Under the pieces are notes generated by a model. That model did no database searches. It saw only the letters and a program-made list of their open reading frames with translations, and was not told where the DNA came from. From the IMG/VR virus record IMGVR_UViG_2563366969_000006: a stretch of DNA of 19,074 nt; one strand, written 5' to 3'. This document shows positions 1 to 19,074 of the stretch, in pieces (positions within the stretch are counted from its first letter, which is position 1; the number at the start of each line of letters is the position of its first letter). The position numbers and the translations under genes were made by a program. Source of the DNA: a virus (lineage: Duplodnaviria > Heunggongvirae > Uroviricota > Caudoviricetes).

Positions 1-625
1 TTATTTACAAAAAAATGGGGAAGTATTACGGCGATTGCGAAAAGTCTGAAGCGCTTGAATTAAGATAATATAGAAAATCAGATACAACAAAAATGGCAGG
101 TAGATGATGTTAAGATAAATTGGAGCGGGCGAAGGGAACAATACAACATCACACAAGGCCAGTAATAGCGCGAATCCTGCGAGTTCTAAAATCAATTCTA
201 TACACATTTCTATACACATTTATCCCTCGCTTGAGGGTTATGCGTCATCGTTATCGGCTATCTCGCTGGTGGATGATCACGGATGGCCTGATATCTACAG
301 CCGCCTTAAAAAGCTGTACCCGACAAGCATTACTGCGTATCGGGTTCGTTCGCTCTTTCTACTCGTGGCAGATGAGTTTATCGGTGTGATTTTATCGGGC
401 GAGGGTATTGTATCAGGCATCCCCTTTTCTATGCAGATTTGCATAGTTCCGAATGGTGGCGTTATGGAAGCCTCCCATATCAGCATCATGCCCACCAGCG
501 TGAAGTATTTTTTTATTTCGCGGGTGTAAAAATTTGACGAGGCGGGCGGTCCCATAAGCAATGGATTGTAGGGATTTCGCTCCCCCCCTCCTGAATGCAA
601 TTTTTCGTATATATATACAAAACAG

Positions 626-781
626 TGCGGGTTATGCGGGTTACCGGGTTATCTTAGTATGCTAACTATTTTTTGTTCTTTAGTATCAATATGTTGCAAA
701 ATACACTGTTCATTATTCAAGCATCACATAACCCGCAAAACATCCCAAATAACCCGCAAACGCCCCAAAATAACCCGCAAA
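626..781. repeat. Iteron cluster A (putative crr-like or second origin): three tandem direct copies of (T)GCGGGTTA at 626-652, an AT-rich spacer, then three inverted copies ATAACCCGCAAA at 728-739, 749-760 and 770-781 with exact 21-bp phasing
   Basis: Seen directly in the sequence; same 9-mer as cluster B at 11233-11358; degenerate copies (CATCCCAAA, CGCCCCAAA) interleave at about 10.5-bp spacing. Confidence 0.7.
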
Positions 782-1448
782 CACATTGCTGAAAGCAGGG
801 GTTGATAGTTCCACTGGTGCCACAGAACGGCTGAATACGGTAACTGTTGCTGGTGGTCTGTCCTGTTGTCGTTCCAGTCTCATCAAATTGAGAGGCAAGA
901 CAAAGTGTATTTTTGCACTATAGCCAAAGCCTCATAAAACAGAGTTACCCCCACAGGCTGGCAAAAACCATTACCCAACGCAATTAAGTGCGTCAGAATC
1001 GATTACAGCGCGTTCCTGTGGCACGTTGTTGCCGTTCTCAGCAGTGAAAGGAGAGCGTGAAAAGCTCATATCTATTACTGTTGAGGGGTGTAGCGGCATA
1101 TATCGCGAATATCCACGCCCTTAATCCCGATACCGTCACTACGCATTGAGATCCACCAGAAGATTAAGATAGTTTTACCTGAAATTATCCAAATAATTGT
1201 TTTAACTGATTAATTTTTCGAATATCTATTGTTAGGGAATAAATCATCAGATACACCATAAAACGACATCTTTCAGGGTGTAGAAGATGCAAAGCCGATA
1301 CTGAAGAAAAGACAAAGAATATGAATGGCTGGCCACACGATGGAAGGATTGTCCATTGAAGGATCAATCCTAATGGTATAAGTATTAATAAAACCGTGCA
1401 GCGTGCTTTTTTATCTGCGAATTCCCGCCCGGGCGGCGGTGGCATTCG

Positions 1449-1476
1449 TTAAAAACAAGGCCGCGAAAGCGGCCTG
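1449..1476 (-). terminator. Rho-independent terminator closing the large operon
   Basis: On the minus strand, stem GGCCGC / GCGGCC (1459-1474) with a GAAA-type loop, followed by TTGTTTTT, 8 nt after the stop of the 104-aa gene. Confidence 0.6.
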
Positions 1477-1483
1477 TGACATG

Positions 1484-1798
1484 TCACGATAGTTCCGTTT
1501 TGTTGAATTCAATTATATCAAGGTCAGAACTTTCGTAATCCTTACCGAATAAAGCAAAACATATCGCGTCAAGTTCTCTCTTATGTTTGGACGCCCGATC
1601 ATAATTACCACCCCAACAGCAAATGAATCCACCAAGTACTGCTGATTCAAAAAGTAATGATGCTGCATCAATATGTCTGAACCAGGAGTCTATAAGTAAA
1701 GCAGAGAGTGATATTAATGTTCCCCACCCGCCAATCCTTCTCCATTTCTCAGCTTCATATTTAAGAGAAGCAATATATTCAATTTTATCTCTCGTCAT
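1484..1798 (-). CDS. Small membrane protein (104 aa, two predicted transmembrane helices), last gene of the large operon; function unknown
   Basis: ORF with TGATG stop-start overlap to the upstream gene; two hydrophobic segments (IGGWGTLISLSALLIDSWF and ASLLFESAVLGGFICCWGG); lower GC than upstream genes. Confidence 0.6.
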   Translation of the reverse strand: MTRDKIEYIASLKYEAEKWRRIGGWGTLISLSALLIDSWFRHIDAASLLFESAVLGGFICCWGGNYDRASKHKRELDAICFALFGKDYESSDLDIIEFNKTELS

Positions 1799-4554
1799 CA
1801 GTTCCCCACCGCCTTTCCAAAATCCGGTGCTCTACGTGGCGCAATAGCACCCGGTTCCCACCAACTCGTTATGTCGAACTCCCGTTGCGCGCGGTCCCTT
1901 ACTCGATCATTGTAACCAGGGTTTGCCATCTCCTGAAGTTGTTGCAATATCAGGTGATTGGTTATCGCTTTCGCATACCACAGGTTTGCGAATGGGGTGA
2001 TCATGCGGGCTGTTTTCAGTGCATCGGCACCGAATGATGTTTCTTCACCCTGTAGAGCCTTCTGTGGGTTAGTAATCAGTAATTTTGTTAACTGCTCTGC
2101 AAAGCTCAACACAGGGCCACCCATAGTGGCACCGATGCTGGAGCCATATTGCGTATGGTCCTGGAAAATAAAATCACCGTAGATACCGAACGAACCACCT
2201 TTCAGTAAAGCCTGAACCCATGTGGTTGGTTTTGTCATATCCAGCGGATCATTACCATTTAACAAACTGTTCATCTGGATCGCAAACATACCAGCAAGAG
2301 TTGTTCCCCCGATATATGAGGCCAGAAATTTAATGGCCGGAACGGTGTCCAAATCCCGTGTTCTGTTAACAAGTTGCCGAAATCCAGCAAATGGGGTTGT
2401 TTTGAAGAGCATGAAGCTCTTCATTAACTCGCCAGCATCATCACGGGCATATGTATCAATACCCGTAGCGGTGGTCACAGCATTGGTCATCTCACCGTGC
2501 GTAATTCCCAGCAATTTCTGGGCTGCTTCAGCGCGTGCATTACGAATCATGCGCGTGATGGTCTGCTCAGCCTCAGCGTCGAATGCTTCTTTCATCCGTT
2601 TCAGGCGTTCTGGAGGGAGATCTCCAAGGGCTGCCAGTGCCTTTTCACTCCCGGCACGAATCCGGGTAATACGGTCTGCCATAATGTCGGCTATTACGTT
2701 ATCGGGCACAGCGTAAATCGCGTCTGGCGTCATCCCCATATGCCCGGCAGTAGTCATCGGCCTGAGTTCTGCCGCTGCCATGATGGCCCAGTCCTCATTG
2801 CTCCATCCCTTGTTAGCCAGAATGGTTTTATCGGTTCCTTTCATATCGTCCAGCGTCTTAAATTTTCTGGTCAGCTCGCCAATGTTTTTGTACATCAGGA
2901 GACCAAACGACGCTTTGTTTGCGCGGTCCATAGCGATCAGCCCGGACCACTTCAGTGTCTTCTCTGCGAACCAGCCAGTTATGCCGCGAGACAAGTCAAA
3001 CCCGCCCATTTTCGAAACCACAGCAGCATGTGAATCCACCAGCAGACCGAGTTCAGCATTCGCCTTTTTGGCATCTCCACTAAACAGGTTTTTGATAGTG
3101 TTAACGGAAAGCCGCATTCCACCACGGGTAAAGCCCAGCGCCTGCGCATTTGCCCGCATAATTGCCTGGTCGCTGGTTGCTGTCAGTACGCTGGTGCCAA
3201 GCATGGCGCTGGTCATCAGGTTACGCAGACCACCAACTGCTGAAGAGAACACACTCGATGAAGCGACACCATTTAGGCCAGCCATTGAGTTGAACATACG
3301 GGCAACTAATTTGGCCTCATCCTCCATTTCTTTTTTGCGTTTCCCGCCTGTTACTGCGCGCTTATAGATGCGATCCAGTACCAGGGAAAAGTTTCTTTCG
3401 GCGTCCGGACCAAAGGCTTTAACGACGCCCAAATCCCTGGATGATGATTGCAGGTGCGACATCATCACCCCCACCAGCGGCTGCTGAGTGTATCGTTCCA
3501 TATAGGCGAAGTGTGACTGCGCATCCTTGAACGCCATCACCCTGTGCTGAGAACCACGGCTCTTTATTCCTCCGGCTCCCATAAATGTACCAGGCTCAAT
3601 TTTGTTTGCCCCATCAGTGGCCTTCGTTTCAAAGATCGCTTCCAGTGCCTGACGGTACTCGACGTCATTCATAATGCTGCCGTCAGGATTAACGTAATTG
3701 CTGCGATCCTGCGTGTTGTAAGCGTCATCAACCCATTTCTGGCGGGCAAACTCAATCGGTGGCTGGCGACCTGAAAGACGTGCTGTAGCTTGCTCTGCCA
3801 CTGGTAACGATGCCAGCCATTCTTCGCGCCCGGCATTGCGAATAAGGTCAGCATCATCCACATATGGCGTATGCCAGTCTTCTCGCAGGCCTATGTCAAA
3901 GCCATTGTCGTTCATCTCATGACGAACACGGCCTGTTACATCCTTCCAAATCTGTGCAATTTTCTTCGCCAGGGGATTCCCGGTATCTTCGCCATATATT
4001 TCTTTCAGGATCTGGAGTTGTGCAGACTTTGCCGCCTGCCTGTCGAATACACTCCGAAACCGCTGCTCTCCAAGCGCCCTGCTCTGCTCGAAGAATTTGC
4101 GGACGTCATCACCTGCTTTTAGAAGTTCAGCACTGAGCTGACGGGACCAGTCCTGATATGCCCCAATTGCAAGTTCTTCAGCAGAAGTAACGGAGATATC
4201 AGCTTTGTCTCTCGATCGTCGGCCAGCAAAAATAAACTGCTGCAAATTAACAGGTGTCTGCTGATCAGGCGGGATGTTAGCATCGAGAGTGTCAGTAATT
4301 TTACTGATGGCGATCGCATTCTGGGCAACACGCTGTCTTTTCTTGTACACATCATGAACCACACGCTGGCGTACCAGTTCTGCTGCATCCATGTATGTTT
4401 GAGCATCAGGAATACCACTTTTGCCTTCTTTGGCATTCTTTCTGTGCACATGCTGCACAGCTTCTTTGATACGATCTTCAATATTTTTCAGCTCATCAGC
4501 CTTTGGCTGGCGACCAAGTGTCTGCGCAATAGCTTCCACACATGCCTGTTTCAT
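1798..4554 (-). CDS. Large hypothetical protein (about 918 aa), Gly/Ala-rich hydrophobic stretches, no NTPase motif; possibly internal-virion/ejection-like
   Basis: Long ORF. Likely start is the ATG at 4552-4554, preceded by GAGGAA and in a TAATG overlap with the upstream stop, rather than the unsupported ATG at 4575. No Walker A found on reading. Confidence 0.75.
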   Translation of the reverse strand: MKQACVEAIAQTLGRQPKADELKNIEDRIKEAVQHVHRKNAKEGKSGIPDAQTYMDAAELVRQRVVHDVYKKRQRVAQNAIAISKITDTLDANIPPDQQTPVNLQQFIFAGRRSRDKADISVTSAEELAIGAYQDWSRQLSAELLKAGDDVRKFFEQSRALGEQRFRSVFDRQAAKSAQLQILKEIYGEDTGNPLAKKIAQIWKDVTGRVRHEMNDNGFDIGLREDWHTPYVDDADLIRNAGREEWLASLPVAEQATARLSGRQPPIEFARQKWVDDAYNTQDRSNYVNPDGSIMNDVEYRQALEAIFETKATDGANKIEPGTFMGAGGIKSRGSQHRVMAFKDAQSHFAYMERYTQQPLVGVMMSHLQSSSRDLGVVKAFGPDAERNFSLVLDRIYKRAVTGGKRKKEMEDEAKLVARMFNSMAGLNGVASSSVFSSAVGGLRNLMTSAMLGTSVLTATSDQAIMRANAQALGFTRGGMRLSVNTIKNLFSGDAKKANAELGLLVDSHAAVVSKMGGFDLSRGITGWFAEKTLKWSGLIAMDRANKASFGLLMYKNIGELTRKFKTLDDMKGTDKTILANKGWSNEDWAIMAAAELRPMTTAGHMGMTPDAIYAVPDNVIADIMADRITRIRAGSEKALAALGDLPPERLKRMKEAFDAEAEQTITRMIRNARAEAAQKLLGITHGEMTNAVTTATGIDTYARDDAGELMKSFMLFKTTPFAGFRQLVNRTRDLDTVPAIKFLASYIGGTTLAGMFAIQMNSLLNGNDPLDMTKPTTWVQALLKGGSFGIYGDFIFQDHTQYGSSIGATMGGPVLSFAEQLTKLLITNPQKALQGEETSFGADALKTARMITPFANLWYAKAITNHLILQQLQEMANPGYNDRVRDRAQREFDITSWWEPGAIAPRRAPDFGKAVGN

Positions 4555-6614
4555 TATGGGTTCCTCAAGAAGCACGCTGCTGCTACAGAATAAACCTTCG
4601 ATTCGTTCTGGACTGTCTTAATCTGTTCATCCAACTCAGCCAGGAGATCAGAAAGTTTTGTCGGGTTTCCGGTTTCCGGGTGAGCTATAGTCAGCTCAGG
4701 ATTGGCAACAGCCATGTCCCTGGCAGCCATAAGGTCATAGCTGTTGGATGAGAGAACCTGCCCTGTATCTGGATCAACGCTGATGTCCCCTCTGTGTTCA
4801 CCAGCCGATGAGAAAGCACTTTCAGCACGAGGGACAGGCGATTCACTAATTGGCTCTGATGATGTTTCGTATCTGACACCATTTTCTTCAAAAACCTTTT
4901 GTATTTCATGGTATTGCTCTTGGTAAGTATCAGATATATCTGATCGCAATGGACCATCAAGCCCTCGCGCCATCCCCCCAACATTTACAGGCTGACCATC
5001 ATTAAGTTGCCTGTATGCTTCATCCATGGCGTCAACATGGCTGTTGATGCTCTCATTGCTGGTATGAAGCACTGGTGACGATTCAATATCGTAATGAAGC
5101 CCCTCATTCAAAATGTGGGCTGCATCAATATCGCTTGGTTTTATTCTTTCCCTCGCCCGGATACCAAAAACTTTTTCTACTGCGGCTTCCAGTTTCATAT
5201 TGCGAAGACGCATACTTACGAGTAACCGTAACTGCTCAGGTGTAACGGTTCCAACCTGAATACCACTGTATCTGAATATATAGGCTTTAAAACCTGAAAT
5301 AATTTTTTCCCATGATGAAACGCTTGTCTTTAGAGATGGATTTACTGCATGTGCGGCAACTTCTTCAGCGTACAACCACTCAGGATATGTTTCAGGGTAC
5401 TCACCCCTTTTCTTATATTCATAATATTGTGACATCCCATATGCAAATTCAGGATAGTCAGAATGCTTGTTTGCAGATTTAAGTACAGCATTAGCTAGCT
5501 TTCTGGCCTTCCAGTCAGGGTAATGGCGCTGCTCAAGATGAAGCGCCTCGTGATGAAGGGTTTCTAACAGTTCTTCATGGTCTTTTAATCCATTAATATT
5601 TATTCTTATTATTGGTTCTTTTCCGGAAGCTACTGTCACATGACCTTTATTCAGAAGTATTTCTCCATCACTATTTTTTATTGCTGGTTCATTAATAAGT
5701 TCTATTACTCCTGAATCAGATAAATCACGAACCATTGACTCAATGTTACCATCAGGAGATTGCTGATAATGTTCACCAAAAGTTGATTTTATTTCTTCTG
5801 CAGAAATGTTCGACTCTGTACCATCATGGTTATTATGGGTAGTCAGGTGATGAACGCCACCAAAGACCCCGCCTAAAACGGCATCGACTAACATCGCCTG
5901 ACCGTCAAATACCCGGTACTGTTTTGCCATCTCCGTGTAGCCTTTTTCCTCCAGTGTTGCGCCTACTGAGTAACGGTTCAGTCCACCGAATCCGGTGTTG
6001 ATTGCCACACCTGAGGCAATGCGCGTTGCCAGTGTGGTGCCGACGGCAGCGGGTAAGGCCATACCCACAGCATTGAAAAGGCTCTGCTGCGTTGCCAGGT
6101 TACGCGCTGTAGCCTCGTCTACTCCCTTCCCTTTAAAATCCTGATAGGACTGCTCATACGTAGAACTGAAGGCTGTAGCAGCGCCGATGAGCGGACCACC
6201 AAACATAGTTGTTCCGATTGCAGGAACAAATTTACCAAGCTCATTTAATACCTCAGCCGCCATTCCCTGGCTGCCTGCATCAGGCTTCACATAGCTGCGG
6301 GCATCCTGTAACTGTTTTCCGATCGTGTCGTATGTATCATTCAGTGTTTTGTCAGCATCAGGGAACATCTCCCGAAAAATATTAACTGTCGGTGCCACGT
6401 CTGCGGTAAATGCCGGATCGCTAATCAGACGCTTGCTGAATCCGACGGCAGACTGCGCGAGACCGAGAGCCCCCTCCGCCACGCCGCTCAAAAGTGCAGT
6501 ACCTGAACCCTGGAAGGGAGTCGGATCGTAGTCTTCTGGCCTTGCTGGGTTGGCAACTGTTTTGTCGTCAATCCATGCCTGACCTTCTGGAGCCAAAGAA
6601 AAAACATCAGACAT
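4554..6614 (-). CDS. Large hypothetical protein (686 aa) with an HExxH (HEALH) zincin-like motif and Gly/Ala-rich hydrophobic region
   Basis: Long ORF; TAATG overlap with the upstream 843-aa gene; GAGGG ribosome-binding site; ETLHHEALHLEQRH encoded around 5534-5560; no P-loop. Confidence 0.75.
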   Translation of the reverse strand: MSDVFSLAPEGQAWIDDKTVANPARPEDYDPTPFQGSGTALLSGVAEGALGLAQSAVGFSKRLISDPAFTADVAPTVNIFREMFPDADKTLNDTYDTIGKQLQDARSYVKPDAGSQGMAAEVLNELGKFVPAIGTTMFGGPLIGAATAFSSTYEQSYQDFKGKGVDEATARNLATQQSLFNAVGMALPAAVGTTLATRIASGVAINTGFGGLNRYSVGATLEEKGYTEMAKQYRVFDGQAMLVDAVLGGVFGGVHHLTTHNNHDGTESNISAEEIKSTFGEHYQQSPDGNIESMVRDLSDSGVIELINEPAIKNSDGEILLNKGHVTVASGKEPIIRININGLKDHEELLETLHHEALHLEQRHYPDWKARKLANAVLKSANKHSDYPEFAYGMSQYYEYKKRGEYPETYPEWLYAEEVAAHAVNPSLKTSVSSWEKIISGFKAYIFRYSGIQVGTVTPEQLRLLVSMRLRNMKLEAAVEKVFGIRARERIKPSDIDAAHILNEGLHYDIESSPVLHTSNESINSHVDAMDEAYRQLNDGQPVNVGGMARGLDGPLRSDISDTYQEQYHEIQKVFEENGVRYETSSEPISESPVPRAESAFSSAGEHRGDISVDPDTGQVLSSNSYDLMAARDMAVANPELTIAHPETGNPTKLSDLLAELDEQIKTVQNESKVYSVAAACFLRNP

Positions 6615-9145
6615 TATTCAACCCTCACGACAATAGCTTTATTGGTTCTGGGATCTGTTGCCCAGCGTCCGCTACCATTTACAAGCCGATACCGGTTATT
6701 GCCGATATTAACTGGCGTGAAATTTGACACTGCATTTACGTTAAGTCCGGCATCTTTCAGTGCTTGTTTCGCAGATGTGGTATAGCGATCTTTGAAAGTA
6801 GATTTATCCATGCCAAAAGGCATTACAACGTCGCCGCCATTAAAACCATTGTATATACCGCCAGTAGCATACTTCACGGCATCAGCTACAATGTCTGTAT
6901 CAGGCATACTGGTTCTTACCGTAGAGGCATCACCAGATTGATAAGCTATTCCTGCGTAAGCGGCTTTGAAAAGGCTATAACTGATCTGGCGTAACTGCGG
7001 GTTACGGGCAAATGCATTACCTACCTGTTCGTCGAAAGCGTCTTTCATCTTATCTTCGCTCGGCAACTGTACCGGAGTTATGCCCGCATTCTTCATGGCC
7101 TTCGTCGGATTCAGTAGTTGGTCGCCGGAAAGAATAACCTTTGCAACGTCGTACTTGTTCATCGTCGGCTTATACCCGATGAACTGACTATATGGGATCG
7201 TCGGCCTGGTGTTGTCGTACTGGTTATCCGGCGTGCCCAGCAGCAGCGCAGAATAGGCTGTTGCCGCACTGTTCGGAGCAATTACAGATGCCACCTGCCG
7301 TATTGCTGGCGCAGGCAGCTTCTCCCCCATGCTCTGCAACAGTTTAATTGTCTGGTCAACGTTCTGAGTGCCGCGCACCTGCTGTGCCAGCGCAGCCGCC
7401 TCTTCACTGTTGAGGAGTGGGGCATTAATTCCCAACGCGCGTAAGCTTTCCTGCGACGAGAAACGGTTAGCCACCTCGGCAGTGATGTCGTCAGGGTTGT
7501 TGCTGGTGATCGGCTTATAGGCTCCGATTTCCACCGCTGCACTAAACGGATTATTCTGCCTCTGGGTTATTACCTTCGTGGCTGCCGCCGATACCCGGTC
7601 GAATAACTCCGCACGAGACGCATACCCCTCCCCTGTCTCACCAGTATCCGGGCGTAATTGCTCAACATATGCGGTAATGCTGCTTGTCGGCATGTTGCGG
7701 AAAGAGCCTATATACTGTCCGGCGATCTGCAAATTTCTGAACTCGGTATATCGCAGGTTTCCTTCTCTGACACCATAAGCAGCAATGAACTCACCCTCAC
7801 CAGGCGGGTTAGGAAATTCAACGCCACGCATATACGCAGCCGTTGCATCGCGAACCCGGCTTTCGAGCATCGTTCTATATTCAGCCTGCTGCTGTCTGGC
7901 TAATGCATCCGTCTGTCGCAACACGCTGGCCTGATCTGATTCACTTAAAGCATCGAACCAGGCTACACCGGTATAACGTTTATTTTTTGTCGGTAGCTGA
8001 GAAAGCCCCAGTGCGGCACTAACGCCAGCGGCCAATTGCTGATCACTGTACGGCTGACTGCCTTGCTCATGATGAATAATTGCTTTGCACAGAGATTTCA
8101 GTGTGTCAGGATTTGATGCGTCAAGCGGCTGGTCAGGAGTTACACCGAGCTGAGCACATACTGCCCGTATATAAGCATCAGTTTTATTATCATCACTGGC
8201 CGGTGCCCAGCGATTAATTATTTCGCTGATGGTGTCATAACCCTGACGCTGATACGACAGCAAATTGCGACCAAGCGCGCGAATACCGTGTTCAGGGGTT
8301 TCGAATTTGGCAAAGCGACCATCATCACCAGTCTGCCCAACCCACGGATTAGTTTTGCTGTATTCAAGATTGCCGGGGTTATTGTTGCGTATACCGCGGG
8401 TACGATCGGAAGAGCCACTATCTGCTACAGCACGGCGAGATCCAGCAGCAGTATCGCTTAACTCGCCATTTTGCTGTCTTACCTGAAGATAGTTTGCTCC
8501 AATAGCATTTTGAGCAGTTGCTTTTGCTGTTGCTTCTTTAAACTCGATTTTCTTGGCCTGGATTTGCTCGTCGCTCCAGCCATGCGCAATACCGTAATCC
8601 TCAATTTGCTGGAAAGTTTGCGTATTAGCCAATATGTATGCTGCGTTGTCGCCATATAATGCTGAGGCATTTTTACCATTATTCAGCAGTGTCGCCTGAA
8701 ACTGGCCTTCTTCGTAGGCATTTATTTGCCCTATCTCGTACCTCCCGGCCTGCGTAGCGAACTGAATACGCTGCTGCTGCGCCTGCTGCATGAAAGCATT
8801 ACGAGCCTGTTCATCCGGCAGCGACATAGCCAGTTGTTCGATCTGAGCATCAAACTGCTGTGTATACTCATGGCCTTTTCCAATAGCATTTTTCCCTTTC
8901 AGGTTAAGCAATCCTGTTTCAGGATTATTCAGCAGATCACTGCCTGTCTGACTGAGTTTAAGGGATGCCTCCTGAATCAAGGCAATATTGGCACGCTGTT
9001 TTGCCTGACCAAAAACATCAATTGCCTCTGCCCCTGCCCGAACAAAAGCATCACCAATACCTGGCTGAGAAAACGTCTGCAAGCCTGCTGACTGAACTCC
9101 ACGGCTCTCAACCTGACGTCCGGATACTGTTGGTACGACTGGCAT
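6614..9145 (-). CDS. Large hypothetical protein (843 aa), Gln/Ala-rich, with a conserved-looking block GIRNNNPGN...W.G...G.FA.F (possible peptidoglycan-hydrolase-like or virion-associated domain; unverified)
   Basis: Long ORF with a strong AGGAGG ribosome-binding site 6 nt upstream of the ATG; motif block encoded around 8155-8395; no P-loop. Confidence 0.75.
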   Translation of the reverse strand: MPVVPTVSGRQVESRGVQSAGLQTFSQPGIGDAFVRAGAEAIDVFGQAKQRANIALIQEASLKLSQTGSDLLNNPETGLLNLKGKNAIGKGHEYTQQFDAQIEQLAMSLPDEQARNAFMQQAQQQRIQFATQAGRYEIGQINAYEEGQFQATLLNNGKNASALYGDNAAYILANTQTFQQIEDYGIAHGWSDEQIQAKKIEFKEATAKATAQNAIGANYLQVRQQNGELSDTAAGSRRAVADSGSSDRTRGIRNNNPGNLEYSKTNPWVGQTGDDGRFAKFETPEHGIRALGRNLLSYQRQGYDTISEIINRWAPASDDNKTDAYIRAVCAQLGVTPDQPLDASNPDTLKSLCKAIIHHEQGSQPYSDQQLAAGVSAALGLSQLPTKNKRYTGVAWFDALSESDQASVLRQTDALARQQQAEYRTMLESRVRDATAAYMRGVEFPNPPGEGEFIAAYGVREGNLRYTEFRNLQIAGQYIGSFRNMPTSSITAYVEQLRPDTGETGEGYASRAELFDRVSAAATKVITQRQNNPFSAAVEIGAYKPITSNNPDDITAEVANRFSSQESLRALGINAPLLNSEEAAALAQQVRGTQNVDQTIKLLQSMGEKLPAPAIRQVASVIAPNSAATAYSALLLGTPDNQYDNTRPTIPYSQFIGYKPTMNKYDVAKVILSGDQLLNPTKAMKNAGITPVQLPSEDKMKDAFDEQVGNAFARNPQLRQISYSLFKAAYAGIAYQSGDASTVRTSMPDTDIVADAVKYATGGIYNGFNGGDVVMPFGMDKSTFKDRYTTSAKQALKDAGLNVNAVSNFTPVNIGNNRYRLVNGSGRWATDPRTNKAIVVRVE

Positions 9146-9241
9146 TAGTAACCTCCTATTTTGAATCGGGAGTCAGAATTCATAAAACCTGAGTTAGATA
9201 ACATTGGCGTCCCTCTGCTTTGATGCTGTACCAGCGATTCA

Positions 9242-9448
9242 TTACTCACCCCCCGATGCAAAACCATTCTGATTAAGCCAGGCGTTTACGGCATGTCTGA
9301 CAATCTGCGCCACGCCTGGTAATGGCTGATCAGGGTGATTGTTCACATGGTCGATTCTGTACTGCTTAAGGCGCATCACGGTCTGTGCATCCAGATGAAC
9401 GGAACCACCTCTGACATCGCCTGTGTTCAGGTCGTTAATACAATTCAC
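9242..9448 (-). CDS. Small hypothetical protein (68 aa) leading the large operon; possible regulator
   Basis: ORF just downstream of a candidate promoter and upstream of the 843-aa gene; the GAGG ribosome-binding site is unusually close to the ATG, so the start is uncertain. Confidence 0.4.
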   Translation of the reverse strand: MNCINDLNTGDVRGGSVHLDAQTVMRLKQYRIDHVNNHPDQPLPGVAQIVRHAVNAWLNQNGFASGGE

Positions 9449-9480
9449 AGCAATTTCCTCTTACTGACTAAACTATGCAC

Positions 9481-9509
9481 ATTATTGATCTGAAAAAGTG
9501 GTAGATAAA
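9481..9509 (-). promoter_or_regulatory. Candidate sigma70 promoter for the large operon (minus strand: -35 TTTATC, 17-bp spacer, -10 AATAAT)
   Basis: Hexamers read from the sequence between the upstream terminator and the 68-aa ORF; not experimentally supported. Confidence 0.3.
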
Positions 9510-9547
9510 CATATTTCTATCACAAAAACAGATTGATTGATTTCAGC

Positions 9548-9573
9548 CAAAAAAAAGCCGGATTGCTCCGGCT
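9548..9573 (-). terminator. Rho-independent terminator separating the replication/SSB/ProQ block from the large operon
   Basis: On the minus strand, stem AGCCGGA / TCCGGCT with a 4-nt loop, followed by a run of 8 T. Confidence 0.7.
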
Positions 9574-9813
9574 CTGTGCTTACTTCTGGTAGTTACGCCA
9601 TACTGATTTCCCGATCCCATCTATCCCCATTTCTTTTTCAGTGCGTTTAAGCGACCGTTTCAGGTCTTCTAAATTATCCGGTTGCTTCGGTGGCCTCTGC
9701 GCCTTCCTGGAACATTCCAGTCGTCGCATTGATATGTAATACCGTTCCTTGTCAGTTCCCCAACTGCATTACTTCACCCCATCGCGCCGCCGCTCTTCGG
9801 TACAGGGTTTTAG

Positions 9814-10230
9814 TTAGCCTCCGACTCTTCCGTAGTGCTGTTCTGGTGGATTCACATAGCCCCTTTCTTGCAGGTATTCGCGAATATCAGACATCAGGAG
9901 ACGGTTAACCGTGCTCTTGTCTTTTCTCCGGTAAAGGCGTCTGGTGATCATGAAGTAGTTAGCAATGATCTCCGGTATATCCCTGACGCTGATACATGCT
10001 GTATGCTGGTCAATAGCTTCAATCATCTCTTCACGAGTTACAAAAGTCTGGCGTAAACGAGTGATCACACCATGTACATCTGAATGATCATTTATACGCT
10101 TATTTTGGCGCTTCGCGCTCTCGACTGTGACACTGACAACAATGTCAACTCTTTGTTTTTCCGCAATTTCATCCACAATGTGATCACCTGCACGGCGACC
10201 ATGTGCGTGATCATTTCTTACTATTTCCAT
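9814..10230 (-). CDS. Hypothetical protein (138 aa), His-rich N-terminus
   Basis: ORF with GGAGGAG ribosome-binding site; overlaps the 3' end of the ProQ/FinO gene by 20 nt; no family recognised. Confidence 0.5.
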
Positions 10231-10708
10231 TCATCTCCTCCAGTAGTTTTCCTGCGTGCGTCTGTTGTAGTGGTGTTACCTCGCCGCACGGCTGGCCTTT
10301 CAGGTCGTAACGCGCGCCACCAGCTACCAGGGCGCGGTAATAGCGCGGAGTCTGCACATAACGCGCCAGCGTTGCGCGTAGTGTTCCCTGTCCGAGTGAA
10401 ATACCTCTCGCGGCAATATCCTGTATCAGGTCGTCAAATATCCCCACCTTAAGCGGCTTAGGTGATTCCTGGCTGAATAATTCAGGCCATAGCTCAATAA
10501 GACGGTTAACGCGTCTGCGGTTTTTACGCTGCTGTTTGGTCATACGCCGCCGCGGTGTTGCTCCTGTGAGCTTCTGCTGTGTGTTCTGGTTATCTGGCAT
10601 CACTTTATGCGCCGATGTGGTTTTATTCTGCTGCTGCGCCGCCTGTGCTGTTTTCTGCGGCGTGCCGTAAATGCCCTTCGGTTTTCTGTTTATGGTCAGC
10701 TTTGTCAT
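10211..10708 (-). CDS. ProQ/FinO-family RNA-binding protein (165 aa) with a basic N-terminal extension
   Basis: The segment [60 protein letters not shown] aligns by eye with the ProQ N-terminal FinO domain (LKIGIFQDL...LRSALRLYTSSWRYL...RVDLDGNPCGE). Confidence 0.7.
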
Positions 10709-10744
10709 GCCTTCCCCTGTAATTACTCTGTTCGCTGTTGTGAA

Positions 10745-11170
10745 TTAAAACGGTATCCCGTCCCCGTACGGATCATCGTGCTGGCCTGTCTGTTGCTTTG
10801 CCCTGTTCAGTGCATCAGTAGCCTGCCCCTGCTGGCCTTTTTTGCCGCCCGGTCGCGCCGTTCGCGCACTGATTACGCTGTCTGCGATAACCTGCCATCC
10901 CTGCCTCGTTTCGCCGTTCTGGCCCGTCCACCGGCTCACCTGCATGTTACCGGCCACGCTCACCAGTTCGCCTTTGTGGTGTTTTGCCAGTGCGTCAGCC
11001 TGTCTGCCAAACGCCAGGACGGATAACCACATCGTCGCCGTTCCGTCATCTGTCTGATTGCATGGAAGGGGGACCGCCATACTCGCCATCGCCATTTGTG
11101 TGCCCTTGCTGGTGGTCTTTAACTGCGGGTCAGCCACCAGCCGCCCGTAAGCTGATATTTGCGCCGTCAT
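10745..11170 (-). CDS. ssb: Single-stranded DNA-binding protein, divergent short form (141 aa)
   Basis: OB-fold-like N-terminal region, Gly/Gln-rich linker and an acidic C-terminal tail ending DDPYGDGIPF, comparable to the SSB DDDIPF tip; GGAGAA ribosome-binding site. Confidence 0.7.
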   Translation of the reverse strand: MTAQISAYGRLVADPQLKTTSKGTQMAMASMAVPLPCNQTDDGTATMWLSVLAFGRQADALAKHHKGELVSVAGNMQVSRWTGQNGETRQGWQVIADSVISARTARPGGKKGQQGQATDALNRAKQQTGQHDDPYGDGIPF

Positions 11171-11232
11171 GCTGTTTGTTCTCCGGTTTTAACGTGATAG
11201 TTACGCTTGTTTACACTCTTACAGTGAAATTT

Positions 11233-11358
11233 TGCGGGTTACAATCGCACATTTGCGGGTTATAACTGCCGTTTTGCGGGTTACGTGCGGGTTATTAATT
11301 TCCTTTTTAATCATTCAGTTAATTAACTTATGCACAGGATAACCCGCATAACCCGCAA
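11233..11358. repeat. Iteron cluster B (putative origin): TGCGGGTTA at 11233-11241, 11254-11262, 11275-11283 and 11286-11294 (21-bp phasing), AT-rich spacer, then inverted ATAACCCGCA copies at 11339-11358
   Basis: Seen directly; lies immediately 3' of the primase/helicase-like gene; same 9-mer as cluster A. Confidence 0.75.
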
Positions 11359-11380
11359 CTTTTTACCTCACACAGGGAAG

Positions 11381-13507
11381 TTAATCTTCTGCTTCAGGCT
11401 GGAACATCAGCACGTAAAAAATATGTTGCTTCCCGCCAATCCTGCCGAGCGCCTTTTTCTTGTAACGGCGGTCGCCTCCCGCTTCCAGCATTCCGGCTGC
11501 ACTCAACGCGCGGGCAAAGTGAGACGGATTAAATCCCTGTGCTATCTCACCCTCAAACACATGCGGGAACGTGTAAAAACGGAACTCGTCATCTTCGTTT
11601 CTGATACTCCCCTTTCTGTATCCGGCAAGGTCTTTAATCGGTAAATCACGCTCGTCGCTGTTTGGATAGGGAAGGTATCGACTGAACCCGAACGACGACA
11701 AAAACGCCTCAGCCTGTTCAACCATCTGTTTAAATTCCCTGTTGCCCGTGCCGAATTCCTTCACCCAGGCATTAAAGTTATGCTGAACTGCATCACGGCA
11801 CGCCTGAACATCCCAGCCTGTAACATGACCGGAAAGCACAAGCGCGGCCTCCAGTACGGCGAATCTTTCCCCCACACGGTGAACCTGCTCGCCGTAGCTC
11901 TCCGGTATCAGGTTGCGCCACCGCTCGCGACATGCCCTTACCGCGTCCTTTGCCTCCTGCTGGTGGCCTGCCAGCCATTTAACCCACTCACGACCTGCCG
12001 CCCCGTGATTTTCTGTCCAGGCATCTTTTAACGCGTCTGCGTGCGCCTTTCCGGTGCTGTATTCGTGAAACTGCGAGGCCTTTTCCATCGGTACGTTAAG
12101 CAGACGGACAAGCTGCCCCGCTTTAATTTTTATCCCTTCCGTTTTGAGGAATGTTTCAACGTCCATTTCTCCGGTGCTGATTGCCACCGTGCGCCAGTGT
12201 TTTATCTCCCTGTTGCCGCCGTCCTTCGCCCCCTGTAATTTCCCGGAACCGTTAAACAGCGTATAGGCTGACGTGGACACCTCCCGTGCGTTTCCGGCCT
12301 GGCCTATTTCATCCAGGGGTAACAGCCCGTCATTATGTGCTTCGGCCTCGTTGGCGATACCTAACGCCGTTCCGTACCAGGTCAGCCGTTGCGCGTCCGG
12401 CTCTCCCCATAAACTTGATGCAATGTTCTGTGTGGTGGTTTTACCTGCTGATGATTGCTCAAAAAGATGAACCCCGAAGCCGTCAGCACCCACCAGCCCG
12501 ATTAATGGTGCAGATAGCGATACCGCCACACCCAGCATCATGGACGGATTACCACCAGCCAGCCGTGCCACGGTATCGCGCCAGCCCTCCGCTGTTCCCG
12601 CCACGGAATAGCCATTAACAGCGGCAGTTTTTCCGGTAAACAGGATGGGTTTCTCTGATTCACCGATGATCGAACCATCCGGCATGATGTACGCACCAAA
12701 ATGCCACCCCGTTGTTGTGCTTAACTGCCATTCCTCATGGTTTCCGCTTAACTGCATCCAGTCAGCCAGGATAGCCCTGTATTTGCCGTTGGTCGTCACG
12801 TTAAGGCCGTGGTCTTTCAGCAACCGCCAGCCGTCACGGTCACCAATGCCTCCGCACGGGACCGCCATTGTAATGACCTCATGGTTTGCTGGTTTTTTCC
12901 AGCGCATCACGCGGTAATGCTCTTTGCCGATTGTTCCTGTTCCCAGTAGTTCAAGCGGAGAACATAACCACGTCTCAGGCCGGATAATTTCGCCTGACTG
13001 CTTGTCCACTTTGGGCGTTACCCAGAAAACACCATCGACGCGACTTTCAACACGAGGCTTTAATTCGTCATCATAATTTCCGGTGAAATTTGTCTTCGCC
13101 GGAAGGTTGATCACCAGACTGTTACCGCGTTCCGCATCATACTTCAGTCCAGCCATGCGCGGAGTCCAGTCCTCCGGCTGCTGATCAACAAAGCTGCGGT
13201 AGCAACGCGCCTCCTTCACACCCGCCACTGCAAGCAGTGTCGCTATCTGTGTAAGGTGCTGCTCTGATATTTCACCAGCACGATAAATGCGCACGTAATA
13301 GCGTCCTTTGTCGATGATTTGCGTGTCTGCCAGACTCGCCAGTTGTTCCGGTCCAAGAATAACTGGATGTGTATCATCTGCCGCAATATGCTTTCCGGCC
13401 CATTCGCTCCACTCTTTCGCATGTGCCCAGGCATCACTACCCGCAAAGATAATCACCTCCGTCATTTTGTCTTTCGGCTGGTGCTTTAAATTCGGTGCGC
13501 GTTTCAT
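11381..13507 (-). CDS. Replication protein, primase/helicase-like (708 aa; P4 alpha-like role, DUF927-type P-loop helicase domain)
   Basis: Walker A-like SSAGKTT and Walker B-like LLPLDE in the central region; ATGA start-stop overlap with the upstream gene; adjacent iterons. Confidence 0.65.
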   Translation of the reverse strand: MKRAPNLKHQPKDKMTEVIIFAGSDAWAHAKEWSEWAGKHIAADDTHPVILGPEQLASLADTQIIDKGRYYVRIYRAGEISEQHLTQIATLLAVAGVKEARCYRSFVDQQPEDWTPRMAGLKYDAERGNSLVINLPAKTNFTGNYDDELKPRVESRVDGVFWVTPKVDKQSGEIIRPETWLCSPLELLGTGTIGKEHYRVMRWKKPANHEVITMAVPCGGIGDRDGWRLLKDHGLNVTTNGKYRAILADWMQLSGNHEEWQLSTTTGWHFGAYIMPDGSIIGESEKPILFTGKTAAVNGYSVAGTAEGWRDTVARLAGGNPSMMLGVAVSLSAPLIGLVGADGFGVHLFEQSSAGKTTTQNIASSLWGEPDAQRLTWYGTALGIANEAEAHNDGLLPLDEIGQAGNAREVSTSAYTLFNGSGKLQGAKDGGNREIKHWRTVAISTGEMDVETFLKTEGIKIKAGQLVRLLNVPMEKASQFHEYSTGKAHADALKDAWTENHGAAGREWVKWLAGHQQEAKDAVRACRERWRNLIPESYGEQVHRVGERFAVLEAALVLSGHVTGWDVQACRDAVQHNFNAWVKEFGTGNREFKQMVEQAEAFLSSFGFSRYLPYPNSDERDLPIKDLAGYRKGSIRNEDDEFRFYTFPHVFEGEIAQGFNPSHFARALSAAGMLEAGGDRRYKKKALGRIGGKQHIFYVLMFQPEAED

Positions 13508-13806
13508 TTCTTGCCCCTGAATGCGTTAATCATGTTCTTTATTACCTGAATATTTGCCCGTGCTTTCTCTTTACTGGTGGGCTTACTGCGTGGTGCTGCA
13601 CATACCAGTGAAAAATCACGCCGGAACTGATGAACGGGCATCACACAGTCATAGTCGTACCCTGCGCGGCGGTATGTAATGTGCCGTTCATACACGGAAT
13701 TAATAACCACGCTGTCGCCATATTTATCCCGGAAAATATCCCCGATCCTGATTTTCGGATGAGTCTGTCCGCTGGCATTTAAGCCAGTAAATTTAATCTT
13801 CTTCAT
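13504..13806 (-). CDS. Hypothetical protein (100 aa) directly upstream of, and coupled to, the replication gene
   Basis: ORF with ATGA overlap to the primase start; occupies the position held by epsilon/orf151 in the P4 operon (position analogy only). Confidence 0.5.
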   Translation of the reverse strand: MKKIKFTGLNASGQTHPKIRIGDIFRDKYGDSVVINSVYERHITYRRAGYDYDCVMPVHQFRRDFSLVCAAPRSKPTSKEKARANIQVIKNMINAFRGKK

Positions 13807-13808
13807 GT

Positions 13809-14066
13809 TTATTTCCCGGTGTGAGGTTCTTCTTTATATTTATGGGCTAACAAATCTGGTAATTGCCTGTATTTATCCTCGGCAATATATTCAGAATAAT
13901 CGACAGCACTGTTCAGTATATCTAACGCCGTTTCATGCTCCAGATTCGAAACTATAAGGAACGTTGCTACTTTTAGCATATTCGCGATATGCAAAAGAGC
14001 ATCAATTTCATTTTTTGGCGCTTCACTGAATTTTTGCTCCAGAAGAATAAATCGTTCATCACGCAT
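13809..14066 (-). CDS. Hypothetical protein (85 aa)
   Basis: ORF with AGGGGGAA ribosome-binding site; start overlaps the stop of the upstream 67-aa gene by 8 nt. Confidence 0.5.
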   Translation of the reverse strand: MRDERFILLEQKFSEAPKNEIDALLHIANMLKVATFLIVSNLEHETALDILNSAVDYSEYIAEDKYRQLPDLLAHKYKEEPHTGK

Positions 14067-14262
14067 AGTATTCCCCCTGACGGATGCGAGCAGTAAATAC
14101 CATCACGCAGCCAGCCGGGGATTGCTGACGGGCTTTCTGTTCGCTGGTGGCCTCGATGTGGATTACGCGCGGTTGTGCCGTGCTCAGGGCGATAAAACGC
14201 CAGATGTATTTATTCAGGTTGTGCGAGTCCCGCCCTTGCGGGTGTGTGGTATGATTTAACAT
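14059..14262 (-). CDS. Hypothetical protein (67 aa), first gene of the replication operon
   Basis: Internal ATG at 14260-14262 preceded by GAGGT; this is the C-terminal part of an implausible 386-aa ORF in the track. Confidence 0.45.
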   Translation of the reverse strand: MLNHTTHPQGRDSHNLNKYIWRFIALSTAQPRVIHIEATSEQKARQQSPAGCVMVFTARIRQGEYYA

Positions 14263-14343
14263 AGCTACCTCGATACGCTTTCTATCGTTGGTGGTTAGAC
14301 GCCCTGCATGTGTTGCGAGCACTGCGGGGCGTTGCTCTTTCAG

Positions 14344-14425
14344 GTGTATTTCACCTTTGCTTTTTAATTTACTCACTGGTGAAATACACTTCAAGCCTTT
14401 TTTTATCATTTTTTTTGCGTATACT
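14344..14425. promoter_or_regulatory. Divergent promoter/operator region: perfect 12-bp inverted repeat GTGTATTTCACC (14344-14355) / GGTGAAATACAC (14378-14389); candidate minus-strand promoter (-35 TTGAAG, -10 TAAATT) and plus-strand -10 TATACT (14420-14425)
   Basis: Inverted repeat seen directly; promoter hexamers are by-eye matches to consensus. Confidence 0.5.
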
Positions 14426-14455
14426 GACATACACCAATTTTTAGGAGATCCAGAA

Positions 14456-14635
14456 ATGGCAACTGGTGCAAAGAACGCAAAATCACAAATGACAACTGTC
14501 AGAATCCCACATGAAGTAATGGATGATATTGAGCAACTTAAAGAACCTGGCGAAAGTACCGCTGGTTTTTTAGTTACTGCCGCAAAAGGCGAGATCAAAC
14601 GCCGCCAGCGTCGCAAGGCCAAAGAGCAGGAGTAA
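14456..14635 (+). CDS. Small putative DNA-binding regulator (59 aa), possibly ribbon-helix-helix-like
   Basis: ATG at 14456 with AGGAGA ribosome-binding site 8 nt upstream; N-terminal TTVRIPHEVMDDIEQL resembles a beta-strand-helix RHH start; only plus-strand gene block in the island. Confidence 0.5.
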   Translation: MATGAKNAKSQMTTVRIPHEVMDDIEQLKEPGESTAGFLVTAAKGEIKRRQRRKAKEQE

Positions 14636-14692
14636 CCATCACCAGCGCCGTGGTGCGGTGAACTGTGGCGCACAGGGTTACAGGTATCTACG

Positions 14693-14890
14693 ATGACTGA
14701 CAAATCATTAAAGAAATTATCCTCATCCAGGAAAAAACAACGCAAAAATGCGGTAAGCGAACAAGAACAGGAAAGATTTGCGCCATGTGCGTTTGTCCTT
14801 GAGAAGTTCTTAAAAGAGTACAGGCGCACAAAAATGGAATCGCATACCTGGAAAACATCGCAGTATGGCGATGCTAAAGAGCAGGAATAG
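14693..14890 (+). CDS. Small basic hypothetical protein (65 aa)
   Basis: ORF downstream of the 59-aa gene, weak ribosome-binding site; shares a duplicated 3' end (AKEQE-stop) with it; followed by a terminator. Confidence 0.35.
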   Translation: MTDKSLKKLSSSRKKQRKNAVSEQEQERFAPCAFVLEKFLKEYRRTKMESHTWKTSQYGDAKEQE

Positions 14891-14980
14891 CCCACCAGCA
14901 AGCCAGCACACTGATCACATTGCCCACCAGCCGCAAATCTGGCATTGTTGGCGATGCGTTTGATTTCCTTTGTTCCCACT

Positions 14981-15008
14981 GGCGACCTATCCCGGTCGCC
15001 TTTGTTTT
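14981..15008 (+). terminator. Rho-independent terminator for the plus-strand small-gene unit
   Basis: Stem GGCGACC / GGTCGCC with 6-nt loop followed by TTTGTTTT; convergent with the Bro-N gene. Confidence 0.65.
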
Positions 15009-15058
15009 GCCTGTTATCCAGCAACGGGGCGCTTTTTCTTTCTGTAACGTTCGGATCG

Positions 15059-15616
15059 TTACACATTGCTTTCACCCTCCAGAAAATCAGGCTGATATTT
15101 ACGCCATAGCGCCCGCTCTTCTCGTTCCAGTGCATCTTTTGCCTCTTTGCATTGCTGTAACCTGTAACCGCGTTTGCTGGCTTCCTGTTGATATGCAGCC
15201 TGACGTTTACTGAAATCATTCAGCATGGCAAACGGAACACCATAACCCCCCGTTTTGCGGATTGAAGGAATCACCTCGCGGAATACCCAGTTACTGAAAC
15301 GGTGCGCAAATGTGCCTGGTGTGGAAGCTTTACGGCTGCGGACGATCAGTTTGTAGAAACCTGATTCAGAGACAACATTCCAGCTTCTGGCACCACCACG
15401 CTTACCGGAATGCCCCTCGGTTAAAGCTAGGGTCATTACCTCGTCGTTATCCAGAACTGAAACAGCATCAGTAACATTGCTGATTTCCTGCGCAGCACAC
15501 ACATCAGCGCCAACAAACCACGGCTCGCCGTTGATACTCACTATGCGCACCTGAATGTCATCGAATTTAATGACAGAGATTTCAGTGCGCCCGGCATAAA
15601 AGACAGGTTTACGCAT
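15059..15616 (-). CDS. Bro-N domain protein (185 aa), putative antirepressor
   Basis: N-terminal region (F.D..VRIVSINGEPWFVGADVCAA ... SGFYKLIVRSRKASTPGTFAHRFSNWVFREVIPSIRKTGGY) matches the Bro-N pattern from memory; GGAGGT ribosome-binding site; start overlaps the stop of the upstream gene. Confidence 0.7.
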   Translation of the reverse strand: MRKPVFYAGRTEISVIKFDDIQVRIVSINGEPWFVGADVCAAQEISNVTDAVSVLDNDEVMTLALTEGHSGKRGGARSWNVVSESGFYKLIVRSRKASTPGTFAHRFSNWVFREVIPSIRKTGGYGVPFAMLNDFSKRQAAYQQEASKRGYRLQQCKEAKDALEREERALWRKYQPDFLEGESNV

Positions 15617-16433
15617 GGCTGCTCACCTCCATGCGGCGGGCTAACCAGCGTTGCGAAAGGCGAATTAATTCAGCTTTCCGCTGGTGGTAGTCCAGGCCTA
15701 ACTCAATCAGCGTGATATTGCTCTGCTCAAGGTAAGAAAGGTGCTCAAGCTGCAACACGCTCATGTGGTCGCGTGGTTCACCTGTGATGCCGTTCGCCTG
15801 CGCCCACTGTTTTGCAGTCATGCCACCCAGCACGATACGCGCCAGCATATTAGCTTCCGTAGTGTAGTGGTGCTGGAGCGTGTTTTTACCCAGTTCAGCC
15901 CGGTACGCCTCCAGCGCGGCACACATTGGCTTAAAGTAGCTGGCTACGGTGATACGGGCTTTCAGTTCCCGGCGTAACGCTGCGGAACGTACAGGCGCTA
16001 CCTTGTGTAGCTCCTCCTCGCATTTGATGAAGTACTGACGAACGGCGCGGCCCTGTTCGGTGCGTTCGATCATTGCCAGTTCTTTCGCCATTCCGACACT
16101 TAACAGATAGTCTTTACCGGGTCTGCCAGAGTGCTTAATCTTGCTGTAAGCCTCGCCATTCGGGCTTTTCCCCAAATTTGGGGAAATTGTTTTATGGACT
16201 GAGTAATCGTACCCAATGGTGAAGTCATATTCAGAGATACGATCAGTGATCCATGTAGAGAAGTCTTTTCCCACGCCCAACGCTTTGTGTAACGCTTTTG
16301 CGCTAACAACAGCGGCTTCACGCCCGCCAATAACGCCGGAAATAACCGGGATAATTTCGCCGAAATTTTGCAGATTCTGGTTTTCAGGCCGAACAAAGCC
16401 CTGCCCCTGTACGGGCGTTTTTCGCAGTTTCAT
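15609..16433 (-). CDS. AntA/AntB-like antirepressor family protein (274 aa)
   Basis: N-terminal segment (AVVSAKALHKALGVGKDFSTWITDRISEYDF) resembles the AntA domain; GGAG ribosome-binding site 5 nt upstream of the ATG. Confidence 0.55.
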   Translation of the reverse strand: MKLRKTPVQGQGFVRPENQNLQNFGEIIPVISGVIGGREAAVVSAKALHKALGVGKDFSTWITDRISEYDFTIGYDYSVHKTISPNLGKSPNGEAYSKIKHSGRPGKDYLLSVGMAKELAMIERTEQGRAVRQYFIKCEEELHKVAPVRSAALRRELKARITVASYFKPMCAALEAYRAELGKNTLQHHYTTEANMLARIVLGGMTAKQWAQANGITGEPRDHMSVLQLEHLSYLEQSNITLIELGLDYHQRKAELIRLSQRWLARRMEVSSHA

Positions 16434-16508
16434 AAAAACTCCGCTATCGAATTAAGTTACTTTTTATTTGCTAGTGGATAGCTTGGGCAATAACCCGTAG
16501 CTATTTAA

Positions 16509-16706
16509 TCAGGCAGCCGTTCCGCGTGATTCGGCAATACGCTGATTGATCCATTCGTCAATTTCACTTTCAACGAAAGCAATCGCTCGCGAGCCAATTT
16601 TAACTGATGCAGGAAATTTACCTTGCCCCATAAGGCGATAAATCCATGCCTTGCTATATCCAGTTCTACGCTGAACTTCTGTTAAACGAATAAGCGTATT
16701 TGACAT
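16509..16706 (-). CDS. alpA: AlpA-family transcriptional regulator / excisionase-like protein (65 aa)
   Basis: Size, position next to a P4-type integrase, and pattern (LTEVQRRTGYSKAWIYRLMGQGKFP...ESEIDEWINQR) characteristic of AlpA. Confidence 0.8.
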   Translation of the reverse strand: MSNTLIRLTEVQRRTGYSKAWIYRLMGQGKFPASVKIGSRAIAFVESEIDEWINQRIAESRGTAA

Positions 16707-16775
16707 CTATTTACCTCATAACGTCTACTCAATTTGACGAGGTAATCATGGCACAGAAATAACGAATATTTTCAT

Positions 16776-16918
16776 ACCCTCAGGCCTAATGGTTACCGGA
16801 AGGAAATTAACCCTAAGGGTGATGGTAATCGGGAGGAAATCTACCCTAAGGGTGATGGTAAAATTGACGGGGAAGATAAAAAAATACCCTCAGGGTAACA
16901 GTAAATCACCCTCAGGGT
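16776..16918. promoter_or_regulatory. Array of four palindromic operator-like sites ACCCT-N-AGGGT (16810-16820, 16843-16853, 16886-16896, 16908-16918) plus a partial site at 16776-16784, in the alpA upstream region
   Basis: Seen directly; sites 1-2 share the longer unit ACCCTAAGGGTGATGGTAA; located in the 227-bp intergenic region 5' of alpA. Confidence 0.55.
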
Positions 16919-16933
16919 ATGCGGTATGGTGCG

Positions 16934-17737
16934 TTAATCCGGCTTTGCGTTCTTTTGGCTGTTGTCTCGGTTAATAGGGCAGGCAGTCCTCTCTATGAGC
17001 GTTGCAAGAGCATTACTTGCCCCCCACTGCTTAAGCTCCCTGGTTATCGCTTCTTGATTTCCCCTGGTGGCAAAATCATTTTCTGGATCGTAATTGGCCC
17101 ACTCTCTGTTTCTAATCTCAATAGCCTTAGCTAATGGGTCTTTATCCCAGTATTTATATAAGTGTATCGGGCGCTCTTGCTCTAACTGCTCTATCCTTGC
17201 CCTTAACTCTGCGTTTTCTCTTTCCAGCATTGCGATTTGGGATAATAAATCATCCTCTGTACGCAACTCTTTCTTTTCAATATCGCGTCCTTGTACCTCG
17301 TCATTTTCAGAAGAGTTAGCGCCTTCCAGCTTCGTTAACGCGTCAAGGACATCGGGAAAAATTGCGAAAATTTCACCCCTTATAAATCCAATGTTCTCAA
17401 ATTCGGGATCTTCCCAATAACCGGACACCAGAAAACCATTTTCATCCCTCTCACCAGGTAAACAACCATGTTTCCGAACCGCATCCAGATTTCTATAAAG
17501 AACATCATAATCAAATTCATCCCGATACGGGTTACAAAAAGATTCCAACAGCTTAAATTCATTTACTGTGTACAGGCGGATATGTTCTCCGCTTATTCTC
17601 CTGAGTATCCAAGTTATGAGATCTGAAACATCATAATCATCACCAGCGACCTTAAGCACGACCTCAAGAAATTCACGTAAAGAAATAAAATCTTTTTTGT
17701 ATTCGTTTAATTCGGCATGAATATCAATCATACGCAC
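16934..17737 (-). CDS. Hypothetical acidic protein (267 aa) with predicted coiled-coil, between integrase and alpA
   Basis: ORF with GAGGTG ribosome-binding site; the segment LLSQIAMLERENAELRARIEQLEQER looks like a coiled coil; no enzymatic motif recognised. Confidence 0.6.
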   Translation of the reverse strand: MRMIDIHAELNEYKKDFISLREFLEVVLKVAGDDYDVSDLITWILRRISGEHIRLYTVNEFKLLESFCNPYRDEFDYDVLYRNLDAVRKHGCLPGERDENGFLVSGYWEDPEFENIGFIRGEIFAIFPDVLDALTKLEGANSSENDEVQGRDIEKKELRTEDDLLSQIAMLERENAELRARIEQLEQERPIHLYKYWDKDPLAKAIEIRNREWANYDPENDFATRGNQEAITRELKQWGASNALATLIERTACPINRDNSQKNAKPD

Positions 17738-17859
17738 ACCTCAGCGTCCTCTACTGTAGTGGCTGTGCCAGCCCGTCGAGGTATACGGTTTTTCGGGAGC
17801 GACCCTAGACACAGCTTTTTCTTTCGTCGCTCAAAGTCTACTACTGTATACTCAACCAG

Positions 17860-19074
17860 TCATCCACATTTTCCGAACTTGCCATGCACCACGTTGCCGC
17901 CCTGTTCCAGTGAGTCCATATAGTCGGCGTACCACTGGAGCATCTCGCGCCGCCCGTCCAGATATTGCGCATGATTGTACGTGCCACGAATTGAGTTCTT
18001 ATCAACGTGTGCAAGCTGCGTTTCTATCCACGCGGTGTTATAGCCCTGCTCATGTAAAATCGTGCTCATCGTGTGCCGGAACCCATGACCAGTAACGCGC
18101 CCAGAATAGCCAATACGACGAATAAGCACGTTCATCGCCATTTCACTCATCGGCTTACTGTGCTGGATTCGACCAGGGAAAATAAACTGATACTGCCCCG
18201 TCATGTGTTTTAACTGTTCCAGAATAGCGATCGCCTGTTCTGAAAGCGGCACACAATGAGGACGGCGCATCTTCATTCGTTCTTTAGGCACTTCCCACAA
18301 ACGATTATCAAAATCGATCTCCTGCCATTCTGCCTGTCGTAATTCCCCTGGCCGGAGCCCTGTCAGAATCAATAATCGCATACCCAGCTTGACGATCTGG
18401 CTTCCGGTGTACGTATTAAGAACGCGGAAAAATTCCGGCAGTTCGTCGGCCTTCAAATAGGCATAATGCTCTTTTTTGTGTGGAGCAAATGCGCTTGCCA
18501 GATCTGGTGCGGGGTTATATTCAGCGCGTCCGGTGATGATTGCGTACCGGAACACCTCGCCGCATCGCTGGCGAACCTTACGCAATTTTTCGGTCGCCCC
18601 ACGGTCATTAAGACGGGAGAGAACCGCAAGCAACTCCATTGGCTTAATTTCTGCGATCGGCCTGCCGCCAATGTACGGAAAAACGTCTTTTTCAAACGTC
18701 TCGATCATTTCCTCGGCGTATGACGATGACCACCTGTCGATCCTCTTTTCATACCATTCGCGAGCGATACCCTCAAAAGTATTGCCAAATTTGCTCGCCT
18801 GTTCTCGCTTTTGAGCTTTTCTGGCCTCACTTGGATTTATACCACCAGCAAGAAGCCTTTTAGCCTCATCCCTTGCCGCTCTGGCATCAGACAGAGACAC
18901 ATCAGGGTACACGCCCAACGACAACATTTTGGGCTTTCCTGCAAATCTGTAACGTAGTCGCCACCCTTTCGAGCCGTTCGGCTCAATGAGTAACGAAAGC
19001 CCGTTACCGTCATTGAGTGTATAAGCCTTTTCTTTCGGCTTCGCGCGCCTGATAGCAAGGTCTGAAAGCAGCAT
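17860..19074 (-). CDS. int: Tyrosine recombinase, P4-family integrase (404 aa)
   Basis: N-terminus LSDLAIRRAKPKEKAYTLNDGNGLSLLIEPNGSKGWRLRY and C-terminal catalytic region HGFRHTMST...LAHVDKNSIRGTYNHAQYL follow the P4/CP4-57 IntA pattern; start codon coincides with the window end. Confidence 0.9.
   Translation of the reverse strand: MLLSDLAIRRAKPKEKAYTLNDGNGLSLLIEPNGSKGWRLRYRFAGKPKMLSLGVYPDVSLSDARAARDEAKRLLAGGINPSEARKAQKREQASKFGNTFEGIAREWYEKRIDRWSSSYAEEMIETFEKDVFPYIGGRPIAEIKPMELLAVLSRLNDRGATEKLRKVRQRCGEVFRYAIITGRAEYNPAPDLASAFAPHKKEHYAYLKADELPEFFRVLNTYTGSQIVKLGMRLLILTGLRPGELRQAEWQEIDFDNRLWEVPKERMKMRRPHCVPLSEQAIAILEQLKHMTGQYQFIFPGRIQHSKPMSEMAMNVLIRRIGYSGRVTGHGFRHTMSTILHEQGYNTAWIETQLAHVDKNSIRGTYNHAQYLDGRREMLQWYADYMDSLEQGGNVVHGKFGKCG

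Follow-up and report, generated by a model that had tools for sequence, protein, structure and literature searches.

Mirror-image iteron modules about 10.5 kb apart in a PICI-type island of E. coli: a possible split origin

Here, we show that two clusters of one 9-mer, TGCGGGTTA, lie about 10.5 kb apart in the window (the whole stretch of DNA analysed, 19,074 nucleotides) and are mirror images of each other. We identify the window as a PICI-type island of 19.1 kb, located at tRNA-Gly in E. coli. Comparison with known elements identifies the rep-proximal cluster B as the PICI origin already described; the differentiated mirror module A, next to cos, and the split layout appear to be a new variation. 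We give a probability of about one half to the reading that A and B constitute one bipartite Rep-bound origin, whose halves, parted here by ~10.5 kb, would cooperate in cis.

PICIs and cf-PICIs are major gene-transfer vehicles in Enterobacteria, and current descriptions give them one compact origin, located 3′ of rep. In the searchable literature, we found no description of a second or distal iteron cluster in PICIs.

Results

The window carries the hallmarks of a PICI: int (by Pfam), AlpA (PF05930), the int-alpA RNA (RF02996), att repeats, cos and a length of 19.1 kb. The features that concern us here are as follows.

120..138, distal att core TTGGAGCGGGCGAAGGGAA, which repeats in direct orientation the 3′ end of the tRNA-Gly just past the right window end
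526..553, + strand, phiP27-type cos site, with a 10-nt cohesive-end equivalent, GAGGCGGGCG, at 539-548
601..623, (TA)n box, nearly palindromic, TTTTTCGTATATATATACAAAAC, bordering module A on its outer side
626..652, + strand, module A tandem iterons: TGCGGGTTA at 626 and 635, degenerate third copy ACCGGGTTA at 644-652
653..728, module A AT-rich spacer, with the IHF core consensus WATCAANNNNTTR at 684-696
729..779, - strand, three iterons of module A, phased at 21 bp (729, 750, 771)
1458..1475, terminator at the cargo operon
1484..9145, - strand, cargo operon encoding 843-, 686-, 925- and 104-aa proteins
10745..11170, - strand, SSB, first gene of the segment parting B from A
11233..11294, + strand, array of module B: iterons phased at 21 bp (11233, 11254, 11275) and another at 11286
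11295..11339, module B AT-rich spacer, with a DnaA-box-like TTATGCACA at 11328-11336
11340..11357, - strand, tandem iterons of module B, with the rep stop codon (11381) 24 bp away
11381..13507, - strand, Rep, 708 aa, DUF927 initiator-helicase (Pfam)

SSB, ProQ and the cargo operon, whose products are homologues of the Uetakevirus (phiV10/epsilon15) internal virion proteins p18-p21, stand between the two modules. The 19-bp att core occurs only twice in the chromosomal locus (L001), bounding an island of 19,118 bp. Because A lies between these two copies, 490 bp from the distal att site, it is internal to one island, and the idea that A is the remnant of a second, tandem island is ruled out. Two other origins for the arrangement were considered. 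A truncated rep to the left of A is disfavoured by the phiP27-type cos and an rlfB-like fragment found there, and RefSeq annotates no gene at that place. An invertible or transposon-like segment left no sign of inversion, the related loci all keeping the cargo co-oriented with rep.

A sequence-only reading of this DNA had proposed two clusters of one 9-mer ~10.5 kb apart, and the exact copies bear this out. Cluster A (626-779) contains TGCGGGTTA at 626 and 635 (+) and at 729, 750 and 771 (-); cluster B (11233-11357) contains it at 11233, 11254, 11275 and 11286 (+) and at 11340 and 11349 (-). With up to one mismatch allowed, the window holds 18 matches against 4.05 expected, a number that none of 200 shuffles reaches. 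The proposed 21-bp phasing holds for the three-copy arrays, the copies of which share the longer consensus TTTGCGGGTTAY, but not for the tandem pairs, which are spaced by 9 bp. The two clusters had also been thought to have the same layout, and this is incorrect. The order in A is pair (+), AT-rich spacer, array (-), and that in B is array (+), AT-rich spacer, pair (-); a repeat search accordingly pairs A with B as inverted repeats (725-781 with 11231-11287, and 619-643 with 11340-11364). One further exact copy, at 6996-7004 within the 843-aa ORF, fits the background rate. The lone copy reported near the AntA gene is actually TACGGGTTA, at 16491-16499, with one mismatch; since about four such matches are expected by chance, it carries no weight. 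Among 373 kb of fetched E. coli loci, 71 exact copies fall in such clusters and 6 are isolated, so TGCGGGTTA is not a common clustered motif.

Cluster B lies directly 3′ of rep, as had been noted, although the neighbouring gene, taken to be primase/helicase-like, has no detectable primase domain. DUF927 is the only Pfam domain in Rep; the Zn-ribbon, Toprim, D5_N, DUF5906 and Pox_D5 domains found in P4 alpha are not present. DUF927 Rep proteins of E. coli and Enterobacterales number more than 1,800. Residues 214-603, the core of the protein, match PDB 8TCH, a "Pathogenicity island protein" (phmmer E 2.2e-14), and a profile search gives E 1e-16; 5DGK scores 2.5e-5. By this homology, we classify Rep as a self-loading hexameric helicase-initiator of the SaPI/PICI type. 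In PICI origins, two iteron sets flank an AT-rich region directly 3′ of rep (PMC6092414), and cluster B has this form, with opposed iteron sets and an AT-rich middle. That B lies 24 bp 3′ of a Rep with pathogenicity-island-protein homology identifies it, on sequence grounds, as the canonical PICI origin.

Which protein would act at A? Iterons differ between islands (TGCGGGTTA, CTTGTCCCA, GTTGTCCCA, GTTGCCTCA, GTTGTCTCA, GTTGGTTCA, ACGGGTTA and others), and a change of iteron goes along with a change in the final ~45-110 residues of Rep, which gives at least seven specificity classes among the relatives. Over the last 45 residues, pairs with the same iteron are 76% identical, compared to 41% for pairs with different iterons. 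The Rep proteins of the window and L003, whose iterons differ, are 95% identical in the core and 29% identical at the C-terminus. These C-terminal ~45-110 residues are thus likely the iteron-reading domain, judging from covariation; AlphaFold models of the region are of low confidence (pLDDT 46 and below 50), too poor to support a winged helix. In three classes (the window with L002 and L032-34; L008; L004), the iteron of the distal module is the matching one. Because the iterons at both sites change along with the Rep C-terminus, clusters A and B very probably bind one and the same replication protein.

Beyond the iterons, the two modules differ. The IHF core consensus WATCAANNNNTTR in the spacer of A is the sole perfect one in the window, and the consensus is seen in 12 of 27 A or A′ modules, spread over several iteron classes, versus none of 26 B modules. 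The (TA)n box at 601-623, a candidate unwinding element, recurs at the outer edge of A/A′ modules in L002, L003 (twice), L008, L009, L010, L012 and L027, again across different iteron classes, and B modules are without it. In B, all six TGCGGGTTA-class loci have TTATNCACA in one position, that of the DnaA-box-like sequence; as these loci are closely related, this is weak evidence. At A, searches for a sigma-70 promoter at the TA box, for structured RNA (Rfam at relaxed thresholds, noise only) and for a cruciform (DNA folding of the TA box and spacers, not significant) were all negative.

These differences bear on the possibility that A is a second, fully independent and redundant origin, acting with no cooperation or looping. 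Both clusters do show the full grammar of iteron, AT-rich region and iteron; SaPI origins of like form have been described in the literature as complete; and the presence of three modules each in L003 and L004 suggests that modules can be added freely. However, the IHF site and TA palindrome are confined to A, and the DnaA-like box to B of this class. The IHF consensus, present in A-type modules and never in B, indicates that A and B are not redundant copies. Moreover, nearly all relatives have exactly one module of each kind, in mirror orientation, which redundancy does not predict. We consider full independence unlikely.

The relatives also show how the modules are usually arranged. In 16 of 19 informative Enterobacterales loci, B and an A-type module are adjacent, as they also are (B with A′) in L005, the cf-PICI of O157:H7 Xuzhou21, and in L006. 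In most relatives, then, A and B are contiguous and form one palindromic double origin of ~350 bp. The spacer of the window's A is homologous to that of the adjacent A′ of L005. Split modules are also seen in cf-PICIs and in E. albertii, where 2.2-10.5 kb separates the two, always in mirror orientation; in IMG/VR, eight loci have such a split, of 7.5-10.5 kb. Among 5,426 complete E. coli genomes, the block of cos, TA box and A is found in 160, the split-type B junction in 104 and the adjacent type in 141, which puts the split layout at roughly 100-160 genomes. The geometry of the split TGCGGGTTA-class islands is constant, but as these islands are related to one another, it may go back to a single rearrangement in an ancestor. 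In line with this comparison, the suggestion that the cargo lies within the replicon core comes close to the mark, since the modules are contiguous in most relatives.

A module displaced in this way could be non-functional, a relic of recombination between islands or of an insertion that split the origin, with B alone in use. Several loci speak for this reading. The distal A of L003 has iterons of the L008 type, from another lineage and unlike those of its own A′ and B; they match its own Rep only partly, implying that a distal module can persist as a recombination relic. In L035, a decayed island, B and the C-terminus of Rep are gone but A and cos are still there, and in L020 and L021 B stands alone or next to a mere stump of A′. 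On the other hand, the iterons of A are all exact, while the spacers are down to ~60% invariant columns across seven loci. In seven loci, 42 of 53 iteron columns are invariant versus 61 of 152 others (Fisher p = 1e-6). The block of cos, TA box and A retains 78-100% identity in the 160 genomes, at several integration sites, and A is the sole A-type module in split islands. For these reasons, a mere relic seems improbable.

It is also conceivable that Rep operates A in a role other than that of an origin. The site might couple replication to packaging at the adjacent cos, serve as a Rep-controlled operator or promoter reading over att into int on the circle, or control copy number by titration or handcuffing, as at P1 incA and F incC. 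The cos block at 526-553 matches that of phiP27, in whose record GGGGCGGGCG is annotated as the cos site, at 27 of 28 positions, and the distance from the cos cohesive-end sequence to A is 78 bp in the window, L003 and L008. On the circle, leftward transcription from A would cross att into int. Against such roles, cos and the A′ module are over 6 kb apart in L009 and L012, and A′ usually abuts B; the search for a sigma-70-like promoter at the TA box was negative; and we would reason that burst replication after induction makes copy control unexpected in a PICI. We regard a non-origin role as quite improbable.

Discussion

The reading that we favour, at about even odds, is that A and B are the halves of a single origin. 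Rep would read TGCGGGTTA via its variable C-terminal domain, and A would be the partner half of B, made up of the (TA)n palindrome, tandem iterons, spacer with IHF site, and 21-bp array. With SSB, ProQ and the cargo operon between the halves, A comes to lie beside cos and the distal att. After excision, Rep would occupy both modules, which would still act jointly in cis across arcs of ~10.5 and ~8.4 kb of the circle. One option is that A acts as an IHF-bent, easily melted loading site and B tethers Rep, the link being Rep-Rep pairing of the kind seen in P4 ori/crr or R6K. Another option is that each module loads helicase independently. What the sequences show directly is the anatomy of the modules, the covariation, the conservation and the homology of Rep; that Rep binds A, that A and B cooperate or are looped together, and that IHF plays a part are things we infer. 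The stronger version, in which B as the tether and A as an IHF-bent, (TA)n-flanked melting module are obligately required together in cis throughout this large PICI/cf-PICI lineage and can cooperate over 2-10 kb through Rep-Rep pairing, is possible, though we hold it to be doubtful.

The closest known system is the PICI/SaPI replicon, consisting of a Rep initiator-helicase and an ori 3′ of rep (Ubeda 2007, 2012, as cited in PMC9371898); Gram-negative PICIs were described by Fillol-Salom 2018 (PMC6092414). The window shares with it the ori directly 3′ of rep, with opposed iteron sets around an AT-rich region; the Rep core, with specificity that tracks a variable C-terminus; and int, alpA, the int-alpA RNA, the tRNA att and cos. 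The window differs in adding a second, differentiated, mirror-image module 10.5 kb off, by cos, and in having a Rep without a recognisable primase domain. For EcCICFT073, rep and the adjacent ori region were reported to give plasmid maintenance (PMC6092414). The origin of that island is compact, with no iterons near cos, from which it follows that a distal module is not needed in PICIs generally; having no distal module, EcCICFT073 was rejected as a precedent for one. In a separate comparison, a 138-aa ORF considered as an Rpp-like packaging redirector showed no similarity to two small, like-sized EcCICFT073 ORFs, which is a weak test of that idea.

Split layouts are shared with the cf-PICIs, the prototype of which is EcCIEDL933 (bioRxiv 10.1101/2022.09.08.507074). 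The cf-PICI gene set, which comprises capsid, portal, protease, head-tail connector, HNH, TerS and TerL genes, is present in the relatives L002, L005 and L032-L034. The window has in common with cf-PICIs its regulatory and replicative backbone, its iteron sequence (TGCGGGTTA) and the C-terminus of Rep, and with L002 and L032-L034 also the split A...B layout, in which A follows terL in those islands. It differs in lacking capsid, portal and terminase genes, and has the homologues of podovirus internal virion proteins instead. In the EDL933 genome record, only the B/rep part of the split-type junction matches.

A parallel with the ori and crr of P4 had been drawn from the sequence alone. As a two-site repeat plan, and thus a functional analogy, it stands, but Rep is unrelated to alpha (BLASTP E 0.12) and is without its domains. 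In the P4 record (NC_001609), the same 8-mer repeats occur at two sites 4.5 kb apart, annotated as crr (4291-4590, 3′ of alpha) and ori (9086-9809). In the window as in P4, short repeats of one kind, some direct and some inverted, thus mark a pair of cis sites that are kilobases from each other, and one of these sites directly follows the 3′ end of the replication gene. Each crr unit combines tandem copies spaced by 9 bp with inverted copies after them, much as modules A and B do, and both elements are cos-packaged satellites with a P4-type integrase. Unlike the window, with one module per site, mirrored, the crr of P4 consists of two direct 120-bp repeats; the iteron sequence is another one, and the modules of the window's relatives are usually contiguous. 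No sid, delta, psu, epsilon or cI RNA was found in the RefSeq annotation of an identical locus, the Pfam and PHROG scans of the main ORFs, or the Rfam scan. By gene content and homology, the element is not a member of the P4 family.

Separated initiator sites are familiar from plasmids, in the gamma origin of R6K with its distant alpha and beta origins, in oriR and incA of P1, and in incB and incC of F. In all of these, one initiator acts on identical iterons at separated sites, with looping or pairing as the established mechanism. IHF sites and DnaA boxes within an AT-rich origin are further common features. The initiator of the window, however, is a helicase of the SaPI Rep type rather than a winged-helix dimer of the Rep_3/pi type, and elements of this kind undergo burst replication after induction instead of copy control.

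If the halves do work 8-10 kb apart, minimal replicons and synthetic PICI designs would need the distal module, and annotation pipelines would have to look for a second Rep site near cos. Such an arrangement would explain the conservation of the cos-proximal block in roughly 3% of complete E. coli genomes, and would provide a bacterial system, open to experiment, in which the loading sites of a self-loading helicase of MCM/SF3-like type cooperate at long range. If the origin is obligately bipartite, a long-range mechanism like that of P4 ori/crr would have arisen in an unrelated family of helicase-initiators, and the satellite's whole late/cargo module would sit inside its origin, beside cos.

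The island and its genes

The window corresponds, at 99.9% identity, to an island in the chromosome of E. coli Z1323CEC0019 that adjoins tRNA-Gly. Besides the two copies of the 19-bp att repeat listed here, we found no others, so the island is a single 19,118-bp unit with cluster A internal to it, some 490 bp away from the distal att. This element is a replicon of the PICI type, and all of its main genes lie on the minus strand.

Features of the island and exact TGCGGGTTA copies (9-mer search of the window)
120-138: att direct repeat, 19 bp, the tRNA 3′ end; second copy just past the right end of the window
526-553: phiP27-type cos site, 27/28 positions matching phiP27
601-623: near-palindromic TA box TTTTTCGTATATATATACAAAAC, between cos and the first iteron
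626, 635 (+); 729, 750, 771 (-): cluster A copies
1484-9145 (-): operon of 843-, 686-, 925- and 104-aa proteins
6996: extra copy outside both clusters
(-): SSB, ProQ, PerC pseudogene
11233, 11254, 11275, 11286 (+); 11340, 11349 (-): cluster B copies
11381-13507 (-): 708-aa DUF927 Rep, followed by cluster B
(-): AntA, BRO-N proteins, Icd-like protein, DUF4222
(-): 267-aa ORF and AlpA
17748-17815 (-): int-alpA RNA RF02996 (Rfam, 46.9 bits), between int and the next ORF
(-): int

Upstream of alpA, two 33-bp direct repeats with 85% identity follow each other in tandem (16789-16854), possibly as binding sites for a regulator within the int-alpA control region. The backbone is common to related E. 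coli islands, which include capsid-forming PICIs (cf-PICIs), some of these inserted in prophage terminase genes; the cargo differs.

Two mirror-image iteron clusters

The sequence-only reading proposed two clusters sharing a 9-mer and 21-bp phasing, and this holds: TGCGGGTTA has 18 matches at ≤1 mismatch versus 4.05 expected, a count reached in 0/200 shuffles of the window. Arrays are spaced at 21 bp and pairs at 9 bp, and in each cluster an AT-rich spacer separates oppositely oriented iterons. The layouts are not the same, as had been thought, but mirror images, and a repeat search of the window returns A and B as inverted repeats. With one mismatch, the supposed lone copy by AntA (16491-16499) is no more than chance would give. 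Nor is the 9-mer common outside such clusters in the 373 kb of E. coli loci compared, which contain 71 exact copies within clusters and only 6 isolated ones.

The Rep core matches PDB 8TCH, a 'Pathogenicity island protein' (E 2e-14; 1e-16 with a profile), and 5DGK. SaPI Reps are hexameric self-loading helicases whose C-terminal winged helix reads iterons that flank an AT-rich stretch on either side (PMC9371898), and origins of Gram-negative PICIs have the same iteron/AT-rich arrangement immediately 3′ of rep (PMC6092414). The rep stop codon is only 24 bp away from cluster B, which, given this arrangement, is the known PICI origin.

In two AlphaFold models the Rep C-terminus was too poor for a winged helix to be assessed; a domain spanning the first ~130 residues was predicted with confidence (pLDDT about 80-89). 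Across islands, sequence comparison indicates that the iteron class and the Rep C-terminus change together. The last 45 residues are 76% identical in same-iteron pairs versus 41% in different-iteron pairs, and between the window and L003, a small tRNA-Pro island, the Rep core is 95% identical and the C-terminus 29%.

Iteron classes of the compared islands
TGCGGGTTA: window, L002, L005, L032-34
CTTGTCCCA: L008 (E. albertii)
GTTGTCCCA: L003
GTTGCCTCA: L004
GTTGTCTCA: L006 and others
GTTGGTTCA, ACGGGTTA, GTCGGTTC: other loci

The arrangement had also been likened to ori and crr of P4, where crr, lying just 3′ of alpha and adjoining attP, carries type-1 repeats that recur at ori, 4.5 kb distant; each crr unit is a 9-bp-spaced pair with inverted copies. 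As a description of possible working, with repeats at two sites, one of them 3′ of alpha, the analogy is apt; membership fails on initiator family and gene content. We found no similarity between Rep and P4 alpha, nor does Rep have the Zn-ribbon and Toprim primase domains that alpha shares with the longer relative from L006. Pfam, PHROG and RefSeq annotation revealed no primase among the genes examined.

Surroundings of cluster A

The phiP27 cos region is homologous to 509-591, its annotated cohesive end GGGGCGGGCG corresponding to 539-548. The island has this cos site but no terminase or HNH gene, which points to packaging by a phiP27/HK97-like helper or a co-resident cf-PICI. Between att and cos, a 70-bp fragment (307-377), probably what is left of a gene, shares 84% identity with part of the replication-linked rlfB of phage P1. 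Some 200 bp away from module A is a conserved non-coding element, GCGTCAGAATCGATTACAGCGCGTTCCTGTGGCA (955-1025), which contains a terminator-like hairpin (997-974, minus strand) and was seen by eye in L003 and L004 as well.

The cargo operon, with its terminator at 1458-1475, encodes homologues of the internal virion/ejection proteins p18, p19, p20 and p21 of phiV10/epsilon15, a temperate podovirus (Uetakevirus), matching PHROGs 992, 1145 and 684 with E down to 1e-295; phiV10 p20 and the 925-aa protein share 27% identity. Podovirus core proteins and a siphovirus-type (phiP27) cos make an odd combination in one PICI-type satellite. Over 67 bp that include the operon terminator (1414-1480), the window shares 96-98% identity with phiV10, TL-2011b and other Uetakevirus genomes, against only ~27% for the proteins upstream, which suggests a recent exchange at the terminator.

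Module arrangement and a candidate bipartite origin

In 16/19 informative loci from other Enterobacterales, B is followed 3′ of rep directly by a mirror-image A-type module, A′, ending in a TA box. This adjacent layout also occurs in L006 and in L005, an O157:H7 cf-PICI with the gene set of the prototype EcCIEDL933; an EDL933 genome record matches the split-type junction only in its B/rep part, consistent with the layout of L005. Loci split like the window include cf-PICIs at three integration sites (L002, L032-L034), L008, whose iteron is a different one, and IMG/VR contigs in which the gap measures 7.5-10.5 kb; the modules are mirrored in every split locus seen. Among 5,426 complete E. coli genomes, the cos+TA+A block is found in 160, the split-type SSB/B/rep junction in 104 and the adjacent A′+B block in 141.

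L003 and L004 carry three modules (A′, B and a distal A). Those of L003 lie at 16997-17150 versus 19331-19650, and the distal one has CTTGTCCCA iterons of the E. albertii-lineage type, differing from the GTTGTCCCA beside its own rep; this is evidence that islands exchange modules by recombination. In L035, a decayed island of strain STEC307 (16001-16279 and 21925-22315), cos, TA box and module A survive, but module B is gone and rep has lost its C-terminal part; a related island might still replicate or package such remnants in trans.

It could be argued that A is a dead relic. Caution is warranted by the partly mismatched iterons of the distal L003 module, by the B-only islands L020 and L021, and by EcCICFT073, whose origin is compact and whose rep-ori segment was tested experimentally. 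Against a relic, A-type and B modules co-occur near-universally, and the iterons of A are exactly conserved. In seven aligned A modules, 42/53 iteron columns are invariant versus 61/152 others (p = 1e-6). The two modules are also differentiated. The perfect IHF core consensus occurs once in the whole window, in the A spacer (684-696), with a TTATNCACA box in its place in the B spacer; it is present in 12/27 A/A′ modules versus 0/26 B modules, counts that overstate independence as the loci are related. The A spacer is clearly homologous to that of the adjacent A′ in L005.

Cluster B is the known part of the element; in the searchable literature we found no description of a partner module or its displacement. 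The simplest account is that the origin would comprise two differentiated, mirror-image, putatively Rep-binding modules; Rep binding to A, looping and a role for IHF are what we infer, and A may be required, may serve as a second initiation site or may pair with B through Rep. Contiguous in most relatives, the modules are in this lineage separated by the SSB-to-cargo segment, which places A beside cos.

Follow-up and report, generated by a model that had tools for sequence, protein, structure and literature searches.

A satellite-like island of Escherichia coli carries homologs of Uetakevirus DNA-ejection genes

Main

Known phage satellites alter the size of the capsid, the packaging of DNA or the use of tails, or they build capsids of their own, and we know of no satellite that supplies the proteins carrying DNA across the recipient envelope. 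The locus described here raises the question of what four coupled minus-strand genes, encoding proteins of 843, 686, 918 and 104 amino acids (aa) between two terminators, are doing on a small mobile element of E. coli. The genes lie in a viral record of 19,074 nucleotides (IMGVR_UViG_2563366969_000006), the whole of which was analysed and is called the window. We propose, with a probability of about one half, that epsilon15/phiV10-like podoviruses (Uetakevirus) are exploited by a satellite of the PICI (phage-inducible chromosomal island) type, and that the block serves it as a DNA-ejection (internal virion protein) module.

A bounded island at tRNA-Gly

A repeat search identified a 19-nt direct repeat, the att core, near the left end of the window and at the 3′ end of a tRNA-Gly (Table 1), and the spacing of the two copies gives an element of 19,118 bp. 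The tRNA-Gly adjoins the integrase gene, and chromosomal genes flank the 19.1-kb island on both sides. The window had been described in an earlier note, made from its letters, as a satellite-like island devoid of capsid, portal and terminase genes; none was found in the window or in 15 kb of chromosome on either side, and the island itself has no tail or lysis genes. The description as satellite-like stands: the element is a bounded island outside any complete prophage, and no complete prophage structural module appeared beyond the window.

Two traits of Gram-negative PICIs are present: an integrase (with P4-type domains) and att direct repeats at a specific site, here tRNA-Gly, and AlpA with a primase/replication module (PF05930 AlpA, PF06048 DUF927 primase, SSB and int-alpA RNA). 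The trait 'no phage structural or lysis genes' is broken by three virion (ejection) protein genes. Among the island proteins there was no Pfam or PHROG family match to TerS, Ppi, Rpp or capsid morphogenesis genes, the 138-aa backbone protein giving only a weak 'terminase' PHROG match, and none to the P4-like satellite genes Sid, Psu and Delta; on the island, searches for a pac site, for TerS and for genes that redirect capsids came up empty. Mosaicism is high in the backbone family, and the cassette, which sits in its variable cargo slot downstream of the replication genes, is absent from most members.

Table 1 Features of the window, with positions counted from its first letter
Feature	Position	Strand	Remarks
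att core TTGGAGCGGGCGAAGGGAA	120..138		19-nt repeat; second copy at tRNA-Gly 3′ end just past the window's right end
3′ linker	1414..1497	-	From Uetakevirus late operon; palindrome and intrinsic terminator
104-aa small membrane protein	1484..1798	-	TGATG-coupled
918-aa protein	1798..4554	-	Homolog of epsilon15 gp17 / phiV10 p20 (internal virion protein D type); phrog_684
686-aa protein	4554..6614	-	Homolog of epsilon15 gp16 / phiV10 p19; phrog_1145
Island-specific orphan insert with HEALH	5139..5852	-	Residues ~255-492 of 686-aa protein
843-aa protein	6614..9145	-	Homolog of epsilon15 gp15 / phiV10 p18, muralytic domain; phrog_992
Peptidoglycan-hydrolase-like domain	7937..8401	-	Residues ~249-403 of 843-aa protein
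5′ linker	9146..9213	-	3′-end remnant of T7-gp14-family (IVP-B) core gene and ribosome-binding site
68-aa protein	9242..9448	-	phrog_4934; between upstream terminator and first large gene
Intrinsic terminator	9554..9575	-	Divides backbone (PerC pseudogene) from module
Backbone block	9580..17737	-	PerC pseudogene, 138-aa protein, ProQ/FinO, SSB, DUF927 primase, DUF4222, Icd-like, BRO-N, AntA/AntB, AlpA, 267-aa protein
DUF927 primase	11381-13507	-	PF06048
Two small annotated genes	~14456-14890	+	Opposite strand to rest of backbone
AlpA	16509-16706	-	PF05930
int-alpA RNA motif	17748..17815	-	Rfam RF02996
Tyrosine integrase	17860..19074	-	P4-type arm-binding, central and catalytic domains; beside tRNA-Gly

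Homology to Uetakevirus ejection proteins

The four-gene stop-start operon of the earlier note was recovered as minus-strand ORFs at 6614-9145, 4554-6614, 1798-4575 and 1484-1798, joined by TAATG at 6614, TAATG at 4554 and TGATG at 1798; the third ORF encodes 925 aa if read from a GTG and 918 aa if read from the ATG at 4554, which overlaps the preceding gene's stop codon. Terminators were likewise found on both sides, each a hairpin followed by a T-run, at 9575-9554 (upstream) and 1475-1458 (downstream). The operon had also been credited with its own promoter, which we could not substantiate: a consensus scan of 9449-9553 returned no sigma-70-like promoter, the sole candidate seen there by eye being a weak TTTATC-N17-AATAAT, and sequence comparison found no part of the helper's late-promoter region on the island. 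The 68-aa protein, missing from the note's gene list, is possibly a ribbon-helix-helix regulator, as judged by topology only.

Most protein features that had been noted by eye were borne out. All module proteins lack a Walker A motif, the 843-aa protein reaches 50% Q+A in a 30-aa window, the 104-aa product has one or two hydrophobic segments, and the single HExxH motif is HEALH at residue 355 of the 686-aa protein; Gly/Ala-rich stretches are present but moderate, with up to 37.5% G/A in 40 aa. The 104-aa protein matched no family in PHROG, Pfam or PADLOC.

The three large proteins gave end-to-end PHROG matches (phrog_992, E 1e-289; phrog_1145, E 2e-136; phrog_684, E 2.5e-295), and the cassette is syntenic with phiV10 p18-p19-p20-p21 and its terminator, its genes being ordered, coupled and terminated as in the Uetakevirus late operon. 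The three genes are intact and, by sequence, homologous to gp15 (muralytic), gp16 and gp17 of Uetakevirus, the last of the internal virion protein D type, which is the counterpart of T7 gp16. Assignments have been made for epsilon15 gp13-gp17, including gp17 as IVP-D (PMC4819975). Nucleotide identity of the cassette is about 78% to Uetakevirus phages and 78-92% to phage copies, and amino-acid identity to prophage and phage homologs is 62-89%, apart from 30% for phiV10 p20. The 843-aa protein is 78% identical to its prophage homolog and 62% to phiV10 p18, and the 918-aa protein is 89% identical to its prophage homolog and 87% to that of a second island lineage. A block of the 843-aa protein that had been called cell-wall-hydrolase-like proved to match, over residues ~249-403, an endolysin with a solved structure (7q47, E 4e-18) and the N terminus of Gp29 (9vvp chain L, E 1e-40).

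The likeness to podovirus internal-virion and ejection proteins that the earlier note favoured is thus upheld by the full-length family matches and the phiV10 synteny. Its term 'undescribed' has to be dropped, because the block is made of ordinary, well-populated phage virion families. To T7- or P22-type families we found no direct match, save the gp14-family remnant in the 5′ linker and the RefSeq annotation of neighbouring prophage genes.

The note's other alternative, a new system for defence or abortive infection, poor in enzymes and with no role in the virion, would be in keeping with the satellite cargo position, the lack of known defence domains and the HExxH motif. We consider it extremely improbable: the proteins are orthologous to virion ejection proteins in sequence, order and coupling, the module has no sensor-effector-like architecture, PADLOC assigned no defence family to any of nine island proteins, all four module proteins included, and nothing points to abortive infection.

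Capture of the cassette

A complete structural operon is absent around the cassette, the tubular tail B, IVP-A and IVP-B genes being missing except for the 67-nt IVP-B remnant; in a gene neighbourhood survey, cassette homologs in other species all lay within complete prophages. The breakpoint falls inside the IVP-B gene and is marked by 67 nt (9147-9213) that are 100% identical to a prophage co-resident with the island. At the other edge, 68 nt (1421-1488) are also 100% identical to this prophage; they include the terminator at 1475-1458 and a 12-bp palindrome, GTGACATGTCAC, at 1476-1487. This palindrome overlaps the 104-aa gene at its stop codon and is found at module boundaries of phage, prophage and islands alike. 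These exact identities bracket otherwise unrelated cassettes. Along with the three large genes, the island acquired the 3′ terminator of the operon and 67 nt of the core gene upstream.

Such linkers suggest a further use. The island might serve mainly as a reservoir that donates an alternative ejection module to helper prophages by double crossover through the conserved flanks and so changes the type of ejection protein they make, as Uetakevirus prophages carry at least two alternative cassettes downstream of the conserved IVP-B gene. Against this very unlikely reading, the 686-aa gene with its insert was found in island copies only (37) and in none of the roughly 520 genomes that gave Uetakevirus-type matches, so island-to-phage transfer was not observed, and a reservoir would bring the island no obvious selective benefit.

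An island-specific HExxH insert

Alignment showed that the N- and C-terminal parts of the 686-aa protein are conserved and that its centre has been replaced by the insert, which has a GC content of 38% versus 50% in the rest of the cassette. The insert had no Pfam match and a low-confidence structure model (pLDDT 49). It matches weakly a 200-residue stretch of phrog_10089, 'DarB-like antirestriction' (E 2e-4), and its motifs (beta-strand, HExxH, about 60 aa, AEE..A.A and VTPxQLR) follow one another as they do in the phage GP4 protein; a search of 1.84 billion representatives yielded no other relative. The GP4 region carries HEMFH and a downstream AEE motif; in a MAFFT alignment its HExxH and that of the insert are offset by 4 residues. 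All six island copies compared encode HEALH unchanged. We regard the insert as a candidate zincin-like domain, akin to those of the giant polyvalent 'DarB-like' virion proteins. The earlier suggestion of a polyvalent-type effector has weak support, confined to this insert.

Distribution and constraint

Of 5,426 complete E. coli genomes, 37 carry the island; these come from a range of hosts and countries. Six copies were inspected closely: the lengths of the three large ORFs are the same throughout, and the adjacent PerC gene is frameshifted every time. The dN/dS values are 0.196 for the 843-aa gene (0.10-0.33 among six island copies), 0.016 for the 686-aa gene and 0.069 for the 918-aa gene, indicating that the three ORFs are under purifying selection.

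These values bear on the possibility that the cassette is a functionless passenger, a late-operon fragment acquired by illegitimate or linker-mediated recombination and intact only because it is young or because functional phage copies keep overwriting it through gene conversion. A breakpoint inside a gene would suit such an origin, as would the make-up of the island copies as mosaics of phage-like blocks, the exact linkers held in common with a co-resident prophage carrying RecT and exonuclease genes, and a mosaic backbone family that mostly does without the cassette. We nevertheless judge it improbable. No phage has the insert, so phages cannot renew it; all the same, its polymorphisms are 7 synonymous versus 1 nonsynonymous (P 1.5e-4), and the whole 686-aa gene differs from that of a divergent island copy by 18 synonymous and 1 nonsynonymous changes. 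PerC has decayed in every copy inspected and the 7.3 kb of cassette ORF has not, and a diverged second lineage (L079), with a different 5′ junction, retains the same cassette. L079, assembled as a 19,194-bp circle, is 80% identical to the window in its integrase and 61% in the DUF927 region of the primase.

A second Uetakevirus-type locus was found in 25 of the 37 island genomes, the other 12 having none, and in 521 of 5,389 others (odds ratio 19.5, P 4e-17, a calculation that ignores clonal relatedness). All three second loci inspected are complete Uetakevirus prophages at the guaA site with a different ejection cassette, made up of a 915-aa protein and a DUF919 protein. The island's 843-aa protein is 44% identical to this 915-aa counterpart over the N-terminal ~520 aa and 34% overall.

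A related satellite with a P22-type module

The earlier note regarded a satellite with its own ejection proteins as unusual. A precedent exists in EcCIMP1, a PICI of E. coli MP1 whose mobilisation by podovirus vB_EcoP_Kapi1 has been verified experimentally (PMC11773190; Pick, Stadel and Raivio, ISME J 2025). The primases of EcCIMP1 and L079 share 78% identity. EcCIMP1 and the window island are of similar size (19,963 versus 19,118 bp), both lie at a tRNA (tRNA-Thr and tRNA-Gly, respectively) with a P4-type integrase, and both have AlpA, AntA/B, DUF4222, Icd-like, DUF927-primase and PerC genes with an ejection-type gene block directly downstream of the replication genes, so that a verified PICI breaks the 'no structural genes' trait in the same way. 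The blocks differ: that of EcCIMP1 is P22-type (DUF2824/gp14-like, gp7-sized, gp20-like and a transglycosylase protein, gp16-like) and includes an IVP-A-type gene, whereas that of the window is Uetakevirus-type and lacks IVP-A and IVP-B. The window's module is 78-92% identical to phage copies at the nucleotide level; that of EcCIMP1 is only 25-28% identical to any phage copy, a sign of long independent maintenance on a satellite that also argues against a mere passenger. The EcCIMP1 authors proposed a packaging role for these genes and did not read them as an ejection module (PMC11773190).

EcCIMP1 also brings in a role in exclusion or interference, whereby the island paralogs would block, at the envelope, the ejectosome of superinfecting Uetakevirus phages or co-assemble in helper capsids as mismatched, dominant-negative core subunits and so reduce the infectivity of the helper. 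Transduction of EcCIMP1 is very inefficient, and its sole reported phage phenotype, in an element with no known defence system, is added superinfection immunity of Kapi1 lysogens (PMC11773190), a phenotype that fits exclusion at least as well as delivery. The window island is likewise without a PADLOC match, its cassette occupies a variable slot of the kind in which satellites often hold anti-phage genes (PMC10121019), and the cassettes of all three sampled co-resident prophages are mismatched with it. We still hold exclusion to be unlikely. All three proteins are preserved at full length and strongly constrained throughout, muralytic domain included, where a decoy or poison subunit could make do with less; Uetakevirus prophages occur alongside the island and are not excluded by it; and EcCIMP1 did not lower helper titres on induction, nor has its immunity been tied by experiment to its ejection genes (PMC11773190).

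Proposed role in DNA delivery

Our preferred reading, a helper-matched ejection module, leads us to infer a function in delivery. On induction of a resident Uetakevirus helper, the island would be excised by Int and AlpA, replicate through its primase and SSB and be packaged into helper-built capsids, two island copies (38.2 kb) amounting to about one helper genome. Pointing indirectly to such a helper-dependent cycle are the enrichment of co-resident Uetakevirus loci, the circular assembly of L079 and the proven transfer of the related EcCIMP1; the 12 island genomes in which no second Uetakevirus locus appeared, and the failure to find a pac site, a packaging-redirection gene or a convincing promoter, speak against it. 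The gp15, gp16 and gp17 homologs would be made at helper induction and loaded on the portal core of helper procapsids by means of the helper's IVP-A and IVP-B; both are missing from the island, so the island proteins must be compatible with those of the helper. The low overall identity of the first island protein to the sampled helpers' counterpart counts against such compatibility. At the next infection the proteins would be ejected, digest peptidoglycan and build a trans-envelope DNA channel, and the HExxH domain may be delivered to the recipient cell as a passenger effector. As the sampled helpers' cassette differs, one may speculate that a set of its own lets satellite particles enter cells that exclude the helper's ejectosome, helper lysogens included.

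Non-homologous ejection modules from two podovirus groups, carried in one slot of closely related satellite backbones and under purifying selection, suggest that satellites of short-tailed phages control DNA entry and bring their own injection kit. A bolder version, which we rate as unlikely, holds that EcCIMP1-family podovirus satellites form an unrecognised class with an exchangeable, helper-matched 'ejectosome', armed in the E. coli lineage with an injected orphan metallopeptidase-like domain that could inactivate a defence or exclusion factor or trigger a resident helper prophage. If delivery is the role, DNA entry would be a new point of satellite-helper conflict, which might explain both the superinfection immunity of EcCIMP1 and its 'DNA transfer' genes; the cassettes would offer a natural set of interchangeable ejectosomes for studying the specificity of podovirus genome delivery, and the insert a candidate virion-delivered effector. 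Such elements are filed as defective prophages or low-confidence PICIs because of the 'structural' genes in them. Already known are the ejection protein families and a PICI with a P22-type module; new is a Uetakevirus-type module on a satellite, with an HExxH insert.

Relation to known systems

Capsid-forming PICIs (cf-PICIs) make their own capsid, portal and packaging proteins and rely on the helper for tails alone. The window island has none of these and encodes ejected core proteins only; what it has in common with cf-PICIs is the concept of a satellite with genes for a defined part of the virion, the rest being left to its helper (10.1101/2022.09.08.507074). The T7 (gp14, gp15 and gp16) and P22 (gp7, gp20 and gp16) ejection proteins, which are capsid-packaged, ejected and envelope-spanning and of which one may be muralytic (PMC8954989; PMC4819975), are functional analogs with remote sequence kinship. 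Like P1 DarB and the 'DarB-like antirestriction' giants of Ralstonia Gervaisevirus, the insert lies in a protein expected to be injected; unlike these multi-domain giants, it is a single ~240-aa domain.

Among the closest are epsilon15 gp15-gp16-gp17 and phiV10 p18-p19-p20(-p21), homologous to the island genes over their full length and arranged in the same order with stop-start coupling. Their first protein likewise has a muralytic domain, and a small membrane-protein gene, the same terminator and the palindrome close the series. The island copy differs in lying outside a structural operon, with tube, IVP-A, IVP-B, portal and capsid genes missing, and in the orphan HExxH domain that its gp16 homolog has instead of a central coiled-coil. 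The fourth position is variable, an unrelated 113-aa gene standing there in other island copies.

Predicted ejection proteins on a bounded island

Genes in the window lie almost throughout on the minus strand, and the block of four cassette genes proved on re-checking to be as the earlier note had described it: ORFs coupled by stop–start overlaps (TAATG, TAATG and TGATG), terminators on either side, a Q/A-rich stretch, located in the 843-aa protein, a single HExxH motif (HEALH, residue 355 of the 686-aa protein) and no Walker A motif (P-loop) in any block protein. The candidate promoter of its own that the note had also ascribed to the module was not demonstrated, as a consensus scan for sigma-70-type sites upstream was empty. 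Homology of the 68-aa gene to phiV10 p06 and epsilon15 gp3, a first late-operon gene of the same size, would imply a retained late promoter; it was rejected, with no similarity at the protein level and unalignable DNA. The 68-aa gene gave zero tblastn matches in the phage collection, and its single-sequence AlphaFold model (pLDDT 62) was too weak, a fold search with it returning no meaningful match.

Coordinates of features in the window, in Uetakevirus-type prophage loci (L005, L086, L087), in phiV10 (L002), in a contig of a second island lineage (L079) and in the EcCIMP1 region (L093)
Feature	Sequence	Position	Strand	Remark
843-aa ORF	window	6614-9145	-	first large cassette gene
686-aa ORF	window	4554-6614	-	second cassette gene
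918-aa ORF	window	1798-4554	-	starts at ATG; open frame reaches GTG at 4575
104-aa ORF	window	1484-1798	-	fourth cassette gene; one or two hydrophobic segments
68-aa gene	window	9242-9448		between upstream terminator and first large gene
Terminator-like hairpins	window	9575-9554 and 1475-1458		on either side of block
Linkers	window	9147-9213 and 1421-1488
Palindrome GTGACATGTCAC	window	1476-1487
Palindrome GTGACATGTCAC	L005	23064, 25329, 42486
Palindrome GTGACATGTCAC	L002 (phiV10)	2262, 19493
Palindrome GTGACATGTCAC	L079	about 6550
Differing prophage cassette	L005	35445-41581		915-aa + 1129-aa DUF919 protein
Differing prophage cassette	L086	4634-10770		915-aa + 1129-aa DUF919 protein
Differing prophage cassette	L087	41829-47965		915-aa + 1129-aa DUF919 protein
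tRNA-Arg gene	L005	25730-25806
tRNA-Arg gene	L087	32118-32194
57-aa ORF	L079	6092-6265
53-aa ORF	L093	12666-12827
PerC-family gene	window	9580-9805	-	frameshifted
138-aa protein	window	9814-10230	-	between ProQ/FinO and PerC
708-aa primase	window	11381-13507	-
Direct repeats	window	16789-16854 and 16881-16919		between AlpA and 267-aa genes
int-alpA RNA motif (Rfam RF02996)	window	17748-17815	-	46.9 bits vs gathering score 35.8; between integrase and 267-aa gene
Hydrophobic 86-aa ORF	window	1185-1445
21-nt tandem repeat	window	725-766

No Pfam family matched the three large cassette proteins, and PHROGs profiles matched the 843-, 686- and 918-aa proteins end to end (phrog_992, E 1e-289; phrog_1145, E 2e-136; and phrog_684, E 2.5e-295, respectively). 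The window from about 1414 to 9200 is ~78% identical in nucleotide sequence to Enterobacter phage BUCT554 and Salmonella phages E15 and epsilon15, both ends of this stretch are 86–92% identical to phiV10-type coliphages, and all phages that it matched belong to Uetakevirus, the genus of epsilon15- and phiV10-like podoviruses. The syntenic set in phiV10, comprising p18 ('head protein'), p19, p20 ('virion structural protein'), p21 (small membrane protein) and a terminator, closes the late operon after tail protein p15 and the 'internal virion proteins' p16 and p17. For epsilon15, Hardies et al. assigned gp13 to internal virion protein (IVP) type A, gp14 to IVP-B (T7 gp14 type), gp15 and gp16 to the IVP-C type and gp17, a T7 gp16 homolog, to IVP-D (PMC4819975). 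In addition, a solved endolysin (7q47, E 4e-18) is matched by residues ~249–403 of the 843-aa protein, as is the N-terminus of Gp29, a 1295-aa protein in entry 9vvp (E 1e-40). Together, the PHROG matches, the phiV10 synteny, the epsilon15 assignments and the endolysin match identify the three large proteins, at the level of homology, as podovirus ejection (internal virion) proteins; the cassette proteins themselves belong to ordinary phage families.

At 99.9% identity, the window corresponds over its full length to a chromosomal stretch of the reference genome, E. coli Z1323CEC0019. There, in a view extended by 15 kb either way, tRNA-Gly lies beside the integrase at one border of the island, a glycoside hydrolase gene and the genes of the ETT2 type III secretion system lie at the opposite border, and a 19-nt direct repeat (window 120–138 and the 3′ end of tRNA-Gly) delimits a 19,118-bp insertion. 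Outside the cassette, the island encodes a P4-type tyrosine integrase, AlpA, AntA/AntB, BRO-N, an Icd-like protein, DUF4222, a DUF927 primase, SSB, ProQ/FinO and the frameshifted PerC; genes for capsid, portal, terminase, tail and lysis functions are all absent from this discrete, satellite-like element. The phage structural module that the earlier note had envisaged as possibly running on past the window is absent, the 15-kb flanks being chromosomal, and its suspicion of podovirus internal virion or ejection proteins was borne out by the PHROGs matches, the Uetakevirus DNA identity and the phiV10 synteny. With protein homology and a bounded island, its favoured reading of ejection proteins on a satellite-like island was largely right.

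Distribution and purifying selection

Matches to the block were present in 558 of 5,426 complete E. coli genomes, mostly in Uetakevirus prophages. Island-type copies (identity ≥96.9%) were carried by 37 of the 5,426 genomes and the ~78% prophage-type copy by 12, of which the one examined was a complete prophage. The six island copies that we studied in detail came from chickens in Korea and the USA, a turkey in the UK, chicken meat in Switzerland and humans in Taiwan and China; one of the six strains is without ETT2. All six have ORF lengths of exactly 2532, 2061 and 2757 nt, and island copies are mosaics of alternative sequence blocks, in frame throughout. The cassette genes are under purifying selection: pairwise dN/dS of the first gene was 0.10–0.33 among island copies and 0.06–0.08 against a prophage homolog, and comparison of the window with a divergent copy gave 0.196, 0.016 (18 synonymous, 1 nonsynonymous) and 0.069 for the three genes in order. 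The adjacent PerC-family gene is frameshifted in 6/6 copies inspected, a fixed pseudogene adjoining 7.3 kb of intact cassette. Intact PerC genes are present in co-resident prophages and related islands. The sole disrupted cassette seen among the 37, in NZ_CP135671.1, has an ISVsa5-family IS4 element within the cassette region.

An orphan HExxH insert

Alignment with six homologs revealed that the 686-aa protein keeps the N-terminal (~1–260) and C-terminal (~490–686) parts of its family and that its central coiled-coil segment is replaced by ~240 unrelated residues containing HEALH. This insert, with a GC content of 38.4% versus ~50% for the rest of the cassette, is confined to the 37 island genomes, all of which have it, and is absent from prophages. 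No Pfam family matches it, a word-indexed homology search with it came back empty, missing even the parent protein, and an exhaustive HMMER search of 1.84 billion cluster representatives returned its own fragment alone. Weak similarity extends over 200 positions of phrog_10089 'DarB-like antirestriction' (E 2e-4), BLAST matches were confined to giant DarB-like proteins of Ralstonia Gervaisevirus phages, and the phage GP4 protein has the same order of elements as the insert: a beta-strand, HEMFH, ~60 residues, AEE..A.A and VTPxQLR. The single-sequence AlphaFold model of the insert (pLDDT 49) was too weak. Variable codons of the insert in the six island copies comprise 7 synonymous and 1 nonsynonymous (P 1.5e-4). 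The insert is probably a zincin-like domain of the polyvalent-virion-protein kind, under selection, with a putative fold and putative catalytic activity. Selection on an insert absent from phages, and the decay of PerC beside 7.3 kb of intact ORFs, both speak against the cassette having originated as a passive passenger, which we consider unlikely.

Association with Uetakevirus prophages

A second block-matching locus was found in 25 of the 37 island genomes versus 521 of 5,389 others, an enrichment with an odds ratio of 19.5 (Fisher P 4e-17, uncorrected for relatedness). In each of three genomes where it was located, this locus lies between guaA and yfgI and is a prophage of Uetakevirus type, complete with genes for terminase, portal, capsid, tube, IVP-A, IVP-B, tailspike and lysis. 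In the guaA-site prophages, a tRNA-Arg gene separates the large terminase gene from the portal gene. The cassette of all three differs from that of the island: the first ~520 residues of its 915-aa protein are 44% identical to the island 843-aa protein, and its 1129-aa DUF919 protein is unrelated to the island 686- and 918-aa proteins. Because this set is unlike the epsilon15 type, Uetakeviruses have at least two alternative cassettes downstream of the conserved IVP-B gene, a three-protein epsilon15 type and a two-protein 915/1129-aa type, and in the three cases sampled the island holds the type absent from its neighbour prophage.

In the window, Uetakevirus homology begins 67 nt upstream of the first ATG, within the 3′ end of the T7-gp14-family (IVP-B) gene of the prophages, and stops just beyond the operon terminator. 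The two linkers are 100% identical to the co-resident prophage of the reference genome, and the genes between them are unrelated. The 3′ linker includes a perfect 12-bp palindrome, GTGACATGTCAC, that marks module boundaries of the Uetakevirus late region (upstream of terS and downstream of terL and of the ejection cassette, beside terminators). Its frequency in L005, and likewise in phiV10, exceeds that in every one of 100 shuffles. In the islands it lies at the cassette end in the window and ~40 nt upstream of the cassette start in L079. The palindrome may serve as a binding site for a regulator or mark a boundary of recombination. Nothing else stood out as a pac-like or regulatory sequence shared by island and resident prophage beyond the two linkers and the palindrome. 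An 18-mer inside terL common to both looks like chance, and homology of the region upstream of the L079 cassette to the prophage terS-upstream region was rejected, the 12-bp palindrome alone being in common.

Related satellites carry non-homologous modules

The island backbone (Icd-like, DUF4222, primase, SSB, ProQ/FinO and PerC) is one of a very large mosaic family, and 2,310 E. coli genomes contain some match to it. Because relatives have either nothing or unrelated genes beyond PerC, the cassette sits in the family's variable cargo slot. A search for island-type contexts in other species, over one-genome-per-species contigs, gave 13 loci; the four with the closest homologs of the 843-aa protein, which we inspected, are all ordinary complete prophages.

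The second, diverged lineage (IMG/VR contigs L079 and L077) encodes Bro-N, Ash, a 919-aa Zn-ribbon/Toprim/DUF927 primase, SSB, small ORFs, a related cassette of 837, 632 and 918 aa (the third frame is open from a GTG further upstream, giving 925 aa), a YafO-like gene and an integrase. Virion genes other than those of the cassette are absent. L079 and the window are 80% identical in the integrase, 61% in the primase DUF927 region and 74%, 62% and 87% in the cassette proteins; the 5′ junction differs, the IVP-B remnant being absent from L079. Because its ends overlap by 45 nt (spacing 19,194 nt) and chromosomal flank and tRNA are lacking, L079 was assembled from a circular or concatemeric molecule.

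EcCIMP1 is a 19,963-bp PICI at tRNA-Thr that excises only with podovirus Kapi1 present, is transduced by Kapi1 at low frequency and raises the superinfection immunity of Kapi1 lysogens, recognised defence systems being absent (Pick, Stadel and Raivio, ISME J 2025, PMC11773190). Its genes 017–019, downstream of the primase, resemble helper 'DNA transfer proteins' and DUF2824 proteins, and a packaging role was proposed (PMC11773190). In the RefSeq annotation, the order is TOPRIM/DUF927 primase, 53-aa ORF, DUF2824 protein, 225-aa protein, 'phage DNA ejection protein' and 906-aa lytic-transglycosylase protein, and we found the ejection protein to be a full-length homolog of P22-type gp20 (25–28% identical). 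The primase is 78% identical to that of L079 over its whole length, and the 53-aa ORF closely resembles the 57-aa ORF of L079, both directly preceding the ejection module. These small ORFs have a ribbon-helix-helix-like pattern and are conserved though the modules are non-homologous; the window 68-aa protein has the same position and 19–23% identity to them, homology not being established.

From the primase identity and the matching small ORFs, it follows that one and the same slot is filled, in closely related satellites, by ejection modules that are not homologous to each other, one P22-type and one Uetakevirus-type. No other argument speaks as strongly as this family-wide pattern for the module being a functional satellite part matched to the helper, and the deep divergence of the EcCIMP1 module again counts against a passive passenger. 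Because the EcCIMP1 family is already published as a satellite type, the island, which belongs to it, is not categorically new. The immunity phenotype of EcCIMP1 would also fit the main rival to an ejection role, in which the cassette proteins act in exclusion or interference.

We favour an ejection role. Helper induction would trigger excision and replication of the island, and the helper would package island concatemers (two copies come to 38.2 kb versus 39.1 kb for phiV10). The island homologs of gp15, gp16 and gp17 would be loaded into helper procapsids alongside the helper's IVP-A and IVP-B and, at the next infection, would be ejected and open the envelope for satellite DNA, carrying the HExxH domain along. 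One possible reason for an own set is bypass of exclusion aimed at the helper's ejectosome; another is avoidance of 7.7 kb of homology with the helper. No description of satellites supplying ejection proteins was found in the literature searched, in which podovirus satellites with exchangeable ejection modules, and the orphan insert, are apparently unrecognised.

Other features of the island

Besides an int-alpA RNA motif, the island has, in the intergenic region next to the AlpA gene, a tandem pair of 33-nt direct repeats (85% identical) and a pair of 17-nt repeats, AAAATACCCTCAGGGTA, which are candidate operator or iteron sites. RefSeq annotates no gene in the ~1.3 kb that separate the att repeat from the cassette terminator (139–1413); this stretch holds the hydrophobic 86-aa ORF, further short ORFs and the 21-nt tandem repeat. 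Other island copies differ in sequence here and include a small gene, WP_000708858.1, that is also found downstream of the cassette in co-resident prophages. The 708-aa primase is without the Zn-ribbon and Toprim domains of the 918/919-aa L079 and EcCIMP1 primases, and its first ~146 residues (phrog_2850) are unrelated to them, so it may depend on another priming activity. Lastly, the 138-aa protein has an Ant-like PHROG match at residues 57–127 and a weak 'terminase' match (phrog_1711, E 2e-10) at residues 5–68, the only hint on the island of a possible packaging-related gene.

Follow-up and report, generated by a model that had tools for sequence, protein, structure and literature searches.

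A predicted zincin-like metallopeptidase module in the center of an epsilon15 gp16-type ejection protein from a small Escherichia coli mobile island

Zincin-like metallopeptidases are the commonest domain of the polyvalent proteins of phages and conjugative elements and have been divided into 12 clades (Iyer, Burroughs, Anand, de Souza, Aravind 2017, PMC5512222). The core of these domains consists of an N-terminal helix, a three-stranded sheet, the HExxH helix, a variable insert and a second helix with a zinc-binding Glu (PMC5512222). The carrier proteins have several thousand residues and many domains, and carriers of this type travel with the DNA in virions. The ATLF zincins (anthrax lethal factor-like, MEROPS M34), which include the Pro-Pro endopeptidases PPEP-2 and PPEP-3, are also among the closest known systems. 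On the side of the carrier, the closest relatives are epsilon15 gp16 (NP_848224.1) and its homologs in Uetakevirus phages and prophages, in which a linker rich in Pro, Ala and Glu, sometimes combined with a coiled coil, forms the center of the protein and HExxH is absent.

The window, i.e. the whole stretch of 19,074 nucleotides that was analyzed, encodes a 686-aa protein with an HEALH sequence in its center. The surrounding module resembles the polyvalent metallopeptidase domains (PMC5512222) in its predicted layout, with an N-terminal helix and a small sheet in front of the HExxH helix and a variable insert and a Glu on a later helix behind it. It differs from them in its carrier, which has 686 aa and a single predicted enzymatic domain and is encoded in a capsid-less island, and in that the Pfam polyvalent-protein and other zincin models miss it even at E = 10. 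Compared with the ImmA/IrrE (M78), CapP and ArdC C-terminal metallopeptidases of mobile elements, it shows no significant sequence or profile match and has other domain partners and another biological context. Judged by these comparisons, what appears to be new here is an unmodelled clade and a new carrier architecture; the polyvalent-protein metallopeptidase kind was already known.

The gene of the 686-aa protein (4554..6614, minus strand; ORF list and translation) encodes an epsilon15 gp16-type ejection (internal virion) protein. It matches PHROG 1145 (E = 2.3e-136), and in tblastn it shows 82% identity to epsilon15 gp16 across 66% of the query, in two pieces. The N-terminal piece is a conserved scaffold domain (aa 1-265; 5820..6614, minus strand) with 83% identity to gp16 residues 1-277. 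The C-terminal piece is a second scaffold domain (aa 480-686; 4557..5177, minus strand) with 74% identity to gp16 residues 428-634. These N-terminal 265 aa and C-terminal 207 aa are shared at 74-83% identity with gp16 and its Uetakevirus homologs. The ~200 residues between them are unrelated to gp16, and HEALH lies inside this replaced center. The N-terminal block is the part also found in more distant podophage proteins, namely those of SPN1S, phiV10 and Pseudomonas and Liberibacter phages. It is rich in Gly and Ala, contains several hydrophobic segments (Kyte-Doolittle windows >1.2 begin at aa 41, 129, 178-187 and 235-240) and is presumed to interact with membranes.

The neighboring genes are of the same kind. 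The upstream gene encodes an ejection protein of the epsilon15 gp15 type that contains a transglycosylase-like region (6614..9145, minus strand; phrog_992, E = 9.7e-290), which also matches endolysin and tail-injection-transglycosylase PHROGs. Downstream lies an epsilon15 gp17-type virion structural/ejection protein (1798..4554, minus strand; phrog_684, E = 2.5e-295). The gene order is the gp15-gp16-gp17 order of the annotated epsilon15 record. Scaffold homology and synteny are thus both present and identify the 686-aa protein as gp16-type. The original prediction had described it as otherwise structural or membrane-interacting, which agrees with a gp16-type ejection protein whose N-terminal domain is hydrophobic and rich in Gly and Ala. 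PADLOC gave no match for the ejection trio or its neighbors.

HEALH occupies aa 355-359 of the protein (5538..5552, minus strand) according to the ORF list and translation. The interval originally given for it, 5534-5560, does fall on HEALH but cuts both ends off the peptide quoted with it, ETLHHEALHLEQRH, which is aa 351-364 and spans 5523-5564. No second HExxH was found among the nine largest ORFs of the window (~5,700 residues). From the composition of the 686-aa protein, 0.046 occurrences of HExxH are expected, and the motif was present in 4.5% of 20,000 composition-preserving shuffles. HEALH by itself is weak evidence and chance is not negligible; it becomes meaningful only because it is conserved in distant homologs.

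A tblastn search of the center against phage genomes gave weak matches (E ~ 3e-3) that covered only the ~60 C-terminal residues of the module. They fell in giant proteins (1,500 to >4,800 aa), annotated as "DarB-like antirestriction" or "PLxRFG", from unrelated ~60-kb phages of Ralstonia, Klebsiella, Serratia, Pseudomonas and Ochrobactrum. When these proteins were read upstream of the match, the same layout recurred each time: a short sheet region, LLHE(M/A/L)FH, ~55-65 residues, EE(F/L)(G/A)AYA and G.Q.G.VTP.QLR. An alignment of six module sequences was collinear across ~190 residues, and with it 52 IMG/VR loci were gathered, corresponding to 45 distinct module sequences.

The homology was assessed with a leave-one-out profile built from 44 polyvalent-protein modules, the window sequence being excluded, and run on all 127 six-frame pieces of the window. 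The profile matched aa 289-477 end to end (profile positions 3-191, 41.7 bits, E = 7.6e-13), and the next best piece of the window had E = 1.4. These ~190 residues (5184..5750, minus strand) delimit the inserted, putative zincin-like metallopeptidase module. An independent pre-built profile of 4,647 positions, phrog_10089 ("DarB-like antirestriction"), matched the module at its positions 3427-3612 (E = 7e-4) and also matched all 29 family members tested. Homology of the module to a segment of the DarB-like/PLxRFG giant virion proteins is established at the level of sequence, the conserved HExxH lies at the very place expected of a catalytic motif, and the kinship to injected polyvalent phage proteins that had been suggested for the motif is borne out to this extent. 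The other members carry the module once per multidomain giant protein, embedded between unrelated domains. The giant protein of Klebsiella phage ZX1, for example, has a methyltransferase and GNAT upstream of the module and LPD39 downstream, and that of Ralstonia phage GP4 has LPD3 upstream.

Conservation within the family is concentrated at the predicted active site and at the C-terminus of the module. The H, E and H of HExxH are invariant in all 45 distinct module sequences and in 29/29 sequences of alignment A4. A Glu-Glu pair (aa 417-418 in the window protein) and the Ala at +3 are likewise invariant (45/45). The family-specific C-terminal signature G.Q.G..TP.QL corresponds to GIQVGTVTPEQLR (aa 451-463; 5226..5264, minus strand), the segment that gave the first tblastn link of the module to polyvalent proteins; its G, Q, G, T, P and Q are invariant in 45/45 sequences. 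The closest full-length homologs of the protein do not share the motif, since the whole module is absent from them.

The window module is the most divergent member of the family, with only ~21-26% identity to the other modules. It departs from the family at positions that are conserved at ≥90%: the Gly after HExxH is replaced by Glu, a Trp by Arg, the Tyr of EExxAY by His and a Glu by Asn. Given these deviations at near-invariant positions, a modified specificity or a loss of activity may be possible. Exhaustive phmmer comparison of the module with 1.84 billion protein representatives returned only a 74-aa fragment of the same protein. A word-indexed search of 5.8 billion proteins returned nothing for the module and only six fragments for the family profiles. 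The center of the protein had no tblastn match in plasmids. Scanning of genome contigs with the family profile found typical members only (in alpha- and beta-proteobacteria, Azotobacter and others) and no intermediate toward the E. coli variant.

A downstream third zinc ligand was among the features proposed for checking, and a candidate for it was found. It is the invariant pair Glu417-Glu418 (5361..5366, minus strand) within AEEVAAHA (aa 416-423), located 58-59 residues after the second His (His359), in a helix that follows the insert in both low-confidence structure models. This position corresponds to the "second C-terminal helix with a glutamate" of the polyvalent metallopeptidase core (PMC5512222). 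Both models predict the same topology: an N-terminal helix, three strands, the HExxH helix, the insert and the Glu helix. HEALH itself, with the two predicted zinc-ligand histidines and the presumptive catalytic glutamate, lies in a predicted helix after the predicted beta-sheet. For the window module itself the model has low quality (pLDDT 50). The model of a typical family member, P0006, made from a 7-row alignment, reached pLDDT 64.7 and pTM 0.64. A Foldseek search of the family model against the PDB found no match at E < 0.6. The proteins named by the fold evidence are Certhrax, the N-terminal domains of anthrax lethal factor and edema factor, PPEP-2 and PPEP-3, and also the "predicted zincin-like metalloprotease" 3e11, IrrE/PprI, EcxA, MMP-12, YbeY, Wss1, CapP and ArdC. 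The fold evidence is moderate and is consistent with a zincin; AlphaFold may have been pulled toward zincin geometry by the motif itself. Neither the single sequence nor either of two profiles found a PDB relative by sequence search; the matches, mTOR FRB and BCL-2 binders among them, were noise.

Curated domain models contributed little. Pfam found nothing relevant at E ≤ 10, neither a zincin nor a metallopeptidase model, with the whole protein or with the module alone. On the 29 family members it gave scattered single sub-threshold zincin matches (Peptidase_M1 in two; DUF6782, WLM and SprT-like in one each). Beyond such isolated sub-threshold matches, no Pfam or NCBIfam model recognizes any member, and among Pfam, NCBIfam and PHROGs only phrog_10089 was informative on these 29 sequences. 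The families that had been named as candidates (M48, SprT/WLM and ImmA/IrrE) found no significant profile match, the nearest approach being one member each that matched SprT-like and WLM at E = 0.12. Since the window module is missed by every zincin and metallopeptidase model of Pfam at E ≤ 10, we file it as an unmodelled clade of the polyvalent-protein metallopeptidase kind and not as a member of Pfam's polyvalent-protein family, whose model is named MPTase-PolyVal.

The center of gp16-type proteins is variable in general. Close homologs of the N-terminal domain number ~60 (75-89% identical), and most are encoded by epsilon15-like genomes of ~40 kb. Their central slot has three forms. It can be a Pro/Ala/Glu-rich linker of 64-72 aa (total protein length ~521 aa); a linker plus coiled coil of ~175-179 aa, as in epsilon15 (total length ~635 aa); or the 229-aa segment with the zincin module, in 686-aa proteins that occur only on contigs of ≤20 kb corresponding to the island. 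In a complete epsilon15-like prophage of E. coli (strain ECE228), the gp16 version is 634 aa long. The slot thus tolerates changes in length and non-globular content. Since full epsilon15-like phages have only a linker or coiled coil there, the scaffold needs no cleavage, and a protease in the slot would be an addition and not a requirement.

The DNA of the module is present as one copy each in 37 of 5,426 complete E. coli genomes, always with at least 99% identity. Two copies of the element were found at different chromosomal sites and with different integrases, one at tRNA-Gly beside the ETT2 island and the other between yicC and dinD. Between these two copies the whole gp16-type gene differs by 18 synonymous codon changes and one non-synonymous change, and the module alone by three synonymous and no non-synonymous changes. 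The gp17-type gene shows 16 synonymous and three non-synonymous differences, and the primase gene 10 and three. These codon differences indicate purifying selection rather than decay.

The explanation that we favor, and consider reasonably probable, is that aa ~289-477 form a genuine gluzincin-type (HExxH plus downstream Glu) metallopeptidase module of an unmodelled clade, which reached the center of an epsilon15 gp16-type ejection protein, a slot of variable length, by recombination and which is delivered on infection and cuts a peptide bond. The mosaic architecture is directly visible in the alignments; the origin of the mosaic would be the recombination of the module into the slot between the conserved, presumably membrane-interacting N-terminal domain and the conserved C-terminal domain. 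By analogy with the epsilon15/podophage literature, the 686-aa protein and its gp15- and gp17-type partners would be packaged into the head of a podophage; on infection the protein would be expelled through the tail into the envelope or cytoplasm of the recipient. From zincin chemistry we infer that His355, His359 and either Glu417 or Glu418 would bind zinc and that Glu356 would act as the general base, activating a water molecule to cut the peptide bond. The module would most likely be an active zinc endopeptidase delivered by the virion. We lean slightly toward a target in trans, such as a host envelope or defense protein or one belonging to a rival or helper phage, over self-processing, because the scaffold functions uncleaved in full phages.

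Self-processing would mean that an active zincin cleaves the protein that carries it, or the gp15- and gp17-type partners ejected with it, in the head or after ejection. This role has been proposed for the polyvalent-protein metallopeptidase domains and for DdrB of phage P1, and autoproteolytic release of domains was argued in PMC5512222. The placement would suit a processing protease: all other members have a single module between unrelated domains, and the window protein has it precisely at the border of two separable scaffold domains. Against this stand the ~60 close gp16 homologs in complete ~40-kb phages, which carry only a linker or coiled coil, and the autoprocessing of polyvalent proteins is itself only a prediction. 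We regard self-processing as rather unlikely, but as a serious rival. It is more improbable again that the domain has the zincin fold but is catalytically dead or repurposed, serving as a spacer or for binding or encapsidation. There is a precedent in the virion RNA polymerase of phage N4, in which the region with the metallopeptidase domain is required for encapsidation (PMC5512222). The module replaces non-enzymatic linkers of 64-179 aa and deviates at several near-invariant positions of the family, as such a domain might. Yet all three HExxH residues and both glutamates have been kept at ~21-26% identity to the family, and no non-synonymous change separates the module copies of the two islands. 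The Tyr to His replacement also speaks less for a dead enzyme than it may seem, being a swap between two residues capable of stabilizing the oxyanion; in thermolysin-type enzymes both Tyr and His can do so.

There is very little probability left for HEALH as a chance motif in a structural protein, with no enzymatic meaning. The rate of HExxH in shuffled sequences (4.5%) and the lack of any matching curated peptidase profile would fit such an accident, but HExxH and the downstream Glu-Glu are invariant in 45 distant homologs that are collinear over ~190 residues, by which chance is effectively refuted. The zincin-like, polyvalent-protein interpretation of the original prediction is thus supported overall by homology to a polyvalent segment, an invariant HExxH, a candidate third ligand and an ejection-protein carrier, with catalysis as a prediction.

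If the favored explanation of a delivered metallopeptidase holds, an enzyme can be carried as cargo in the central slot of a small ejection protein of a podophage. The 686-aa protein would also be a tractable system for asking what the widespread polyvalent-protein metallopeptidases cut, themselves or host targets. For annotation, the conserved module HExxH...EExxA(Y/H)A...GxQxGxVTPxQLR, which occurs in the giant virion proteins of many ~60-kb phages, escapes the current models of Pfam and NCBIfam.

Taken as a whole, the window is an integrative element of ~19 kb, a small mobile island of E. coli. Its genes encode an integrase, an HTH protein, AntA, BRO-N, an Icd-like protein, DUF4222, a DUF927 primase, SSB, ProQ/FinO, PerC and just the gp15-gp16-gp17 trio. 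No terminase, portal, capsid, gp14, tail or tailspike genes were found in the island. Incorporation of the 686-aa protein into virions would therefore depend on a helper phage. The element could be a new type of phage satellite that parasitizes epsilon15-like podophages and supplies its own gp15-gp16-gp17 set instead of remodelling the capsid, with the zincin module in gp16 as a satellite-specific weapon, delivered together with the DNA, that cuts helper or host proteins; we consider this reading speculative and rather unlikely. If it were true, the module could inactivate co-packaged helper ejection proteins or remove an envelope or defense barrier. Nothing pertinent was found in the literature on satellites carrying ejection proteins. 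The capsid-less island may be a more interesting object than the motif, possibly an undescribed satellite strategy. The gene set of the island recurs at the second chromosomal site with another integrase.

The window (1-19074) is an integrative element of about 19 kb rather than a prophage. This island occupies 15001-34074 of L002, the locus comprising the window and its flanks in NZ_CP148401.1. It carries genes for an integrase, an HTH protein, AntA, BRO-N, an Icd-like protein, DUF4222, a DUF927 primase, SSB, ProQ/FinO and PerC. Across the whole window the only virion-type genes are the epsilon15-type gp15-gp16-gp17 ejection trio; terminase, portal, capsid, gp14 and tailspike genes were not found in it. 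The island is considered a candidate phage satellite that brings its own ejection proteins. In the flanks (L002 1-14887 and 34239-34312), the island site is a tRNA-Gly gene immediately adjoining a degraded ETT2 type III secretion island, in which numerous sct, epr and org genes are frameshifted.

The same gene set in the same order, with a different integrase, is found at a second chromosomal site (yicC/dinD, L061 6095-24748). Purifying selection acts on the genes of the island. When its two copies are compared, gp16 shows 18 synonymous and 1 non-synonymous codon differences, and gp17 shows 16 and 3. The gene for the gp15-type protein (843 aa, window 6614-9145, minus strand) has 102 synonymous and 63 non-synonymous differences. 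This divergence, far above that of gp16 or gp17, points to either mosaic recombination or diversification of the gp15-type ejection protein, which bears the transglycosylase.

The zincin-like module of the gp16-type protein is also conserved, as a single copy with the pattern HExxH...EExxAYA...GxQxGxVTPxQLR, in giant DarB-like/PLxRFG virion proteins of ~60-kb phages (L003, L004, L005-L008 and L015-L060, the loci that encode these proteins). The adjoining domains in the giant proteins are LPD3, LPD39, GNAT and methyltransferase. No Pfam or NCBIfam model covers the module, which thus represents a gap in domain annotation.

The gp17-type gene is present in 54 of 5,426 complete E. coli genomes. 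Identity to the window copy is at least 95% in 37 genomes and only 77-81% in the remaining 17. The one divergent copy inspected among these 17, in strain ECE228, lies inside a full epsilon15-like prophage. None of the 54 carriers has two gp17-type copies, so no genome of this collection harbours the island together with a candidate helper prophage.

A small protein of 138 aa (window 9814-10230, minus strand) matches the 'terminase' PHROG phrog_1711 at its N-terminus (residues 5-68, E = 2.2e-10), and its C-terminus matches phrog_63, the PHROG of the anti-repressor Ant, in the N-terminal part of that profile. Its possible role is that of a small-terminase-like factor or of one that redirects packaging, as known from satellites. 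At the left end of the island, which is unannotated, lie iteron-like repeats (window 626-652 and 725-782), adjoined by an AT-rich palindrome (window 597-628). TGCGGGTTA occurs in two tandem copies followed by a degenerate third; about 100 bp away, its reverse complement ATAACCCGCAAA is repeated three times at 21-bp spacing. These repeats may serve as an origin, may mark a site for packaging or may be bound by a regulator.

Follow-up and report, generated by a model that had tools for sequence, protein, structure and literature searches.

A compact block built around an RNNNPGN motif stands out within a large protein encoded by a viral DNA record, which raises the question of what this block is and what the protein that carries it would do. 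We analysed the whole stretch of 19,074 nucleotides, referred to here as the window. The original prediction had associated the block with virion-associated cell-wall-hydrolase-like or structural domains. Our joint reading, held with considerable confidence, is that of an Enc34-type murein glycosidase domain in an ejection protein resembling gp15 of phage epsilon15; the further step, to a satellite function of the island that harbors the gene, is less sure. The features that matter first are the following.

6614..9145, minus strand: 843-aa ORF, WP_001580973.1 (RefSeq 'hypothetical protein'), homologue of Salmonella phage epsilon15 gp15
8012..8401, minus strand: whole PHA02564 / Enc34-type peptidoglycan glycosidase domain, approximately residues 249-378
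8201..8401, minus strand: the block as first described, residues 249-315 (TRGIRNNNPGN...IINRWAP, 67 residues), exact in the 843-aa ORF; N-terminal half of the lysin domain
8369..8389, minus strand: RNNNPGN motif, R253-N259, near-invariant family hallmark
8207..8209, minus strand: codon of W313, equivalent to Enc34 Trp79, a substrate-positioning aromatic (HMMER alignment to 7q47; role from PMC8943055)
8171..8173, minus strand: codon of Y325, equivalent to Enc34 Tyr95, invariant in the domain alignment (PMC8943055)
8066..8068, minus strand: codon of E360, equivalent to the catalytic Glu131 of Enc34, outside both the 67-residue peptide and the interval first given for the block

The peptide quoted in the original prediction matches residues 249-315 of the minus-strand ORF exactly, whereas the plus strand of the interval assigned to it, 8155-8395, is full of stops. 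This interval is roughly right, but it leaves out the first two codons and extends 15 codons beyond the end of the peptide. The block was called conserved-looking, and this is borne out by aligning 17 gp15 homologues of full length (from phages, prophages and islands): its mean column conservation is 0.90 with 38 of 67 columns invariant, against a mean of 0.72 for the whole protein and 11 invariant columns among the first 140 residues. It is the most conserved segment of the 843-aa protein. Among the ungapped sequences of 270 domain instances collected in metagenome-wide searches, no position of RNNNPGN falls below 97% conservation, and the motif probably lines the substrate groove. An island copy from Pectobacterium, 49% identical, keeps the domain and its W/Y/E residues and reads KNNNPGN in place of RNNNPGN. 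The surroundings had been described as low-complexity, which fits the disordered Ser/Ala/Gly linker before the domain (residues 236-249, pLDDT < 50 in the structure prediction) but not the flanks, which are ordinary conserved protein. The block is moreover only the N-terminal half of a domain that continues to about residue 378 (nt 8012).

This domain is a known one. It is an all-helical peptidoglycan glycosidase of ~130 residues that belongs to the NCBI-CDD family PHA02564, and the block is its front half. Characterised members of the family are endolysins from Hafnia phage Enc34 and Salmonella phage BSPM4. Searched against the PDB with HMMER, the whole 843-aa protein matches 9vvp Gp29 with E = 4.2e-39 and 7q47 with E = 1.8e-16; with the domain alone, phmmer returns E = 2.6e-40 and 2.1e-18, respectively. 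These two are the nearest relatives of solved structure, and the similarity is far above chance level. PHROG 7182, a 'tail injection transglycosylase', matches residues 244-363 (E = 3e-22). The fold is all-helical, resembles the alpha-lobe of lysozyme and can be superposed on 7Q47. The lysozyme or SLT transglycosylase fold that had been considered gives way to the Enc34 type, a permuted, alpha-lobe-only relative of GH73/GH23 and not a canonical lysozyme or SLT transglycosylase (PMC8943055). The identification of 7Q47 with Pae87 of Pseudomonas phage JG004 (Muramidase PF11860, Glu29/Glu46) was considered and ruled out, as Pae87 corresponds to 7Q4S/7Q4T and 7Q47 is the Enc34 endolysin; the catalytic scheme of Pae87 is for this reason not applicable here.

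The catalytic signature of the Enc34 endolysin is fully present, with W313, Y325 and E360 aligned to W79, Y95 and E131. A glutamate occupies the position of E360 in all 263 ungapped sequences, and the position of Trp313 is W, Y or F in 267 of the 270 domain instances. From these residues we infer that the 843-aa protein would be enzymatically active. Among the characterised relatives, lysis of Gram-negative murein is known for the Enc34 construct ORF39dC, whose W79/Y95/E131 superpose on the GH73/GH23 catalytic residues; the assignment of this endolysin as a glucosaminidase was made by structural analogy (PMC8943055). M4Lys dTMD degrades murein, with mass spectrometry indicating N-acetylglucosaminidase activity and the data also hinting at endopeptidase activity (PMC7143992). 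By analogy, these family data favour N-acetylglucosaminidase as the probable bond specificity.

Membership in the neighboring families was addressed with profile searches. There is no Pfam match to SLT (PF01464) even at E ≤ 10, and NCBIfam searched with the domain alone at the same threshold gives noise only. Judged from its profile matches, the domain is not a member of the GH23/SLT family; it would act like SLT from outside that family. For GH73, the Glucosaminidase model PF01832 yields only a sub-threshold hint (Pfam, domain alone, E ≤ 10), with no profile match above the gathering threshold and no alpha+beta fold with a beta-lobe. Neither Pfam nor NCBIfam holds a model for the PHA02564 / Enc34-type domain, so that a Pfam search alone would have seemed negative, and standard pipelines miss the domain. 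The family missed in this way is a large one: searching 1.84 billion representatives with the domain profile yields 19,216 clusters at 50% identity (E ≤ 1e-3). Taken together, the sequence and structure comparisons leave the idea of a hydrolase standing, with a match to a hydrolase and a fold that is a related one.

The protein around the domain is a full-length homologue of epsilon15 gp15 (NP_848223; 842 aa; Uetakevirus; 'head protein' or 'putative lytic transglycosylase'), which harbors the same domain at the same place. The identity is 78.9% over residues 1-843 (tblastn), and PHROG 992 matches the ORF end to end with E = 1e-289. The GenBank name 'lytic transglycosylase', derived from an HHpred match to SltB, is not the best description, because the fold is Enc34-type. 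The homologue belongs to prophage modules with the order portal-capsid-gp11-gp12-gp13-gp14-gp15-gp16-gp17 in 12 of 13 loci counted at species level. Homology and gene order support the view of the 843-aa protein as a putative internal virion or ejection protein. The word 'ejection' is owed here to synteny with T7-like core genes and to annotation, as epsilon15 gp15 and gp17 have been assigned to the tail hub and not to the internal core, according to Guichard et al. 2013 as cited in PMC12391199. Pfam-A, NCBIfam and PADLOC return zero matches for the 843-, 686- and 925-aa proteins.

In the window, gp15 is the second gene of a terminator-bounded operon that comprises a 68-aa ORF, gp15, gp16, gp17 and a 104-aa ORF.

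9554..9575, minus strand: hairpin resembling an intrinsic terminator, upstream of the operon at the end of the preceding unit; its 9-bp stem leads into a T run
9242..9448, minus strand: 68-aa leader ORF with upstream promoter region, common to other E. coli PICI-like islands, where it stands before capsid genes
4554..6614, minus strand: 686-aa homologue of epsilon15 gp16, PHROG 1145, its central ~210 aa swapped for a different cassette
1798..4554, minus strand: 918-aa homologue of epsilon15 gp17 (virion structural protein), 89% aa identity, PHROG 684 with E = 2.5e-295
1484..1798, minus strand: 104-aa ORF with one hydrophobic segment, last in the operon, in the epsilon15 gp18 slot
1458..1475, minus strand: intrinsic-terminator-like hairpin directly after the 104-aa ORF (operon end); its 7 pairs (6 G-C) lead into a T run

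The order and strand of gp15-gp16-gp17 are those of epsilon15. The gp16 homologue is 83% identical to its epsilon15 counterpart over residues 1-265 and 74% over residues 480-686 (BLASTP). For the gp17 homologue, the start is taken from RefSeq; the mechanically called ORF, with a GTG start, extends to 4575. An 82% identical ORF that matches the 104-aa ORF follows gp17 in a prophage of Ca. Erwinia dacicola. For the homologues of gp16 and gp17, sequence searches of the PDB gave no useful match. A hydropathy scan for transmembrane helices found no segment above 1.4 and no strongly hydrophobic stretch in gp15-gp17, and hence offers no pointer to which of them crosses a membrane. At the other end of the operon, window positions 9211-9562 show, in the six records sampled, ~88-90% identity to loci lying ahead of a ClpP-protease/major-capsid fusion gene.

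A hint at the role of the domain comes from sister prophages. In those of E. coli and Superficieibacter, gp15 has a Pfam SLT domain in the corresponding slot (residues ~233-339), and the N-terminal 140 residues of the SLT-bearing prophage gp15 and of the window protein are near-identical. The slot of gp15 therefore holds a murein-cleaving module. Lytic domains are known to swap between gp15- and gp16-like proteins, and the N-terminal transglycosylase of T7 gp16 acts in the periplasm at entry (PMC8954989). The Enc34-type domain also occurs in BFVD 'virion proteins' and, in Kayfunavirus, at the N-terminus of T7-gp16-type proteins named 'internal virion protein D / ejectosome'. The virion-associated, cell-wall-hydrolase-like character first suggested for the block is thus supported by the similarity to 7Q47 and 9VVP, the W/Y/E signature, and the homology and gene order shared with epsilon15. 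Action at entry, the other part of that suggestion, gains support by analogy from the gp15-gp16-gp17 ejection set and from SLT at the same slot in the sister prophages.

Following the T7 gp16 paradigm and the biochemistry of the family, the 843-aa protein would be packaged in the capsid and, upon adsorption, expelled via portal and tail into the periplasm. There, Glu360 would cut the glycan strand locally, with Tyr325 and Trp313 positioning the glycan, and the local cut would let a trans-envelope DNA channel of gp15-gp17 pass the murein layer. The domain would do so from its place between an N-terminal region (residues 1-248) and a C-terminal region (residues 379-843). The proteins with SLT perform the same job: T7 gp16 has an N-terminal GH23/SLT domain with catalytic E37, and SLT-bearing prophage gp15 (e.g. 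ETEC4069 WP_242378806) has it in the same slot. The chemistry differs, as SLT (PF01464) is a lytic transglycosylase giving 1,6-anhydro-MurNAc, whereas the Enc34 type is a hydrolase, probably a glucosaminidase. The swap of SLT and Enc34-type domains in an otherwise near-identical gp15 provides a clean natural experiment on interchangeable entry lysins. For annotation, the gain is from 'hypothetical' to a predicted ejection protein with an Enc34/PM2-P5-type murein glycosidase domain and E360 as the putative catalytic Glu.

The genomic setting of this gene is unusual. In epsilon15, gp15 sits in a complete virion module after gp11-gp14, whereas the copy in the window belongs to a 19.1-kb int-alpA-primase (PICI-like) island, about half the size of the 39.7-kb epsilon15 genome. 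We detected a tyrosine integrase and AlpA (both with Pfam matches), an int-alpA RNA motif, an Icd-like gene, DUF4222 and a DUF927 primase, as well as a 19-bp att repeat at window positions 120-138 and at the 3' end of tRNA-Gly. With Gram-negative PICIs, the int-alpA-primase satellites of E. coli, the island shares int, alpA, primase and att repeats at a tRNA, and it lacks genes for capsid, terminase or lysis. Other E. coli PICI-like islands share the operon leader but carry capsid genes after it. No capsid, portal, terminase, tail or lysis genes are found in the island, where gp15-gp17 and the ORF in the gp18 slot are the only virion-related ones; portal, capsid and gp11-gp14 homologues are likewise absent from the window and from 12 kb on either side. 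A 138-aa ORF was considered as a relative of the epsilon15 small terminase and rejected, being a P1 pacA/ant chimera; a P1 pac-like sequence is also present in the island.

Since the usual partners (gp11-gp14, portal, capsid) are absent, entry of these proteins into virions would need a helper phage. Uetakevirus prophages are a plausible source: they are present in at least 18 of 37 island genomes, against a background of 9.6%. The island is carried by about 40 E. coli genomes, often together with a Uetakevirus prophage whose gp16-gp17 are divergent. The island gp15 is a mosaic with respect to such a resident. Its residues 1-510 are 93-96% identical to gp15 of VR50-type E. coli prophages, while residues 511-843 are only 23-24% identical to that protein and epsilon15-type instead; island gp16 and gp17 are 24-30% identical to the co-resident prophage type. 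The island most likely acts as a satellite, placing gp15-gp17 in Uetakevirus helper virions, although this is said with lower confidence than the reading of the domain. A more specific version, which we put forward tentatively and rate at somewhat worse than even chances, is a satellite with its own replacement ejection apparatus. The N-terminal half, given its identity to the resident gp15, could dock into helper-built virions, and the C-terminal third would form, together with gp16 and gp17, a foreign set and a different injection machinery. Particles of the island might then enter cells that exclude the helper, such as the helper lysogens that a satellite needs, and the island proteins could also damage the particles that the helper makes for itself.

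Capsid remodelling, redirected packaging and the taking of tails are known from phage satellites; to our knowledge, no satellite has been described that supplies proteins for DNA ejection. In the literature, we found no PICI with a podovirus ejection-protein set as virion-related cargo, and no link of PICIs or other satellites to epsilon15 or to internal virion or ejection proteins. If the proposal is true, DNA delivery joins the steps that satellites take over from their helpers. It would also offer a tractable E. coli system, with island and VR50-type prophage in one strain (e.g. AH19D088), which could show where a podovirus ejectosome has to fit the virion and where it has to fit the recipient cell.

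The same mosaicism can be read differently. PICIs can carry cargo harmful to competing or helper phages, and the gp15-gp17 operon might serve interference or defence, either with a mosaic gp15 that poisons helper virions through its helper-like residues 1-510 and foreign residues 511-843, or by blocking the ejection of incoming Uetakevirus DNA. The divergence of gp16 and gp17 from the co-resident type and the lack of a gp14 homologue in the island would fit. Still, we consider this unlikely. No known defence family is matched, and strains with such prophages carry the island more often, not less. Moreover, the three large genes are intact and under purifying selection (dN/dS between the two island lineages is 0.19 for gp15, 0.016 for gp16 and 0.07 for gp17) and form a complete, mutually matching epsilon15-type set, which goes beyond what a dominant-negative factor needs.

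At the level of the domain itself, one substitution deserves attention. The residue after the catalytic Glu is Asn in 257 of 263 family members (98%) and Gln only once; the window allele has Gln361 (HEQG), whereas the other island allele and the phage alleles read HENG. Gln361 in place of Asn could lower the activity, and one may envisage a weakened or dead structural or murein-binding module that has kept its fold and only anchors or shapes the ejection complex. We regard such loss of function as improbable, more so than interference: Asn to Gln is a conservative change, Glu360, Tyr325, Trp313 and RNNNPGN are all intact, conservation within the protein peaks in this domain, and the dN/dS of the gene argues against a dead module.

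Even less room is left for the operon as a leftover of a decaying Uetakevirus prophage that recombined with an integrative island and has no present function. The island is admittedly a patchwork, with the chimeric P1 pacA/ant ORF, a frameshifted PerC gene and, in one lineage, a frameshifted SSB. Decay is nevertheless very improbable in view of ORFs of 843, 686 and 918 aa that are intact in both lineages at dN/dS of 0.02-0.19. The same architecture recurs at two att sites whose integrases share only 29% identity, in 44 of 5,426 genomes, and in the 49%-identical Pectobacterium version, and the operon is cleanly bounded by terminators behind a conserved PICI leader.

Least probable of all, to the point of being hardly credible, is an end-of-cycle enzyme for host or abortive lysis. 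In its favour, both biochemically characterised family members (Enc34 ORF39 and M4Lys) are endolysins, and some matching PHROG families are labelled 'endolysin'. Against it, nothing supports the abortive lysis once suggested for this protein, and the domain lies within an 843-aa protein that is homologous to a virion protein and lacks a signal peptide, an SAR and a TM segment at the C-terminus. Holin and spanin are missing from the island, which gives zero PADLOC matches, and in epsilon15-type phages the lysis genes (holin / GH19 endolysin / spanin) form a cassette of their own.

The closest known relatives differ in how they carry the domain. The characterised PHA02564 members, the catalytic domain of Enc34 ORF39 (PDB 7Q47; Cernooka et al. 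2022, PMC8943055) and M4Lys of BSPM4 (PMC7143992), are ~220-aa lysis proteins that join the domain to a transmembrane anchor at the C-terminus and belong to a lysis cassette. In contrast, the domain in the window is internal (residues 249-378) to a protein without TM segment, and is presumed to act from outside at entry. Closer in setting is 9VVP Gp29 of Kayfunavirus coliphages (e.g. CLB_P1, vB_Eco_ZCEC02), a podovirus ejection protein with the same domain at ~60% identity over residues 249-403; we found no paper mentioning 9VVP in the literature. In Gp29, the domain lies at the extreme N-terminus of a 1295-aa protein, the position of SLT in T7 gp16, and the remainder is unrelated in sequence. 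The predicted member P5 of corticovirus PM2 has the same domain and triad and is virion-associated in PM2 (bioRxiv 10.1101/2022.07.18.500477). Together with stand-alone ~140-aa 'structural protein P5 / virion protein' ORFs of Pseudomonas and other Gammaproteobacteria, it consists of the single domain, and such proteins come from tailless membrane-containing phages and prophages instead of forming part of a large ejection protein.

The original prediction had placed a conserved-looking block around an RNNNPGN motif at 8155-8395, an interval a few codons off but targeting the right feature; on the plus strand, it contains stops throughout. The quoted peptide lies within a minus-strand gene as follows.

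6614..9145, minus strand: 843-codon open reading frame (ORF call)
8201-8401, minus strand: the block, residues 249-315 (mapping of the quoted peptide)
8063-8065, minus strand: codon of Gln361, next to the catalytic Glu (HEQG allele; sequence alignment)

The impression of conservation holds true. When 17 full-length homologues encoded by phages, prophages and islands are aligned, the block emerges as the best-conserved segment of the 843-aa protein, with a mean column conservation of 0.90 and 38/67 columns invariant, compared to a mean of 0.72 for the whole protein and 11/140 invariant columns in residues 1-140.

The whole protein finds no match in Pfam-A or NCBIfam, and the domain alone yields only noise in NCBIfam and, in Pfam, a single sub-threshold match to PF01832 Glucosaminidase (13 bits, E=0.15). 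PHROGs assign the whole protein to phrog_992, 'head protein' (E=1e-289), and residues 244-363 to phrog_7182, 'tail injection transglycosylase', along with families labelled endolysin. Among PDB sequences, the matches are the N-terminus of the 1295-aa Gp29 (entry 9VVP, E=4e-39) and 7Q47, the catalytic domain of the Hafnia phage Enc34 endolysin (E=2e-16 with the whole protein, 2e-18 with the domain only). The CDD family PHA02564, with the signature Trp79, Tyr95 and catalytic Glu131 in Enc34 numbering, adopts an all-helical, lysozyme alpha-lobe-like fold with permuted helix order and has GH73 and GH23 as distant relatives; it acts on Gram-negative murein, N-acetylglucosaminidase activity being the authors' proposal (PMC8943055). 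M4Lys, the homologue from phage BSPM4, degrades murein, with GlcNAc loss observed by mass spectrometry (PMC7143992). Many matches of ~140 aa carry the name 'structural protein P5' or 'virion protein', since PM2 protein P5 is predicted to be the same enzyme (bioRxiv 10.1101/2022.07.18.500477).

The HMMER alignment pairs the three Enc34 signature residues with W313, Y325 and E360 in the window protein. Across 37 aligned sequences, G270, G287, R289, A290, Y298, A314, P315, N320 and Y325 are invariant, and R253, N254-N256, P257, N259, W268, T322, G334, E360 and G362 are kept in at least 90%; the catalytic Glu is present in all ungapped sequences among 270 domain instances. Judged from these alignments, the block makes up the N-terminal half of an already known enzyme domain, which spans approximately residues 249-378, with the catalytic Glu outside the block. 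The residue following this Glu is Asn (HENG) in 257/263 family members (98%), in phage homologues and in the second island lineage, versus Gln in the window allele. The cell-wall-hydrolase-like domain suggested earlier can, at the level of sequence, be assigned to a described and structurally solved lysin family with its signature residues intact.

This family is large. A domain profile searched against 1.84 billion representatives retrieves 19,216 clusters (50% identity, E<=1e-3). Of 265 sampled proteins, 112 consist of the domain on its own, 81 are 200-349-aa proteins that contain it, and 72 are large proteins in which it is internal (47), C-terminal (17) or N-terminal (8). Neither Pfam-A (2025 copy) nor NCBIfam (release 20) holds a model for the Enc34 / PM2-P5-type lysin domain, so Enc34-type proteins stay 'hypothetical' under standard annotation.

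The protein that carries the domain has a close homologue among known phage proteins. Searched by tblastn against phage genomes, it matches gp15 of Salmonella phage epsilon15 over its full length (78.9% identity), as well as proteins of Enterobacter phage BUCT554, phiV10, SPN1S and other Uetakevirus. The two downstream ORFs encode homologues of epsilon15 gp16, with ends 83% and 74% identical and the central ~210 aa exchanged, and of gp17 (89% identity). In epsilon15, gp15-gp17 follow gp11 and gp12 (T7 tail-tube homologues) and the internal virion proteins gp13 and gp14, and RefSeq labels gp14 homologues of E. coli prophages as T7 gp14 family; by gene order, gp15-gp17 stand where T7 has its core/ejection genes. 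Epsilon15 is covered by a review of ejection proteins in podoviruses, which describes a murein-hydrolase domain that shifts between gp15-like and gp16-like proteins (PMC8954989). Gp29 of 9VVP is 98-99% identical to a Kayfunavirus T7-gp16-type 'internal virion protein D / ejectosome component', indicating that the Enc34-type domain there takes the place of the T7 SLT domain. The gp15 homologue of the E. coli ETEC4069 prophage (L005 3795-6416) is near-identical to the window protein over residues 1-140, but its residues 233-339 form a Pfam SLT (GH23) domain in the place taken by the Enc34-type domain in the window protein. The same exchange, again with a near-identical N-terminus, is seen in gp15 of a Superficieibacter electus prophage (L019). 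This pattern is that of a natural swap of predicted entry lysins within the gp15 family, which supports the gp15 slot as a murein-cleaving module.

Three points of this reading are established: what the domain is, that its catalytic residues are intact, and that the protein is homologous to a virion protein family. By analogy with T7 gp16 and with family biochemistry, the gp15 homologue would be packaged in the virion, ejected into the periplasm at infection, and would cut glycan strands locally, allowing the DNA channel to pass the murein. A virion-associated wall hydrolase acting at entry, as originally proposed, is supported by both the homology and the murein-cleaving slot; 'abortive lysis' is the sole part of that interpretation without support. 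An endolysin role is unlikely, as the 843-aa protein lacks an export or anchor signal, epsilon15-type phages have a distinct holin / GH19 / spanin cassette, and the island has no such cassette.

While the block itself is of modest interest, its island context is worth pursuing. Genes are listed along the minus strand.

First, minus strand: integrase, int-alpA RNA motif, coiled-coil protein, AlpA
Next, minus strand: AntA and Bro-N proteins, Icd-like protein, DUF4222, DUF927 primase
Next, minus strand: SSB, ProQ/FinO, 138-aa ORF, frameshifted PerC gene
17748-17815, minus strand: int-alpA RNA motif (Rfam RF02996, 46.9 bits)
9575-9554, minus strand: intrinsic terminator upstream of the operon
Within 1484-9575, minus strand: operon of 68-aa ORF, gp15, gp16, gp17 and 104-aa ORF
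1475-1458, minus strand: second terminator, at the operon end
9211-9562 (13001-13346 in locus L006): operon leader (terminator, AT-rich promoter region, 68-aa ORF)
120-138, and L001 31238-31256 just right of the window: att, 19-bp direct repeat TTGGAGCGGGCGAAGGGAA

The RNA motif lies immediately downstream of the integrase gene, ahead of the 267-aa coiled-coil ORF. The island genes include none for capsid, portal, terminase, tail, gp13/gp14 or lysis, and the layout, as read from sequence, is that of Gram-negative PICI-type satellites. One att repeat sits at the tRNA-Gly 3' end and the other at the far end of the island, delimiting 19,137 bp. This is about half of the 39.7-kb epsilon15 genome, and two copies would about fill one head. 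Between operon terminator and att repeat (139-1457), ~1.3 kb contain no annotated gene and only short ORFs, of which the one tested has no family match.

Other E. coli int-alpA-primase islands have a leader of ~88-90% identity, and there it precedes a ClpP-like prohead-protease/major-capsid fusion gene and tail-related fragments. The gp15-17 module hence occupies the slot that related islands use for virion-related cargo, and the leader resembles a regulatory entry point that these islands share, with variable cargo of virion origin behind it.

Against VR50-type gp15, from an E. coli Uetakevirus prophage type, residues 1-510 of the island gp15 are ~95% identical outside the lysin domain and ~86% within, while residues 511-843 are 23% identical to VR50-type and 83% to epsilon15; the protein is a mosaic. 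Island gp16 and gp17 are epsilon15-type (~30% identical to those of VR50), and the gp15 C-terminal third co-varies with gp16/gp17 type across loci, which suggests interaction. The island gp16-17 alleles occur in 37 genomes at >=95% identity (98.8-100% in 20 sampled records), the closest prophage alleles are ~80% identical, and two gp16-17 copies were not found in any one genome. A second gp15-like locus is present in 17/37 island genomes. Uetakevirus gp12-gp14 genes occur in 535/5,426 genomes, a 60-row sample of which includes four island strains; at least 18/37 island genomes also carry a Uetakevirus prophage, against a 9.6% background (odds ratio 8.9, p=2e-9, without phylogenetic correction). 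The second locus of strain AH19D088 is a complete VR50-type prophage; compared with the island proteins, its gp15 shares 93% identity in residues 1-510 and 24% beyond, its gp16 24% and its gp17 27%.

Most simply, these sequences would represent a satellite that brings a different distal ejection set, its gp15 being able to dock into virions built by the helper. That the island proteins interfere with the helper is an alternative to be taken seriously. The module is unlikely to be a dead remnant; between two island lineages, dN/dS is 0.19 for gp15, 0.016 for gp16 and 0.07 for gp17, and all three are intact. A literature search returned no paper on satellites carrying ejection-protein cargo.

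Of 5,426 complete E. coli genomes, 44 contain the backbone-gp15 junction, and the same architecture occurs at a second insertion site, yicC/dinD, where the integrase shares only 29% identity. Among loci sampled at one genome per species, 12/13 homologues lie within complete prophage modules. The exception, Pectobacterium zantedeschiae, has a DUF927 primase and SSB, and no virion genes, upstream of its gp15 (49% identity), gp16 (42%) and gp17 (73%) homologues, and its lysin domain is kept (KNNNPGN, RWAP, AAY, HEN). Between primase and gp15-17 (L015 4772-7367) lie QueC-like and nucleoside 2-deoxyribosyltransferase-like genes, a pair that may represent DNA-modification or anti-restriction cargo.

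Details of two island ORFs follow.

5178-5819, minus strand: exchanged centre of the gp16 homologue, aa 266-479, versus epsilon15 gp16
5538-5552, minus strand: HExxH motif HEALH, aa 355-359 of the gp16 homologue
9814-10230, minus strand: 138-aa ORF, DNA core ~10010-10230 (P1 pacA/Ant comparison)

The gp16 cassette, with no Pfam match and only a weak one to PHROG 10499, could be a metalloprotease-like insert in a putative ejection protein. The 138-aa ORF is a chimera in which aa 7-68 correspond to a fragment of P1 PacA (~65% identity) and aa 59-127 to a fragment from the Ant/Icd region of the P1 family (~71%). Its DNA core shares roughly 85% identity with the P1 pac site, cleavage region included, an estimate over the homologous core; mean column identity is 81% with non-homologous flanks included. 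Of the TGATCA/G Dam hexamers, 4/7 are retained (10208, 10181, 10085, 10062). A P1-type pacase might package the island, or the pac-like sequence may be a relic.

What the first reader, a model, noticed from the sequence alone, without database searches (positions are those of the whole stretch)
10211..11170. SSB and a ProQ/FinO-family RNA chaperone encoded next to the origin of a satellite-like island
SSB with a FinO-domain protein is a pairing better known from conjugative-plasmid leading regions. On a phage-satellite-like element it suggests RNA-based regulation (for example of an antisense or immunity RNA) and protection of single-stranded DNA on entry. The SSB tail (DGIPF) is divergent from the chromosomal DDDIPF tip.
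Basis: partly seen in the sequence, partly recalled or inferred. Interest (0 to 1): 0.5.

Follow-up and report, generated by a model that had tools for sequence, protein, structure and literature searches.

The report
Satellite island's SSB and FinO-like genes
Two small genes beside the replication origin of a 19-kb phage-satellite island in E. coli really do encode a single-stranded-DNA-binding protein and a FinO/ProQ-type RNA-binding protein; the SSB looks like an ordinary replication helper, and the FinO-like protein belongs to a common but unstudied subfamily whose RNA target is unknown.

Summary
Window 10745-11170 (-) encodes an SSB (Pfam 2e-16; TIGR00621 above its cut-off). Window 10211-10708 (-) encodes a ProQ/FinO-domain protein (Pfam 1.3e-24; PDB sequence hits to ProQ, FinO, RocC and NMB1681). 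Both lie just downstream of an iteron origin.

The element is a ~19.1-kb Gram-negative PICI-type satellite at tRNA-Gly. Gene order is int, alpA, antA/bro, icd-like, DUF4222, DUF927 primase-helicase, ori, ssb, finO-like, perC, then late genes like those of epsilon15/phiV10.

Among related loci the FinO-like gene always follows the primase/helicase in the 73 IMG/VR loci that could be judged. SSB sits directly upstream in only about half. SSB presence tracks helicase type (25/31 with DUF927 or AAA_25, 7/35 with D5_N). PerC follows in 59/80.

The leading-region analogy fails. The SSB is not of the conjugative-plasmid type, finO in an F-like plasmid follows traX, and PICIs transfer as packaged dsDNA.

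My best reading: the SSB is a replication accessory, and the FinO-like protein is a FinO-architecture RNA chaperone of a distinct subfamily acting on an unidentified RNA. Its function is uncharacterised, but both genes are already annotated and have been noted in passing in the literature. Interest is modest.

The parts
10745..11170 (-). ssb: 141-aa island-type single-stranded DNA-binding protein with an OB fold, a Gly/Gln-rich linker and the tail DDPYGDGIPF
   Evidence: Pfam SSB 2e-16. TIGR00621 above its cut-off. 25% identity to the E. coli SSB OB fold, with equivalents of W54, F60 and W88 kept. The clade tail consensus is DDPYGD[NG]IPF. dN/dS 0.07-0.20.
10211..10708 (-). finO-like: 165-aa ProQ/FinO-domain protein. 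It has an N-terminal LTINRKPKG motif, a disordered Q/T-rich linker, a basic [10 protein letters not shown] helix and a FinO domain (residues ~64-160). It has no Tudor C-terminal domain.
   Evidence: Pfam PF04352 1.3e-24. PDB hits to ProQ, FinO, RocC and NMB1681. G89, Y123 and R133 are invariant. It scores below the NCBIfam ProQ and FinO cut-offs. AF2 model plus Foldseek top hit FinO 1dvo.
10709..10744 (-). 36-nt ssb/finO-like spacer carrying the finO-like ribosome-binding site (GGGGAAGG). It has no terminator, so the two genes are co-transcribed.
   Evidence: Sequence. No minus-strand terminator between 11170 and 10211.
11171..11380 (.). Iteron origin of replication: four direct TGCGGGTTA(Y) repeats (11233-11295), an AT-rich spacer (11296-11338) and two inverted ATAACCCGC repeats (11339-11356)
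   Evidence: GC falls to 0.39-0.43 here. The position downstream of pri matches what is described for GN-PICIs (PMC10111431).
11381..13507 (-). DUF927 primase-helicase (708 aa), the island's replication initiator/helicase
   Evidence: Pfam DUF927 1.1e-46. PHROG 1139 'DNA primase' 6.4e-174. Weak match to the SCCmec Cch1 replicative helicase.
13504..13806 (-). DUF4222 gene that always precedes the primase/helicase in this island family
   Evidence: Pfam DUF4222 3.8e-18. Conserved synteny.
9814..10230 (-). orf138, overlapping the finO-like stop by 20 nt. It is an insertion between finO-like and perC, seen only in this island type.
   Evidence: PHROG 63 'anti-repressor Ant' 2.3e-26 over residues 57-127. 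Present only in the 4 near-identical IMG/VR loci.
9580..9806 (-). Frameshifted perC-family activator gene. In most relatives it is intact and translationally coupled to finO-like.
   Evidence: RefSeq annotates it as 'PerC family, frameshifted'. The C-terminal half matches Pfam PerC at 4.1e-14. PerC lies directly downstream of FinO-like in 59/80 loci.
9554..9575 (-). Intrinsic terminator ending the early/replication operon (GCCGGA-GCAA-UCCGGC followed by U8)
   Evidence: Equivalent terminators follow PerC, or the small ORF that takes its place, in L002, L012 and L016.
16509..16706 (-). alpA regulator, a GN-PICI hallmark
   Evidence: Pfam Phage_AlpA 2.4e-19
17860..19074 (-). Tyrosine integrase (P4-type, with an Arm-DNA-binding domain)
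   Evidence: Pfam Phage_integrase, Phage_int_M and Arm-DNA-bind_3. tRNA-Gly lies next to it in L001.
120..138 (+). Distal att repeat TTGGAGCGGGCGAAGGGAA, a copy of the tRNA-Gly 3' end

Best explanation
The interval holds the last conserved genes of the early/replication operon of a ~19-kb Gram-negative PICI-type phage satellite. The satellite is integrated at tRNA-Gly in E. coli.

Shown:
- The gene order is int, alpA, antA/bro, icd-like, DUF4222, DUF927 primase-helicase, iteron ori, ssb, finO-like, (orf138), perC, terminator, then a 'late zone' of three Uetakevirus-like virion genes.
- ssb and finO-like are separated by 36 nt with no terminator between them.

Inferred for the SSB: it is the satellite's own replication accessory. 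After excision it coats the ssDNA exposed by the DUF927 helicase at the adjacent origin. Its clade-specific DDPYGD[NG]IPF tip keeps the terminal IPF, which SSBs use to dock partner proteins.

Inferred for the FinO-like protein:
- It is an RNA chaperone with FinO-type architecture: a basic N-terminal extension plus a FinO domain, with no Tudor domain.
- It belongs to a subfamily distinct from both FinO and ProQ.
- It binds the hairpin-plus-3'-tail of a dedicated RNA, from the island or from the helper phage, that has not yet been identified.
- In this way it sets a post-transcriptional step of the satellite cycle.
- The most likely targets are expression of the coupled PerC-type activator and late zone, or the level of the replication operon.

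The two genes are neighbours because both sit in the replication/regulation zone. They are not an obligate pair.
For: Domain evidence.

RNA-binding pocket:
- Residues equivalent to RocC Gly52, Tyr87 and Arg97 recognise the 3' terminal nucleotide of the terminator (PMC9674577).
- Their equivalents here, G89, Y123 and R133, are invariant across the subfamily and in FinO and ProQ.

FinO-like architecture:
- The N-terminal motif LTINRKPKG resembles FinO's VLTLKRKTEG, and there is no C-terminal domain.
- AF2 predicts residues 1-48 as disordered, followed by a helical domain. The best PDB fold hit is FinO 1dvo.

PICI identity: plus the published GN-PICI layout of int, alpA, Bro zone, pri, ori, (SSB), late zone (PMC10111431).

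Context of the FinO-like gene:
- It lies immediately downstream of a primase/helicase in all 73 IMG/VR loci that could be judged, with three different helicase types.
- PerC is directly downstream in 59/80 loci. The called gene coordinates overlap by 4-11 nt in four loci.

SSB tracks the helicase type: 25/31 SSB+ with DUF927 or AAA_25, 7/35 with D5_N, Fisher p=1.3e-6 on de-duplicated loci.

Both genes are under purifying selection.

Precedent: FinO-family proteins on plasmids control replication or transfer through a single antisense RNA, as with FinO/FinP and FopA/Inc-repZ (PMC9977716).
Against: - No partner RNA was found. The only Rfam hit in the window is the int-alpA motif, which has no 3' U-tail and sits on an RBS. 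No RNA family co-occurs with FinO-like loci.
- No conserved antisense terminator or promoter was seen around the cassette.
- The operon terminator also occurs in an island without FinO (L009), so it is not a specific clue.
- The structure model is only of moderate confidence (pLDDT 66.8), and Foldseek TM-scores are low at 0.2-0.28.
- Some FinO-like paralogues sit in CP4-like islands with no primase.
- perC is a pseudogene in this particular island.
- Nothing here shows that the island is induced, replicates or is packaged.
Confidence: 0.6

Rival explanations
1. Leading-region-like function. The SSB protects incoming single-stranded island DNA, and the FinO-like protein acts as in conjugative plasmids. 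On this view the cassette is borrowed from plasmid leading regions.
For: FinO-domain and SSB genes both occur on conjugative plasmids. The FinO domain is ~31-34% identical to F-type FinO.
Against: - The island SSB hits only 47 plasmid records, 2 of them conjugative.
- finO in an F-like plasmid lies after traX, not in the leading region.
- The island has no relaxase, T4SS or oriT genes.
- PICI-type satellites move as packaged dsDNA (established knowledge; PMC10111431).
- SSB presence tracks helicase type.
Confidence: 0.04
2. The FinO-like protein is a weapon or host-reprogramming factor rather than a self-regulator. It would bind helper-phage or host RNAs, for example ProQ-dependent sRNAs, phage antisense RNAs or mRNA 3' ends. 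The effect would be to interfere with the helper or to reshape host expression together with the PerC-type activator.
For: - ProQ-type proteins can bind hundreds of RNAs through terminator hairpins (PMC9977716).
- The pocket residues are conserved.
- The conserved coupling with PerC, a family known as virulence-gene activators, points to trans effects (PMC13612085).
- Paralogues exist in non-replicative CP4-like islands.
Against: - The FinO-type architecture, without the ProQ linker and Tudor domain, is the one associated with single dedicated partners.
- The position is strict, at the end of the replication operon, in all 73 IMG/VR loci that could be judged.
- There is no direct evidence either way.
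Confidence: 0.2
3. ssb, finO-like and perC are accessory cargo (morons) with no role in the satellite life cycle. They would be kept by hitch-hiking or for host benefit.
For: - The literature lists ProQ and PerC among PICI 'accessory' genes (PMC13612085).
- SSB is absent from half of the FinO-bearing loci, and FinO is absent from some SSB-bearing islands.
- perC is frameshifted here.
Against: - The position between ori and the operon terminator is fixed across three helicase types and several late-zone types.
- Both genes are under purifying selection.
- SSB co-varies with helicase type.
Confidence: 0.12
4. The FinO-like protein is a nucleic-acid-binding replication factor acting at the origin, on DNA hairpins, R-loops or primer RNA. 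It would not be a post-transcriptional regulator.
For: - The gene lies immediately next to the ori, or next to ssb, in every PICI-type locus.
- It has a strongly basic segment before the domain.
- Vibrio episomal satellites carry a ProQ/FinO-like gene together with parA and repA (PMC13230959).
Against: Every characterised FinO-domain protein binds structured RNA 3' ends (PMC9674577, PMC9977716). The pocket that recognises the RNA 3' terminal nucleotide is intact.
Confidence: 0.04

Closest known systems
FinO of F-like plasmids (PDB 1DVO), the chaperone of FinP antisense RNA
   Same: - Similar size and architecture: a basic, partly disordered N-terminal extension, then a FinO domain and a short C-terminal helix.
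- A shared N-terminal L-T-[IL]-x-R-K motif.
- Conserved Gly/Tyr/Arg 3'-end pocket.
- Encoded on a mobile element.
   Different: - Only 28% identity overall.
- 57 bits against the 136-bit cut-off of the NCBIfam FinO subfamily.
- It sits on a phage satellite beside the ori rather than after traX on a conjugative plasmid.
- No FinP/traJ-like antisense pair was found.
ProQ of E. coli/Salmonella (PDB 5NB9 N-terminal domain)
   Same: It is the best sequence match to the FinO domain (1.9e-14; 1.1e-18 with the family profile). K35, R58, R69, Y70 and R80 equivalents are kept.
   Different: - No linker or Tudor C-terminal domain.
- It has an N-terminal extension that ProQ lacks.
- It scores below the ProQ equivalog cut-off (59 against 127 bits).
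- It is island-borne and variable, not a core chromosomal gene.
FopA (YafB) of IncI1 plasmid pCol1B9, PcnR of IncI2 plasmids, and the ProQ/FinO-like genes of Vibrio episomal satellites
   Same: These are FinO-domain proteins encoded by mobile elements and tied to control of the element's own replication (PMC9977716; PMC13230959). That is the functional model adopted here.
   Different: - In FopA, the only one of these whose mechanism I read, control works through an antisense RNA acting on a rep mRNA leader.
- Here replication uses a primase-helicase and iterons, and no antisense RNA is known.
Gram-negative PICIs (EcCICFT073-type, cf-PICIs, helper-embedded PICIs)
   Same: int, alpA, Bro zone, primase, ori downstream of pri, an optional SSB in the replication zone, and a downstream zone of captured helper late genes (PMC10111431).
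   Different: - The late zone here holds three epsilon15/phiV10-type internal-virion genes rather than capsid or packaging genes.
- The FinO-like gene is not discussed in that paper. It is only listed as accessory in PMC13612085.
E. coli chromosomal SSB and the SSBs of conjugative plasmids
   Same: OB fold with equivalents of W54, F60 and W88, a flexible Gly/Gln-rich linker, and a C-terminal tip ending IPF.
   Different: - 25% identity, and 141 aa against 178 aa.
- No W40 equivalent.
- The tip is DDPYGD[NG]IPF rather than DFDDDIPF.
- It is essentially absent from conjugative plasmids.

Membership tests
ProQ/FinO domain superfamily (PF04352) | Domain HMM match above the curated threshold | tested here: met
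   86.7 bits against a cut-off of 27, E=1.3e-24, profile positions 5-102 of 109
ProQ/FinO domain superfamily (PF04352) | Conserved pocket for the RNA 3' terminal nucleotide (Gly in the beta-turn, Tyr, Arg; RocC G52/Y87/R97) | tested here: met
   G89, Y123 and R133 are invariant in 20 subfamily members and align with ProQ G37/Y70/R80, FinO and RocC. Their role is described in PMC9674577.
ProQ/FinO domain superfamily (PF04352) | FinO fold | tested here: inconclusive
   The AF2 model has mean pLDDT 66.8, with the domain at ~70-87. The top Foldseek PDB hits are FinO 1dvo (E=7.4e-4, prob 0.99), then RocC and NMB1681, but TM-scores are only 0.2-0.28.
ProQ/FinO domain superfamily (PF04352) | Binds structured RNA (a terminator hairpin with a 3' tail) | not testable with these tools
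FinO proper (NCBIfam NF010317 subfamily) | Score above the subfamily cut-off, with a location in the tra region of a conjugative plasmid and a FinP partner | tested here: not met
   57 bits against a cut-off of 136. The locus is a chromosomal satellite. finO follows traX in an F-like plasmid.
ProQ (NCBIfam NF003434 equivalog) | Score above the equivalog cut-off, with the linker and C-terminal Tudor-like domain | tested here: not met
   59 bits against a cut-off of 127. The protein ends ~5 residues after the domain helix, with no C-terminal domain.
Bacterial SSB family (PF00436 / TIGR00621) | OB-fold HMM match above the cut-off | tested here: met
   Pfam 60.4 bits against 26. TIGR00621 61.2 bits against 53.95.
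Bacterial SSB family (PF00436 / TIGR00621) | Acidic C-terminal tip ending in (D)DDIPF, used to dock partner proteins | tested here: inconclusive
   The tip is DDPYGDGIPF. The terminal IPF and three Asp residues are kept but are interrupted. The clade consensus is DDPYGD[NG]IPF, while the Salmonella relative has FDDDVPF. Partner binding cannot be tested here.
Conjugative-plasmid leading-region SSB | Close relatives encoded in the leading regions of conjugative plasmids | tested here: not met
   tblastn finds 47 plasmid records at E<=1e-5, 39 of them non-mobilizable and 2 conjugative.
Gram-negative PICI (phage-inducible chromosomal island) | Co-oriented int, alpA and pri, with ori downstream of pri, a size of ~10-20 kb, and att repeats at the integration site | tested here: met
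   The layout matches PMC10111431.
Gram-negative PICI (phage-inducible chromosomal island) | Induction by, and packaging by, a helper phage | not testable with these tools
   There is only an indirect hint: the late zone is homologous to Uetakevirus late genes.

The most novel reading that the evidence does not exclude
The FinO-like protein, found at the end of the replication operon in every related PICI-type locus examined, is the chaperone of a satellite- or helper-encoded regulatory RNA that has not yet been seen. That RNA would gate the satellite's replication or the switch to its late/PerC-controlled genes. This would be the first RNA-chaperone-based control circuit in PICI-type phage satellites and a third functional class of FinO-domain protein, after the plasmid and chromosomal ones.
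Probability: 0.25. Interest if true: 0.6.

Novelty: new member of a known kind. Interest (0 to 1): 0.3.

Why it matters
DNA similar to at least one of the two genes is present in 2401 of 5426 complete E. coli genomes, at up to 10 places per genome. I found no functional study of this FinO-domain subfamily in the open-access library that could be searched. Known FinO-domain proteins on mobile elements (FinO, FopA) control transfer or copy number through one dedicated RNA. If the PICI version works the same way, it would add a post-transcriptional layer to satellite-helper biology and offer a simple one-protein, one-RNA system to study. The SSB result is more routine. It supports the view that some PICI replication modules, those with DUF927 or AAA_25 helicases, bring their own SSB.

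Tried and rejected
1. Rfam scans of the whole window and of sub-regions at permissive thresholds. The only hit is the int-alpA motif at 17748-17815. It has no U-tail and abuts an RBS, so I rejected it as an obvious FinO ligand.

2. Rfam scan of 11 diverse FinO-bearing loci. No C4/IsrK or other family co-occurs.

3. Terminator and hairpin scan on both strands around the cassette in 9 loci.
- A sense terminator after PerC recurs, but it is also present in a FinO-less island.
- The antisense 'terminators' inside ssb and finO are weak and can be explained by coding-sequence conservation.

4. A FinP/traJ-like antisense RNA at the finO/perC junction. It was seen in one locus only (L002), so I rejected it.

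5. The conserved leader hairpin upstream of the icd-like gene (about window 14300-14335). It is widely conserved but has no U-tail and is also present without FinO, so it was not pursued.

6. Genome-collection scan for relatives. It returned only 3 loci and was of little use.

7. PADLOC. There are no defence-system matches for SSB, FinO-like, orf138, orf267 or the large ORFs.

8. A 17.9-kb 'plasmid' record carrying a FinO-like fragment (CP088625). It looks like a chromosomal fragment, not an excised island.

9. The reading of the window as an epsilon15-like prophage. I rejected it because only three late genes are shared and the element is 19 kb with PICI architecture.
Full report
**Observation**

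The interval 10211-11170 contains two minus-strand ORFs at exactly the stated coordinates.

The upstream ORF (10745-11170, 141 aa) is an SSB:
- Pfam SSB E=2e-16.
- NCBIfam TIGR00621 61.2 bits against a cut-off of 53.95.
- PHROG 44 at 1.8e-38.
- 26 PDB SSB chains at E<=1e-3.

It is a distant relative of E. coli SSB, with 25% identity over the OB fold. Equivalents of W54, F60 and W88 are kept, but W40 is not. Its tail ends DDPYGDGIPF.

The downstream ORF (10211-10708, 165 aa) carries a ProQ/FinO domain:
- Pfam PF04352 E=1.3e-24, residues 64-162.
- PDB sequence matches to ProQ NTD 5nb9 (1.9e-14), FinO 1dvo (4.3e-11), NMB1681 and RocC.
- All of these are stronger with a 20-member family profile.

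Both genes evolve under purifying selection. dN/dS is 0.07-0.20 for ssb and 0.25-0.36 for finO-like.

**Surroundings**

The window matches E. coli chromosomes at 100% identity. In strain AH19D088 the element lies between yqeG and actS, next to a tRNA-Gly gene. A 19-bp direct repeat, TTGGAGCGGGCGAAGGGAA, occurs at the tRNA end and at window 120-138. This delimits an island of ~19.1 kb.

Nearly all genes are on the minus strand. In transcription order they are:
- Integrase (17860-19074).
- An Rfam int-alpA RNA motif (17748-17815).
- orf267.
- alpA (16509-16706).
- antA and bro antirepressor-type genes.
- An icd-like gene.
- DUF4222.
- A 708-aa DUF927 primase-helicase (11381-13507).
- ssb, finO-like and orf138.
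- A frameshifted perC.
- A strong intrinsic terminator (9554-9575).
- orf68.
- Three large ORFs homologous to the last three late-operon genes of Uetakeviruses, phiV10 p18-p20.

Between the primase stop and the ssb start lie four direct TGCGGGTTA(Y) iterons, an AT-rich spacer and two inverted copies.

This is the published layout of Gram-negative PICIs: int, alpA and pri co-oriented, ori downstream of pri, SSB counted in the replication category, and a downstream zone of captured helper late genes (PMC10111431). 'Satellite-like island' and 'next to the origin' are therefore correct.

**How fixed is the pairing?**

I looked at FinO-like homologues in Salmonella, Citrobacter, E. ruysiae, Serratia and E. 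coli and at 80 IMG/VR loci.

- *Position.* In all 73 IMG/VR loci with enough upstream sequence, the FinO-like gene lies just downstream of a primase/helicase. Three different helicase types are involved: D5_N/DUF5906, DUF927 and AAA_25.
- *SSB.* An SSB is directly upstream in 36 of 75 loci that could be judged.
- *PerC.* A PerC gene is directly downstream in 59 of 80. In the four loci whose called gene coordinates I read, it overlaps the finO-like gene by 4-11 nt.
- *No PerC.* Of the 21 loci without PerC, 19 matched the capsid or portal probes. In the one capsid-forming PICI whose gene calls I read (L012), another small ORF follows finO-like.
- *SSB against helicase type.* After de-duplication, SSB presence depends strongly on helicase type. 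It is present in 25/31 loci with DUF927 or AAA_25 and in 7/35 with D5_N (Fisher p=1.3e-6). The loci are related, so this p-value is only a guide.
- *SSB without FinO.* A 93%-identical SSB occurs without FinO in an O157:H7 island embedded in a prophage terminase gene.
- *FinO without a primase.* FinO-like paralogues occur in CP4-like islands that lack a primase.

So SSB belongs with the replication machinery. The FinO-like gene is a separate, more constant feature of the same zone. Its tightest partner is perC, not ssb.

**The FinO-like protein**

Its architecture is FinO-like rather than ProQ-like:
- A conserved N-terminal motif, M-T[10 protein letters not shown], compared with FinO's V-L-T-L-K-R-K-T-E-G.
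- A variable Q/T-rich segment that AF2 predicts to be disordered (residues 1-48).
- An invariant basic stretch, T-K-x-Q-R-K-N-R-R-R, that starts the first helix.
- The FinO domain.
- A short C-terminal helix, with no linker or Tudor domain.

In the RocC-RocR crystal structure, Gly52, Tyr87 and Arg97 form the pocket for the 3' terminal nucleotide of the terminator (PMC9674577). The equivalent residues here, G89, Y123 and R133, are invariant.

The protein scores far below the NCBIfam cut-offs for ProQ (59 against 127) and FinO (57 against 136). It is therefore a distinct subfamily. At the 50%-identity cluster level there are about 20 representatives at E<=1e-30, against 4331 for the whole superfamily at E<=1e-3.

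The structure prediction is of moderate quality. Its best PDB matches are FinO, RocC and NMB1681, but TM-scores are low. I count the fold as consistent rather than proven.

**The SSB**

The clade has its own conserved tip, DDPYGD[NG]IPF. The Salmonella relative has the canonical FDDDVPF.

Known phages carry only distant relatives, at 32% identity or less for full-length matches. Only 47 plasmid records match, and 2 of them are conjugative. In an F-like plasmid, finO follows traX. The leading-region analogy is therefore not supported. PICIs are transferred as packaged dsDNA, so 'protection of ssDNA on entry' is unlikely by inference.

**Mechanism**

Shown:
- Gene identities and gene order.
- Co-transcription geometry: a 36-nt spacer with an RBS and no terminator.
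- The operon terminator.
- An intact RNA 3'-end pocket.
- Co-variation of SSB with helicase type.

Inferred:
- The SSB supports origin-dependent replication of the excised island alongside the DUF927 helicase.
- The FinO-like protein binds a hairpin-plus-3'-tail RNA and sets a post-transcriptional step. This would work as FinO does with FinP, or FopA with Inc-repZ (PMC9977716).
- The likeliest targets are the PerC/late-zone switch or the level of the replication operon.

I could not identify the RNA. Rfam finds nothing suitable. Terminator scans found no conserved antisense element. The conserved icd-leader hairpin and the operon terminator also occur without FinO.

**What is already known**

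RefSeq already annotates both genes. A 2026 survey lists ProQ/FinO-like and PerC genes as accessory genes of Enterobacter PICIs (PMC13612085). A 2026 Vibrio study notes a ProQ/FinO-like gene on episomal satellites (PMC13230959). I found no functional study in the library.

DNA similar to the cassette is common. 2401 of 5426 complete E. coli genomes have a match to the 960-bp interval. 171 of them have a single match covering at least 80% of it, which means both genes.

**Verdict**

This is a new, uncharacterised member of known kinds, sitting in a known type of element. Interest is modest. The RNA-chaperone question is worth an experiment, and the SSB is routine.

Noticed in passing
window 1798-9145 (-): Three large ORFs (843, 686 and 925 aa) are homologues of the last three late-operon genes of Uetakeviruses (phiV10 p18-p20, which that record likens to epsilon15 genes; internal virion or 'head' proteins, one with a transglycosylase-like region). 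They form the satellite's late zone. There are no capsid, portal or terminase genes. 7 of 80 FinO-bearing IMG/VR loci carry them. This suggests a podovirus helper and ejection/internal proteins supplied by the satellite.
   Followed up: partly
window 17748-17815 (-): An Rfam int-alpA RNA motif (RF02996, 46.9 bits against a gathering score of 35.8) lies between the int stop and the orf267 start. Its 3' end runs into the orf267 Shine-Dalgarno sequence and there is no U-tail, so here it looks like a 5'-UTR element.
   Followed up: partly
window 16790-16925: Five copies of the palindrome ACCCT(G/T)AGGGT lie in the 227-nt spacer upstream of alpA. They are probably operator sites for a regulator, possibly AlpA itself. 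The spacer is 99.6% identical in island L010.
   Followed up: no
window 9580-10230 (-): perC is frameshifted in this island. Only its C-terminal half (9580-9729) matches Pfam PerC, at 4e-14. An extra ORF, orf138 (PHROG Ant-like, 2e-26), is inserted between finO-like and perC and overlaps the finO-like stop by 20 nt.
   Followed up: partly
L009 (E. coli O157:H7 NZ_CP040572, 1831136-1849558): An island with a 93%-identical SSB but no FinO-like gene is inserted inside a prophage terminase gene. It carries a prohead protease/capsid fusion gene, which makes it a helper-embedded PICI of the kind described in PMC10111431.
   Followed up: partly
window 14262-14345 (-): The 5' leader of the icd-like gene contains the hairpin ACGCCCCGCA...TGCAGGGCGT. 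It is conserved at 85-93% nucleotide identity in more than 50 related loci that have otherwise mosaic modules. It matches no Rfam family, C4/IsrK included.
   Followed up: partly
window 14693-14890 (+): A small plus-strand gene (65 aa), divergent from the early operon, has DNA matches next to the FinO-like genes of CP4-like islands L005 and L011. Those islands may therefore be deletion derivatives of this island type.
   Followed up: no
window 11381-13507 (-): The DUF927 primase-helicase has a weak match (1e-9) to Cch1, the SCCmec cassette-chromosome replicative helicase.
   Followed up: no

What the first reader, a model, noticed from the sequence alone, without database searches (positions are those of the whole stretch)
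13504..14262. Three coupled small genes (67, 85, 100 aa) leading the replication operon
These tightly overlapping ORFs sit where P4 encodes its early control and antirepression functions (kil, eta, epsilon, orf151) ahead of alpha. None is recognisable by eye, so they are candidates for helper-manipulation or replication-control factors.
Basis: inference. Interest (0 to 1): 0.4.

Follow-up and report, generated by a model that had tools for sequence, protein, structure and literature searches.

The report
Icd-led small-gene trio of a PICI satellite
The three small genes are real and conserved, and they head the replication operon of an E. coli phage-satellite island (PICI type, not P4): a cell-division inhibitor of the P1 Icd / P4 Kil family, a swappable helical protein, and an RgdR-type protein fused by start/stop overlap to the replicase.

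Summary
Three minus-strand ORFs of 67, 85 and 100 aa sit at 14262-14059, 14066-13809 and 13806-13504. They are packed by an 8-nt overlap, a 2-nt gap and an ATGA overlap with a 708-aa DUF927 replicase.

Two of the three are recognisable.
- ORF1 belongs to the Icd/Kil family. It passes NF033153 and matches P1 Icd by profile. P4 Kil passes the same model.
- ORF3 is DUF4222/RgdR, 69% identical to O157 RgdR, but with IGD instead of RGD.
- ORF2 belongs to the commonest of 8 small-gene families that shuffle in the slot between the other two.

The order Icd, then 1-5 slot genes, then DUF4222, then replicase holds in 86 related loci. The packing is the same and selection is purifying.

The element is a 19.1-kb tRNA-Gly island of the Gram-negative PICI type (int, AlpA, Bro zone, pri-rep, SSB, PerC). 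It is not P4-like.

Outside the given coordinates I found, by inference only, a candidate ~84-nt cis-antisense RNA over the ORF1 ribosome-binding site. I also found allele-specific triple operators next to a divergent YlcI/YnfO gene.

I propose that Icd translation gates the replication operon, as in P1 and P4. The genes are ordinary members of known kinds. The control region is the interesting part.

The parts
14059..14262 (-). ORF1, 67 aa, Icd/Kil-family small protein. It is the first cistron of the operon, with SD GAGG at 14271-14268.
   Evidence: NF033153 66.5 bits against a cut-off of 25. hhalign to P1 Icd gives prob 96.5%, E 7.6e-10, 37% identity over Icd residues 1-51. RefSeq names it 'host cell division inhibitor Icd-like protein'. 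dN/dS is 0.19.
13809..14066 (-). ORF2, 85 aa, a helical protein of the variable slot (family F1; phrog_24341/2512).
   Evidence: No Pfam or NCBIfam hit. PHROG hits at 5e-17 and 1e-16, function unknown. 11 clusters among 1.84 billion representatives. 22 ORF hits in the fetched loci, counting the window and its parent record. It falls in the largest of 8 slot families. The AF2 model has three helices, pLDDT 77. No significant fold or PDB match.
13504..13806 (-). ORF3, 100 aa, a DUF4222/RgdR-family protein. Its stop overlaps the replicase start (ATGA).
   Evidence: PF13973 65.2 bits against a cut-off of 27. 69% identical to O157:H7 RgdR, with IGD in place of RGD. The AF2 model shows a beta-barrel core plus a C-terminal helix, pLDDT 74. 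Weak KOW/PWWP/DUF1653-like fold hits. dN/dS is 0.27.
11381..13507 (-). 708-aa DUF927 primase/helicase (pri-rep), translationally coupled to ORF3.
   Evidence: PF06048 1e-46 and phrog_1139 'DNA primase' 6e-174. Its N-terminal ~135 aa are shared at 40-56% identity with RepA-, primase- and DUF5906-type replicases that follow DUF4222 in other islands.
14366..14394 (-). Candidate promoter of the operon: TTGAAG (14394-14389), 17 nt, TAAATT (14371-14366).
   Evidence: Read from the sequence. A TTGAC(A/G)/TTGAAG box aligns in 68 unique leaders. It was not reported by the simple consensus scan. This is an inference.
14343..14435 (.). Three copies of a type-specific repeat: GTGTATTTCACC at 14389-14378, GGTGAAATACACC at 14355-14343 (inverted), and GGTGTATGTCA at 14435-14425 next to the ylcI -10. 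These are candidate operators.
   Evidence: Each YlcI N-terminal variant among the loci has its own repeat sequence at the same three positions. About ten types were listed.
14262..14345 (+). Candidate ~84-nt cis-antisense RNA. Stem-loop I (14262-14297) holds the anti-SD CCUC at 14268-14271 and a variable 7-nt loop at 14276-14282. Stem-loop II is 14298-14333. The U-rich tail is 14334-14345. An extended -10, TGgTATGAT, lies at 14247-14255.
   Evidence: MFE is -38.0 kcal/mol, z -4.2, against -24.1, z -1.8, for the sense strand. RNAalifold gives -25.5 against -5.5 kcal/mol. 97.3% against 84.3% of cells are paired, with 167 G.U against 6. The -10 is conserved in 62 unique sequences. No Rfam family matches. 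Expression is not shown.
14456..14635 (+). Divergent YlcI/YnfO-family gene (59 aa). It is the candidate ribbon-helix-helix repressor of the operon.
   Evidence: NF041551 64 bits against a cut-off of 30. It lies divergently within 400 nt of icd in 71 of 89 loci. No functional literature was found.

Best explanation
The three ORFs are genuine protein-coding genes. They are the first three cistrons of the replication operon of a 19.1-kb Gram-negative PICI-type phage satellite integrated at tRNA-Gly.

Shown:
- ORF1 is a member of the Icd/Kil family (P1 Icd, P4 Kil).
- ORF3 is a member of the DUF4222/RgdR family.
- ORF2 belongs to a family of small helical proteins that shuffles with seven other families in the slot between them.
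- The chain Icd, slot genes, DUF4222, replicase is conserved, and its start/stop junctions suit translational coupling.

Inferred from the P1 and P4 precedents:
- After induction, a promoter at 14394-14366 drives one mRNA.
- Translation of ORF1 is the gate. When its ribosome-binding site is free, ribosomes pass down the coupled chain to the replicase. When it is blocked, the downstream genes are silenced by loss of coupling and by polarity.
- The Icd-like product itself most likely stalls host division by acting on FtsZ while the island replicates.
- The basic, SH3-like RgdR-type protein most likely works with the shared N-terminal domain of the replicase, or on DNA nearby.
- ORF2 is an exchangeable accessory factor whose target is unknown.

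Inferred from comparative sequence analysis:
- The gate is held shut by a cis-antisense RNA over the ORF1 SD and start codon.
- A YlcI/YnfO repressor binding three type-specific operators also holds it shut.
For: Gene reality and packing.

ORF1 is Icd/Kil. P1 Icd binds FtsZ, and its active core (aa 12-51) is the part that aligns with ORF1 (PMC11897509).

In P1, icd overlaps ant1 by 4 nt and is annotated as apparently required for expression of ant. The C4 target b2 lies just upstream of icd. In P4 the C4-family CI RNA sits 55 nt upstream of kil.

ORF3 is RgdR family. RgdR shows non-specific DNA binding and is encoded by all analysed E. coli PICIs.

PICI context.

Antisense RNA.

Operators and YlcI.

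The invariant leader motif occurs in at least 120 IMG/VR contigs, mostly of satellite size.
Against: - There are no expression, translation or phenotype data for any part.
- ORF1 is only about 36% identical to P1 Icd, so FtsZ targeting is extrapolated.
- The gating model is borrowed from P1 and P4, whose C4/CI RNA is absent here.
- The antisense promoter has no -35 box, and the window's terminator tail is only moderately U-rich (7 U in 12 nt). The simple scan did not call it.
- The variable loop changes at roughly the synonymous rate. It may be unconstrained rather than a specificity determinant.
- The operator/YlcI correspondence could partly reflect linkage of adjacent DNA.
- All the replicases share an N-terminal domain. 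The DUF4222-replicase junction may therefore be one inherited block, not independent evidence of a functional partnership.
- The only experiments on RgdR concern T3SS and motility regulation, not replication.
Confidence: 0.6

Rival explanations
1. One reading: these are P4-style early control and antirepression genes (counterparts of kil, eta, epsilon and orf151) that derepress or manipulate a P2-like helper.
For: The position ahead of the replicase is the same. ORF1 is truly homologous to P4 Kil.
Against: ORF2 and ORF3 have no similarity to any P4 product. The island has PICI gene content, and no psu, sid or delta is annotated. Dedicated AntA/AntB and BRO-N genes lie elsewhere in the island. 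Related islands carry lambda/HK97-type capsid modules or sit inside lambdoid prophages.
Confidence: 0.1
2. ORF3, and perhaps ORF2, is chiefly a host-directed regulator (a 'moron'), like RgdR, which activates the LEE type III secretion system and represses motility. On this reading it is not a satellite life-cycle gene.
For: RgdR (ECs1581) activates LEE1 and represses motility. The CFT073 orthologue does the same. PICI papers list it as a virulence accessory gene.
Against: The gene is present in all analysed E. coli PICIs, including strains without LEE. Its stop overlapped a replicase start in 86 of 86 cases. The motif residue that gave RgdR its name is not kept here: IGD here, and R, I, P, N or C across the family. 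RgdR's DNA binding was non-specific.
Confidence: 0.15
3. ORF1 is mainly a regulatory leader ORF.
For: It is always the first cistron and always overlaps the next gene. Structured, conserved RNA covers its ribosome-binding site.
Against: The protein sequence is under purifying selection, dN/dS 0.19. The conserved residues coincide with the FtsZ-inhibiting core of P1 Icd.
Confidence: 0.12
4. The leader hairpins act in the sense mRNA or at the DNA level (an attenuator, an RNase site or a protein-binding site), and there is no antisense RNA.
For: The sense strand can also form both hairpins, with 84% of cells paired. No -35 box exists for the antisense promoter. There are no expression data.
Against: There are 167 G.U cells on the + strand against 6 on the sense strand. 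The consensus energy is -25.5 against -5.5 kcal/mol. The window z-scores are -4.2 against -1.8. A U-rich tail follows stem-loop II only on the + strand.
Confidence: 0.3

Closest known systems
Phage P1 immI operon (c4 RNA - icd - ant1/ant2)
   Same: An Icd-family small ORF is the first cistron and overlaps the next gene. An RNA complementary to its ribosome-binding site lies immediately upstream. P1 Icd targets FtsZ.
   Different: No C4-family RNA is present. The candidate regulator here is a cis-encoded countertranscript. The downstream genes are slot genes, RgdR and a replicase, not an antirepressor.
Satellite phage P4 left operon (PLE - CI RNA - kil/eta - epsilon - orf151 - alpha)
   Same: Kil is an Icd-family protein. 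It heads the operon that ends in the replicase. The immunity RNA sits in the leader.
   Different: No isrK or C4 RNAs, and no epsilon, orf151, psu, sid or delta. The replicase is of a different kind. The island is PICI-like. A hybrid does exist: E. albertii locus L005 has an isrK+C4 leader followed by DUF4222 and a replicase.
E. coli PICIs and cf-PICIs (EcCICFT073; O157 OI-51/CP-933C)
   Same: The order is the same: int, AlpA, (Bro zone), Icd-like, small genes, RgdR, pri-rep, SSB, PerC.
   Different: The late/capsid zone is replaced by three large ORFs (843, 686 and 925 aa) with no Pfam or PADLOC match. A ProQ/FinO gene is present. The island is 19.1 kb.
RgdR (ECs1581) of E. coli O157:H7
   Same: 69% identity, the same length, and the same position directly upstream of a DUF927 replicase.
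   Different: IGD replaces RGD. T3SS or motility effects are untested here.
Phage P22 immI (Arc/Mnt ribbon-helix-helix repressors plus sar antisense RNA) and plasmid countertranscripts such as the R1162/RSF1010 75-nt RNA (from my own knowledge; a functional analogy only)
   Same: The design is the same: a small repressor with operators, plus a short cis-antisense RNA over the ribosome-binding site of the first gene. There is a weak sub-threshold Rfam hit to RF00043, 18 bits against 55.
   Different: No sequence or covariance-model homology. Membership is not claimed.

Membership tests
Icd-like host cell division inhibitors (NCBIfam NF033153; P1 Icd, P4 Kil) | Scores above the curated cut-off of the family model | tested here: met
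   66.5 bits against a cut-off of 25. P4 Kil scores 73.9 bits.
Icd-like host cell division inhibitors (NCBIfam NF033153; P1 Icd, P4 Kil) | Detectable homology to the founding member, P1 Icd, over its active core (aa 12-51) | tested here: met
   hhalign prob 96.5%, E 7.6e-10, aligned to Icd residues 1-51. The core is defined in PMC11897509.
Icd-like host cell division inhibitors (NCBIfam NF033153; P1 Icd, P4 Kil) | Inhibits cell division / binds FtsZ | not testable with these tools
   This needs expression and two-hybrid or pull-down assays.
C4/CI antisense RNA immunity (Rfam RF01695, with isrK RF01394 and c4-a1b1 RF03163) | Covariance-model match upstream of the icd/kil gene | tested here: not met
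   No hit, even at E<=10, in 13400-15100 or at gathering score in the whole window. P4 and locus L005 give 75-78 bits as positive controls.
DUF4222 / RgdR family (Pfam PF13973) | Pfam model above the gathering score | tested here: met
   65.2 bits against 27.
DUF4222 / RgdR family (Pfam PF13973) | RGD tripeptide at residues 20-22, which gave RgdR its name | tested here: not met
   The window protein has I-G-D. G and D are invariant, and the first position varies (R, I, P, N, C) across 21 homologues.
DUF4222 / RgdR family (Pfam PF13973) | Activates LEE1/T3SS and represses motility | not testable with these tools
   Experimental phenotype (PMC3378721).
Gram-negative PICI (Fillol-Salom 2018; Mageeney 2023 four-zone plan) | Integrase at one end with flanking att repeats | tested here: met
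   Tyrosine integrase at 17860-19074. A 19-nt direct repeat lies 19,118 bp apart, with one copy in tRNA-Gly.
Gram-negative PICI (Fillol-Salom 2018; Mageeney 2023 four-zone plan) | AlpA-family regulator next to int | tested here: met
   PF05930 69.4 bits at 16509-16706. The int-alpA RNA motif RF02996 scores 46.9 bits.
Gram-negative PICI (Fillol-Salom 2018; Mageeney 2023 four-zone plan) | Own primase/replicase (pri-rep) and SSB | tested here: met
   DUF927 protein and SSB.
Gram-negative PICI (Fillol-Salom 2018; Mageeney 2023 four-zone plan) | Late zone with packaging or capsid genes (terS, capsid, rppA and similar) | tested here: not met
   None is annotated. The downstream ORFs have no Pfam or PADLOC match. 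Relatives L002 and L010-L013 do have such genes.
Gram-negative PICI (Fillol-Salom 2018; Mageeney 2023 four-zone plan) | Induction and mobilisation by a helper phage | not testable with these tools
   Experimental.
P4-like satellites | Core genes psu, delta, sid, epsilon and an alpha-type primase | tested here: not met
   tblastn of ORF1-3 against P4 gives only chance hits. No psu, sid or delta appears in the RefSeq annotation of the island. The relation of alpha to the DUF927 protein was not compared.
Cis-encoded antisense (countertranscript) RNAs, a functional class | Opposite-strand promoter, stem-loops, an intrinsic terminator, and full complementarity to the target ribosome-binding site | tested here: inconclusive
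   The structure and its strand asymmetry are met. An extended -10 is conserved but there is no -35. The tail is U-rich but weak in this window. No transcript data exist.
YlcI/YnfO family (NF041551) as a ribbon-helix-helix repressor | Family model above cut-off, and cognate operators at the regulated promoters | tested here: inconclusive
   64 bits against 30. Type-specific triple repeats track the YlcI N-terminal variants. The RHH fold and DNA binding were not tested; only a weak DUF7557 hit was seen.

The most novel reading that the evidence does not exclude
Most E. coli PICI-type satellites carry an undescribed immunity module at the head of their replication operon. It has two parts. The first is an ~84-nt cis-antisense RNA that masks the SD and start codon of the Icd-like gate ORF and matches no Rfam family. 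The second is an allele-specific YlcI/YnfO ribbon-helix-helix repressor with three operators over the divergent promoters. If so, this module would be a candidate for the repressor whose existence the 2018 PICI paper called unclear for Gram-negative PICIs. Translation of Icd would be the checkpoint for satellite replication.
Probability: 0.4. Interest if true: 0.65.

Novelty: new member of a known kind. Interest (0 to 1): 0.45.

Why it matters
The three genes are ordinary members of annotated families. Their constant arrangement does matter, though. Matches to at least part of this module occur in 2036 of 5426 complete E. coli genomes. It suggests that an FtsZ-type division inhibitor and an RgdR-type protein are core life-cycle parts of Gram-negative PICIs and are not virulence add-ons.

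Reading RgdR as a replicase partner would change how its reported effects on T3SS and motility in EHEC are understood.

The candidate antisense RNA and the YlcI operators give concrete, cheap experiments on an open question: how Gram-negative PICIs are kept silent and switched on.

Tried and rejected
- Rfam, at gathering score and at E<=10, found no C4, isrK, sar or other family over the leader. There was only an 18-bit sub-threshold R1162 hit.
- tblastn of the three proteins against 50,697 phage records found one weak ORF1 hit and none for ORF2 or ORF3.
- The word-indexed protein search found only 2 near-identical ORF2 hits. The full HMMER scan found 11 clusters.
- Foldseek of the ORF2 model against PDB gave no hit with E<=0.001.
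- PDB sequence and profile searches gave nothing for any of the three.
- I first read the 12-bp inverted repeat at 14389-14343 as an RNA hairpin in the leader. I dropped that reading because the likely promoter lies between the arms and the repeat is type-specific.
- I looked for correlated changes between the loops of the two leader hairpins, and between either loop and the purine-rich spacer. I found none.
- I considered the junction with 'four different replicase families' as independent evidence for DUF4222-replicase coupling. I weakened it after finding that the replicases share an N-terminal domain.
- PADLOC and Pfam gave nothing for the three large cargo ORFs.
- The genome-contig scan with the DUF4222 alignment returned only 6 loci.
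Full report
**1. The observation**

The window's minus strand carries three ORFs.
- ORF1 is at 14262-14059 (67 aa).
- ORF2 is at 14066-13809 (85 aa).
- ORF3 is at 13806-13504 (100 aa).
- A 708-aa ORF follows at 13507-11381.

ORF1 and ORF2 overlap by 8 nt (ATGCGTGA). ORF2 and ORF3 are 2 nt apart. ORF3 and the large ORF share ATGA.

The mechanical ORF list extends ORF1 to 15219. The ATG at 14262 has GAGG 6 nt upstream. It is the RefSeq start and it aligns with the start of about 85 homologues.

**2. Where the window comes from**

The region is 100% identical to the chromosome of E. coli Z1323CEC0019. The RefSeq gene order, read along the minus strand, is as follows.
- tRNA-Gly, integrase, a hypothetical gene and an HTH protein. 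The HTH protein is AlpA (PF05930, 69 bits).
- AntA/AntB and BRO-N.
- YlcI/YnfO and a small hypothetical gene, both on the other strand.
- An Icd-like gene, a hypothetical gene and a DUF4222 gene, which are the three ORFs of the finding.
- The DUF927 protein, SSB, ProQ/FinO, a hypothetical gene and a frameshifted PerC.
- Three large hypothetical proteins.

A 19-nt direct repeat, with one copy inside tRNA-Gly, bounds a 19.1-kb island.

This is the plan of Gram-negative PICIs: an integration zone, a Bro zone, a replication zone and a late zone (PMC10111431; PMC6092414). O157:H7 OI-51/CP-933C has the same order and adds a capsid module. Four other E. coli islands show the same order. Two of them are embedded in prophage late genes.

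No psu, sid or delta is annotated. The element is therefore PICI-like and not P4-like.

**3. ORF1**

ORF1 passes the NCBIfam Icd-like model at 66.5 bits against a cut-off of 25. A profile of PICI homologues plus P4 Kil matches P1 Icd with 96.5% probability (E 7.6e-10) over Icd residues 1-51.

P1 Icd was recently shown to bind FtsZ and block the Z-ring. Residues 12-51 are sufficient for this (PMC11897509).

The old P4 'cI' ORF contains the 65-aa Kil frame, and it passes the same model at 73.9 bits. Pairwise BLAST gives E 0.59.

In P1, icd overlaps ant1 by 4 nt and is annotated as apparently required for ant expression. The C4 target b2 lies next to its start. In P4 the C4-family CI RNA lies 55 nt upstream of kil.

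**4. ORF3**

ORF3 is a DUF4222 protein (65 bits against 27). It is 69% identical to the O157:H7 protein WP_000770148. That protein matches the description of RgdR/ECs1581: 99 aa, RGD at 20-22, and a position directly upstream of the DUF927 gene.

What is known about RgdR:
- It activates LEE1 and represses motility.
- It binds DNA non-specifically (PMC3378721).

The window protein has IGD instead of RGD. Across 21 homologues that first position is R, I, P, N or C, while G and D are invariant.

An AlphaFold2 model (pLDDT 74) shows a four-strand beta core with a short helix, followed by a long C-terminal helix. Foldseek gives only weak matches: E about 0.01-0.1 to KOW, PWWP and TnsB barrels, and 3e-4 to small uncharacterised and DUF1653 viral proteins. 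This fits a small nucleic-acid-binding protein but proves nothing.

**5. ORF2**

ORF2 has no Pfam or NCBIfam match. It hits two PHROGs of unknown function. A full HMMER scan of 1.84 billion representatives found 11 clusters. Several of these are gene-call fusions with the preceding Icd.

The single-sequence model is a three-helix bundle with pLDDT 77 and no meaningful fold match.

Among the fetched loci, 22 ORFs hit ORF2, counting the window and its parent record. ORF2 belongs to the largest (62 members) of only 8 families that fill the slot between icd and DUF4222. The slot holds 1 to 5 genes, and F1 occurs in up to three or four copies per island.

**6. Conservation**

Matches to at least part of the region occur in 2036 of 5426 complete E. 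coli genomes. Icd and DUF4222 are conserved and the middle is variable.

In 86 loci from E. coli, Shigella, E. albertii, E. ruysiae, Serratia and IMG/VR contigs:
- the gene after icd always overlaps the icd stop by 4-14 nt;
- DUF4222 starts 2-6 nt after the preceding stop in 81 loci;
- every DUF4222 gene ends in ATGA (75) or GTGA (11), which starts an ORF that reaches at least 300 aa in the 82 loci with enough sequence.

The replicases are annotated as DUF927, primase, RepA helicase or DUF5906. All but one share an N-terminal ~135-aa domain at 40-56% identity. The junction may therefore be one inherited block.

Median dN/dS is 0.19 for icd and 0.27 for DUF4222. ORF2 relatives give pN/pS of 0.44-0.68 at saturated pS.

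**7. The control region (outside the given coordinates)**

I aligned 68 unique leaders. They show four features.

(a) A promoter-like TTGAC(A/G) or TTGAAG box, 17 nt, then TAAATT. In the window this is 14394-14366.

(b) Three copies of a 10-13-nt repeat: two flanking the -10 of this promoter and one at the -10 of the divergent ylcI gene.
- The repeat sequence differs between islands.
- It tracks the N-terminal variant of YlcI/YnfO one-to-one across about ten types.
- That N-terminus reads like a ribbon-helix-helix strand; a weak DUF7557 hit points the same way.
- A divergent ylcI lies within 400 nt of icd in 71 of 89 loci.
- I found no functional literature on this family.

(c) A G+C-rich hairpin with compensatory changes.

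(d) An invariant CTAACCACCAACGATA-N7-TATCGAGGTAGCTATG block, with 12 different 7-nt loops among 56 unique sequences. The block occurs in at least 120 IMG/VR contigs.

**8. Which strand carries the structure**

| Measure | Window + strand (antisense to icd) | Sense strand |
|---|---|---|
| RNAalifold consensus energy | -25.5 kcal/mol | -5.5 kcal/mol |
| Cells forming a standard pair, 22 consensus pairs x 56 sequences | 97.3% | 84.3% |
| G.U cells | 167 | 6 |
| Window sequence 14262-14345, MFE and z-score | -38.0 kcal/mol, z -4.2, 0 of 200 shuffles as good | -24.1 kcal/mol, z -1.8 |

The + strand RNA folds into two clean stem-loops followed by an unpaired U-rich tail. An extended -10 (TGgTATGAT, 14247-14255) lies inside icd codons 3-5. 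It is conserved, or improved to TATAAT, in 62 unique sequences. There is no -35 box.

I therefore propose an ~84-nt cis-antisense RNA whose first stem-loop is complementary to the icd SD and start codon. No Rfam family matches it. One related island, L005 from E. albertii, carries a P4-type isrK+C4 leader ahead of its icd/kil, DUF4222 and replicase genes instead. The same gene chain can thus sit behind either kind of RNA leader.

**9. Mechanism**

Shown: gene identities, packing, conservation, and the RNA structure with its strand bias.

Inferred from P1 and P4:
- Translation of the Icd-like ORF is the checkpoint for the coupled chain down to the replicase.
- The Icd-like protein probably arrests division through FtsZ.
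- The RgdR-type protein probably assists the replicase or binds nearby DNA. The published T3SS and motility effects may be a side effect of a basic DNA-binding protein.
- ORF2 is an exchangeable accessory factor.

Inferred from comparison of sequences: the checkpoint is closed by the antisense RNA and by YlcI bound to its operators. The design resembles P22 immI and plasmid countertranscripts by analogy only (my own knowledge, not tested).

**10. Verdict**

The P4 interpretation is partly supported.

The genes are annotated members of known families in a known kind of satellite, so I class the finding as a new member of a known kind. The PICI papers I could read do not discuss the Icd-like gene, the YlcI gene or an antisense RNA of this kind. 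They treat RgdR only as a virulence accessory. The regulatory module is therefore the part worth testing.

Noticed in passing
window 1798-9145 (-), plus 1484-1798: Three large co-directional, overlapping ORFs (843, 686 and 925 aa) and a 104-aa ORF sit where related PICIs carry capsid and packaging genes. None has a Pfam or PADLOC match. They may be an unknown cargo or defence operon.
   Followed up: partly
window 14456-14635 (+) and repeats at 14343-14435: A YlcI/YnfO-family gene lies divergent from the operon. Type-specific triple repeats at both promoters track YlcI N-terminal variants in about ten types and 71 of 89 loci. It is a candidate repressor, and no literature was found.
   Followed up: partly
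window 10211-10708 (-): The island encodes its own ProQ/FinO-family protein (PF04352, 87 bits). None of the five related islands whose annotation I read has one. FinO-domain proteins chaperone cis-antisense RNA pairs (my own knowledge), so it may act on the candidate antisense RNA.
   Followed up: no
window 17748-17815 (-): An int-alpA RNA motif (RF02996, 46.9 bits, above gathering score) lies between the integrase and the 267-aa ORF. It is also present in locus L006.
   Followed up: no
window 16789-16854 and 16881-16919: Two tandem 33-nt repeats and two 17-nt repeats lie between alpA and the 267-aa ORF, upstream of alpA (L001 coordinates minus 1701). They may be regulator-binding sites of the alpA promoter.
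   Followed up: no
window 11381-13507 (-) and loci L010-L093: Replicases annotated as four different families (DUF927, primase, RepA helicase, DUF5906) share an N-terminal ~135-aa domain at 40-56% identity. This domain always follows DUF4222. The replicases look modular.
   Followed up: partly
L005:4350-4538 (E. albertii NBRC 107761): This is a hybrid island. A P4-type isrK+C4 immunity leader and a kil-like gene are followed by a slot gene, DUF4222 and a replicase with the same ATGA junction.
   Followed up: partly
L012:6176-6846 and L010:6245-6867: In ATCC 25922 and O103:H2 12009, a truncated upstream gene abuts the ylcI cassette. In ATCC 25922 that gene is annotated as a partial Icd-like protein. 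It looks as if the ylcI-operator-leader unit was inserted or swapped as a block.
   Followed up: no
LR881103.1 (Escherichia phage vB_KppS-Ant, 16.5 kb): This was the only phage-collection record with an ORF1 relative (56% identity). It is a 16.5-kb 'induced prophage', which is satellite size.
   Followed up: no
window 9580-9729 region (-): The PerC-family regulator is annotated as a frameshifted pseudogene in the identical RefSeq record.
   Followed up: no

Follow-up and report, generated by a model that had tools for sequence, protein, structure and literature searches.

The region described here probably contains the gene and target sites of a small ribbon-helix-helix (RHH) repressor of the YlcI/YnfO family, which would silence an operon running from an icd-like gene to a primase gene and regulate its own synthesis through three candidate operators, O1 to O3, as far as can be judged from comparative sequence analysis. 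It is part of a 19,074-nucleotide stretch of viral DNA (hereafter the window; IMG/VR record IMGVR_UViG_2563366969_000006), and it constitutes the control region of a phage-satellite island, i.e. a Gram-negative PICI related to P4, at a tRNA-Gly gene. An earlier note on this DNA had proposed an immunity or derepression switch over the replication operon. The layout, the RHH fold and a comparison of 116 loci argue for such a switch, but the predicted triad of operators and their overlap with the promoters require its architecture to be revised. The following features (window coordinates) are referred to throughout.

14059-14262, minus strand: icd-like (P4 kil-like) gene (NF033153, 66.5 bits against a cut-off of 25)
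14250-14343, plus strand: candidate cis-antisense RNA, with a -10-like TATGAT (14250-14255) and a transcript of ~80 nt (~14262-14343) with three helices
14343-14355, no strand assigned: candidate operator O1, GGTGTATTTCACC, the left arm of the repeat, inverted relative to O2 and O3
14366-14394, minus strand: predicted leftward promoter P(left), -35 TTGAAG (14394-14389), 17-nt spacer, -10 TAAATT (14371-14366)
14378-14390, no strand assigned: candidate operator O2, GGTGAAATACACT, the right arm, within the 17-nt spacer of the leftward promoter
14397-14425, plus strand: predicted rightward promoter P(right), -10 TATACT (14420-14425) and a degenerate -35 (T-run at ~14397-14403)
14425-14435, no strand assigned: candidate operator O3, TGACATACACC, extending over the final base of the rightward -10 as well as the predicted +1
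14456-14635, plus strand: 59-aa YlcI/YnfO-family RHH gene, the proposed repressor, with a Shine-Dalgarno AGGAG (14443-14447) 8 nt upstream
14693-14890, plus strand: second gene of the rightward unit, 65 aa (phrog_21027, E 1.9e-44)
14981-15008, plus strand: intrinsic-terminator-like hairpin GGCGACC/GGTCGCC followed by TTTGTTTTG, ending the rightward unit

Gram-negative PICIs are recognised by an integrase and AlpA at one end, a primase/replication module, a length of ~10-20 kb, a specific att site and the lack of lysis and tail genes. The island has this gene content according to the RefSeq annotation of an identical island, which possesses an integrase beside tRNA-Gly, AlpA, AntA and Bro-N proteins, a DUF927 primase, SSB and PerC. 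No packaging or capsid genes were recognised in it, and three large cargo ORFs gave no family match in PADLOC or Pfam. None of sid, delta and psu (9583-11460 in P4) is annotated in the island, so it is not a P4-like satellite in the sense of SatelliteFinder. The leftward operon consists, in this order, of the icd-like gene, a hypothetical 85-aa gene, DUF4222, the DUF927 primase-helicase (11381-13507), SSB and ProQ/FinO. Consistent with the earlier note, the 59-aa and 65-aa genes are the only two plus-strand genes of the island in the RefSeq annotation of an E. coli chromosome that is 100% identical, and their unit does end in a terminator-like hairpin of its own, with a G+C-rich stem and a T-run. 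The 65-aa protein has no Pfam match and its gene is variable cargo of the rightward unit: relatives carry other genes, or no gene, at this position, for example TumE/HVO_A0114 in some Salmonella loci and nothing in others. A type II toxin-antitoxin system with an RHH antitoxin was considered and rejected, as the operon holds no constant cognate toxin.

The back-to-back divergent promoters proposed earlier are supported, as predicted promoters, by data from the 116 loci (the window, 35 loci from genome contigs or assemblies, and 80 IMG/VR loci). In the window, P(left) agrees with the consensus at 8 of 12 positions, which is below the threshold of a consensus scan, and it was accordingly not called; its start is predicted near 14359. 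Among relatives, however, a -35 TTGAMG occurs at an unchanged position in 33 of 35 distinct loci, followed 17-18 nt downstream by a -10 TAnnnT, and the predicted arrangement of -35 TTGAMG, a spacer holding O2 and -10 TAnnnT is a conserved geometry. The start of P(right) is predicted near 14432. As its -10, every locus has TATACT, TATAAT or CATACT at -36 relative to the ATG, and O3 always starts with the last T of TATACT. The specificity group to which the window belongs has no recognisable -35 for this promoter, while other groups have TTGATT, TTGAAT or TTTACA 16 nt upstream of the -10.

The inverted repeat that had first drawn attention to the interval is indeed perfect over 12 bp: GTGTATTTCACC (14344-14355) and GGTGAAATACAC (14378-14389) are exact reverse complements, 22 bp apart, and no other perfect 12-bp inverted repeat whose loop is 40 bp or shorter exists in the window. 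Such a repeat also arose in 21 of 500 dinucleotide-preserving shuffles and is by itself only modestly unlikely; the case for it therefore rests on its conservation across relatives. It does not lie between the promoters, as had been stated, but overlaps the leftward one. Moreover, a third copy, TGACATACACC, overlaps the rightward -10; the earlier note lacked it and for this reason missed the possible autoregulation. Across the 19 kb of the window, TGAMATACAC is matched exactly at O1, O2 and O3 only, and no further operators were found elsewhere in the island. Judged on the sequences, the element is a triad of candidate 11-13 bp sites of the form (G)GTG-N5-CAC(C) rather than a single palindromic operator.

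This triad recurs in relatives with little variation. Exactly three sites per locus were found in the window and the 35 loci from contigs and assemblies, with 0-2 mismatches throughout these 36 loci except for O2 of locus L019 (4 mismatches), whereas the next-best match in each locus has 3-6. The pattern was replicated on the 80 IMG/VR loci, where the group with A12/K14 required a register correction of 2 nt. The distance from the start of O2 to the ATG is 76 nt in almost every locus and ranges from 75 to 78; O2 and O3 share their orientation and are ~45 bp apart, start to start. O1, which spans positions ~+6 to +17 of the predicted leftward transcript, differs from O3 by at most one mismatch when reverse-complemented, and an equivalent site is present in 116 of 116 loci in either orientation, inverted in some specificity groups and direct in others. 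The repeat of the earlier note is thus present, but its inverted orientation is incidental, since O1 and O2 are direct repeats in many relatives; such variation is compatible with a DNA site but not with an RNA stem.

Indeed, the arms could alternatively act as RNA, in a stem-loop serving as attenuator, as terminator or in pairing of the P4 seqA/seqB type. They could pair across a 22-nt loop, a weak plus-strand terminator-like hairpin (14342-14356) is located within the left arm, and immunity in the P4 family is RNA-based. Pairing is impossible, however, in the many loci with direct repeats, the predicted leftward start falls between the arms, and a third copy is found at P(right). Likewise, none of C4 (RF01695), isrK (RF01394) and c4-a1b1 (RF03163) was matched in 14000-15100 with E allowed up to 10, nor did a search of the whole window at Rfam gathering thresholds return C4 or isrK, while P4 as a positive control scored 74.9 bits (C4), 60.8 bits (isrK) and 44.1 bits, both C4 and isrK preceding its icd-like gene. 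(The Rfam matches that were returned for the window were at chance level only, e.g. ToxI and R1162 antisense.) We regard an RNA stem as extremely improbable and largely refuted by the direct-repeat loci.

The candidate repressor gene coincides with that of the earlier note, whose coordinates imply the identical 59-aa gene at 14456-14635, and the claim that a small RHH protein is encoded beside its own candidate sites is backed by fold prediction as well as by the 116-locus comparison. The predicted monomer model has the topology of the RHH (Arc/MetJ/CopG) superfamily, namely strand-helix-helix over ~45 residues. Residues 9-50 align to profile positions 1-42 of NCBIfam NF041551 (YlcI/YnfO) with 64 bits (cut-off 30), and yet the K-12 prototype YlcI, whose locus adjoins nohD in a lambdoid prophage, shares only ~20% identity with the 59-aa protein over 25 residues. 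Neither an Arc nor a MetJ Pfam match was obtained at E up to 0.1, a profile search of PDB sequences returned nothing meaningful, and tblastn against 50,697 phage records gave no matches. Of 5426 complete E. coli genomes, at least 581 carry the gene, and other islands have different small RHH-like genes at the equivalent position, each with its own repeats. We found no published function for the YlcI/YnfO family, and the module was not described in the literature that we searched on YlcI/YnfO/DUF3950, on PICIs with ribbon-helix-helix proteins and on the repressor/operator of EcCICFT073.

Protein and sites vary in concert. At least 11 distinct N5 centres occur among the loci, the three copies within a locus matching each other, and the centres co-vary with the alternate strand residues 12 and 14, while Arg16 and the GTG/CAC flanks are invariant. 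Where residues 12 and 14 are the same, the O3 centres differ by at most one base (229 locus pairs); where they are different, the centres differ by at least two bases (401 locus pairs). In a putative dimer the paired N-terminal strands would enter the major groove and set specificity, as they do in the RHH superfamily. A natural chimera points in the same direction: the Salmonella protein P0120 combines an LQVSV N-terminal part with a C-terminal part (28 residues, from G32) that differs at two positions from the MTTV-type P0002 and at none from the relative P0105. P0120 loci carry GTGAACACCAC in all three sites, and P0002 loci carry GTGTATGTCAC and GTGAAATACAC. The association of protein and sites in part reflects co-inheritance, because the gene and the sites are adjacent. 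Two loci can also occur in one genome: a Pectobacterium strain harbours two specificity types (L007, L027), and one IMG genome two loci of the same type (L059, L060). That two islands in one genome need different specificities is not established, L059 and L060 being of one type.

If another regulator (AlpA, the icd-like protein or a host factor) bound the sites, the 59-aa protein could be, say, an antitoxin or an excision cofactor. This we consider quite unlikely, given that two beta-strand residues of the protein sort the site specificities without exception, the N-terminal chimera included, that the first leftward gene differs among loci with identical sites, and that the variable or absent downstream gene leaves no constant toxin partner. 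The sites could also be replication-origin iterons for the primase-helicase of the island, in analogy to P4 alpha at type I repeats: they adjoin the replication operon, and P4 ori and crr contain short repeats, which we take to be TGTTCACC and which resemble GGTGAACA of the AACAC-type sites. However, one and the same site type accompanies three unrelated replicase families (DUF927, D5_N/DUF5906 and RepA helicase) and a single replicase family can accompany different site types, so that site type is independent of the replicase; in addition, the sites are locked to promoter elements and occur in three copies only, with none elsewhere in the window. The iteron hypothesis was therefore rejected as very improbable.

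The fixed geometry bears on a further possibility, in which the 59-aa protein is mainly an activator or dual regulator that, bound at O2 (~-47 from the rightward start), activates P(right) and represses it only at high O3 occupancy. Lambda CI, which activates PRM, offers a comparison, and lambda OR has a similar layout of three operators; O2 and O3 keep a spacing near 45 bp in every locus, and P(right) has no good -35 in the group of the window. On the other hand, a reasonable and suitably spaced -35 (TTGATT/TTGAAT) would make activation unnecessary in other groups, and O2 falls well inside the P(left) spacer, a repressing position. Such a role is rather unlikely, and it is a refinement of the repressor model rather than an alternative to it.

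A structured RNA, likewise within the interval of the earlier note but absent from it, is likely to provide a second layer of control. Encoded on the plus strand at 14262-14343, this conserved candidate would be complementary to the leader, the Shine-Dalgarno and the start codon of the icd-like mRNA, and its last helix (14296-14334) with a U-rich tail is a predicted terminator, although the U-tract is interrupted in the window (UUGCUCUUUC). The predicted fold has an MFE of -38 kcal/mol (z -5.1). In the alignment, 92.7% of cells are paired, compared with 35-48% in slid controls, 11 pairs show double changes, and covariation amounts to 0.337 versus 0.128 in shuffles, with 0 of 500 shuffles as high; G.U wobbles are found in 58 cells on the plus strand but in only 3 on the minus strand. 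Of the 36 aligned loci, 35 retain the -10-like TAnnnT, in which T3 and T8 are invariant and A4 is nearly so, while the overlapped codons vary. The CM R1 scores 78.9 bits in the window and 64.7 bits in EcCICFT073, which was outside the training set. No Rfam family matches the candidate, and EcCIMP1 and P4 possess neither the RHH gene nor a match to the antisense-RNA model.

The sequences show the sites, their concerted variation, their fixed position relative to conserved promoter elements, the RHH fold and the conserved RNA structure, whereas binding, repression, the transcription starts and the route of induction are inferences in the following scheme. The RHH protein would bind the three (G)GTG-N5-CAC(C) operators, its beta-ribbon reading the N5 centre through the variable residues 12 and 14 and the invariant Arg16. 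Occupation of O2, which lies between the -35 and -10 of the leftward sigma-70 promoter, and of O1, just downstream of its start, would shut off the icd-like/DUF4222/primase-helicase/SSB operon and thereby keep the island from replicating, and binding at O3, which overlaps the -10 and +1 of the promoter of the repressor gene, would result in negative autoregulation. The candidate plus-strand RNA of ~80 nt has full complementarity to the leader and the ribosome-binding site of the leftward transcript; it likely blocks translation of the toxic icd-like gene, and this block is likely polar on the operon. AlpA is known as an antiterminator in Pseudomonas. As a speculation, induction might come from upstream, by AlpA-dependent alpA/ant/bro transcription that proceeds leftward, crossing first the repressor gene in antisense orientation and then the operators, which is possible because no minus-strand terminator-like sites were found in 13800-15400. 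In EcCICFT073, over-expression of AlpA alone leads to replication (PMC6092414), so the RHH protein would not be the sole regulator, nor necessarily the dominant one.

As a tentative generalisation, it is possible that a large subset of Gram-negative PICIs and P4-related satellites, including EcCICFT073, is kept quiescent by a YlcI/YnfO RHH master repressor with a two-residue code and at least 11 naturally orthogonal repressor/operator sets, or immunity types, together with a cis-antisense RNA to the icd-like gene, that both replace the C4/CI RNA of P4, and that AlpA induces these elements via antisense transcription. The position upstream of the icd-like gene appears to accept exchangeable control modules: C4 RNA, a YlcI/YnfO-family RHH protein or other RHH proteins. 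We propose a function for the YlcI/YnfO family, E. coli genes of unknown function, and the small gene, which is missing from the original annotation and present in EcCICFT073 as C_RS30120, is a concrete and testable candidate. Finally, natural repressor/operator pairs whose differences would be concentrated in two residues and five base pairs are, owing to these few differences, attractive for studies of RHH recognition and as orthogonal parts.

Among known systems, the immI region of P22, with the RHH repressors Mnt and Arc at the divergent Pmnt/Pant, is a close counterpart. It governs an antirepressor gene, whereas the window combines a single protein, outside the Arc and MetJ Pfam families, with three similar sites and a replication operon. 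Repressors paired with countertranscripts are familiar from plasmids, i.e. CopG (RHH) and RNA II of pMV158, CopB and CopA of R1, and CopR and RNA III of inc18. By contrast, the repressor gene of the window is divergent instead of co-transcribed, the element is an integrated satellite, and the antisense target is an icd/kil-like gene heading the operon, with the RNA being a prediction. The Omega repressor (pSM19035, inc18) binds contiguous 7-bp heptads, unlike the 11-13 bp sites found here, which are 24-45 bp apart.

The CI RNA of P4 and c4 of P1 have the same genomic position and target, directly upstream of an icd/kil-like gene that heads an operon ending in a primase gene, and the logic of keeping this gene untranslated by an RNA would be common to both. 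In P4 and P1, however, a trans-acting RNA is processed from the same transcript, in contrast to the predicted protein repressor and opposite-strand cis-antisense RNA of the window. The island shares with the Gram-negative PICIs EcCICFT073 and EcCIMP1, whose regulation centres on AlpA, a common kit of integrase, AlpA, Ant/Bro, icd-like, DUF4222, primase, SSB and PerC genes but has no capsid genes; EcCICFT073 has the same RHH, operator and antisense module, while EcCIMP1 is without the RHH module. The published description of the 'Bro zone' covers immunity RNAs only (PMC10111431). In Gram-positive bacteria, Stl of SaPIs and Rpr of PICIs are likewise encoded divergently from the replication module and keep the satellite quiescent, but they are larger, unrelated proteins, co-directional with int, and are induced by the binding of helper proteins.

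E. coli chromosomes match the window with 100% identity across the 2.3 kb that was compared (13400-15700), and in them an island of ~19 kb adjoins a tRNA-Gly gene. Its gene kit is that of the Gram-negative PICIs and the relatives of P4 (PMC6092414, PMC10111431, PMC11773190), and by gene annotation sid, delta and psu of P4 are absent from it. The only plus-strand genes are a 59-aa and a 65-aa gene, all others listed here (read from the right) lying on the minus strand:

17860-19074, minus strand, tyrosine integrase (rightmost gene)
next, minus strand, 265-aa unknown protein
16509-16706, minus strand, AlpA
next, minus strand, AntA/AntB protein
next, minus strand, Bro-N protein
14693-14890, plus strand, 65-aa gene
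14456-14635, plus strand, 59-aa gene
14059-14262, minus strand, icd-like gene, first in a long minus-strand operon
next in the operon, minus strand, 85-aa unknown protein
next in the operon, minus strand, DUF4222 gene
11381-13507, minus strand, DUF927 primase-helicase of the operon
next in the operon, minus strand, SSB, ProQ/FinO and a frameshifted PerC
next in the operon, minus strand, three large unknown ORFs

The three large ORFs (843, 686 and 918 aa; 1484-9145, minus strand) are translationally coupled and accompanied by a 104-aa ORF; none of the four has a Pfam or PADLOC match at E up to 0.001, and they are cargo of the island, possibly a defence system. The frameshifted PerC-family regulator gene lies at 9580-9805 (annotated in the related locus L001 at 10181-10406); in EcCIMP1, a related island, the LEE virulence locus is under repression by a protein resembling PerC (PMC11773190). 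The integrase gene is closely followed, in the direction of alpA, by an int-alpA RNA motif (Rfam RF02996; 17748-17815, minus strand; 46.9 bits against a gathering score of 35.8).

The perfect 12-bp inverted repeat described earlier is present: GTGTATTTCACC (14344-14355) is the exact reverse complement of GGTGAAATACAC (14378-14389), with 22 bp between the two. No other such repeat with a loop of at most 40 bp occurs in the window; an equivalent turned up in 21 of 500 dinucleotide-preserving shuffles, so that the inverted repeat by itself is only mildly improbable. A repeat search (families D11 and I5) brought up a third, imperfect copy, TGACATACACC, at 14425-14435, and in the whole 19 kb the pattern TGAMATACAC is matched perfectly three times and no more, each time inside one 92-bp stretch. 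In the following we refer to the three proposed operators as O1 (14343-14355), O2 (14378-14390) and O3 (14425-14435).

Related loci were gathered via the 59-aa protein (32, one-genome-per-species contigs), from assemblies (6) and from IMG/VR (80), and an automatic site search covered 116 of them, the window included, taking as reference in each locus the 11 nt from the final T of the rightward -10 element onwards. Exactly two more copies lie upstream of the reference in all 116. O2 has the orientation of O3 and lies ~45 bp away from it; with few exceptions its start is 76 nt ahead of the ATG (range 75-78). O1 is found at -99 to -116 in either orientation. Among the first 36 loci the copies carry 0-2 mismatches, with O2 of locus L019 (4) as the single exception, and the next-best match has 4-6 in 35 of 36 (3 in L037); the copies of the IMG/VR loci with Ala12 and Lys14 in the protein, which the search placed on the reverse strand with 3 mismatches, have 2 in the correct register.

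The consensus is (G)GTG-N5-CAC(C), with constant flanks and a centre that varies by locus (AAATA/ACATA, AACAC, TCTTA, AATGC, GACTC, TGGCC, AATCG, AATAG, TCAGC, ATACA, GCACC) and is identical across the three copies of one locus. Judged by sequence, such concerted change of three separate copies is unexpected from drift and marks them as sites that a single specificity determinant reads. In the group of the window O1 and O2 face opposite ways, which explains the inverted repeat noticed at first; in the AACAC, TGGCC, AATCG, TCAGC and GCACC groups the two are direct repeats. Since direct repeats are unable to pair as a hairpin, the opposite orientation in the window is incidental; the element acts at the DNA level, and an RNA stem made by O1 and O2 is very unlikely.

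The predicted leftward promoter of the icd-like/primase operon, P(left), consists of TTGAAG (14394-14389), a 17-nt spacer and TAAATT (14371-14366), matching 8 of 12 consensus positions on the minus strand. A simple promoter scan did not call it; TTGAMG at the exact position of its -35 element, followed 17-18 nt on by TAnnnT, is found in 33 of 35 distinct loci. P(right), the predicted plus-strand promoter of the 59-aa gene, has TATACT (14420-14425) as its -10 element in almost every locus, at a constant 36 nt from the ATG, and as its -35 element a T-run in the window and TTGATT, TTGAAT or TTTACA in other groups. The two -35 regions stand ~3 bp apart, and the back-to-back divergent arrangement predicted in the earlier note is conserved across loci. 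O2 fills the spacer of P(left); O1 covers ~+6 to +17 from its predicted start in the window group and, in groups with short spacing, starts on the last base of the -10 element. This is the geometry of O3, which begins on the last T of the P(right) -10 element and spans the predicted start. These positions point to repression of the replication promoter and to negative autoregulation: occupied operators would block the leftward promoter at two places, and occupied O3 would block the repressor's own promoter at one. The original reading of the region as a switch is thus largely right, and fell short in its anatomy, which is richer by three operators, a recognition code and a probable antisense RNA.

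In alignments of the 59-aa protein Arg16 is invariant and positions 12 and 14 are variable; on an RHH strand both face the same side as Arg16. The operator types divide by these two residues with no exceptions:

Residues 12/14 of the proposed repressor and associated site
M/T, site TGA(A/C)ATACAC
L/T, site TGA(T/A)ACACAC
S/T, site TGTCTTACAC
Q/S, site TGAACACCAC
Q/N, site TGAAT(C/A)GCAC
Q/V, site TGAATGCCAC
K/Q, site TG(G/T)ACTCCAC
K/E, site TGTCAGCCAC
K/S, site TGGCACCCA
A/K, site TGTGGCCCAC

Over 630 locus pairs, the O3 centre differs by at most one base where residues 12 and 14 are the same and by at least two where they are different. Because gene and sites are adjacent, this association is partly co-inheritance. 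Two observations go beyond it. The Q/S type occurs with identical sites in Serratia, Rouxiella, Pectobacterium, Xenorhabdus and Salmonella, the rest of the protein having diverged. Furthermore, the Salmonella relative P0120 is a natural chimera, in which the N-terminal 26 residues are of the LQVSV specificity type and the 28 residues from G32 to the end differ at 2 positions from P0002 of the MTTV type (P0105, a relative of P0120, is identical to P0002 over this stretch); its loci carry GTGAACACCAC three times, as against GTGTATGTCAC and GTGAAATACAC at P0002 loci. The sites could also have been origin iterons read by the primase. However, one site type is found beside three unrelated replicases (DUF927, D5_N/DUF5906 and a RepA-type helicase) and one replicase family beside different site types, which argues against iterons. 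Loci with the same sites also differ in the gene that heads the leftward operon. One Pectobacterium brasiliense strain harbours two islands with MTTV and LQVSV operator types (L007, L027), and one IMG genome has two loci of the same type (L059, L060), so co-residence does not strictly depend on different specificities.

Foldseek and sequence searches of the PDB gave no match for the 59-aa protein. Its RHH-like nature, noticed at the outset, is backed by comparison of the modelled fold, with matches to the CopA(SO) antitoxin (6iya; 5.9), the PutA RHH-operator complex (5.5), AmrZ-DNA (5.1), HicB (4.8), the omega repressor (4.8) and Arc (4.5); TacA, NikR, TraM, ParD, TraY and ArtA scored below Arc. 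The C-terminal half of the family is strongly conserved, with an invariant EIKRR.R motif. In the 59-aa protein this motif, EIKRRQR, forms the C-terminal end of helix 2 (residues 46-52); E46, I47, K48, R49, R50 and R52 are invariant over 31 aligned sequences of several specificity types, and it could serve dimer-dimer cooperativity, flanking-DNA contact or as an inducer target. The family namesake, ylcI of K-12 prophage DLP12 (L044 4252-4446), shares ~20% identity over 25 residues and has a lambdoid-prophage setting, close to the cos region and divergently oriented to nohD; given this distance and quite different context, the family name is uninformative on the function of the 59-aa protein.

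The segment 14262-14343, the left part of the interval given in the earlier note, is conserved even in islands without the 59-aa repressor. Its plus strand folds (MFE -38 kcal/mol, z -5.1) into an outer helix around a small hairpin; next comes a long hairpin rich in G+C (14296-14334), which with the U-rich tail after it would form a terminator. RNAalifold returned the same three helices. Over 36 sequences 92.7% of cells are paired, and 11 of 18 pairs show double (compensatory) changes; pairing falls to 35-48% when partners are slid, and covariation is 0.337 against 0.128 in shuffles, none of 500 reaching the observed value. There are 58 G.U cells on the plus strand versus 3 would-be ones on the minus strand (outer helix +33), a bias indicating that the structure is selected in a plus-strand RNA, antisense to the icd-like leader. 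A TAnnnT hexamer ~80 nt upstream of the terminator, in icd-like codons 3-5, is conserved in 35 of the 36 loci aligned while the encoded amino acids vary; in the window it is TATGAT (14250-14255), preceded by TGG. An RNA starting at ~14262 would be complementary to the icd-like Shine-Dalgarno sequence and start codon. We consider it fairly probable that the segment encodes a discrete small RNA of ~80 nt; the -10 element and the conservation of the 5' helices count against the alternative, a plain insulating terminator. A covariance model of this predicted RNA scores 78.9 bits in the window and 64.7 bits (E 1e-13) in EcCICFT073, outside the training set, with no match in P4 or EcCIMP1, and no Rfam family matches the RNA.

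The predicted antisense RNA is also present in islands with other repressor cassettes. In the O157:H7 AC-5 island (L041 3060-3288; GGTAATTACC twice) the same icd-like leader and antisense module adjoin a 57-aa ORF, unannotated and weakly Arc-like; in the STEC383 island (L042 3080-3334; GGTGTACAC three times) they adjoin a 64-aa ORF that weakly matches the HicB type. Other RHH-like genes with their own repeats at the same spot indicate that the control module is exchangeable.

EcCICFT073 of strain CFT073 has a YlcI/YnfO gene of the A12/K14 type, C_RS30120, between alpA and the primase operon and divergent from the icd-like gene, with GGTGTGGCCCAC twice upstream and TGTCCCCCACC on TATACT. The module, antisense-RNA motif included, lies at L126 10474-10855 (NC_004431 about 1380473-1380854), and in the literature searched we found no mention of this gene, its operators or the RNA motif. 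Of 5426 complete E. coli genomes, 581 or more contain at least 80% of the switch region, in up to seven places per genome.

In the paper defining Gram-negative PICIs, AlpA is an activator, and its over-expression suffices for replication (PMC6092414). In the window, alpA, antA and bro lie upstream of the replication operon on the same strand, with the repressor unit embedded between in opposite orientation. The terminator of this unit is one-directional, no terminator-like sites were found on the minus strand between bro and the icd-like gene, and in Pseudomonas aeruginosa AlpA acts as an antiterminator (PMC7969949). Speculatively, AlpA-modified transcription could on these grounds run antisense through the repressor gene, over the operators and into the replication operon, a route that would fit the induction of EcCICFT073 by AlpA alone.

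The functional steps of the switch, i.e. binding, repression and induction, are predictions. The 59-aa protein, a proposed RHH repressor supported by its modelled fold and from a family of no known function, is a candidate for the repressor so far missing from the picture of Gram-negative PICIs, and its relatives offer a natural set of predicted orthogonal RHH/operator pairs. The control region is a fresh version of a well-known kind, not a new principle. P4 has the CI (C4) RNA and an isrK/a1b1 target upstream of its icd/kil-like gene (74.9, 60.8 and 44.1 bits), whereas C4, isrK and a1b1 were not found in the window, which at the equivalent position has a predicted protein repressor and a predicted cis-antisense RNA. 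The dynamic 'Bro zone' of Gram-negative PICIs is described as encoding Bro-network proteins and immunity RNAs of the C4/isrK kind (PMC10111431).

Among RHH systems, where the likeness rests on established knowledge and fold similarity rather than family membership, Mnt and Arc of P22 are repressors at divergent promoters, and the omega repressor dimer reads short asymmetric units in either orientation. The closest analogue is plasmid copy control of the type of pMV158 CopG and RNA II, in which an RHH repressor and a countertranscript act on a replication operon.

Follow-up and report, generated by a model that had tools for sequence, protein, structure and literature searches.

What do two adjacent genes with antirepressor-family domains do in a phage satellite? 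The question is raised by a viral DNA stretch of 19,074 nucleotides (hereafter the window; IMG/VR record IMGVR_UViG_2563366969_000006), in which a preliminary description, based on the letters of the sequence and its open reading frames, had noticed an AntA-like and a Bro-N protein encoded back to back at positions 15059-16433 and had proposed that they form a module by which the satellite derepresses or senses its helper, and from which the type of the helper repressor could be predicted.

The satellite setting assumed in that proposal is borne out by the architecture of the window, which holds an att-bounded island of ∼19.1 kb at a tRNA-Gly gene, delimited by a 19-bp direct repeat, one copy of which lies at positions 120-138 and the other at the tRNA-Gly 3′ end. 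The island encodes, in this order, an integrase (int, 17860-19074), alpA, the AntA-family gene, the Bro-N gene, an icd-like gene and a DUF927 primase (11381-13507), followed by a captured block of late virion genes of the phage epsilon15 type. With att repeats, int, alpA and a primase, and with homologues of epsilon15 gp15-gp17 as its only virion genes, it is of the PICI type (phage-inducible chromosomal island), and the Bro-network genes lying between int/alpA and the primase constitute a Bro zone as previously defined (PMC10111431). Three large downstream genes were also considered as defence cargo, but they have no PADLOC or Pfam matches and are the very homologues of epsilon15 gp15-gp17; this captured block indicates that the helper is probably epsilon15-like, and it predicts the helper type far more directly than the AntA and Bro-N genes do.

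The transcription unit appears to be headed by alpA (16509-16706, minus strand), which encodes a protein of 65 aa that matches Pfam Phage_AlpA at an E-value of 2.4e-19 and is followed, after a 75-nt gap, by the AntA-family ORF; no minus-strand terminator-like site was found by a terminator scan from alpA to the Bro-N stop codon. Work on the island EcCICFT073 has shown that helper phages induce alpA and that its product activates both the alpA promoter and the ORF lying downstream (PMC6092414). Because they lie downstream of such a helper-induced gene, the AntA and Bro-N genes of our island would be outputs of a sensing process rather than the sensor. No DNA target was identified for either protein: a palindrome array (ACCCTNAGGGT) located 5′ of alpA was considered as their operator and rejected, as among the loci compared it tracks mostly another gene, hyp267, in islands that have Bro-N without AntA, and is absent from two loci (L003 and L009) despite a similar alpA.

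The domain assignments of the preliminary description are confirmed by Pfam matches far beyond chance. The AntA-family ORF (15609-16433, minus strand; RefSeq WP_001580984.1), the first gene after alpA, encodes 274 aa, residues 43-125 of which (16059-16307) match the AntA family (PF08346) over profile positions 1-68 of 68, with an E-value of 7.6e-21 and a score of 74.9 bits against a gathering threshold of 27, and form a predicted DNA-binding head that is 44-46% identical to the N-terminal part of the “Ant” proteins of Stx phages. The Bro-N ORF (15059-15616, minus strand; RefSeq WP_001580982.1; phrog_2593, 9.5e-53) encodes 185 aa and matches the Bro-N family (PF02498) over residues 22-117 (15266-15553) with an E-value of 6.4e-16 and 59.2 bits, above the curated cutoff of 25.6, in line with the winged-helix, APSES/Dachshund-like DNA-binding fold predicted for this region. 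The remainder of the Bro-N protein (residues 118-185, 15062-15265) is a conserved tail, delimited from the family alignment and predicted to be helical at residues 129-148 and 153-174, which has no Pfam match even when the C-terminal part is searched at E ≤ 10; across the family alignment, 53 columns are invariant. The fold matches are of modest significance.

The AntA protein is a composite. Its full-length homologues are conserved in Enterobacterales, at 266-282 aa, and the sole one found in a phage is that of the Edwardsiella phage EPP-1, where all neighbouring genes are hypothetical. Behind the AntA head lies an all-helical C-terminal domain (residues 126-274, 15612-16058) for which there is no Pfam model and which AlphaFold predicts with a pLDDT of 70-90; the predicted N-terminal half of the protein was discarded as unusable (pLDDT < 50, residues 1-146). 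With a mean pairwise identity of 79%, this C-domain is less variable than the head, in which the family varies most (62%, dropping to 50% at residues 60-116). It recurs in 298 clusters at 50% identity, and among 98 representatives it is preceded by Phage_pRha (39), AntA (29), KilA-N (21) or Bro-N (2) heads. Such a combination of one conserved C-domain with four alternative and more variable heads supports the reading of the protein as a modular regulator. Exchange also affects the very N-terminus: the leader at residues 1-25 (16359-16433), which begins with MKLRKTPVQGQGFVRPEN, heads Rha-type genes in L002 and L009 and an AntA-type gene in L003, a variant of it (GQGFxHPEN) is found on Bro-N genes that stand first in the Bro zone, and AntA and Bro-N genes also have another leader type in common (MKxEKSRxxSEAAPQP), so that the leader appears to be a module tied to position and common to whichever Bro-zone gene follows alpA.

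Neither of the two proteins resembles a proven antirepressor. The preliminary description had suggested a search for KilA-C, and no such domain was detected over the whole length of either protein at E ≤ 0.1, nor in the C-terminal parts at E ≤ 10; nor was KilA-C/ANT (PF03374) found among the 98 relatives of the C-domain, or a Pfam match to P22_AR_N or P22_AR_C in either protein or among these relatives. Sequence searches of solved chains with both proteins gave nothing at E ≤ 1 save chance matches to apolipoproteins, profile searches of solved structures returned only spurious polyubiquitin matches and a weak match to DdrC, the latter to the AntA-protein C-domain, and Pfam showed neither protein to carry a nuclease, toxin or NTPase domain. 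For neither full-length protein is there a homologue of tested function, and DNA binding is a prediction. Identical copies of the island in RefSeq already have both genes annotated with the AntA and Bro-N domain names, and the PHROGs families of both ORFs are annotated as “anti-repressor”; for these genes, the term is a family label and not a demonstrated activity.

The overlap of the two genes is equally real. On the minus strand, the AntA stop codon (TAA, 15609-15611) and the Bro-N start codon (ATG, 15614-15616) share the 8-nt sequence ATGCGTAA, 6 nt upstream of whose ATG lies the Shine-Dalgarno sequence GGAGGTGA, the whole junction spanning 15609-15630. Overlaps of this kind are common at operon junctions in general, and here the arrangement is not particular to the pair: the same 8-nt overlap recurs between Bro-N and the long ORF that follows it (15059-15080, with a GGAGGG Shine-Dalgarno sequence and the overlap ATGTGTAA) and between icd and the next gene, with Shine-Dalgarno-plus-ATGnnTAA junctions running from Bro-N through the long frame and icd toward the primase. 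In L003, an identical MCN... start stands directly after the AntA stop codon.

The long frame itself (14059-15066, minus strand) comprises 335 codons and ends as an Icd-like protein of 67 aa (14059-14262). It is antisense to the plus-strand genes YlcI and hyp65, has no stop in 265 codons where the other two frames have 16 and 14, and stays open in none of 20,000 shuffles; in 8 of 17 loci, the open frame reaches back as far as the stop codon of the Bro zone. Two readings of the long frame were rejected, that it encodes a conserved protein, because no excess at codon position 3 is seen outside the Icd part, and that it is a homologue of P4 Eta, because the two show no similarity. Just 5′ of the icd-like ATG, RNAalifold predicts from an alignment of the 17 loci a conserved RNA of two hairpins (14268-14332, minus strand), the second of which (14268-14291) pairs with the GG of the icd Shine-Dalgarno sequence; 96.8% of its cells are paired, against 88.7% in shuffles, and 6 of its 15 pairs show compensatory changes, a number reached by none of 500 shuffles. 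It belongs to no Rfam family at threshold, and the immunity RNA C4/isrK was not found by Rfam in 13500-17900 (E ≤ 5) or 14150-14450 (E ≤ 10). The Bro-zone position, the lack of terminator-like sites in the scan from alpA to Bro-N, the uniform junctions, the open frame and the RNA at the icd Shine-Dalgarno sequence support the reading favoured below, with an operon whose genes we infer to be co-transcribed with alpA and translationally coupled.

Within such operons, the contents of the Bro zone vary. Since AntA-family genes also occur alone, and Bro-N is usually the sole gene after alpA, the tandem of AntA and Bro-N is one of several cassette combinations and not a fixed unit; AntA-family genes are moreover found in islands whose accessory zones differ widely, including one that carries GapS1 and a minimal island, and cassettes of the zone are exchanged, lost and reordered among islands. 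The Bro-N allele of our island does accompany the epsilon15 block, with 36 E. coli genomes carrying both (the block being present in 37 and the allele in 43), and this association is real but does not constitute independent evidence, as L002, the one other island with allele and block that was examined, is almost the same over the entire segment running from Bro-N to the primase and differs only in the integration module.

How, then, might the pair act? That one or both proteins bind and inactivate the repressor of a helper prophage, thereby inducing it, is possible, and it is what the family names and the PHROGs annotations imply. A repressor of the epsilon15-like helper type is annotated as similar to SPC32H Rep, induction of phages of the epsilon15 type proceeds via an antirepressor and not through cleavage of the repressor (PMC7380047), and a protein-binding function is conceivable for the conserved C-domain. 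We nevertheless regard this activity as unlikely. The KilA-C/ANT and P22_AR domains are absent, the searches of solved structures, among which the SPC32H Rep-Ant entries should be present, gave no match, and neither protein has a homologue in epsilon15; besides, the genes lie behind a helper-induced alpA, so that a resident island would make their products after the helper has become active, AntA-family genes recur in islands with unrelated accessory zones, as in the GapS1 and minimal islands, and the pair is only one cassette combination among several. The idea of a derepression or sensing module that reveals the repressor type is left unsupported, and no feature of the sequence shows either protein to inactivate a helper repressor. 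P4 offers a precedent for helper derepression by a satellite, as it encodes an antirepressor of its helper P2, the Epsilon protein, that acts on the P2 C repressor. A specific version of the idea, in which the AntA-protein C-domain, Bro-N or both represent a new structural class of antirepressor directed against a non-cleavable, SPC32H-type repressor, with expression gated by a translation-dependent checkpoint formed by the open frame and the icd RNA, strikes us as improbable; if true, an arriving satellite could induce its own epsilon15-like helper, as P4 does with P2 through Epsilon.

An effect on phage reproduction is conceivable in the opposite direction too, with the proteins blocking the helper or other phages, for instance through DNA binding or growth arrest, to the benefit of the satellite or the host. 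Among the defence-candidate families of PADLOC, PDC-S22 is matched by the C-domain of the AntA protein (E 1.7e-10), a related island carries the defence gene GapS1, Gram-negative PICIs interfere strongly with their helpers via genes not yet identified (PMC6092414), and over-expressed Bro-N/KilA-C proteins can inhibit growth, as in the case of phi11 Gp07 (PMC5944126). PDC families, however, are candidates chosen by neighbourhood, and since satellites often carry defence cargo the match may reflect location only; the Bro-N protein has no PADLOC match, and neither protein carries a nuclease, toxin or NTPase domain, so that we give interference or defence only a slim chance. The chief role of the ORFs could also lie in cis, in carrying ribosomes from alpA to icd and the primase, stopping premature termination and opening the icd Shine-Dalgarno sequence, much like eta in P4 or icd in P1, with the cassettes being interchangeable. 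The uniform junctions, a frame kept open over 265 codons without amino-acid constraint, the covarying pairing with the icd Shine-Dalgarno sequence and the free exchange, loss and reordering of cassettes are all in keeping with this, and in P4, eta has been described as translationally coupled to the alpA homologue, its translation preventing termination (PMC10111431). Yet in both proteins the amino-acid sequence is strongly conserved from one genus to another, the Bro-N family having 53 invariant columns and the C-domain a mean identity of 79%, which indicates that the products themselves are under selection; as there is also neither similarity to P4 Eta nor a C4/isrK RNA, a role chiefly in cis seems a poor prospect.

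The reading we favour, and to which we give about even chances, is that the pair represents DNA-binding regulators of a PICI-type Bro zone, expressed from an alpA-driven operon and binding helper DNA, satellite DNA or both. By analogy with EcCICFT073, the helper phage, probably epsilon15-like, would turn on alpA, and AlpA would drive its own operon; ribosomes would then move from the AntA ORF to Bro-N, the long frame, icd and the primase, across junctions that are observed and a coupling that is deduced from them, and the two proteins would bind specific sites on helper and/or satellite DNA and reprogram transcription, with the swapping of heads between islands altering their target specificity.

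Should this ordinary reading be right, the locus is a further case of the Bro zones known from enterobacterial satellites, and the main use of the AntA/Bro-N pair is one of caution, “antirepressor” on such genes being the label of a domain and not of a function. More is to be gained from the surrounding region than from the two genes. Through captured internal-virion genes, it ties a PICI-type island to a podovirus helper of the epsilon15-like kind, and the overlapping junctions, enforced open frame and icd-associated RNA of its alpA-to-primase operon resemble translation-dependent control of the P4/P1 style; these features would make it a concrete system for studying both the gating of replication in Gram-negative satellites and the function of Bro-network proteins.

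Among known systems, individual likenesses are found in several phages. The head of the AntA protein is 44-45% identical to the N-terminal part of Ant from Stx and other lambdoid phages; in Phi24B Ant, the likeness to P22 Ant resides in the C-terminal domain and not in the N-terminal part (PMC3064807), and it is this P22-like domain that is absent here, with no P22_AR_C or ANT match. [quoted passage not shown] The head of AntB shows 49.6% identity to the Bro-N ORF over residues 13-126 of the latter, and the C-terminal halves differ; AntB is encoded in the icd-containing immA operon (antA-icd-antB), where its gene shares 4 nt with the small gene before it (PMC4488713), and the N15 “AntA” is a small protein outside the Pfam AntA family. 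The Bro-N gene follows icd in N15 and precedes it in our island, an ant/icd order opposite to that of both P1 and N15, the link from Bro-N to the Icd-like ORF through the open frame and overlapping junctions being a putative coupling read from the sequence. The left operon of P4 (vis-eta/kil/CI RNA-epsilon-alpha) shares with ours an alpA-like gene followed by one or more translationally coupled Bro-network ORFs, a long frame with a kil- or icd-like end, a structured RNA and then a primase (PMC10111431), but our long frame has no similarity to any P4 protein, and neither a C4/isrK match nor an epsilon homologue was identified. [quoted passage not shown] A further correspondence is with the Gram-negative PICIs, which are organised into Integration, Bro, Replication and Late zones (PMC10111431). 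Here the Bro zone departs from the described ones in pairing an AntA head and its unnamed C-domain with a subsequent Bro-N, in being accompanied by a late block from an epsilon15-like podovirus and in having no C4/isrK RNA detected by Rfam; it agrees with them in its position between int plus alpA and the primase, in its AntA and Bro-N families, in the swapping of domains and cassettes and in a late zone with captured helper genes, and the AntA/Bro-N pair is an unremarkable instance of the variable Bro zone known from enterobacterial phage satellites.

Two minus-strand ORFs lie exactly where the preliminary description had placed them (15059-16433), AntA upstream and Bro-N downstream, and the proposed overlap of stop and start codons is borne out, the AntA TAA and the Bro-N ATG overlapping as ATGCGTAA, with a GGAGGTGA Shine-Dalgarno sequence 6 nt upstream of the ATG. 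The upstream ORF (15609-16433, minus strand, 274 aa) matches Pfam AntA over residues 43-125 (E 7.6e-21, 74.9 bits, cutoff 27) and the downstream one (15059-15616, minus strand, 185 aa) matches Pfam Bro-N over residues 22-117 (E 6.4e-16, 59.2 bits, cutoff 25.6); both fall in PHROGs families labelled 'anti-repressor', and their RefSeq annotation already carries the AntA and Bro-N domain names. Of the domains initially proposed for searching, KilA-C did not materialise: neither it nor ANT gave a Pfam match at E≤0.1 with the whole proteins or at E≤10 with their C-terminal parts alone. The pair belongs to Pfam AntA and Bro-N and to the Bro zone of an island with the sequence-level characters of a PICI, a type of phage satellite, and falls outside the KilA-C/ANT antirepressors, P22-type Ant and the operons under C4/CI-type RNA control. 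The pair adds a new and so far uncharacterised member to a known gene class, in a zone already described in print.

The satellite setting assumed earlier holds: the element is an att-bounded island with PICI zone layout. The window matches part of the Escherichia coli AH19D088 chromosome at 100% identity, and a 19-bp direct repeat (TTGGAGCGGGCGAAGGGAA), present at 120-138 and at the 3' end of a tRNA-Gly just outside the window, bounds an element of about 19.1 kb. Read along the minus strand, int is followed by an int-alpA RNA (17748-17815, minus strand; Rfam RF02996, 46.9 bits), a 267-aa coiled-coil ORF, alpA, and the AntA and Bro-N ORFs; after these come two small plus-strand genes (a YlcI/YnfO family member and its paralogue) and then, again in minus-strand order, an Icd-like ORF, a small ORF, DUF4222, a DUF927 primase, SSB and ProQ/FinO. 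Next come a PerC-family regulator gene (9580-9805, frameshifted according to RefSeq) and, after it, three large minus-strand genes (6614-9145, 4554-6614 and 1798-4575), all hypothetical in RefSeq. The published plan of Gram-negative PICIs has four zones, Integration, Bro, Replication and Late, with late genes captured from the helper in the fourth (PMC10111431); the island matches this plan, and the pair is its 'Bro zone' (PMC10111431). BRO, AntA/AntB and Rha genes, together with Icd and YlcI/YnfO, are routine PICI content in a survey of Enterobacter satellites (PMC13612085).

The products of the three large genes share 79%, 89/74% and 89% amino-acid identity with gp15, gp16 and gp17 of Salmonella phage epsilon15, which are internal-virion or core proteins, and window 1796-9146 is collinear with epsilon15 12140-19331 at 75-79% nucleotide identity. 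As this three-gene block lies inside an att-bounded island, we interpret it as a captured block of helper late genes; its homology points to a putative epsilon15-like (Uetakevirus) helper, and it predicts the helper type better than the AntA/Bro-N pair, to which prediction of the helper repressor type had been ascribed. Roughly 370 additional E. coli genomes hold partial matches to the block, and in many of those listed the match adjoins a gene whose annotation is T7 gp14-family virion core protein. A role of the three genes as defence cargo was rejected, given the absence of any PADLOC or Pfam match and their epsilon15 homology.

The two regulators do not travel as a fixed unit. Among 5,426 complete E. 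coli genomes, 809 carry an AntA-family gene (at least 80% nucleotide identity) and only 21 the whole pair; the Bro-N allele is found in 43 E. coli genomes. Related islands fetched for comparison show AntA alone (L003), Rha followed by AntA and Bro-N (L002), AntA followed by DUF4222 and Ash (L004), or Rha with the same C-terminal domain followed by Bro-N (L009). Across species, in 55 loci with this Bro-N family (one per species), Bro-N mostly stands alone after alpA; integrase and/or alpA lie upstream on the same strand in nearly all, and a downstream primase was detected in about a third. The order AntA then Bro-N recurs in Pantoea, Chania and Lonsdalea, and the reverse in Xenorhabdus and Vibrio. 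Islands whose accessory zones are unrelated also harbour the AntA family, namely a minimal island and another that carries a GapS1 defence gene. The pair is thus best seen as one recurrent combination of interchangeable cassettes; the AntA gene, in particular, has no fixed association with the epsilon15-type block. The block (37 genomes) and the Bro-N allele (43 genomes) coincide in 36 E. coli genomes, but this is not independent evidence: L002 is the one further island of this kind that was examined in detail, and it is near-identical from Bro-N through to the primase, differing in the integration module alone.

The AntA protein family is conserved at full length (266-282 aa) in E. coli, Salmonella, Citrobacter, Klebsiella and Dickeya, with a mean pairwise identity of 79% in the C-terminal half versus 62% in the AntA head; over residues 60-116 identity drops to 50%, with three variants. 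Its closest full-length phage relative, at 56.6% identity, is encoded by Edwardsiella phage EPP-1 and annotated as hypothetical. The C-terminal domain (residues 126-274; window 15612-16058) is without a Pfam model, and an exhaustive search recovered it in 298 clusters at 50% identity. In 98 full-length representatives the preceding domain was Phage_pRha (39), AntA (29), KilA-N (21) or Bro-N (2), which, judged by domain composition, is textbook domain swapping of the Bro network. In an AlphaFold model, used for this domain only, it is all-helical (pLDDT 70-90; head <50); the top PDB match of the model, the DNA-binding protein DdrC (Foldseek E 3e-4, low TM), recurs faintly in a profile-to-PDB search (E 0.33), and we treat this predicted likeness as a lead only. 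Within the C-terminal domain, residues 179-262 hit PDC-S22, one of PADLOC's 'phage defence candidate' families (E 1.7e-10), whose inclusion there may stem from the defence cargo that satellites carry. At the other end of the protein (window 16359-16433), a comparison of the window with L002, L003, L009, L011 and L014-L065 revealed a leader that spans the first ∼18-25 codons of the gene placed next after alpA in the Bro zone, whatever its type. It comes in two types, MKxxKxxxxGQGFxHPEN and MKxEKSRxxSEAAPQP, each common to AntA-, Rha- and Bro-N-headed genes, and is missing from second-position Bro-N genes; by these alignments it is tied to position.

Bro-N and KilA-N families have DNA-binding folds, and the structure model of the Bro-N protein (mean pLDDT 73) predicts such a fold, as family knowledge would lead one to expect; its 65-residue tail is helical, conserved and without a domain name. 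Relatives of both proteins in sequenced phages are all below 60% identical. [quoted passage not shown] Downstream of ProQ, a hypothetical 138-aa protein (9814-10230, minus strand) matches the N-terminal part of phrog_63, 'anti-repressor Ant' (profile positions 11-81 of 431, E 2e-26), and the AntA ORF matches the same profile at positions 108-236; from these matches the protein appears to be a third Bro-network-like piece of the island. In three contigs from public assemblies, a 308-aa protein (P0130) joins the ∼165 N-terminal residues of an AntA-family protein (leader, head and first part of the C-terminal domain) to Bro-N from residue ∼40, the two parts meeting at a CAALE microhomology that they share; it could have arisen by natural recombination between the two neighbouring genes or be an assembly artefact.

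The overlap between the two genes follows a design that recurs along the operon: a G-rich Shine-Dalgarno sequence, a 6-9-nt spacer and an ATG overlapping the upstream stop as ATGnnTAA or ATGnnTGA. This design joins AntA to Bro-N, Bro-N to a long open frame (ATGTGTAA at 15059-15066) and icd to the next ORF; DUF4222 and primase overlap by 4 nt, and in L003, which lacks Bro-N, the AntA stop directly overlaps the same MCN... start. Because the chain of junctions is operon-wide, the AntA/Bro-N overlap is best explained as one link carrying ribosomes from the alpA end to icd and primase. The long frame (14059-15066, minus strand), which ends as the annotated Icd-like protein of 67 aa, has no stop in 265 codons, compared with 16 and 14 stops in the remaining two minus frames, and stays open in 0 of 20,000 shuffles. 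Of 17 loci whose Icd part is recognisable, 8 keep the frame open as far back as the stop of the preceding Bro-zone gene. The two plus-strand genes lie antisense to this frame, and no excess of substitutions at codon position 3 was found outside the Icd part and the stretches antisense to those genes. By these measures the frame seems to be kept open without conservation of its product, which suggests that the passage of translation through it matters rather than what it encodes.

Immediately upstream of the icd ATG (14262) lies a two-hairpin RNA (∼14268-14332, minus strand), conserved in 17 loci from many genera. Its alignment has 96.8% of cells paired against 88.7% in shuffles, and compensatory changes in 6 of 15 pairs, as many being seen in none of 500 shuffles; slid-partner controls reached at most 45% pairing. 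The outer pairs of the second hairpin take in the GG of the icd Shine-Dalgarno sequence. No Rfam family reaches threshold here, the best being R1162 antisense RNA (18.3 bits, E 0.66). Two GCUGGUGGGC boxes on the same transcript (14887-14899 and 14919-14931) are, by eye, partly complementary to its ACCACCAAC linker.

Other features flank the operon. Upstream of alpA (16775-16925), about five ACCCT(G/T)AGGGT palindromes, including a 33-nt tandem repeat, form a candidate operator array of the alpA promoter. The array occurs in four other fetched loci, three (L018, L036, L056) with the 267-aa gene between int and alpA and one (L029) without a detectable homologue; as it mostly tracks this gene and occurs in islands lacking AntA, we rejected it as an AntA/Bro-N target. 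The two small plus-strand genes (14456-14635 and 14693-14890) converge on Bro-N and are followed by a terminator-like hairpin (14981-15000, plus strand). One, of the YlcI/YnfO family, is ribbon-helix-helix-like by eye, the other a 65-aa paralogue with shared end repeats, and a 17-nt inverted repeat (14339-14355/14378-14394) occupies the divergent interval that separates them from icd; the two genes could constitute a repression module of the satellite itself.

In EcCICFT073, alpA is turned on by helper phages. AlpA activates the alpA promoter along with the ORF downstream, and over-expressed AlpA by itself is enough for excision and replication (PMC6092414). If the present island behaves likewise, the AntA and Bro-N cistrons would be expressed as outputs of helper sensing, so that the sensing role originally proposed for the pair itself probably does not apply. 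We lean, at roughly even odds, towards a reading in which both proteins would be made early after helper activation and act as sequence-specific DNA-binding regulators on helper and/or satellite promoters, with swapped heads retargeting them.

True antirepression, in which the pair would act against the helper repressor, is not far-fetched, since the repressor of epsilon15 carries an SPC32H-Rep-like annotation and phages of this kind undergo induction by way of antirepressors (PMC7380047); we nevertheless consider it unlikely, as no domain, sequence or distribution pointer to it was found. Slightly less probable again is a part in interference or defence, to which the PDC-S22 match of the C-terminal domain is the only pointer. 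Least probable is that the pair serves mainly in cis as a translated spacer, against which the strong amino-acid conservation of both proteins speaks. The greater interest lies in the neighbouring operon architecture and the helper assignment rather than in the pair itself. In P4, eta is coupled to an alpA homologue, and its translation prevents termination (PMC10111431). The predicted operon-wide coupling and the open frame described here resemble this arrangement, in a region with no sequence similarity to P4 that we could find. The operon also resembles the c4-icd-ant logic of P1.

What the first reader, a model, noticed from the sequence alone, without database searches (positions are those of the whole stretch)
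16776..16918. Four phased palindromic operator-like sites (ACCCT-N-AGGGT) upstream of alpA
Four near-identical 11-bp palindromes and a partial fifth occupy the intergenic region 5' of alpA. This looks like a cooperative operator array for a dimeric regulator (island-encoded or helper-encoded) and could be the point where helper-phage induction is sensed.
Basis: seen in the sequence. Interest (0 to 1): 0.55.

Follow-up and report, generated by a model that had tools for sequence, protein, structure and literature searches.

The report
Operator array guarding a satellite's alpA
The repeated palindrome ACCCTNAGGGT in front of the alpA master-switch gene of this E. coli phage-satellite island is real, is conserved across genera, and always accompanies one uncharacterised neighbouring protein, which is therefore probably the regulator that controls when the island wakes up.

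Summary
There are four exact ACCCTNAGGGT palindromes plus one conserved degenerate copy, spaced in multiples of about 11 bp, in the 227-nt spacer 5' of alpA (minus strand).

The sites behave like a protein operator array, but comparative data point to a specific binder.
- The motif does not follow AlpA. An island with 95%-identical AlpA lacks it.
- It does not follow integrase, AntA or any other nearby gene.
- It follows the conserved C-terminal domain of the gene just upstream ("orf267", 16934-17731). That protein has a hypervariable N-terminal domain, a coiled coil and a small 4-helix domain with no Pfam, PDB or phage relative.
- Sites occur in 13/15 domain-positive alpA loci and 0/75 others. 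They persist from E. coli to Photorhabdus and in a 27%-identical metagenomic homologue.
- Site positions relative to alpA are conserved (75, 108, 152 and 174 nt upstream of the ATG).
- Departures from symmetry are never compensatory, so this is not an RNA hairpin.
- No helper-phage link was found.

Best model, inferred and not shown: orf267 dimers bind the array and gate the alpA promoter, most likely as a repressor relieved by a helper-phage signal. No master repressor is known for Gram-negative PICIs. DNA binding and the sign of regulation remain untested.

The parts
16908..16918 (.). Site A: ACCCTCAGGGT. Centre is 207 nt upstream of the alpA ATG and the site starts 15 nt after the orf267 stop codon.
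   Evidence: Exact match. The homologous distal pair A-B, 21-23 bp apart, is kept in E. coli, Citrobacter, Kluyvera and Symbiopectobacterium islands.
16886..16896 (.). Site B: ACCCTCAGGGT. Centre is 185 nt upstream of the ATG. On the minus strand it is followed by T7, which gives it a weak terminator-like look.
   Evidence: The T-run is not conserved in the wider family.
16843..16853 (.). Site C': ACCCTAAGGGT. It lies in the extra 33-bp repeat unit, with its centre 142 nt upstream of the ATG.
   Evidence: The unit is absent in strain 55989 and is present 2-4 times in strains cq9 and ISHS7.
16810..16820 (.). Site C: ACCCTAAGGGT. Centre is 109 nt upstream of the ATG.
   Evidence: A site at 107-109 nt from the ATG is kept in all lineages examined.
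16776..16786 (.). Site D: the degenerate proximal site. On the gene strand it reads GGCCTGAGGGT, with only the AGGGT half intact. Centre is 75 nt upstream of the ATG, about -43 from the TSS inferred here.
   Evidence: 2-mismatch match. It is identical in the nine E. coli and one Citrobacter island compared here, except for a 1-nt change in L009. Kluyvera has the variant TGCCTGAGGGT at the same distance.
16789..16854 (.). Two tandem 33-bp units, each carrying one palindrome. This is the source of copy-number variation between strains.
   Evidence: Family D3; alignment.
16934..17731 (-). orf267 (265 aa from the ATG at 17731; listed as 267 aa from the GTG at 17737). It has a hypervariable N-terminal domain, a disordered linker, a coiled coil and a conserved C-terminal domain. 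It is the candidate binder of the array.
   Evidence: No Pfam, PHROG, PADLOC or PDB hit. Family alignment. AF2 models. Association tests.
16967..17257 (-). Coding region for the coiled coil (about 17174-17257) and the conserved 4-helix C-terminal domain (about 16967-17176). The domain signature is DPL..AIEIRN.EW...A..IE..ACPI.R.
16745..16753 (-). Putative extended -10 element TGcCATGAT of the alpA promoter. No -35 element is present. This is an inference.
   Evidence: Read from the sequence. The consensus scan finds no sigma-70 -35/-10 pair. A comparable AT-rich -10-like block abuts the leader hairpin in other island types.
16711..16745 (-). alpA leader hairpin that sequesters the Shine-Dalgarno sequence (TTACCTCGT ... 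ATGAGGTAA).
   Evidence: RNAfold pairs the SD in 29 of 32 distinct alpA leaders, with very different arm sequences.
16509..16706 (-). alpA, the 65-aa master activator/excisionase-family gene that the array precedes.
   Evidence: PF05930 at E 2e-19. Its role in Gram-negative PICIs is described in PMC6092414 and PMC11773190.
17748..17815 (-). int-alpA RNA motif (Rfam RF02996). It lies between int and orf267 and forms the leader of orf267.
   Evidence: 46.9 bits against a gathering score of 35.8. It sits in the same position in 17 of 20 related loci whatever ORF follows.
17860..19074 (-). Tyrosine integrase. It lies next to tRNA-Gly just outside the window and is probably co-transcribed with orf267.
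   Evidence: Pfam domains. Context. No promoter- or terminator-like signal between int and orf267.

Best explanation
The array is the operator of the island's own 'slot' protein, orf267.

Proposed mechanism:
- The protein dimerises through its coiled coil.
- Its small conserved C-terminal helical domain reads the compact palindrome tTACCCTnAGGGTAa.
- Dimers on the helically phased sites cooperate. The sites are centred 207, 185, 142 and 109 nt upstream of the alpA ATG, plus a deliberately weak site at 75 nt.
- Together they occupy the region just upstream of, and overlapping the -35 zone of, a weak extended -10 alpA promoter that lacks a -35 element.
- orf267 appears to be expressed together with int in the quiescent island.

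From this I infer that orf267 keeps the self-activating alpA switch off, and perhaps also blocks read-through from int-orf267. A helper-phage product would engage the hypervariable, swappable N-terminal domain and release it, in the way SaPI Stl is released. AlpA then amplifies itself and triggers excision and replication.

Shown here: the sites, their conservation and phasing, and their exclusive association with the C-terminal domain.
Inferred: DNA binding by that domain, the promoter position, repression rather than activation, and helper sensing by the N-terminal domain.
For: 1. Sites are significant and unique to this spacer.
2. Phylogenetic footprint. In islands whose orf267 homologue is 73-32% identical, the spacers diverge but the motif is kept. 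The same holds in Kluyvera, Symbiopectobacterium, Cedecea, Atlantibacter and Photorhabdus. It also holds in a 27%-identical metagenomic homologue with 4-5 sites.
3. Association. 13/15 C-domain-positive loci have >=2 sites within 300 nt upstream of alpA, against 0/75 other alpA loci. Background is 6 sites in 581 kb, Fisher p 8e-9.
4. Among all ORFs within +-3.5 kb of alpA, only orf267 tracks the motif: 9/9 against 1/31. The single exception is a C-domain remnant with a site beside it.
5. Other candidate binders are excluded by natural swaps:
   - AlpA: 95% identical in L006 without the motif, 75% identical in L031 and L028 with it.
   - Integrase: WP_000772650 is shared by motif-positive L003 and motif-negative L006 and L007.
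   - AntA: at least 81% identical everywhere.
6. The C-domain is under purifying selection, not recently shared: 63-75% nucleotide identity with many synonymous changes.
7. The architecture is modular. The N- and C-terminal halves occur separately in the 92-member family. The coiled coil plus 4-helix domain models at pLDDT 93.
8. Site positions relative to alpA are conserved, 24/27 spacings are near multiples of 11, and there are 0 compensated versus 30 broken symmetric pairs.
9. Other ORF types in the same int-alpA slot carry their own repeats, for example CCGCAATTGCGG x2, AATATTAC x4 and CCGGTTTATA x4.
10. There is no promoter or terminator signal between int and orf267. No master repressor is known for Gram-negative PICIs, and how the helper induces alpA is unknown (PMC6092414; PMC11773190).
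Against: - The C-domain coding region lies only 15-60 bp from the array, so part of the co-occurrence could reflect physical linkage.
- The TSS is not mapped. If the extended -10 assignment is right, the proximal site sits near -43, a classic class II activator position, so activation is a live alternative.
- The proximal site is the weakest one, which is unusual for a simple repressor.
- Copy number varies from 3 to 6 sites between near-identical islands, so the exact site number is not critical.
- The well-studied PICIs EcCICFT073 and EcCIMP1 lack such an ORF, so it is not a universal component.
Confidence: 0.5

Rival explanations
1. The binder is the same (the orf267 C-terminal domain) but the sign is opposite. 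orf267 would be a helper-gated activator that loads cooperatively from the strong distal sites onto the weak site at about -43 and recruits RNA polymerase to the alpA promoter, which has no -35 element.
For: - The inferred extended -10 (TGcCATGAT, 16753-16745) has no -35 element.
- This places site D at about -43 and site C at about -77, on the same helical face.
- In island type L007 the proximal palindrome is centred about -41 from an analogous TGcTTCAAT.
- Strong distal sites with a weak proximal site are typical of cooperative activators (established knowledge).
Against: - orf267 seems to be co-expressed with int in the quiescent state.
- Natural short forms exist that have only the coiled coil and C-domain and lack the N-terminal domain. 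A constitutive activator of a self-amplifying and harmful switch would be costly; AlpA over-expression impairs growth (PMC6092414).
- The TSS is unmapped. An alternative -10 (TATGAA, directly 3' of site D) would make site D overlap the core promoter.
Confidence: 0.2
2. The sites are bound by a helper-phage or host protein. orf267's C-domain co-occurs only through tight physical linkage, or because it interacts with that factor.
For: - alpA in related PICIs is induced by helper phages through an unknown factor.
- The C-domain has no recognisable DNA-binding fold.
- The array lies immediately next to the C-domain coding DNA.
Against: - No phage genome encodes an orf267 relative.
- The paired motif in 2.9 million viral contigs falls on this island family in 21 of 25 cases. 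The other 4 are unrelated high-GC contigs or tandem-repeat contexts.
- The association survives saturating divergence of the spacers, several genera and N-domain swaps, which linkage alone does not explain.
- A host factor would not explain why other island types in the same hosts, with the same integrase and nearly the same AlpA, lack the motif.
Confidence: 0.12
3. The palindromes act at the RNA or transcript level, as small hairpins that terminate or insulate read-through from int-orf267 into alpA, without a dedicated binding protein.
For: - Two sites score as weak terminator-like hairpins on the gene strand, one followed by T7.
- int-orf267 reads toward alpA with no other terminator.
Against: - The stems would be only 4-5 bp.
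- The innermost T/A pair would sit in the hairpin loop, where pairing imposes no constraint, yet it is conserved in 34 or more of 35 sites.
- Variation breaks symmetry without compensation (0 of 30).
- The T-run is not conserved outside some E. coli islands.
- Rfam finds nothing here.
Confidence: 0.05
4. The sites are AlpA autoregulatory or excisionase binding sites.
For: - AlpA activates its own promoter in EcCICFT073 and EcCIMP1.
- Phased repeats are typical of Xis-family proteins (established knowledge).
Against: - L006 AlpA is 95% identical, with residues 5-64 identical, yet its upstream region has no ACCCTNAGGGT.
- Islands with only 75%-identical AlpA have the motif.
- 0 of 75 other alpA loci carry it.
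- The sites are palindromes, not direct repeats.
Confidence: 0.03

Closest known systems
SaPI/Gram-positive PICI master repressor Stl (Rpr) and its operators
   Same: Both are satellite-encoded regulators sitting beside int. Both have operators in front of the genes that start the excision-replication cycle. In both families a sensor part is highly divergent and a DNA-binding part is separate. The proposed derepression by a helper-phage protein is also the same (PMC6092414).
   Different: Stl has an HTH domain and is transcribed divergently from the genes it represses. Here the protein is co-directional with alpA. Its putative DNA-binding domain is C-terminal, follows a coiled coil and has an unassigned fold. 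The regulated gene is an activator (AlpA). No sequence or fold relationship was found.
Lambdoid-type cooperative operator arrays (OR/OL) and immunity-region mosaicism
   Same: Both have several phased dyad-symmetric sites of graded strength next to a key promoter. Operator specificity co-varies with the repressor's DNA-binding module. Modules are exchanged between elements, giving distinct 'immunity types'; here there are at least 12 slot types.
   Different: The palindrome here is much more compact (11 bp, half-site centres 6 bp apart), more like bZIP or RHH targets. The sites extend to about 170 bp upstream of the promoter instead of overlapping two divergent promoters.
Satellite phage P4 late promoter P_LL, regulated by Vis (an AlpA-family protein), helper Cox and Ogr/Delta
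   Same: In both, a satellite promoter in front of an AlpA-family gene is the point where helper status is read. Arrays of upstream protein sites are present in both (from my own knowledge of the P4 literature; P4 Vis is mentioned in PMC6092414).
   Different: The Ogr/Delta dyad TGT-N12-ACA is absent from the alpA upstream region. The sites here are palindromes rather than Cox-box direct repeats, and they track an island protein, not AlpA or a helper factor.
Gram-negative PICIs EcCICFT073 and EcCIMP1
   Same: Both have int at a tRNA, alpA as a helper-induced self-activating master switch, antA/bro and a primase, and lack structural genes.
   Different: In EcCICFT073 alpA appears to follow int directly (inferred from the paper calling the next gene ORF3). 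EcCIMP1 has a 427-nt spacer without a large ORF. Neither has orf267 or ACCCTNAGGGT, and no regulator has been described in this slot.
int-alpA RNA motif (Rfam RF02996)
   Same: It lies in the same int-to-alpA interval and is conserved in the same islands.
   Different: It is a separate element at 17748-17815, upstream of orf267. The palindrome array does not match it or any other Rfam family.

Membership tests
Protein-bound operator array (dyad-symmetric sites for a dimeric regulator) | Statistically over-represented dyad-symmetric sites clustered next to a promoter | tested here: met
   4 exact sites against 0 of 200 shuffles; none elsewhere in the window above chance.
Protein-bound operator array (dyad-symmetric sites for a dimeric regulator) | The motif sequence, not just its pairing potential, is conserved while flanks diverge | tested here: met
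   Logo from 35 sites, with 0 compensated versus 30 broken symmetric pairs.
Protein-bound operator array (dyad-symmetric sites for a dimeric regulator) | Motif specificity co-varies with one candidate DNA-binding protein | tested here: met
   orf267 C-domain: 13/15 against 0/75 loci. It is the only associated ORF within +-3.5 kb. A diverged C-domain subtype has a shifted motif, and the second subtype has a different motif.
Protein-bound operator array (dyad-symmetric sites for a dimeric regulator) | Direct, sequence-specific binding by the protein | not testable with these tools
   Needs EMSA, footprinting or ChIP. The fold search gave no known DNA-binding fold.
SaPI Stl/Rpr-type master repressor system | Island-encoded repressor with an HTH DNA-binding domain | tested here: not met
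SaPI Stl/Rpr-type master repressor system | Repressor gene divergent from the regulated operon, with operators in the shared intergenic region | tested here: not met
   int, orf267 and alpA are all on the minus strand, and the sites lie downstream of orf267.
SaPI Stl/Rpr-type master repressor system | Derepression by binding of a helper-phage protein to a variable sensor domain | not testable with these tools
   Only the hypervariable, swappable N-terminal domain is seen.
Gram-negative PICI / PICI-like satellite | int next to a tRNA att site, alpA, primase-helicase, mostly unidirectional genes, and no phage structural or lysis genes | tested here: met
   Pfam: integrase, Phage_AlpA, AntA, Bro-N, DUF927 primase, SSB. 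tRNA-Gly is adjacent and no structural genes are annotated.
Gram-negative PICI / PICI-like satellite | Helper-phage-dependent induction, packaging and transfer | not testable with these tools
   Known for EcCICFT073 and EcCIMP1 only. No packaging or capsid-redirection gene was identified here.
AlpA autoregulatory/excisionase sites | Sites follow AlpA's DNA-binding specificity | tested here: not met
Integrase arm-type sites | Sites follow the integrase and lie within the att region | tested here: not met
   The same integrase protein occurs with and without the motif. The array is more than 2 kb from the tRNA att site.
P2/P4 Ogr/Delta-activated late promoter | TGT-N12-ACA dyad centred near -55 | tested here: not met
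   No match between 16400 and 17100. The 4 matches in the window are at chance level and lie elsewhere.
Structured RNA / intrinsic terminator | Covariation that preserves pairing; match to an RNA family; stable stem plus U-tract | tested here: not met
   0 compensated pairs. Rfam finds nothing at E<=0.1. Stems are only 5 bp, and a T-run follows only one site.

The most novel reading that the evidence does not exclude
orf267 would found an undescribed family of satellite master regulators: a new small helical DNA-binding fold after a coiled coil, with its cognate ACCCTNAGGGT operator and swappable N-terminal helper-sensor domains. More broadly, the polymorphic int-alpA 'slot' (at least 12 ORF types, several with their own repeats) would be the missing Stl-like immunity and induction module of many Gram-negative PICI-like satellites. 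That would explain how helper phages switch on alpA.
Probability: 0.35. Interest if true: 0.8.

Novelty: new variant of a known kind. Interest (0 to 1): 0.62.

Why it matters
For Gram-negative phage-inducible islands, the step that couples island induction to the helper phage is an acknowledged gap. No master repressor is known, and alpA is switched on by an unknown route (PMC6092414; PMC11773190).

A conserved operator array paired with an island-encoded, modular, orphan-fold protein directly in front of alpA gives a concrete, testable candidate for that step in one widespread subfamily. The island occurs in 181 of 5426 complete E. coli genomes, and relatives occur across Enterobacterales.

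The analysis also suggests a general rule. The gene slot between int and alpA holds exchangeable regulator and operator cassettes. This could predict helper specificity and cross-immunity between co-resident satellites. It would also add a new DNA-binding domain with a defined 11-bp target to the toolbox.

Tried and rejected
- AlpA as binder: rejected by natural swaps.
- Integrase arm sites: rejected, because the same Int occurs with and without the motif.
- Helper-phage operator mimicry: no orf267 homologue in phages. Motif pairs in IMG/VR are almost all this island, and the 4 exceptions are unrelated.
- RNA hairpin or Rfam family: rejected.
- Ogr/Delta dyad: absent.
- Sequence searches against PDB, Pfam, PHROGs and PADLOC gave only coiled-coil noise.
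- RNAalifold on alpA leaders returned no consensus because the alignment was out of register. Per-sequence folding was used instead.
- The second homologous-protein search was limited by the candidate cap and added only a few distant members.
- EcCIMP1 reporter data could not be transferred, because that island has a different, ORF-less spacer.
- The consensus promoter scan found no sigma-70 promoter, so the promoter assignment rests on reading an extended -10 element.

Full report
**What is there.** The window is part of a chromosomal E. coli island integrated at tRNA-Gly. Sequences at 90-100% identity to the int-alpA region occur in 181 of 5426 complete E. coli genomes, some at tRNA-Thr. All core genes are on the minus strand:
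- int (17860-19074)
- a 265/267-aa ORF with no annotation, 'orf267' (16934-17731)
- a 227-nt spacer
- alpA (16509-16706, PF05930)
- antA, bro, an Icd-like gene and a DUF4222 gene
- a DUF927 primase, SSB, ProQ/FinO and a frameshifted perC
- three large unannotated cargo genes

This is the layout of Gram-negative PICI-like satellites (PMC6092414, PMC10111431, PMC11773190).

**The observation.** Four exact ACCCTNAGGGT palindromes lie at 16810, 16843, 16886 and 16908, with a degenerate fifth at 16776. None of 200 shuffles reaches four matches, and the rest of the window has only chance-level 2-mismatch matches. Two sites belong to a 33-bp tandem duplication. Near-identical islands in other strains have 3 to 6 full sites through clean 33-bp or 22-bp unit changes.

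**Are the sites functional?** I fetched islands whose orf267 homologue is 73, 67, 59, 35 and 32% identical. The inter-site spacers have diverged, but the palindromes are kept. A scan of one genome per species with AlpA gave 80 more loci. Sites recur in Kluyvera, Symbiopectobacterium, Cedecea, Atlantibacter and Photorhabdus. Across these lineages:
- Site centres sit at conserved distances from the alpA ATG: 75, 107-109, 151-153 and 173-175 nt.
- 24 of 27 adjacent spacings lie within 1.5 bp of a multiple of 11.
- The consensus extends to tTACCCTnAGGGTAa.
- All 30 departures from symmetry are uncompensated.

That pattern fits a DNA site read by a symmetric protein. It does not fit an RNA hairpin, and Rfam finds nothing there.

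**Who binds?** Natural module swaps answer this.
- *AlpA.* Island L006 has an AlpA 95% identical to the window's, with residues 5-64 identical, but no ACCCTNAGGGT. It has other repeats and a different upstream ORF. L007 has two CCGCAATTGCGG palindromes instead. Islands with only 75%-identical AlpA do carry the motif.
- *Integrase.* The same integrase protein (WP_000772650) occurs with the motif in L003 and without it in L006 and L007.
- *AntA.* It is at least 81% identical throughout.
- *orf267.* The motif tracks the C-terminal ~70 residues of orf267. The family alignment shows a hypervariable N-terminal ~170 aa and a nearly invariant C-terminus. The C-terminal DNA is only 63-75% identical between lineages, with 15-24 synonymous codon differences per 68 codons. 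So this is purifying selection, not recent sharing.

Quantitatively, 13 of 15 loci whose upstream ORF matches a C-domain HMM have at least 2 sites (<=1 mismatch) within 300 nt of alpA. None of 75 other alpA loci do. Background is 6 sites in 581 kb, and Fisher p is 8e-9 on a non-redundant set. Among all ORFs within +-3.5 kb, only orf267 is associated (9/9 against 1/31). The single exception is an 81-aa C-domain remnant with a site beside it.

The link holds at extreme divergence. A metagenomic homologue only 27% identical in this region, on a 54% GC contig with a divergent AlpA, has five sites in its 197-nt spacer. Another distant subtype has ACCCT/AGGGT-based sites in front of a different small HTH gene. 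A diverged C-domain subtype (Cedecea, Atlantibacter) goes with a shifted motif (ACCmTGAkAGT). A second, remotely similar subtype (L006, L013, L029) goes with AATGGTGG-type repeats.

**Helper link.** No phage genome of 50,697 encodes a relative. Of 25 IMG/VR contigs with two sites 20-24 bp apart, 21 are this island family and 4 are unrelated. A helper-encoded binder is not supported.

**Promoter context (inferred).**
- No sigma-70 consensus promoter is found.
- An extended -10 (TGcCATGAT, 16753-16745) abuts a hairpin (16711-16745) that sequesters the alpA Shine-Dalgarno sequence.
- Such a hairpin, with very different arm sequences, occurs in 29 of 32 distinct alpA leaders, each preceded by an AT-rich -10-like block.
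- With that promoter, the degenerate site D would sit near -43 and site C near -77.
- int and orf267 are separated only by the int-alpA RNA motif (RF02996, 17748-17815). No promoter or terminator signal lies between them, so orf267 is probably expressed with int in the quiescent state and reads toward alpA.

**Mechanism.** The best-supported model is that orf267 dimers bind the phased array cooperatively and gate the alpA promoter.

I favour repression relieved by a helper product acting on the variable N-domain, for four reasons:
- orf267 appears to be co-expressed with int.
- AlpA is a self-activating switch that is toxic when unleashed (PMC6092414).
- Short forms lacking the N-terminal domain exist.
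- The variable-sensor plus conserved-binder architecture parallels SaPI Stl.

A helper-gated activator with a class II-like site at -43 is a serious alternative. The sign cannot be settled in silico.

**Comparison and novelty.**
- The system works like an operator-repressor immunity module and like SaPI Stl. It fails Stl membership on domain type and gene orientation.
- It is not the P4 Ogr/Delta arrangement.
- The characterised PICIs EcCICFT073 and EcCIMP1 lack this ORF.
- I found no paper describing a regulator or operator in the int-alpA slot.
- The slot is polymorphic, with at least 12 unrelated ORF types, several carrying their own repeats. This hints at a general exchangeable regulator and operator cassette.

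I rate it a new variant of a known kind, of moderately high interest. The central claim still needs a binding experiment.

Noticed in passing
window 16711-16745 (minus strand); alpA leaders of L006-L074: A hairpin sequesters the alpA Shine-Dalgarno sequence. It is predicted in 29 of 32 distinct alpA leaders, with very different arm sequences (CTCGTAA/TTACGAG, CTCCTGTAG/CTACAGGAG, CACCTCA/TGAGGTG and others). A -10-like block abuts its 5' arm. Promoter-derived transcripts may therefore lack the anti-SD arm while read-through transcripts from int-orf267 keep it, as in IS10-style fold-back protection. No Rfam family matches.
   Followed up: partly
window 17748-17815 (minus strand): The known int-alpA RNA motif (RF02996, 46.9 bits) is not adjacent to alpA. 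It lies between int and orf267, ending 17 nt before the orf267 ATG. In 17 of 20 related loci it precedes whatever ORF occupies the slot, so it may be the leader of the slot gene rather than of alpA.
   Followed up: partly
loci L006-L092, between int and alpA: The int-alpA slot is highly polymorphic: at least 12 unrelated ORF types of 200-345 aa, or no ORF at all. Several types have their own repeated motif in the ORF-to-alpA spacer: CCGCAATTGCGG x2 (L007), AATATTAC/AATATTCC x4 (L036, L046, L062), CCGGTTTATA x4 (L035), TACCGGAA (L027, L033) and ACTTCCA (L015, L023, L038).
   Followed up: partly
window 1798-9145 (minus strand): Three large consecutive, partly overlapping ORFs (843, 686 and 925 aa), plus a 104-aa ORF at 1484-1798, occupy the accessory end of the island. 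They have no Pfam or PADLOC hit. This could be an uncharacterised cargo or defence system.
   Followed up: partly
window 16789-16854 and strains cq9, 55989, ARS-C101, ISHS7 (L002-L005): The 33-bp unit (and a 22-bp unit) of the array expands and contracts between otherwise 97-100% identical islands, giving 3 to 6 full palindromes. Every change is a multiple of 11 bp, which keeps the helical phase.
   Followed up: yes
window 14438-14890 (plus strand); relatives L011, L015, L024, L028, L031, L038, L042: Many related islands carry P4-type immunity RNAs (Rfam C4, isrK, c4-a1b1) downstream of alpA in the antA/bro zone. This window has none at gathering score. At the corresponding place it has two small plus-strand genes: a YlcI/YnfO-family gene and a 65-aa hypothetical gene.
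   Followed up: partly
L028 2545-3278 and L031 2456-3252: In Symbiopectobacterium and Kluyvera the slot gene is split into a ~100-aa ORF and a ~145-150-aa ORF that holds the coiled coil and C-domain. Short coiled-coil-plus-C-domain-only proteins of 109-158 aa are also separate clusters in the protein library. These may be natural sensor-less or two-polypeptide versions.
   Followed up: no
window ~9550-9775 (minus strand; RefSeq annotation of the 100%-identical E. coli SCU-105 region, L001 13151-13376): The island's PerC-family regulator gene is frameshifted in this copy. A PerC-like gene of the related island EcCIMP1 was reported to repress LEE expression (PMC11773190).
   Followed up: no
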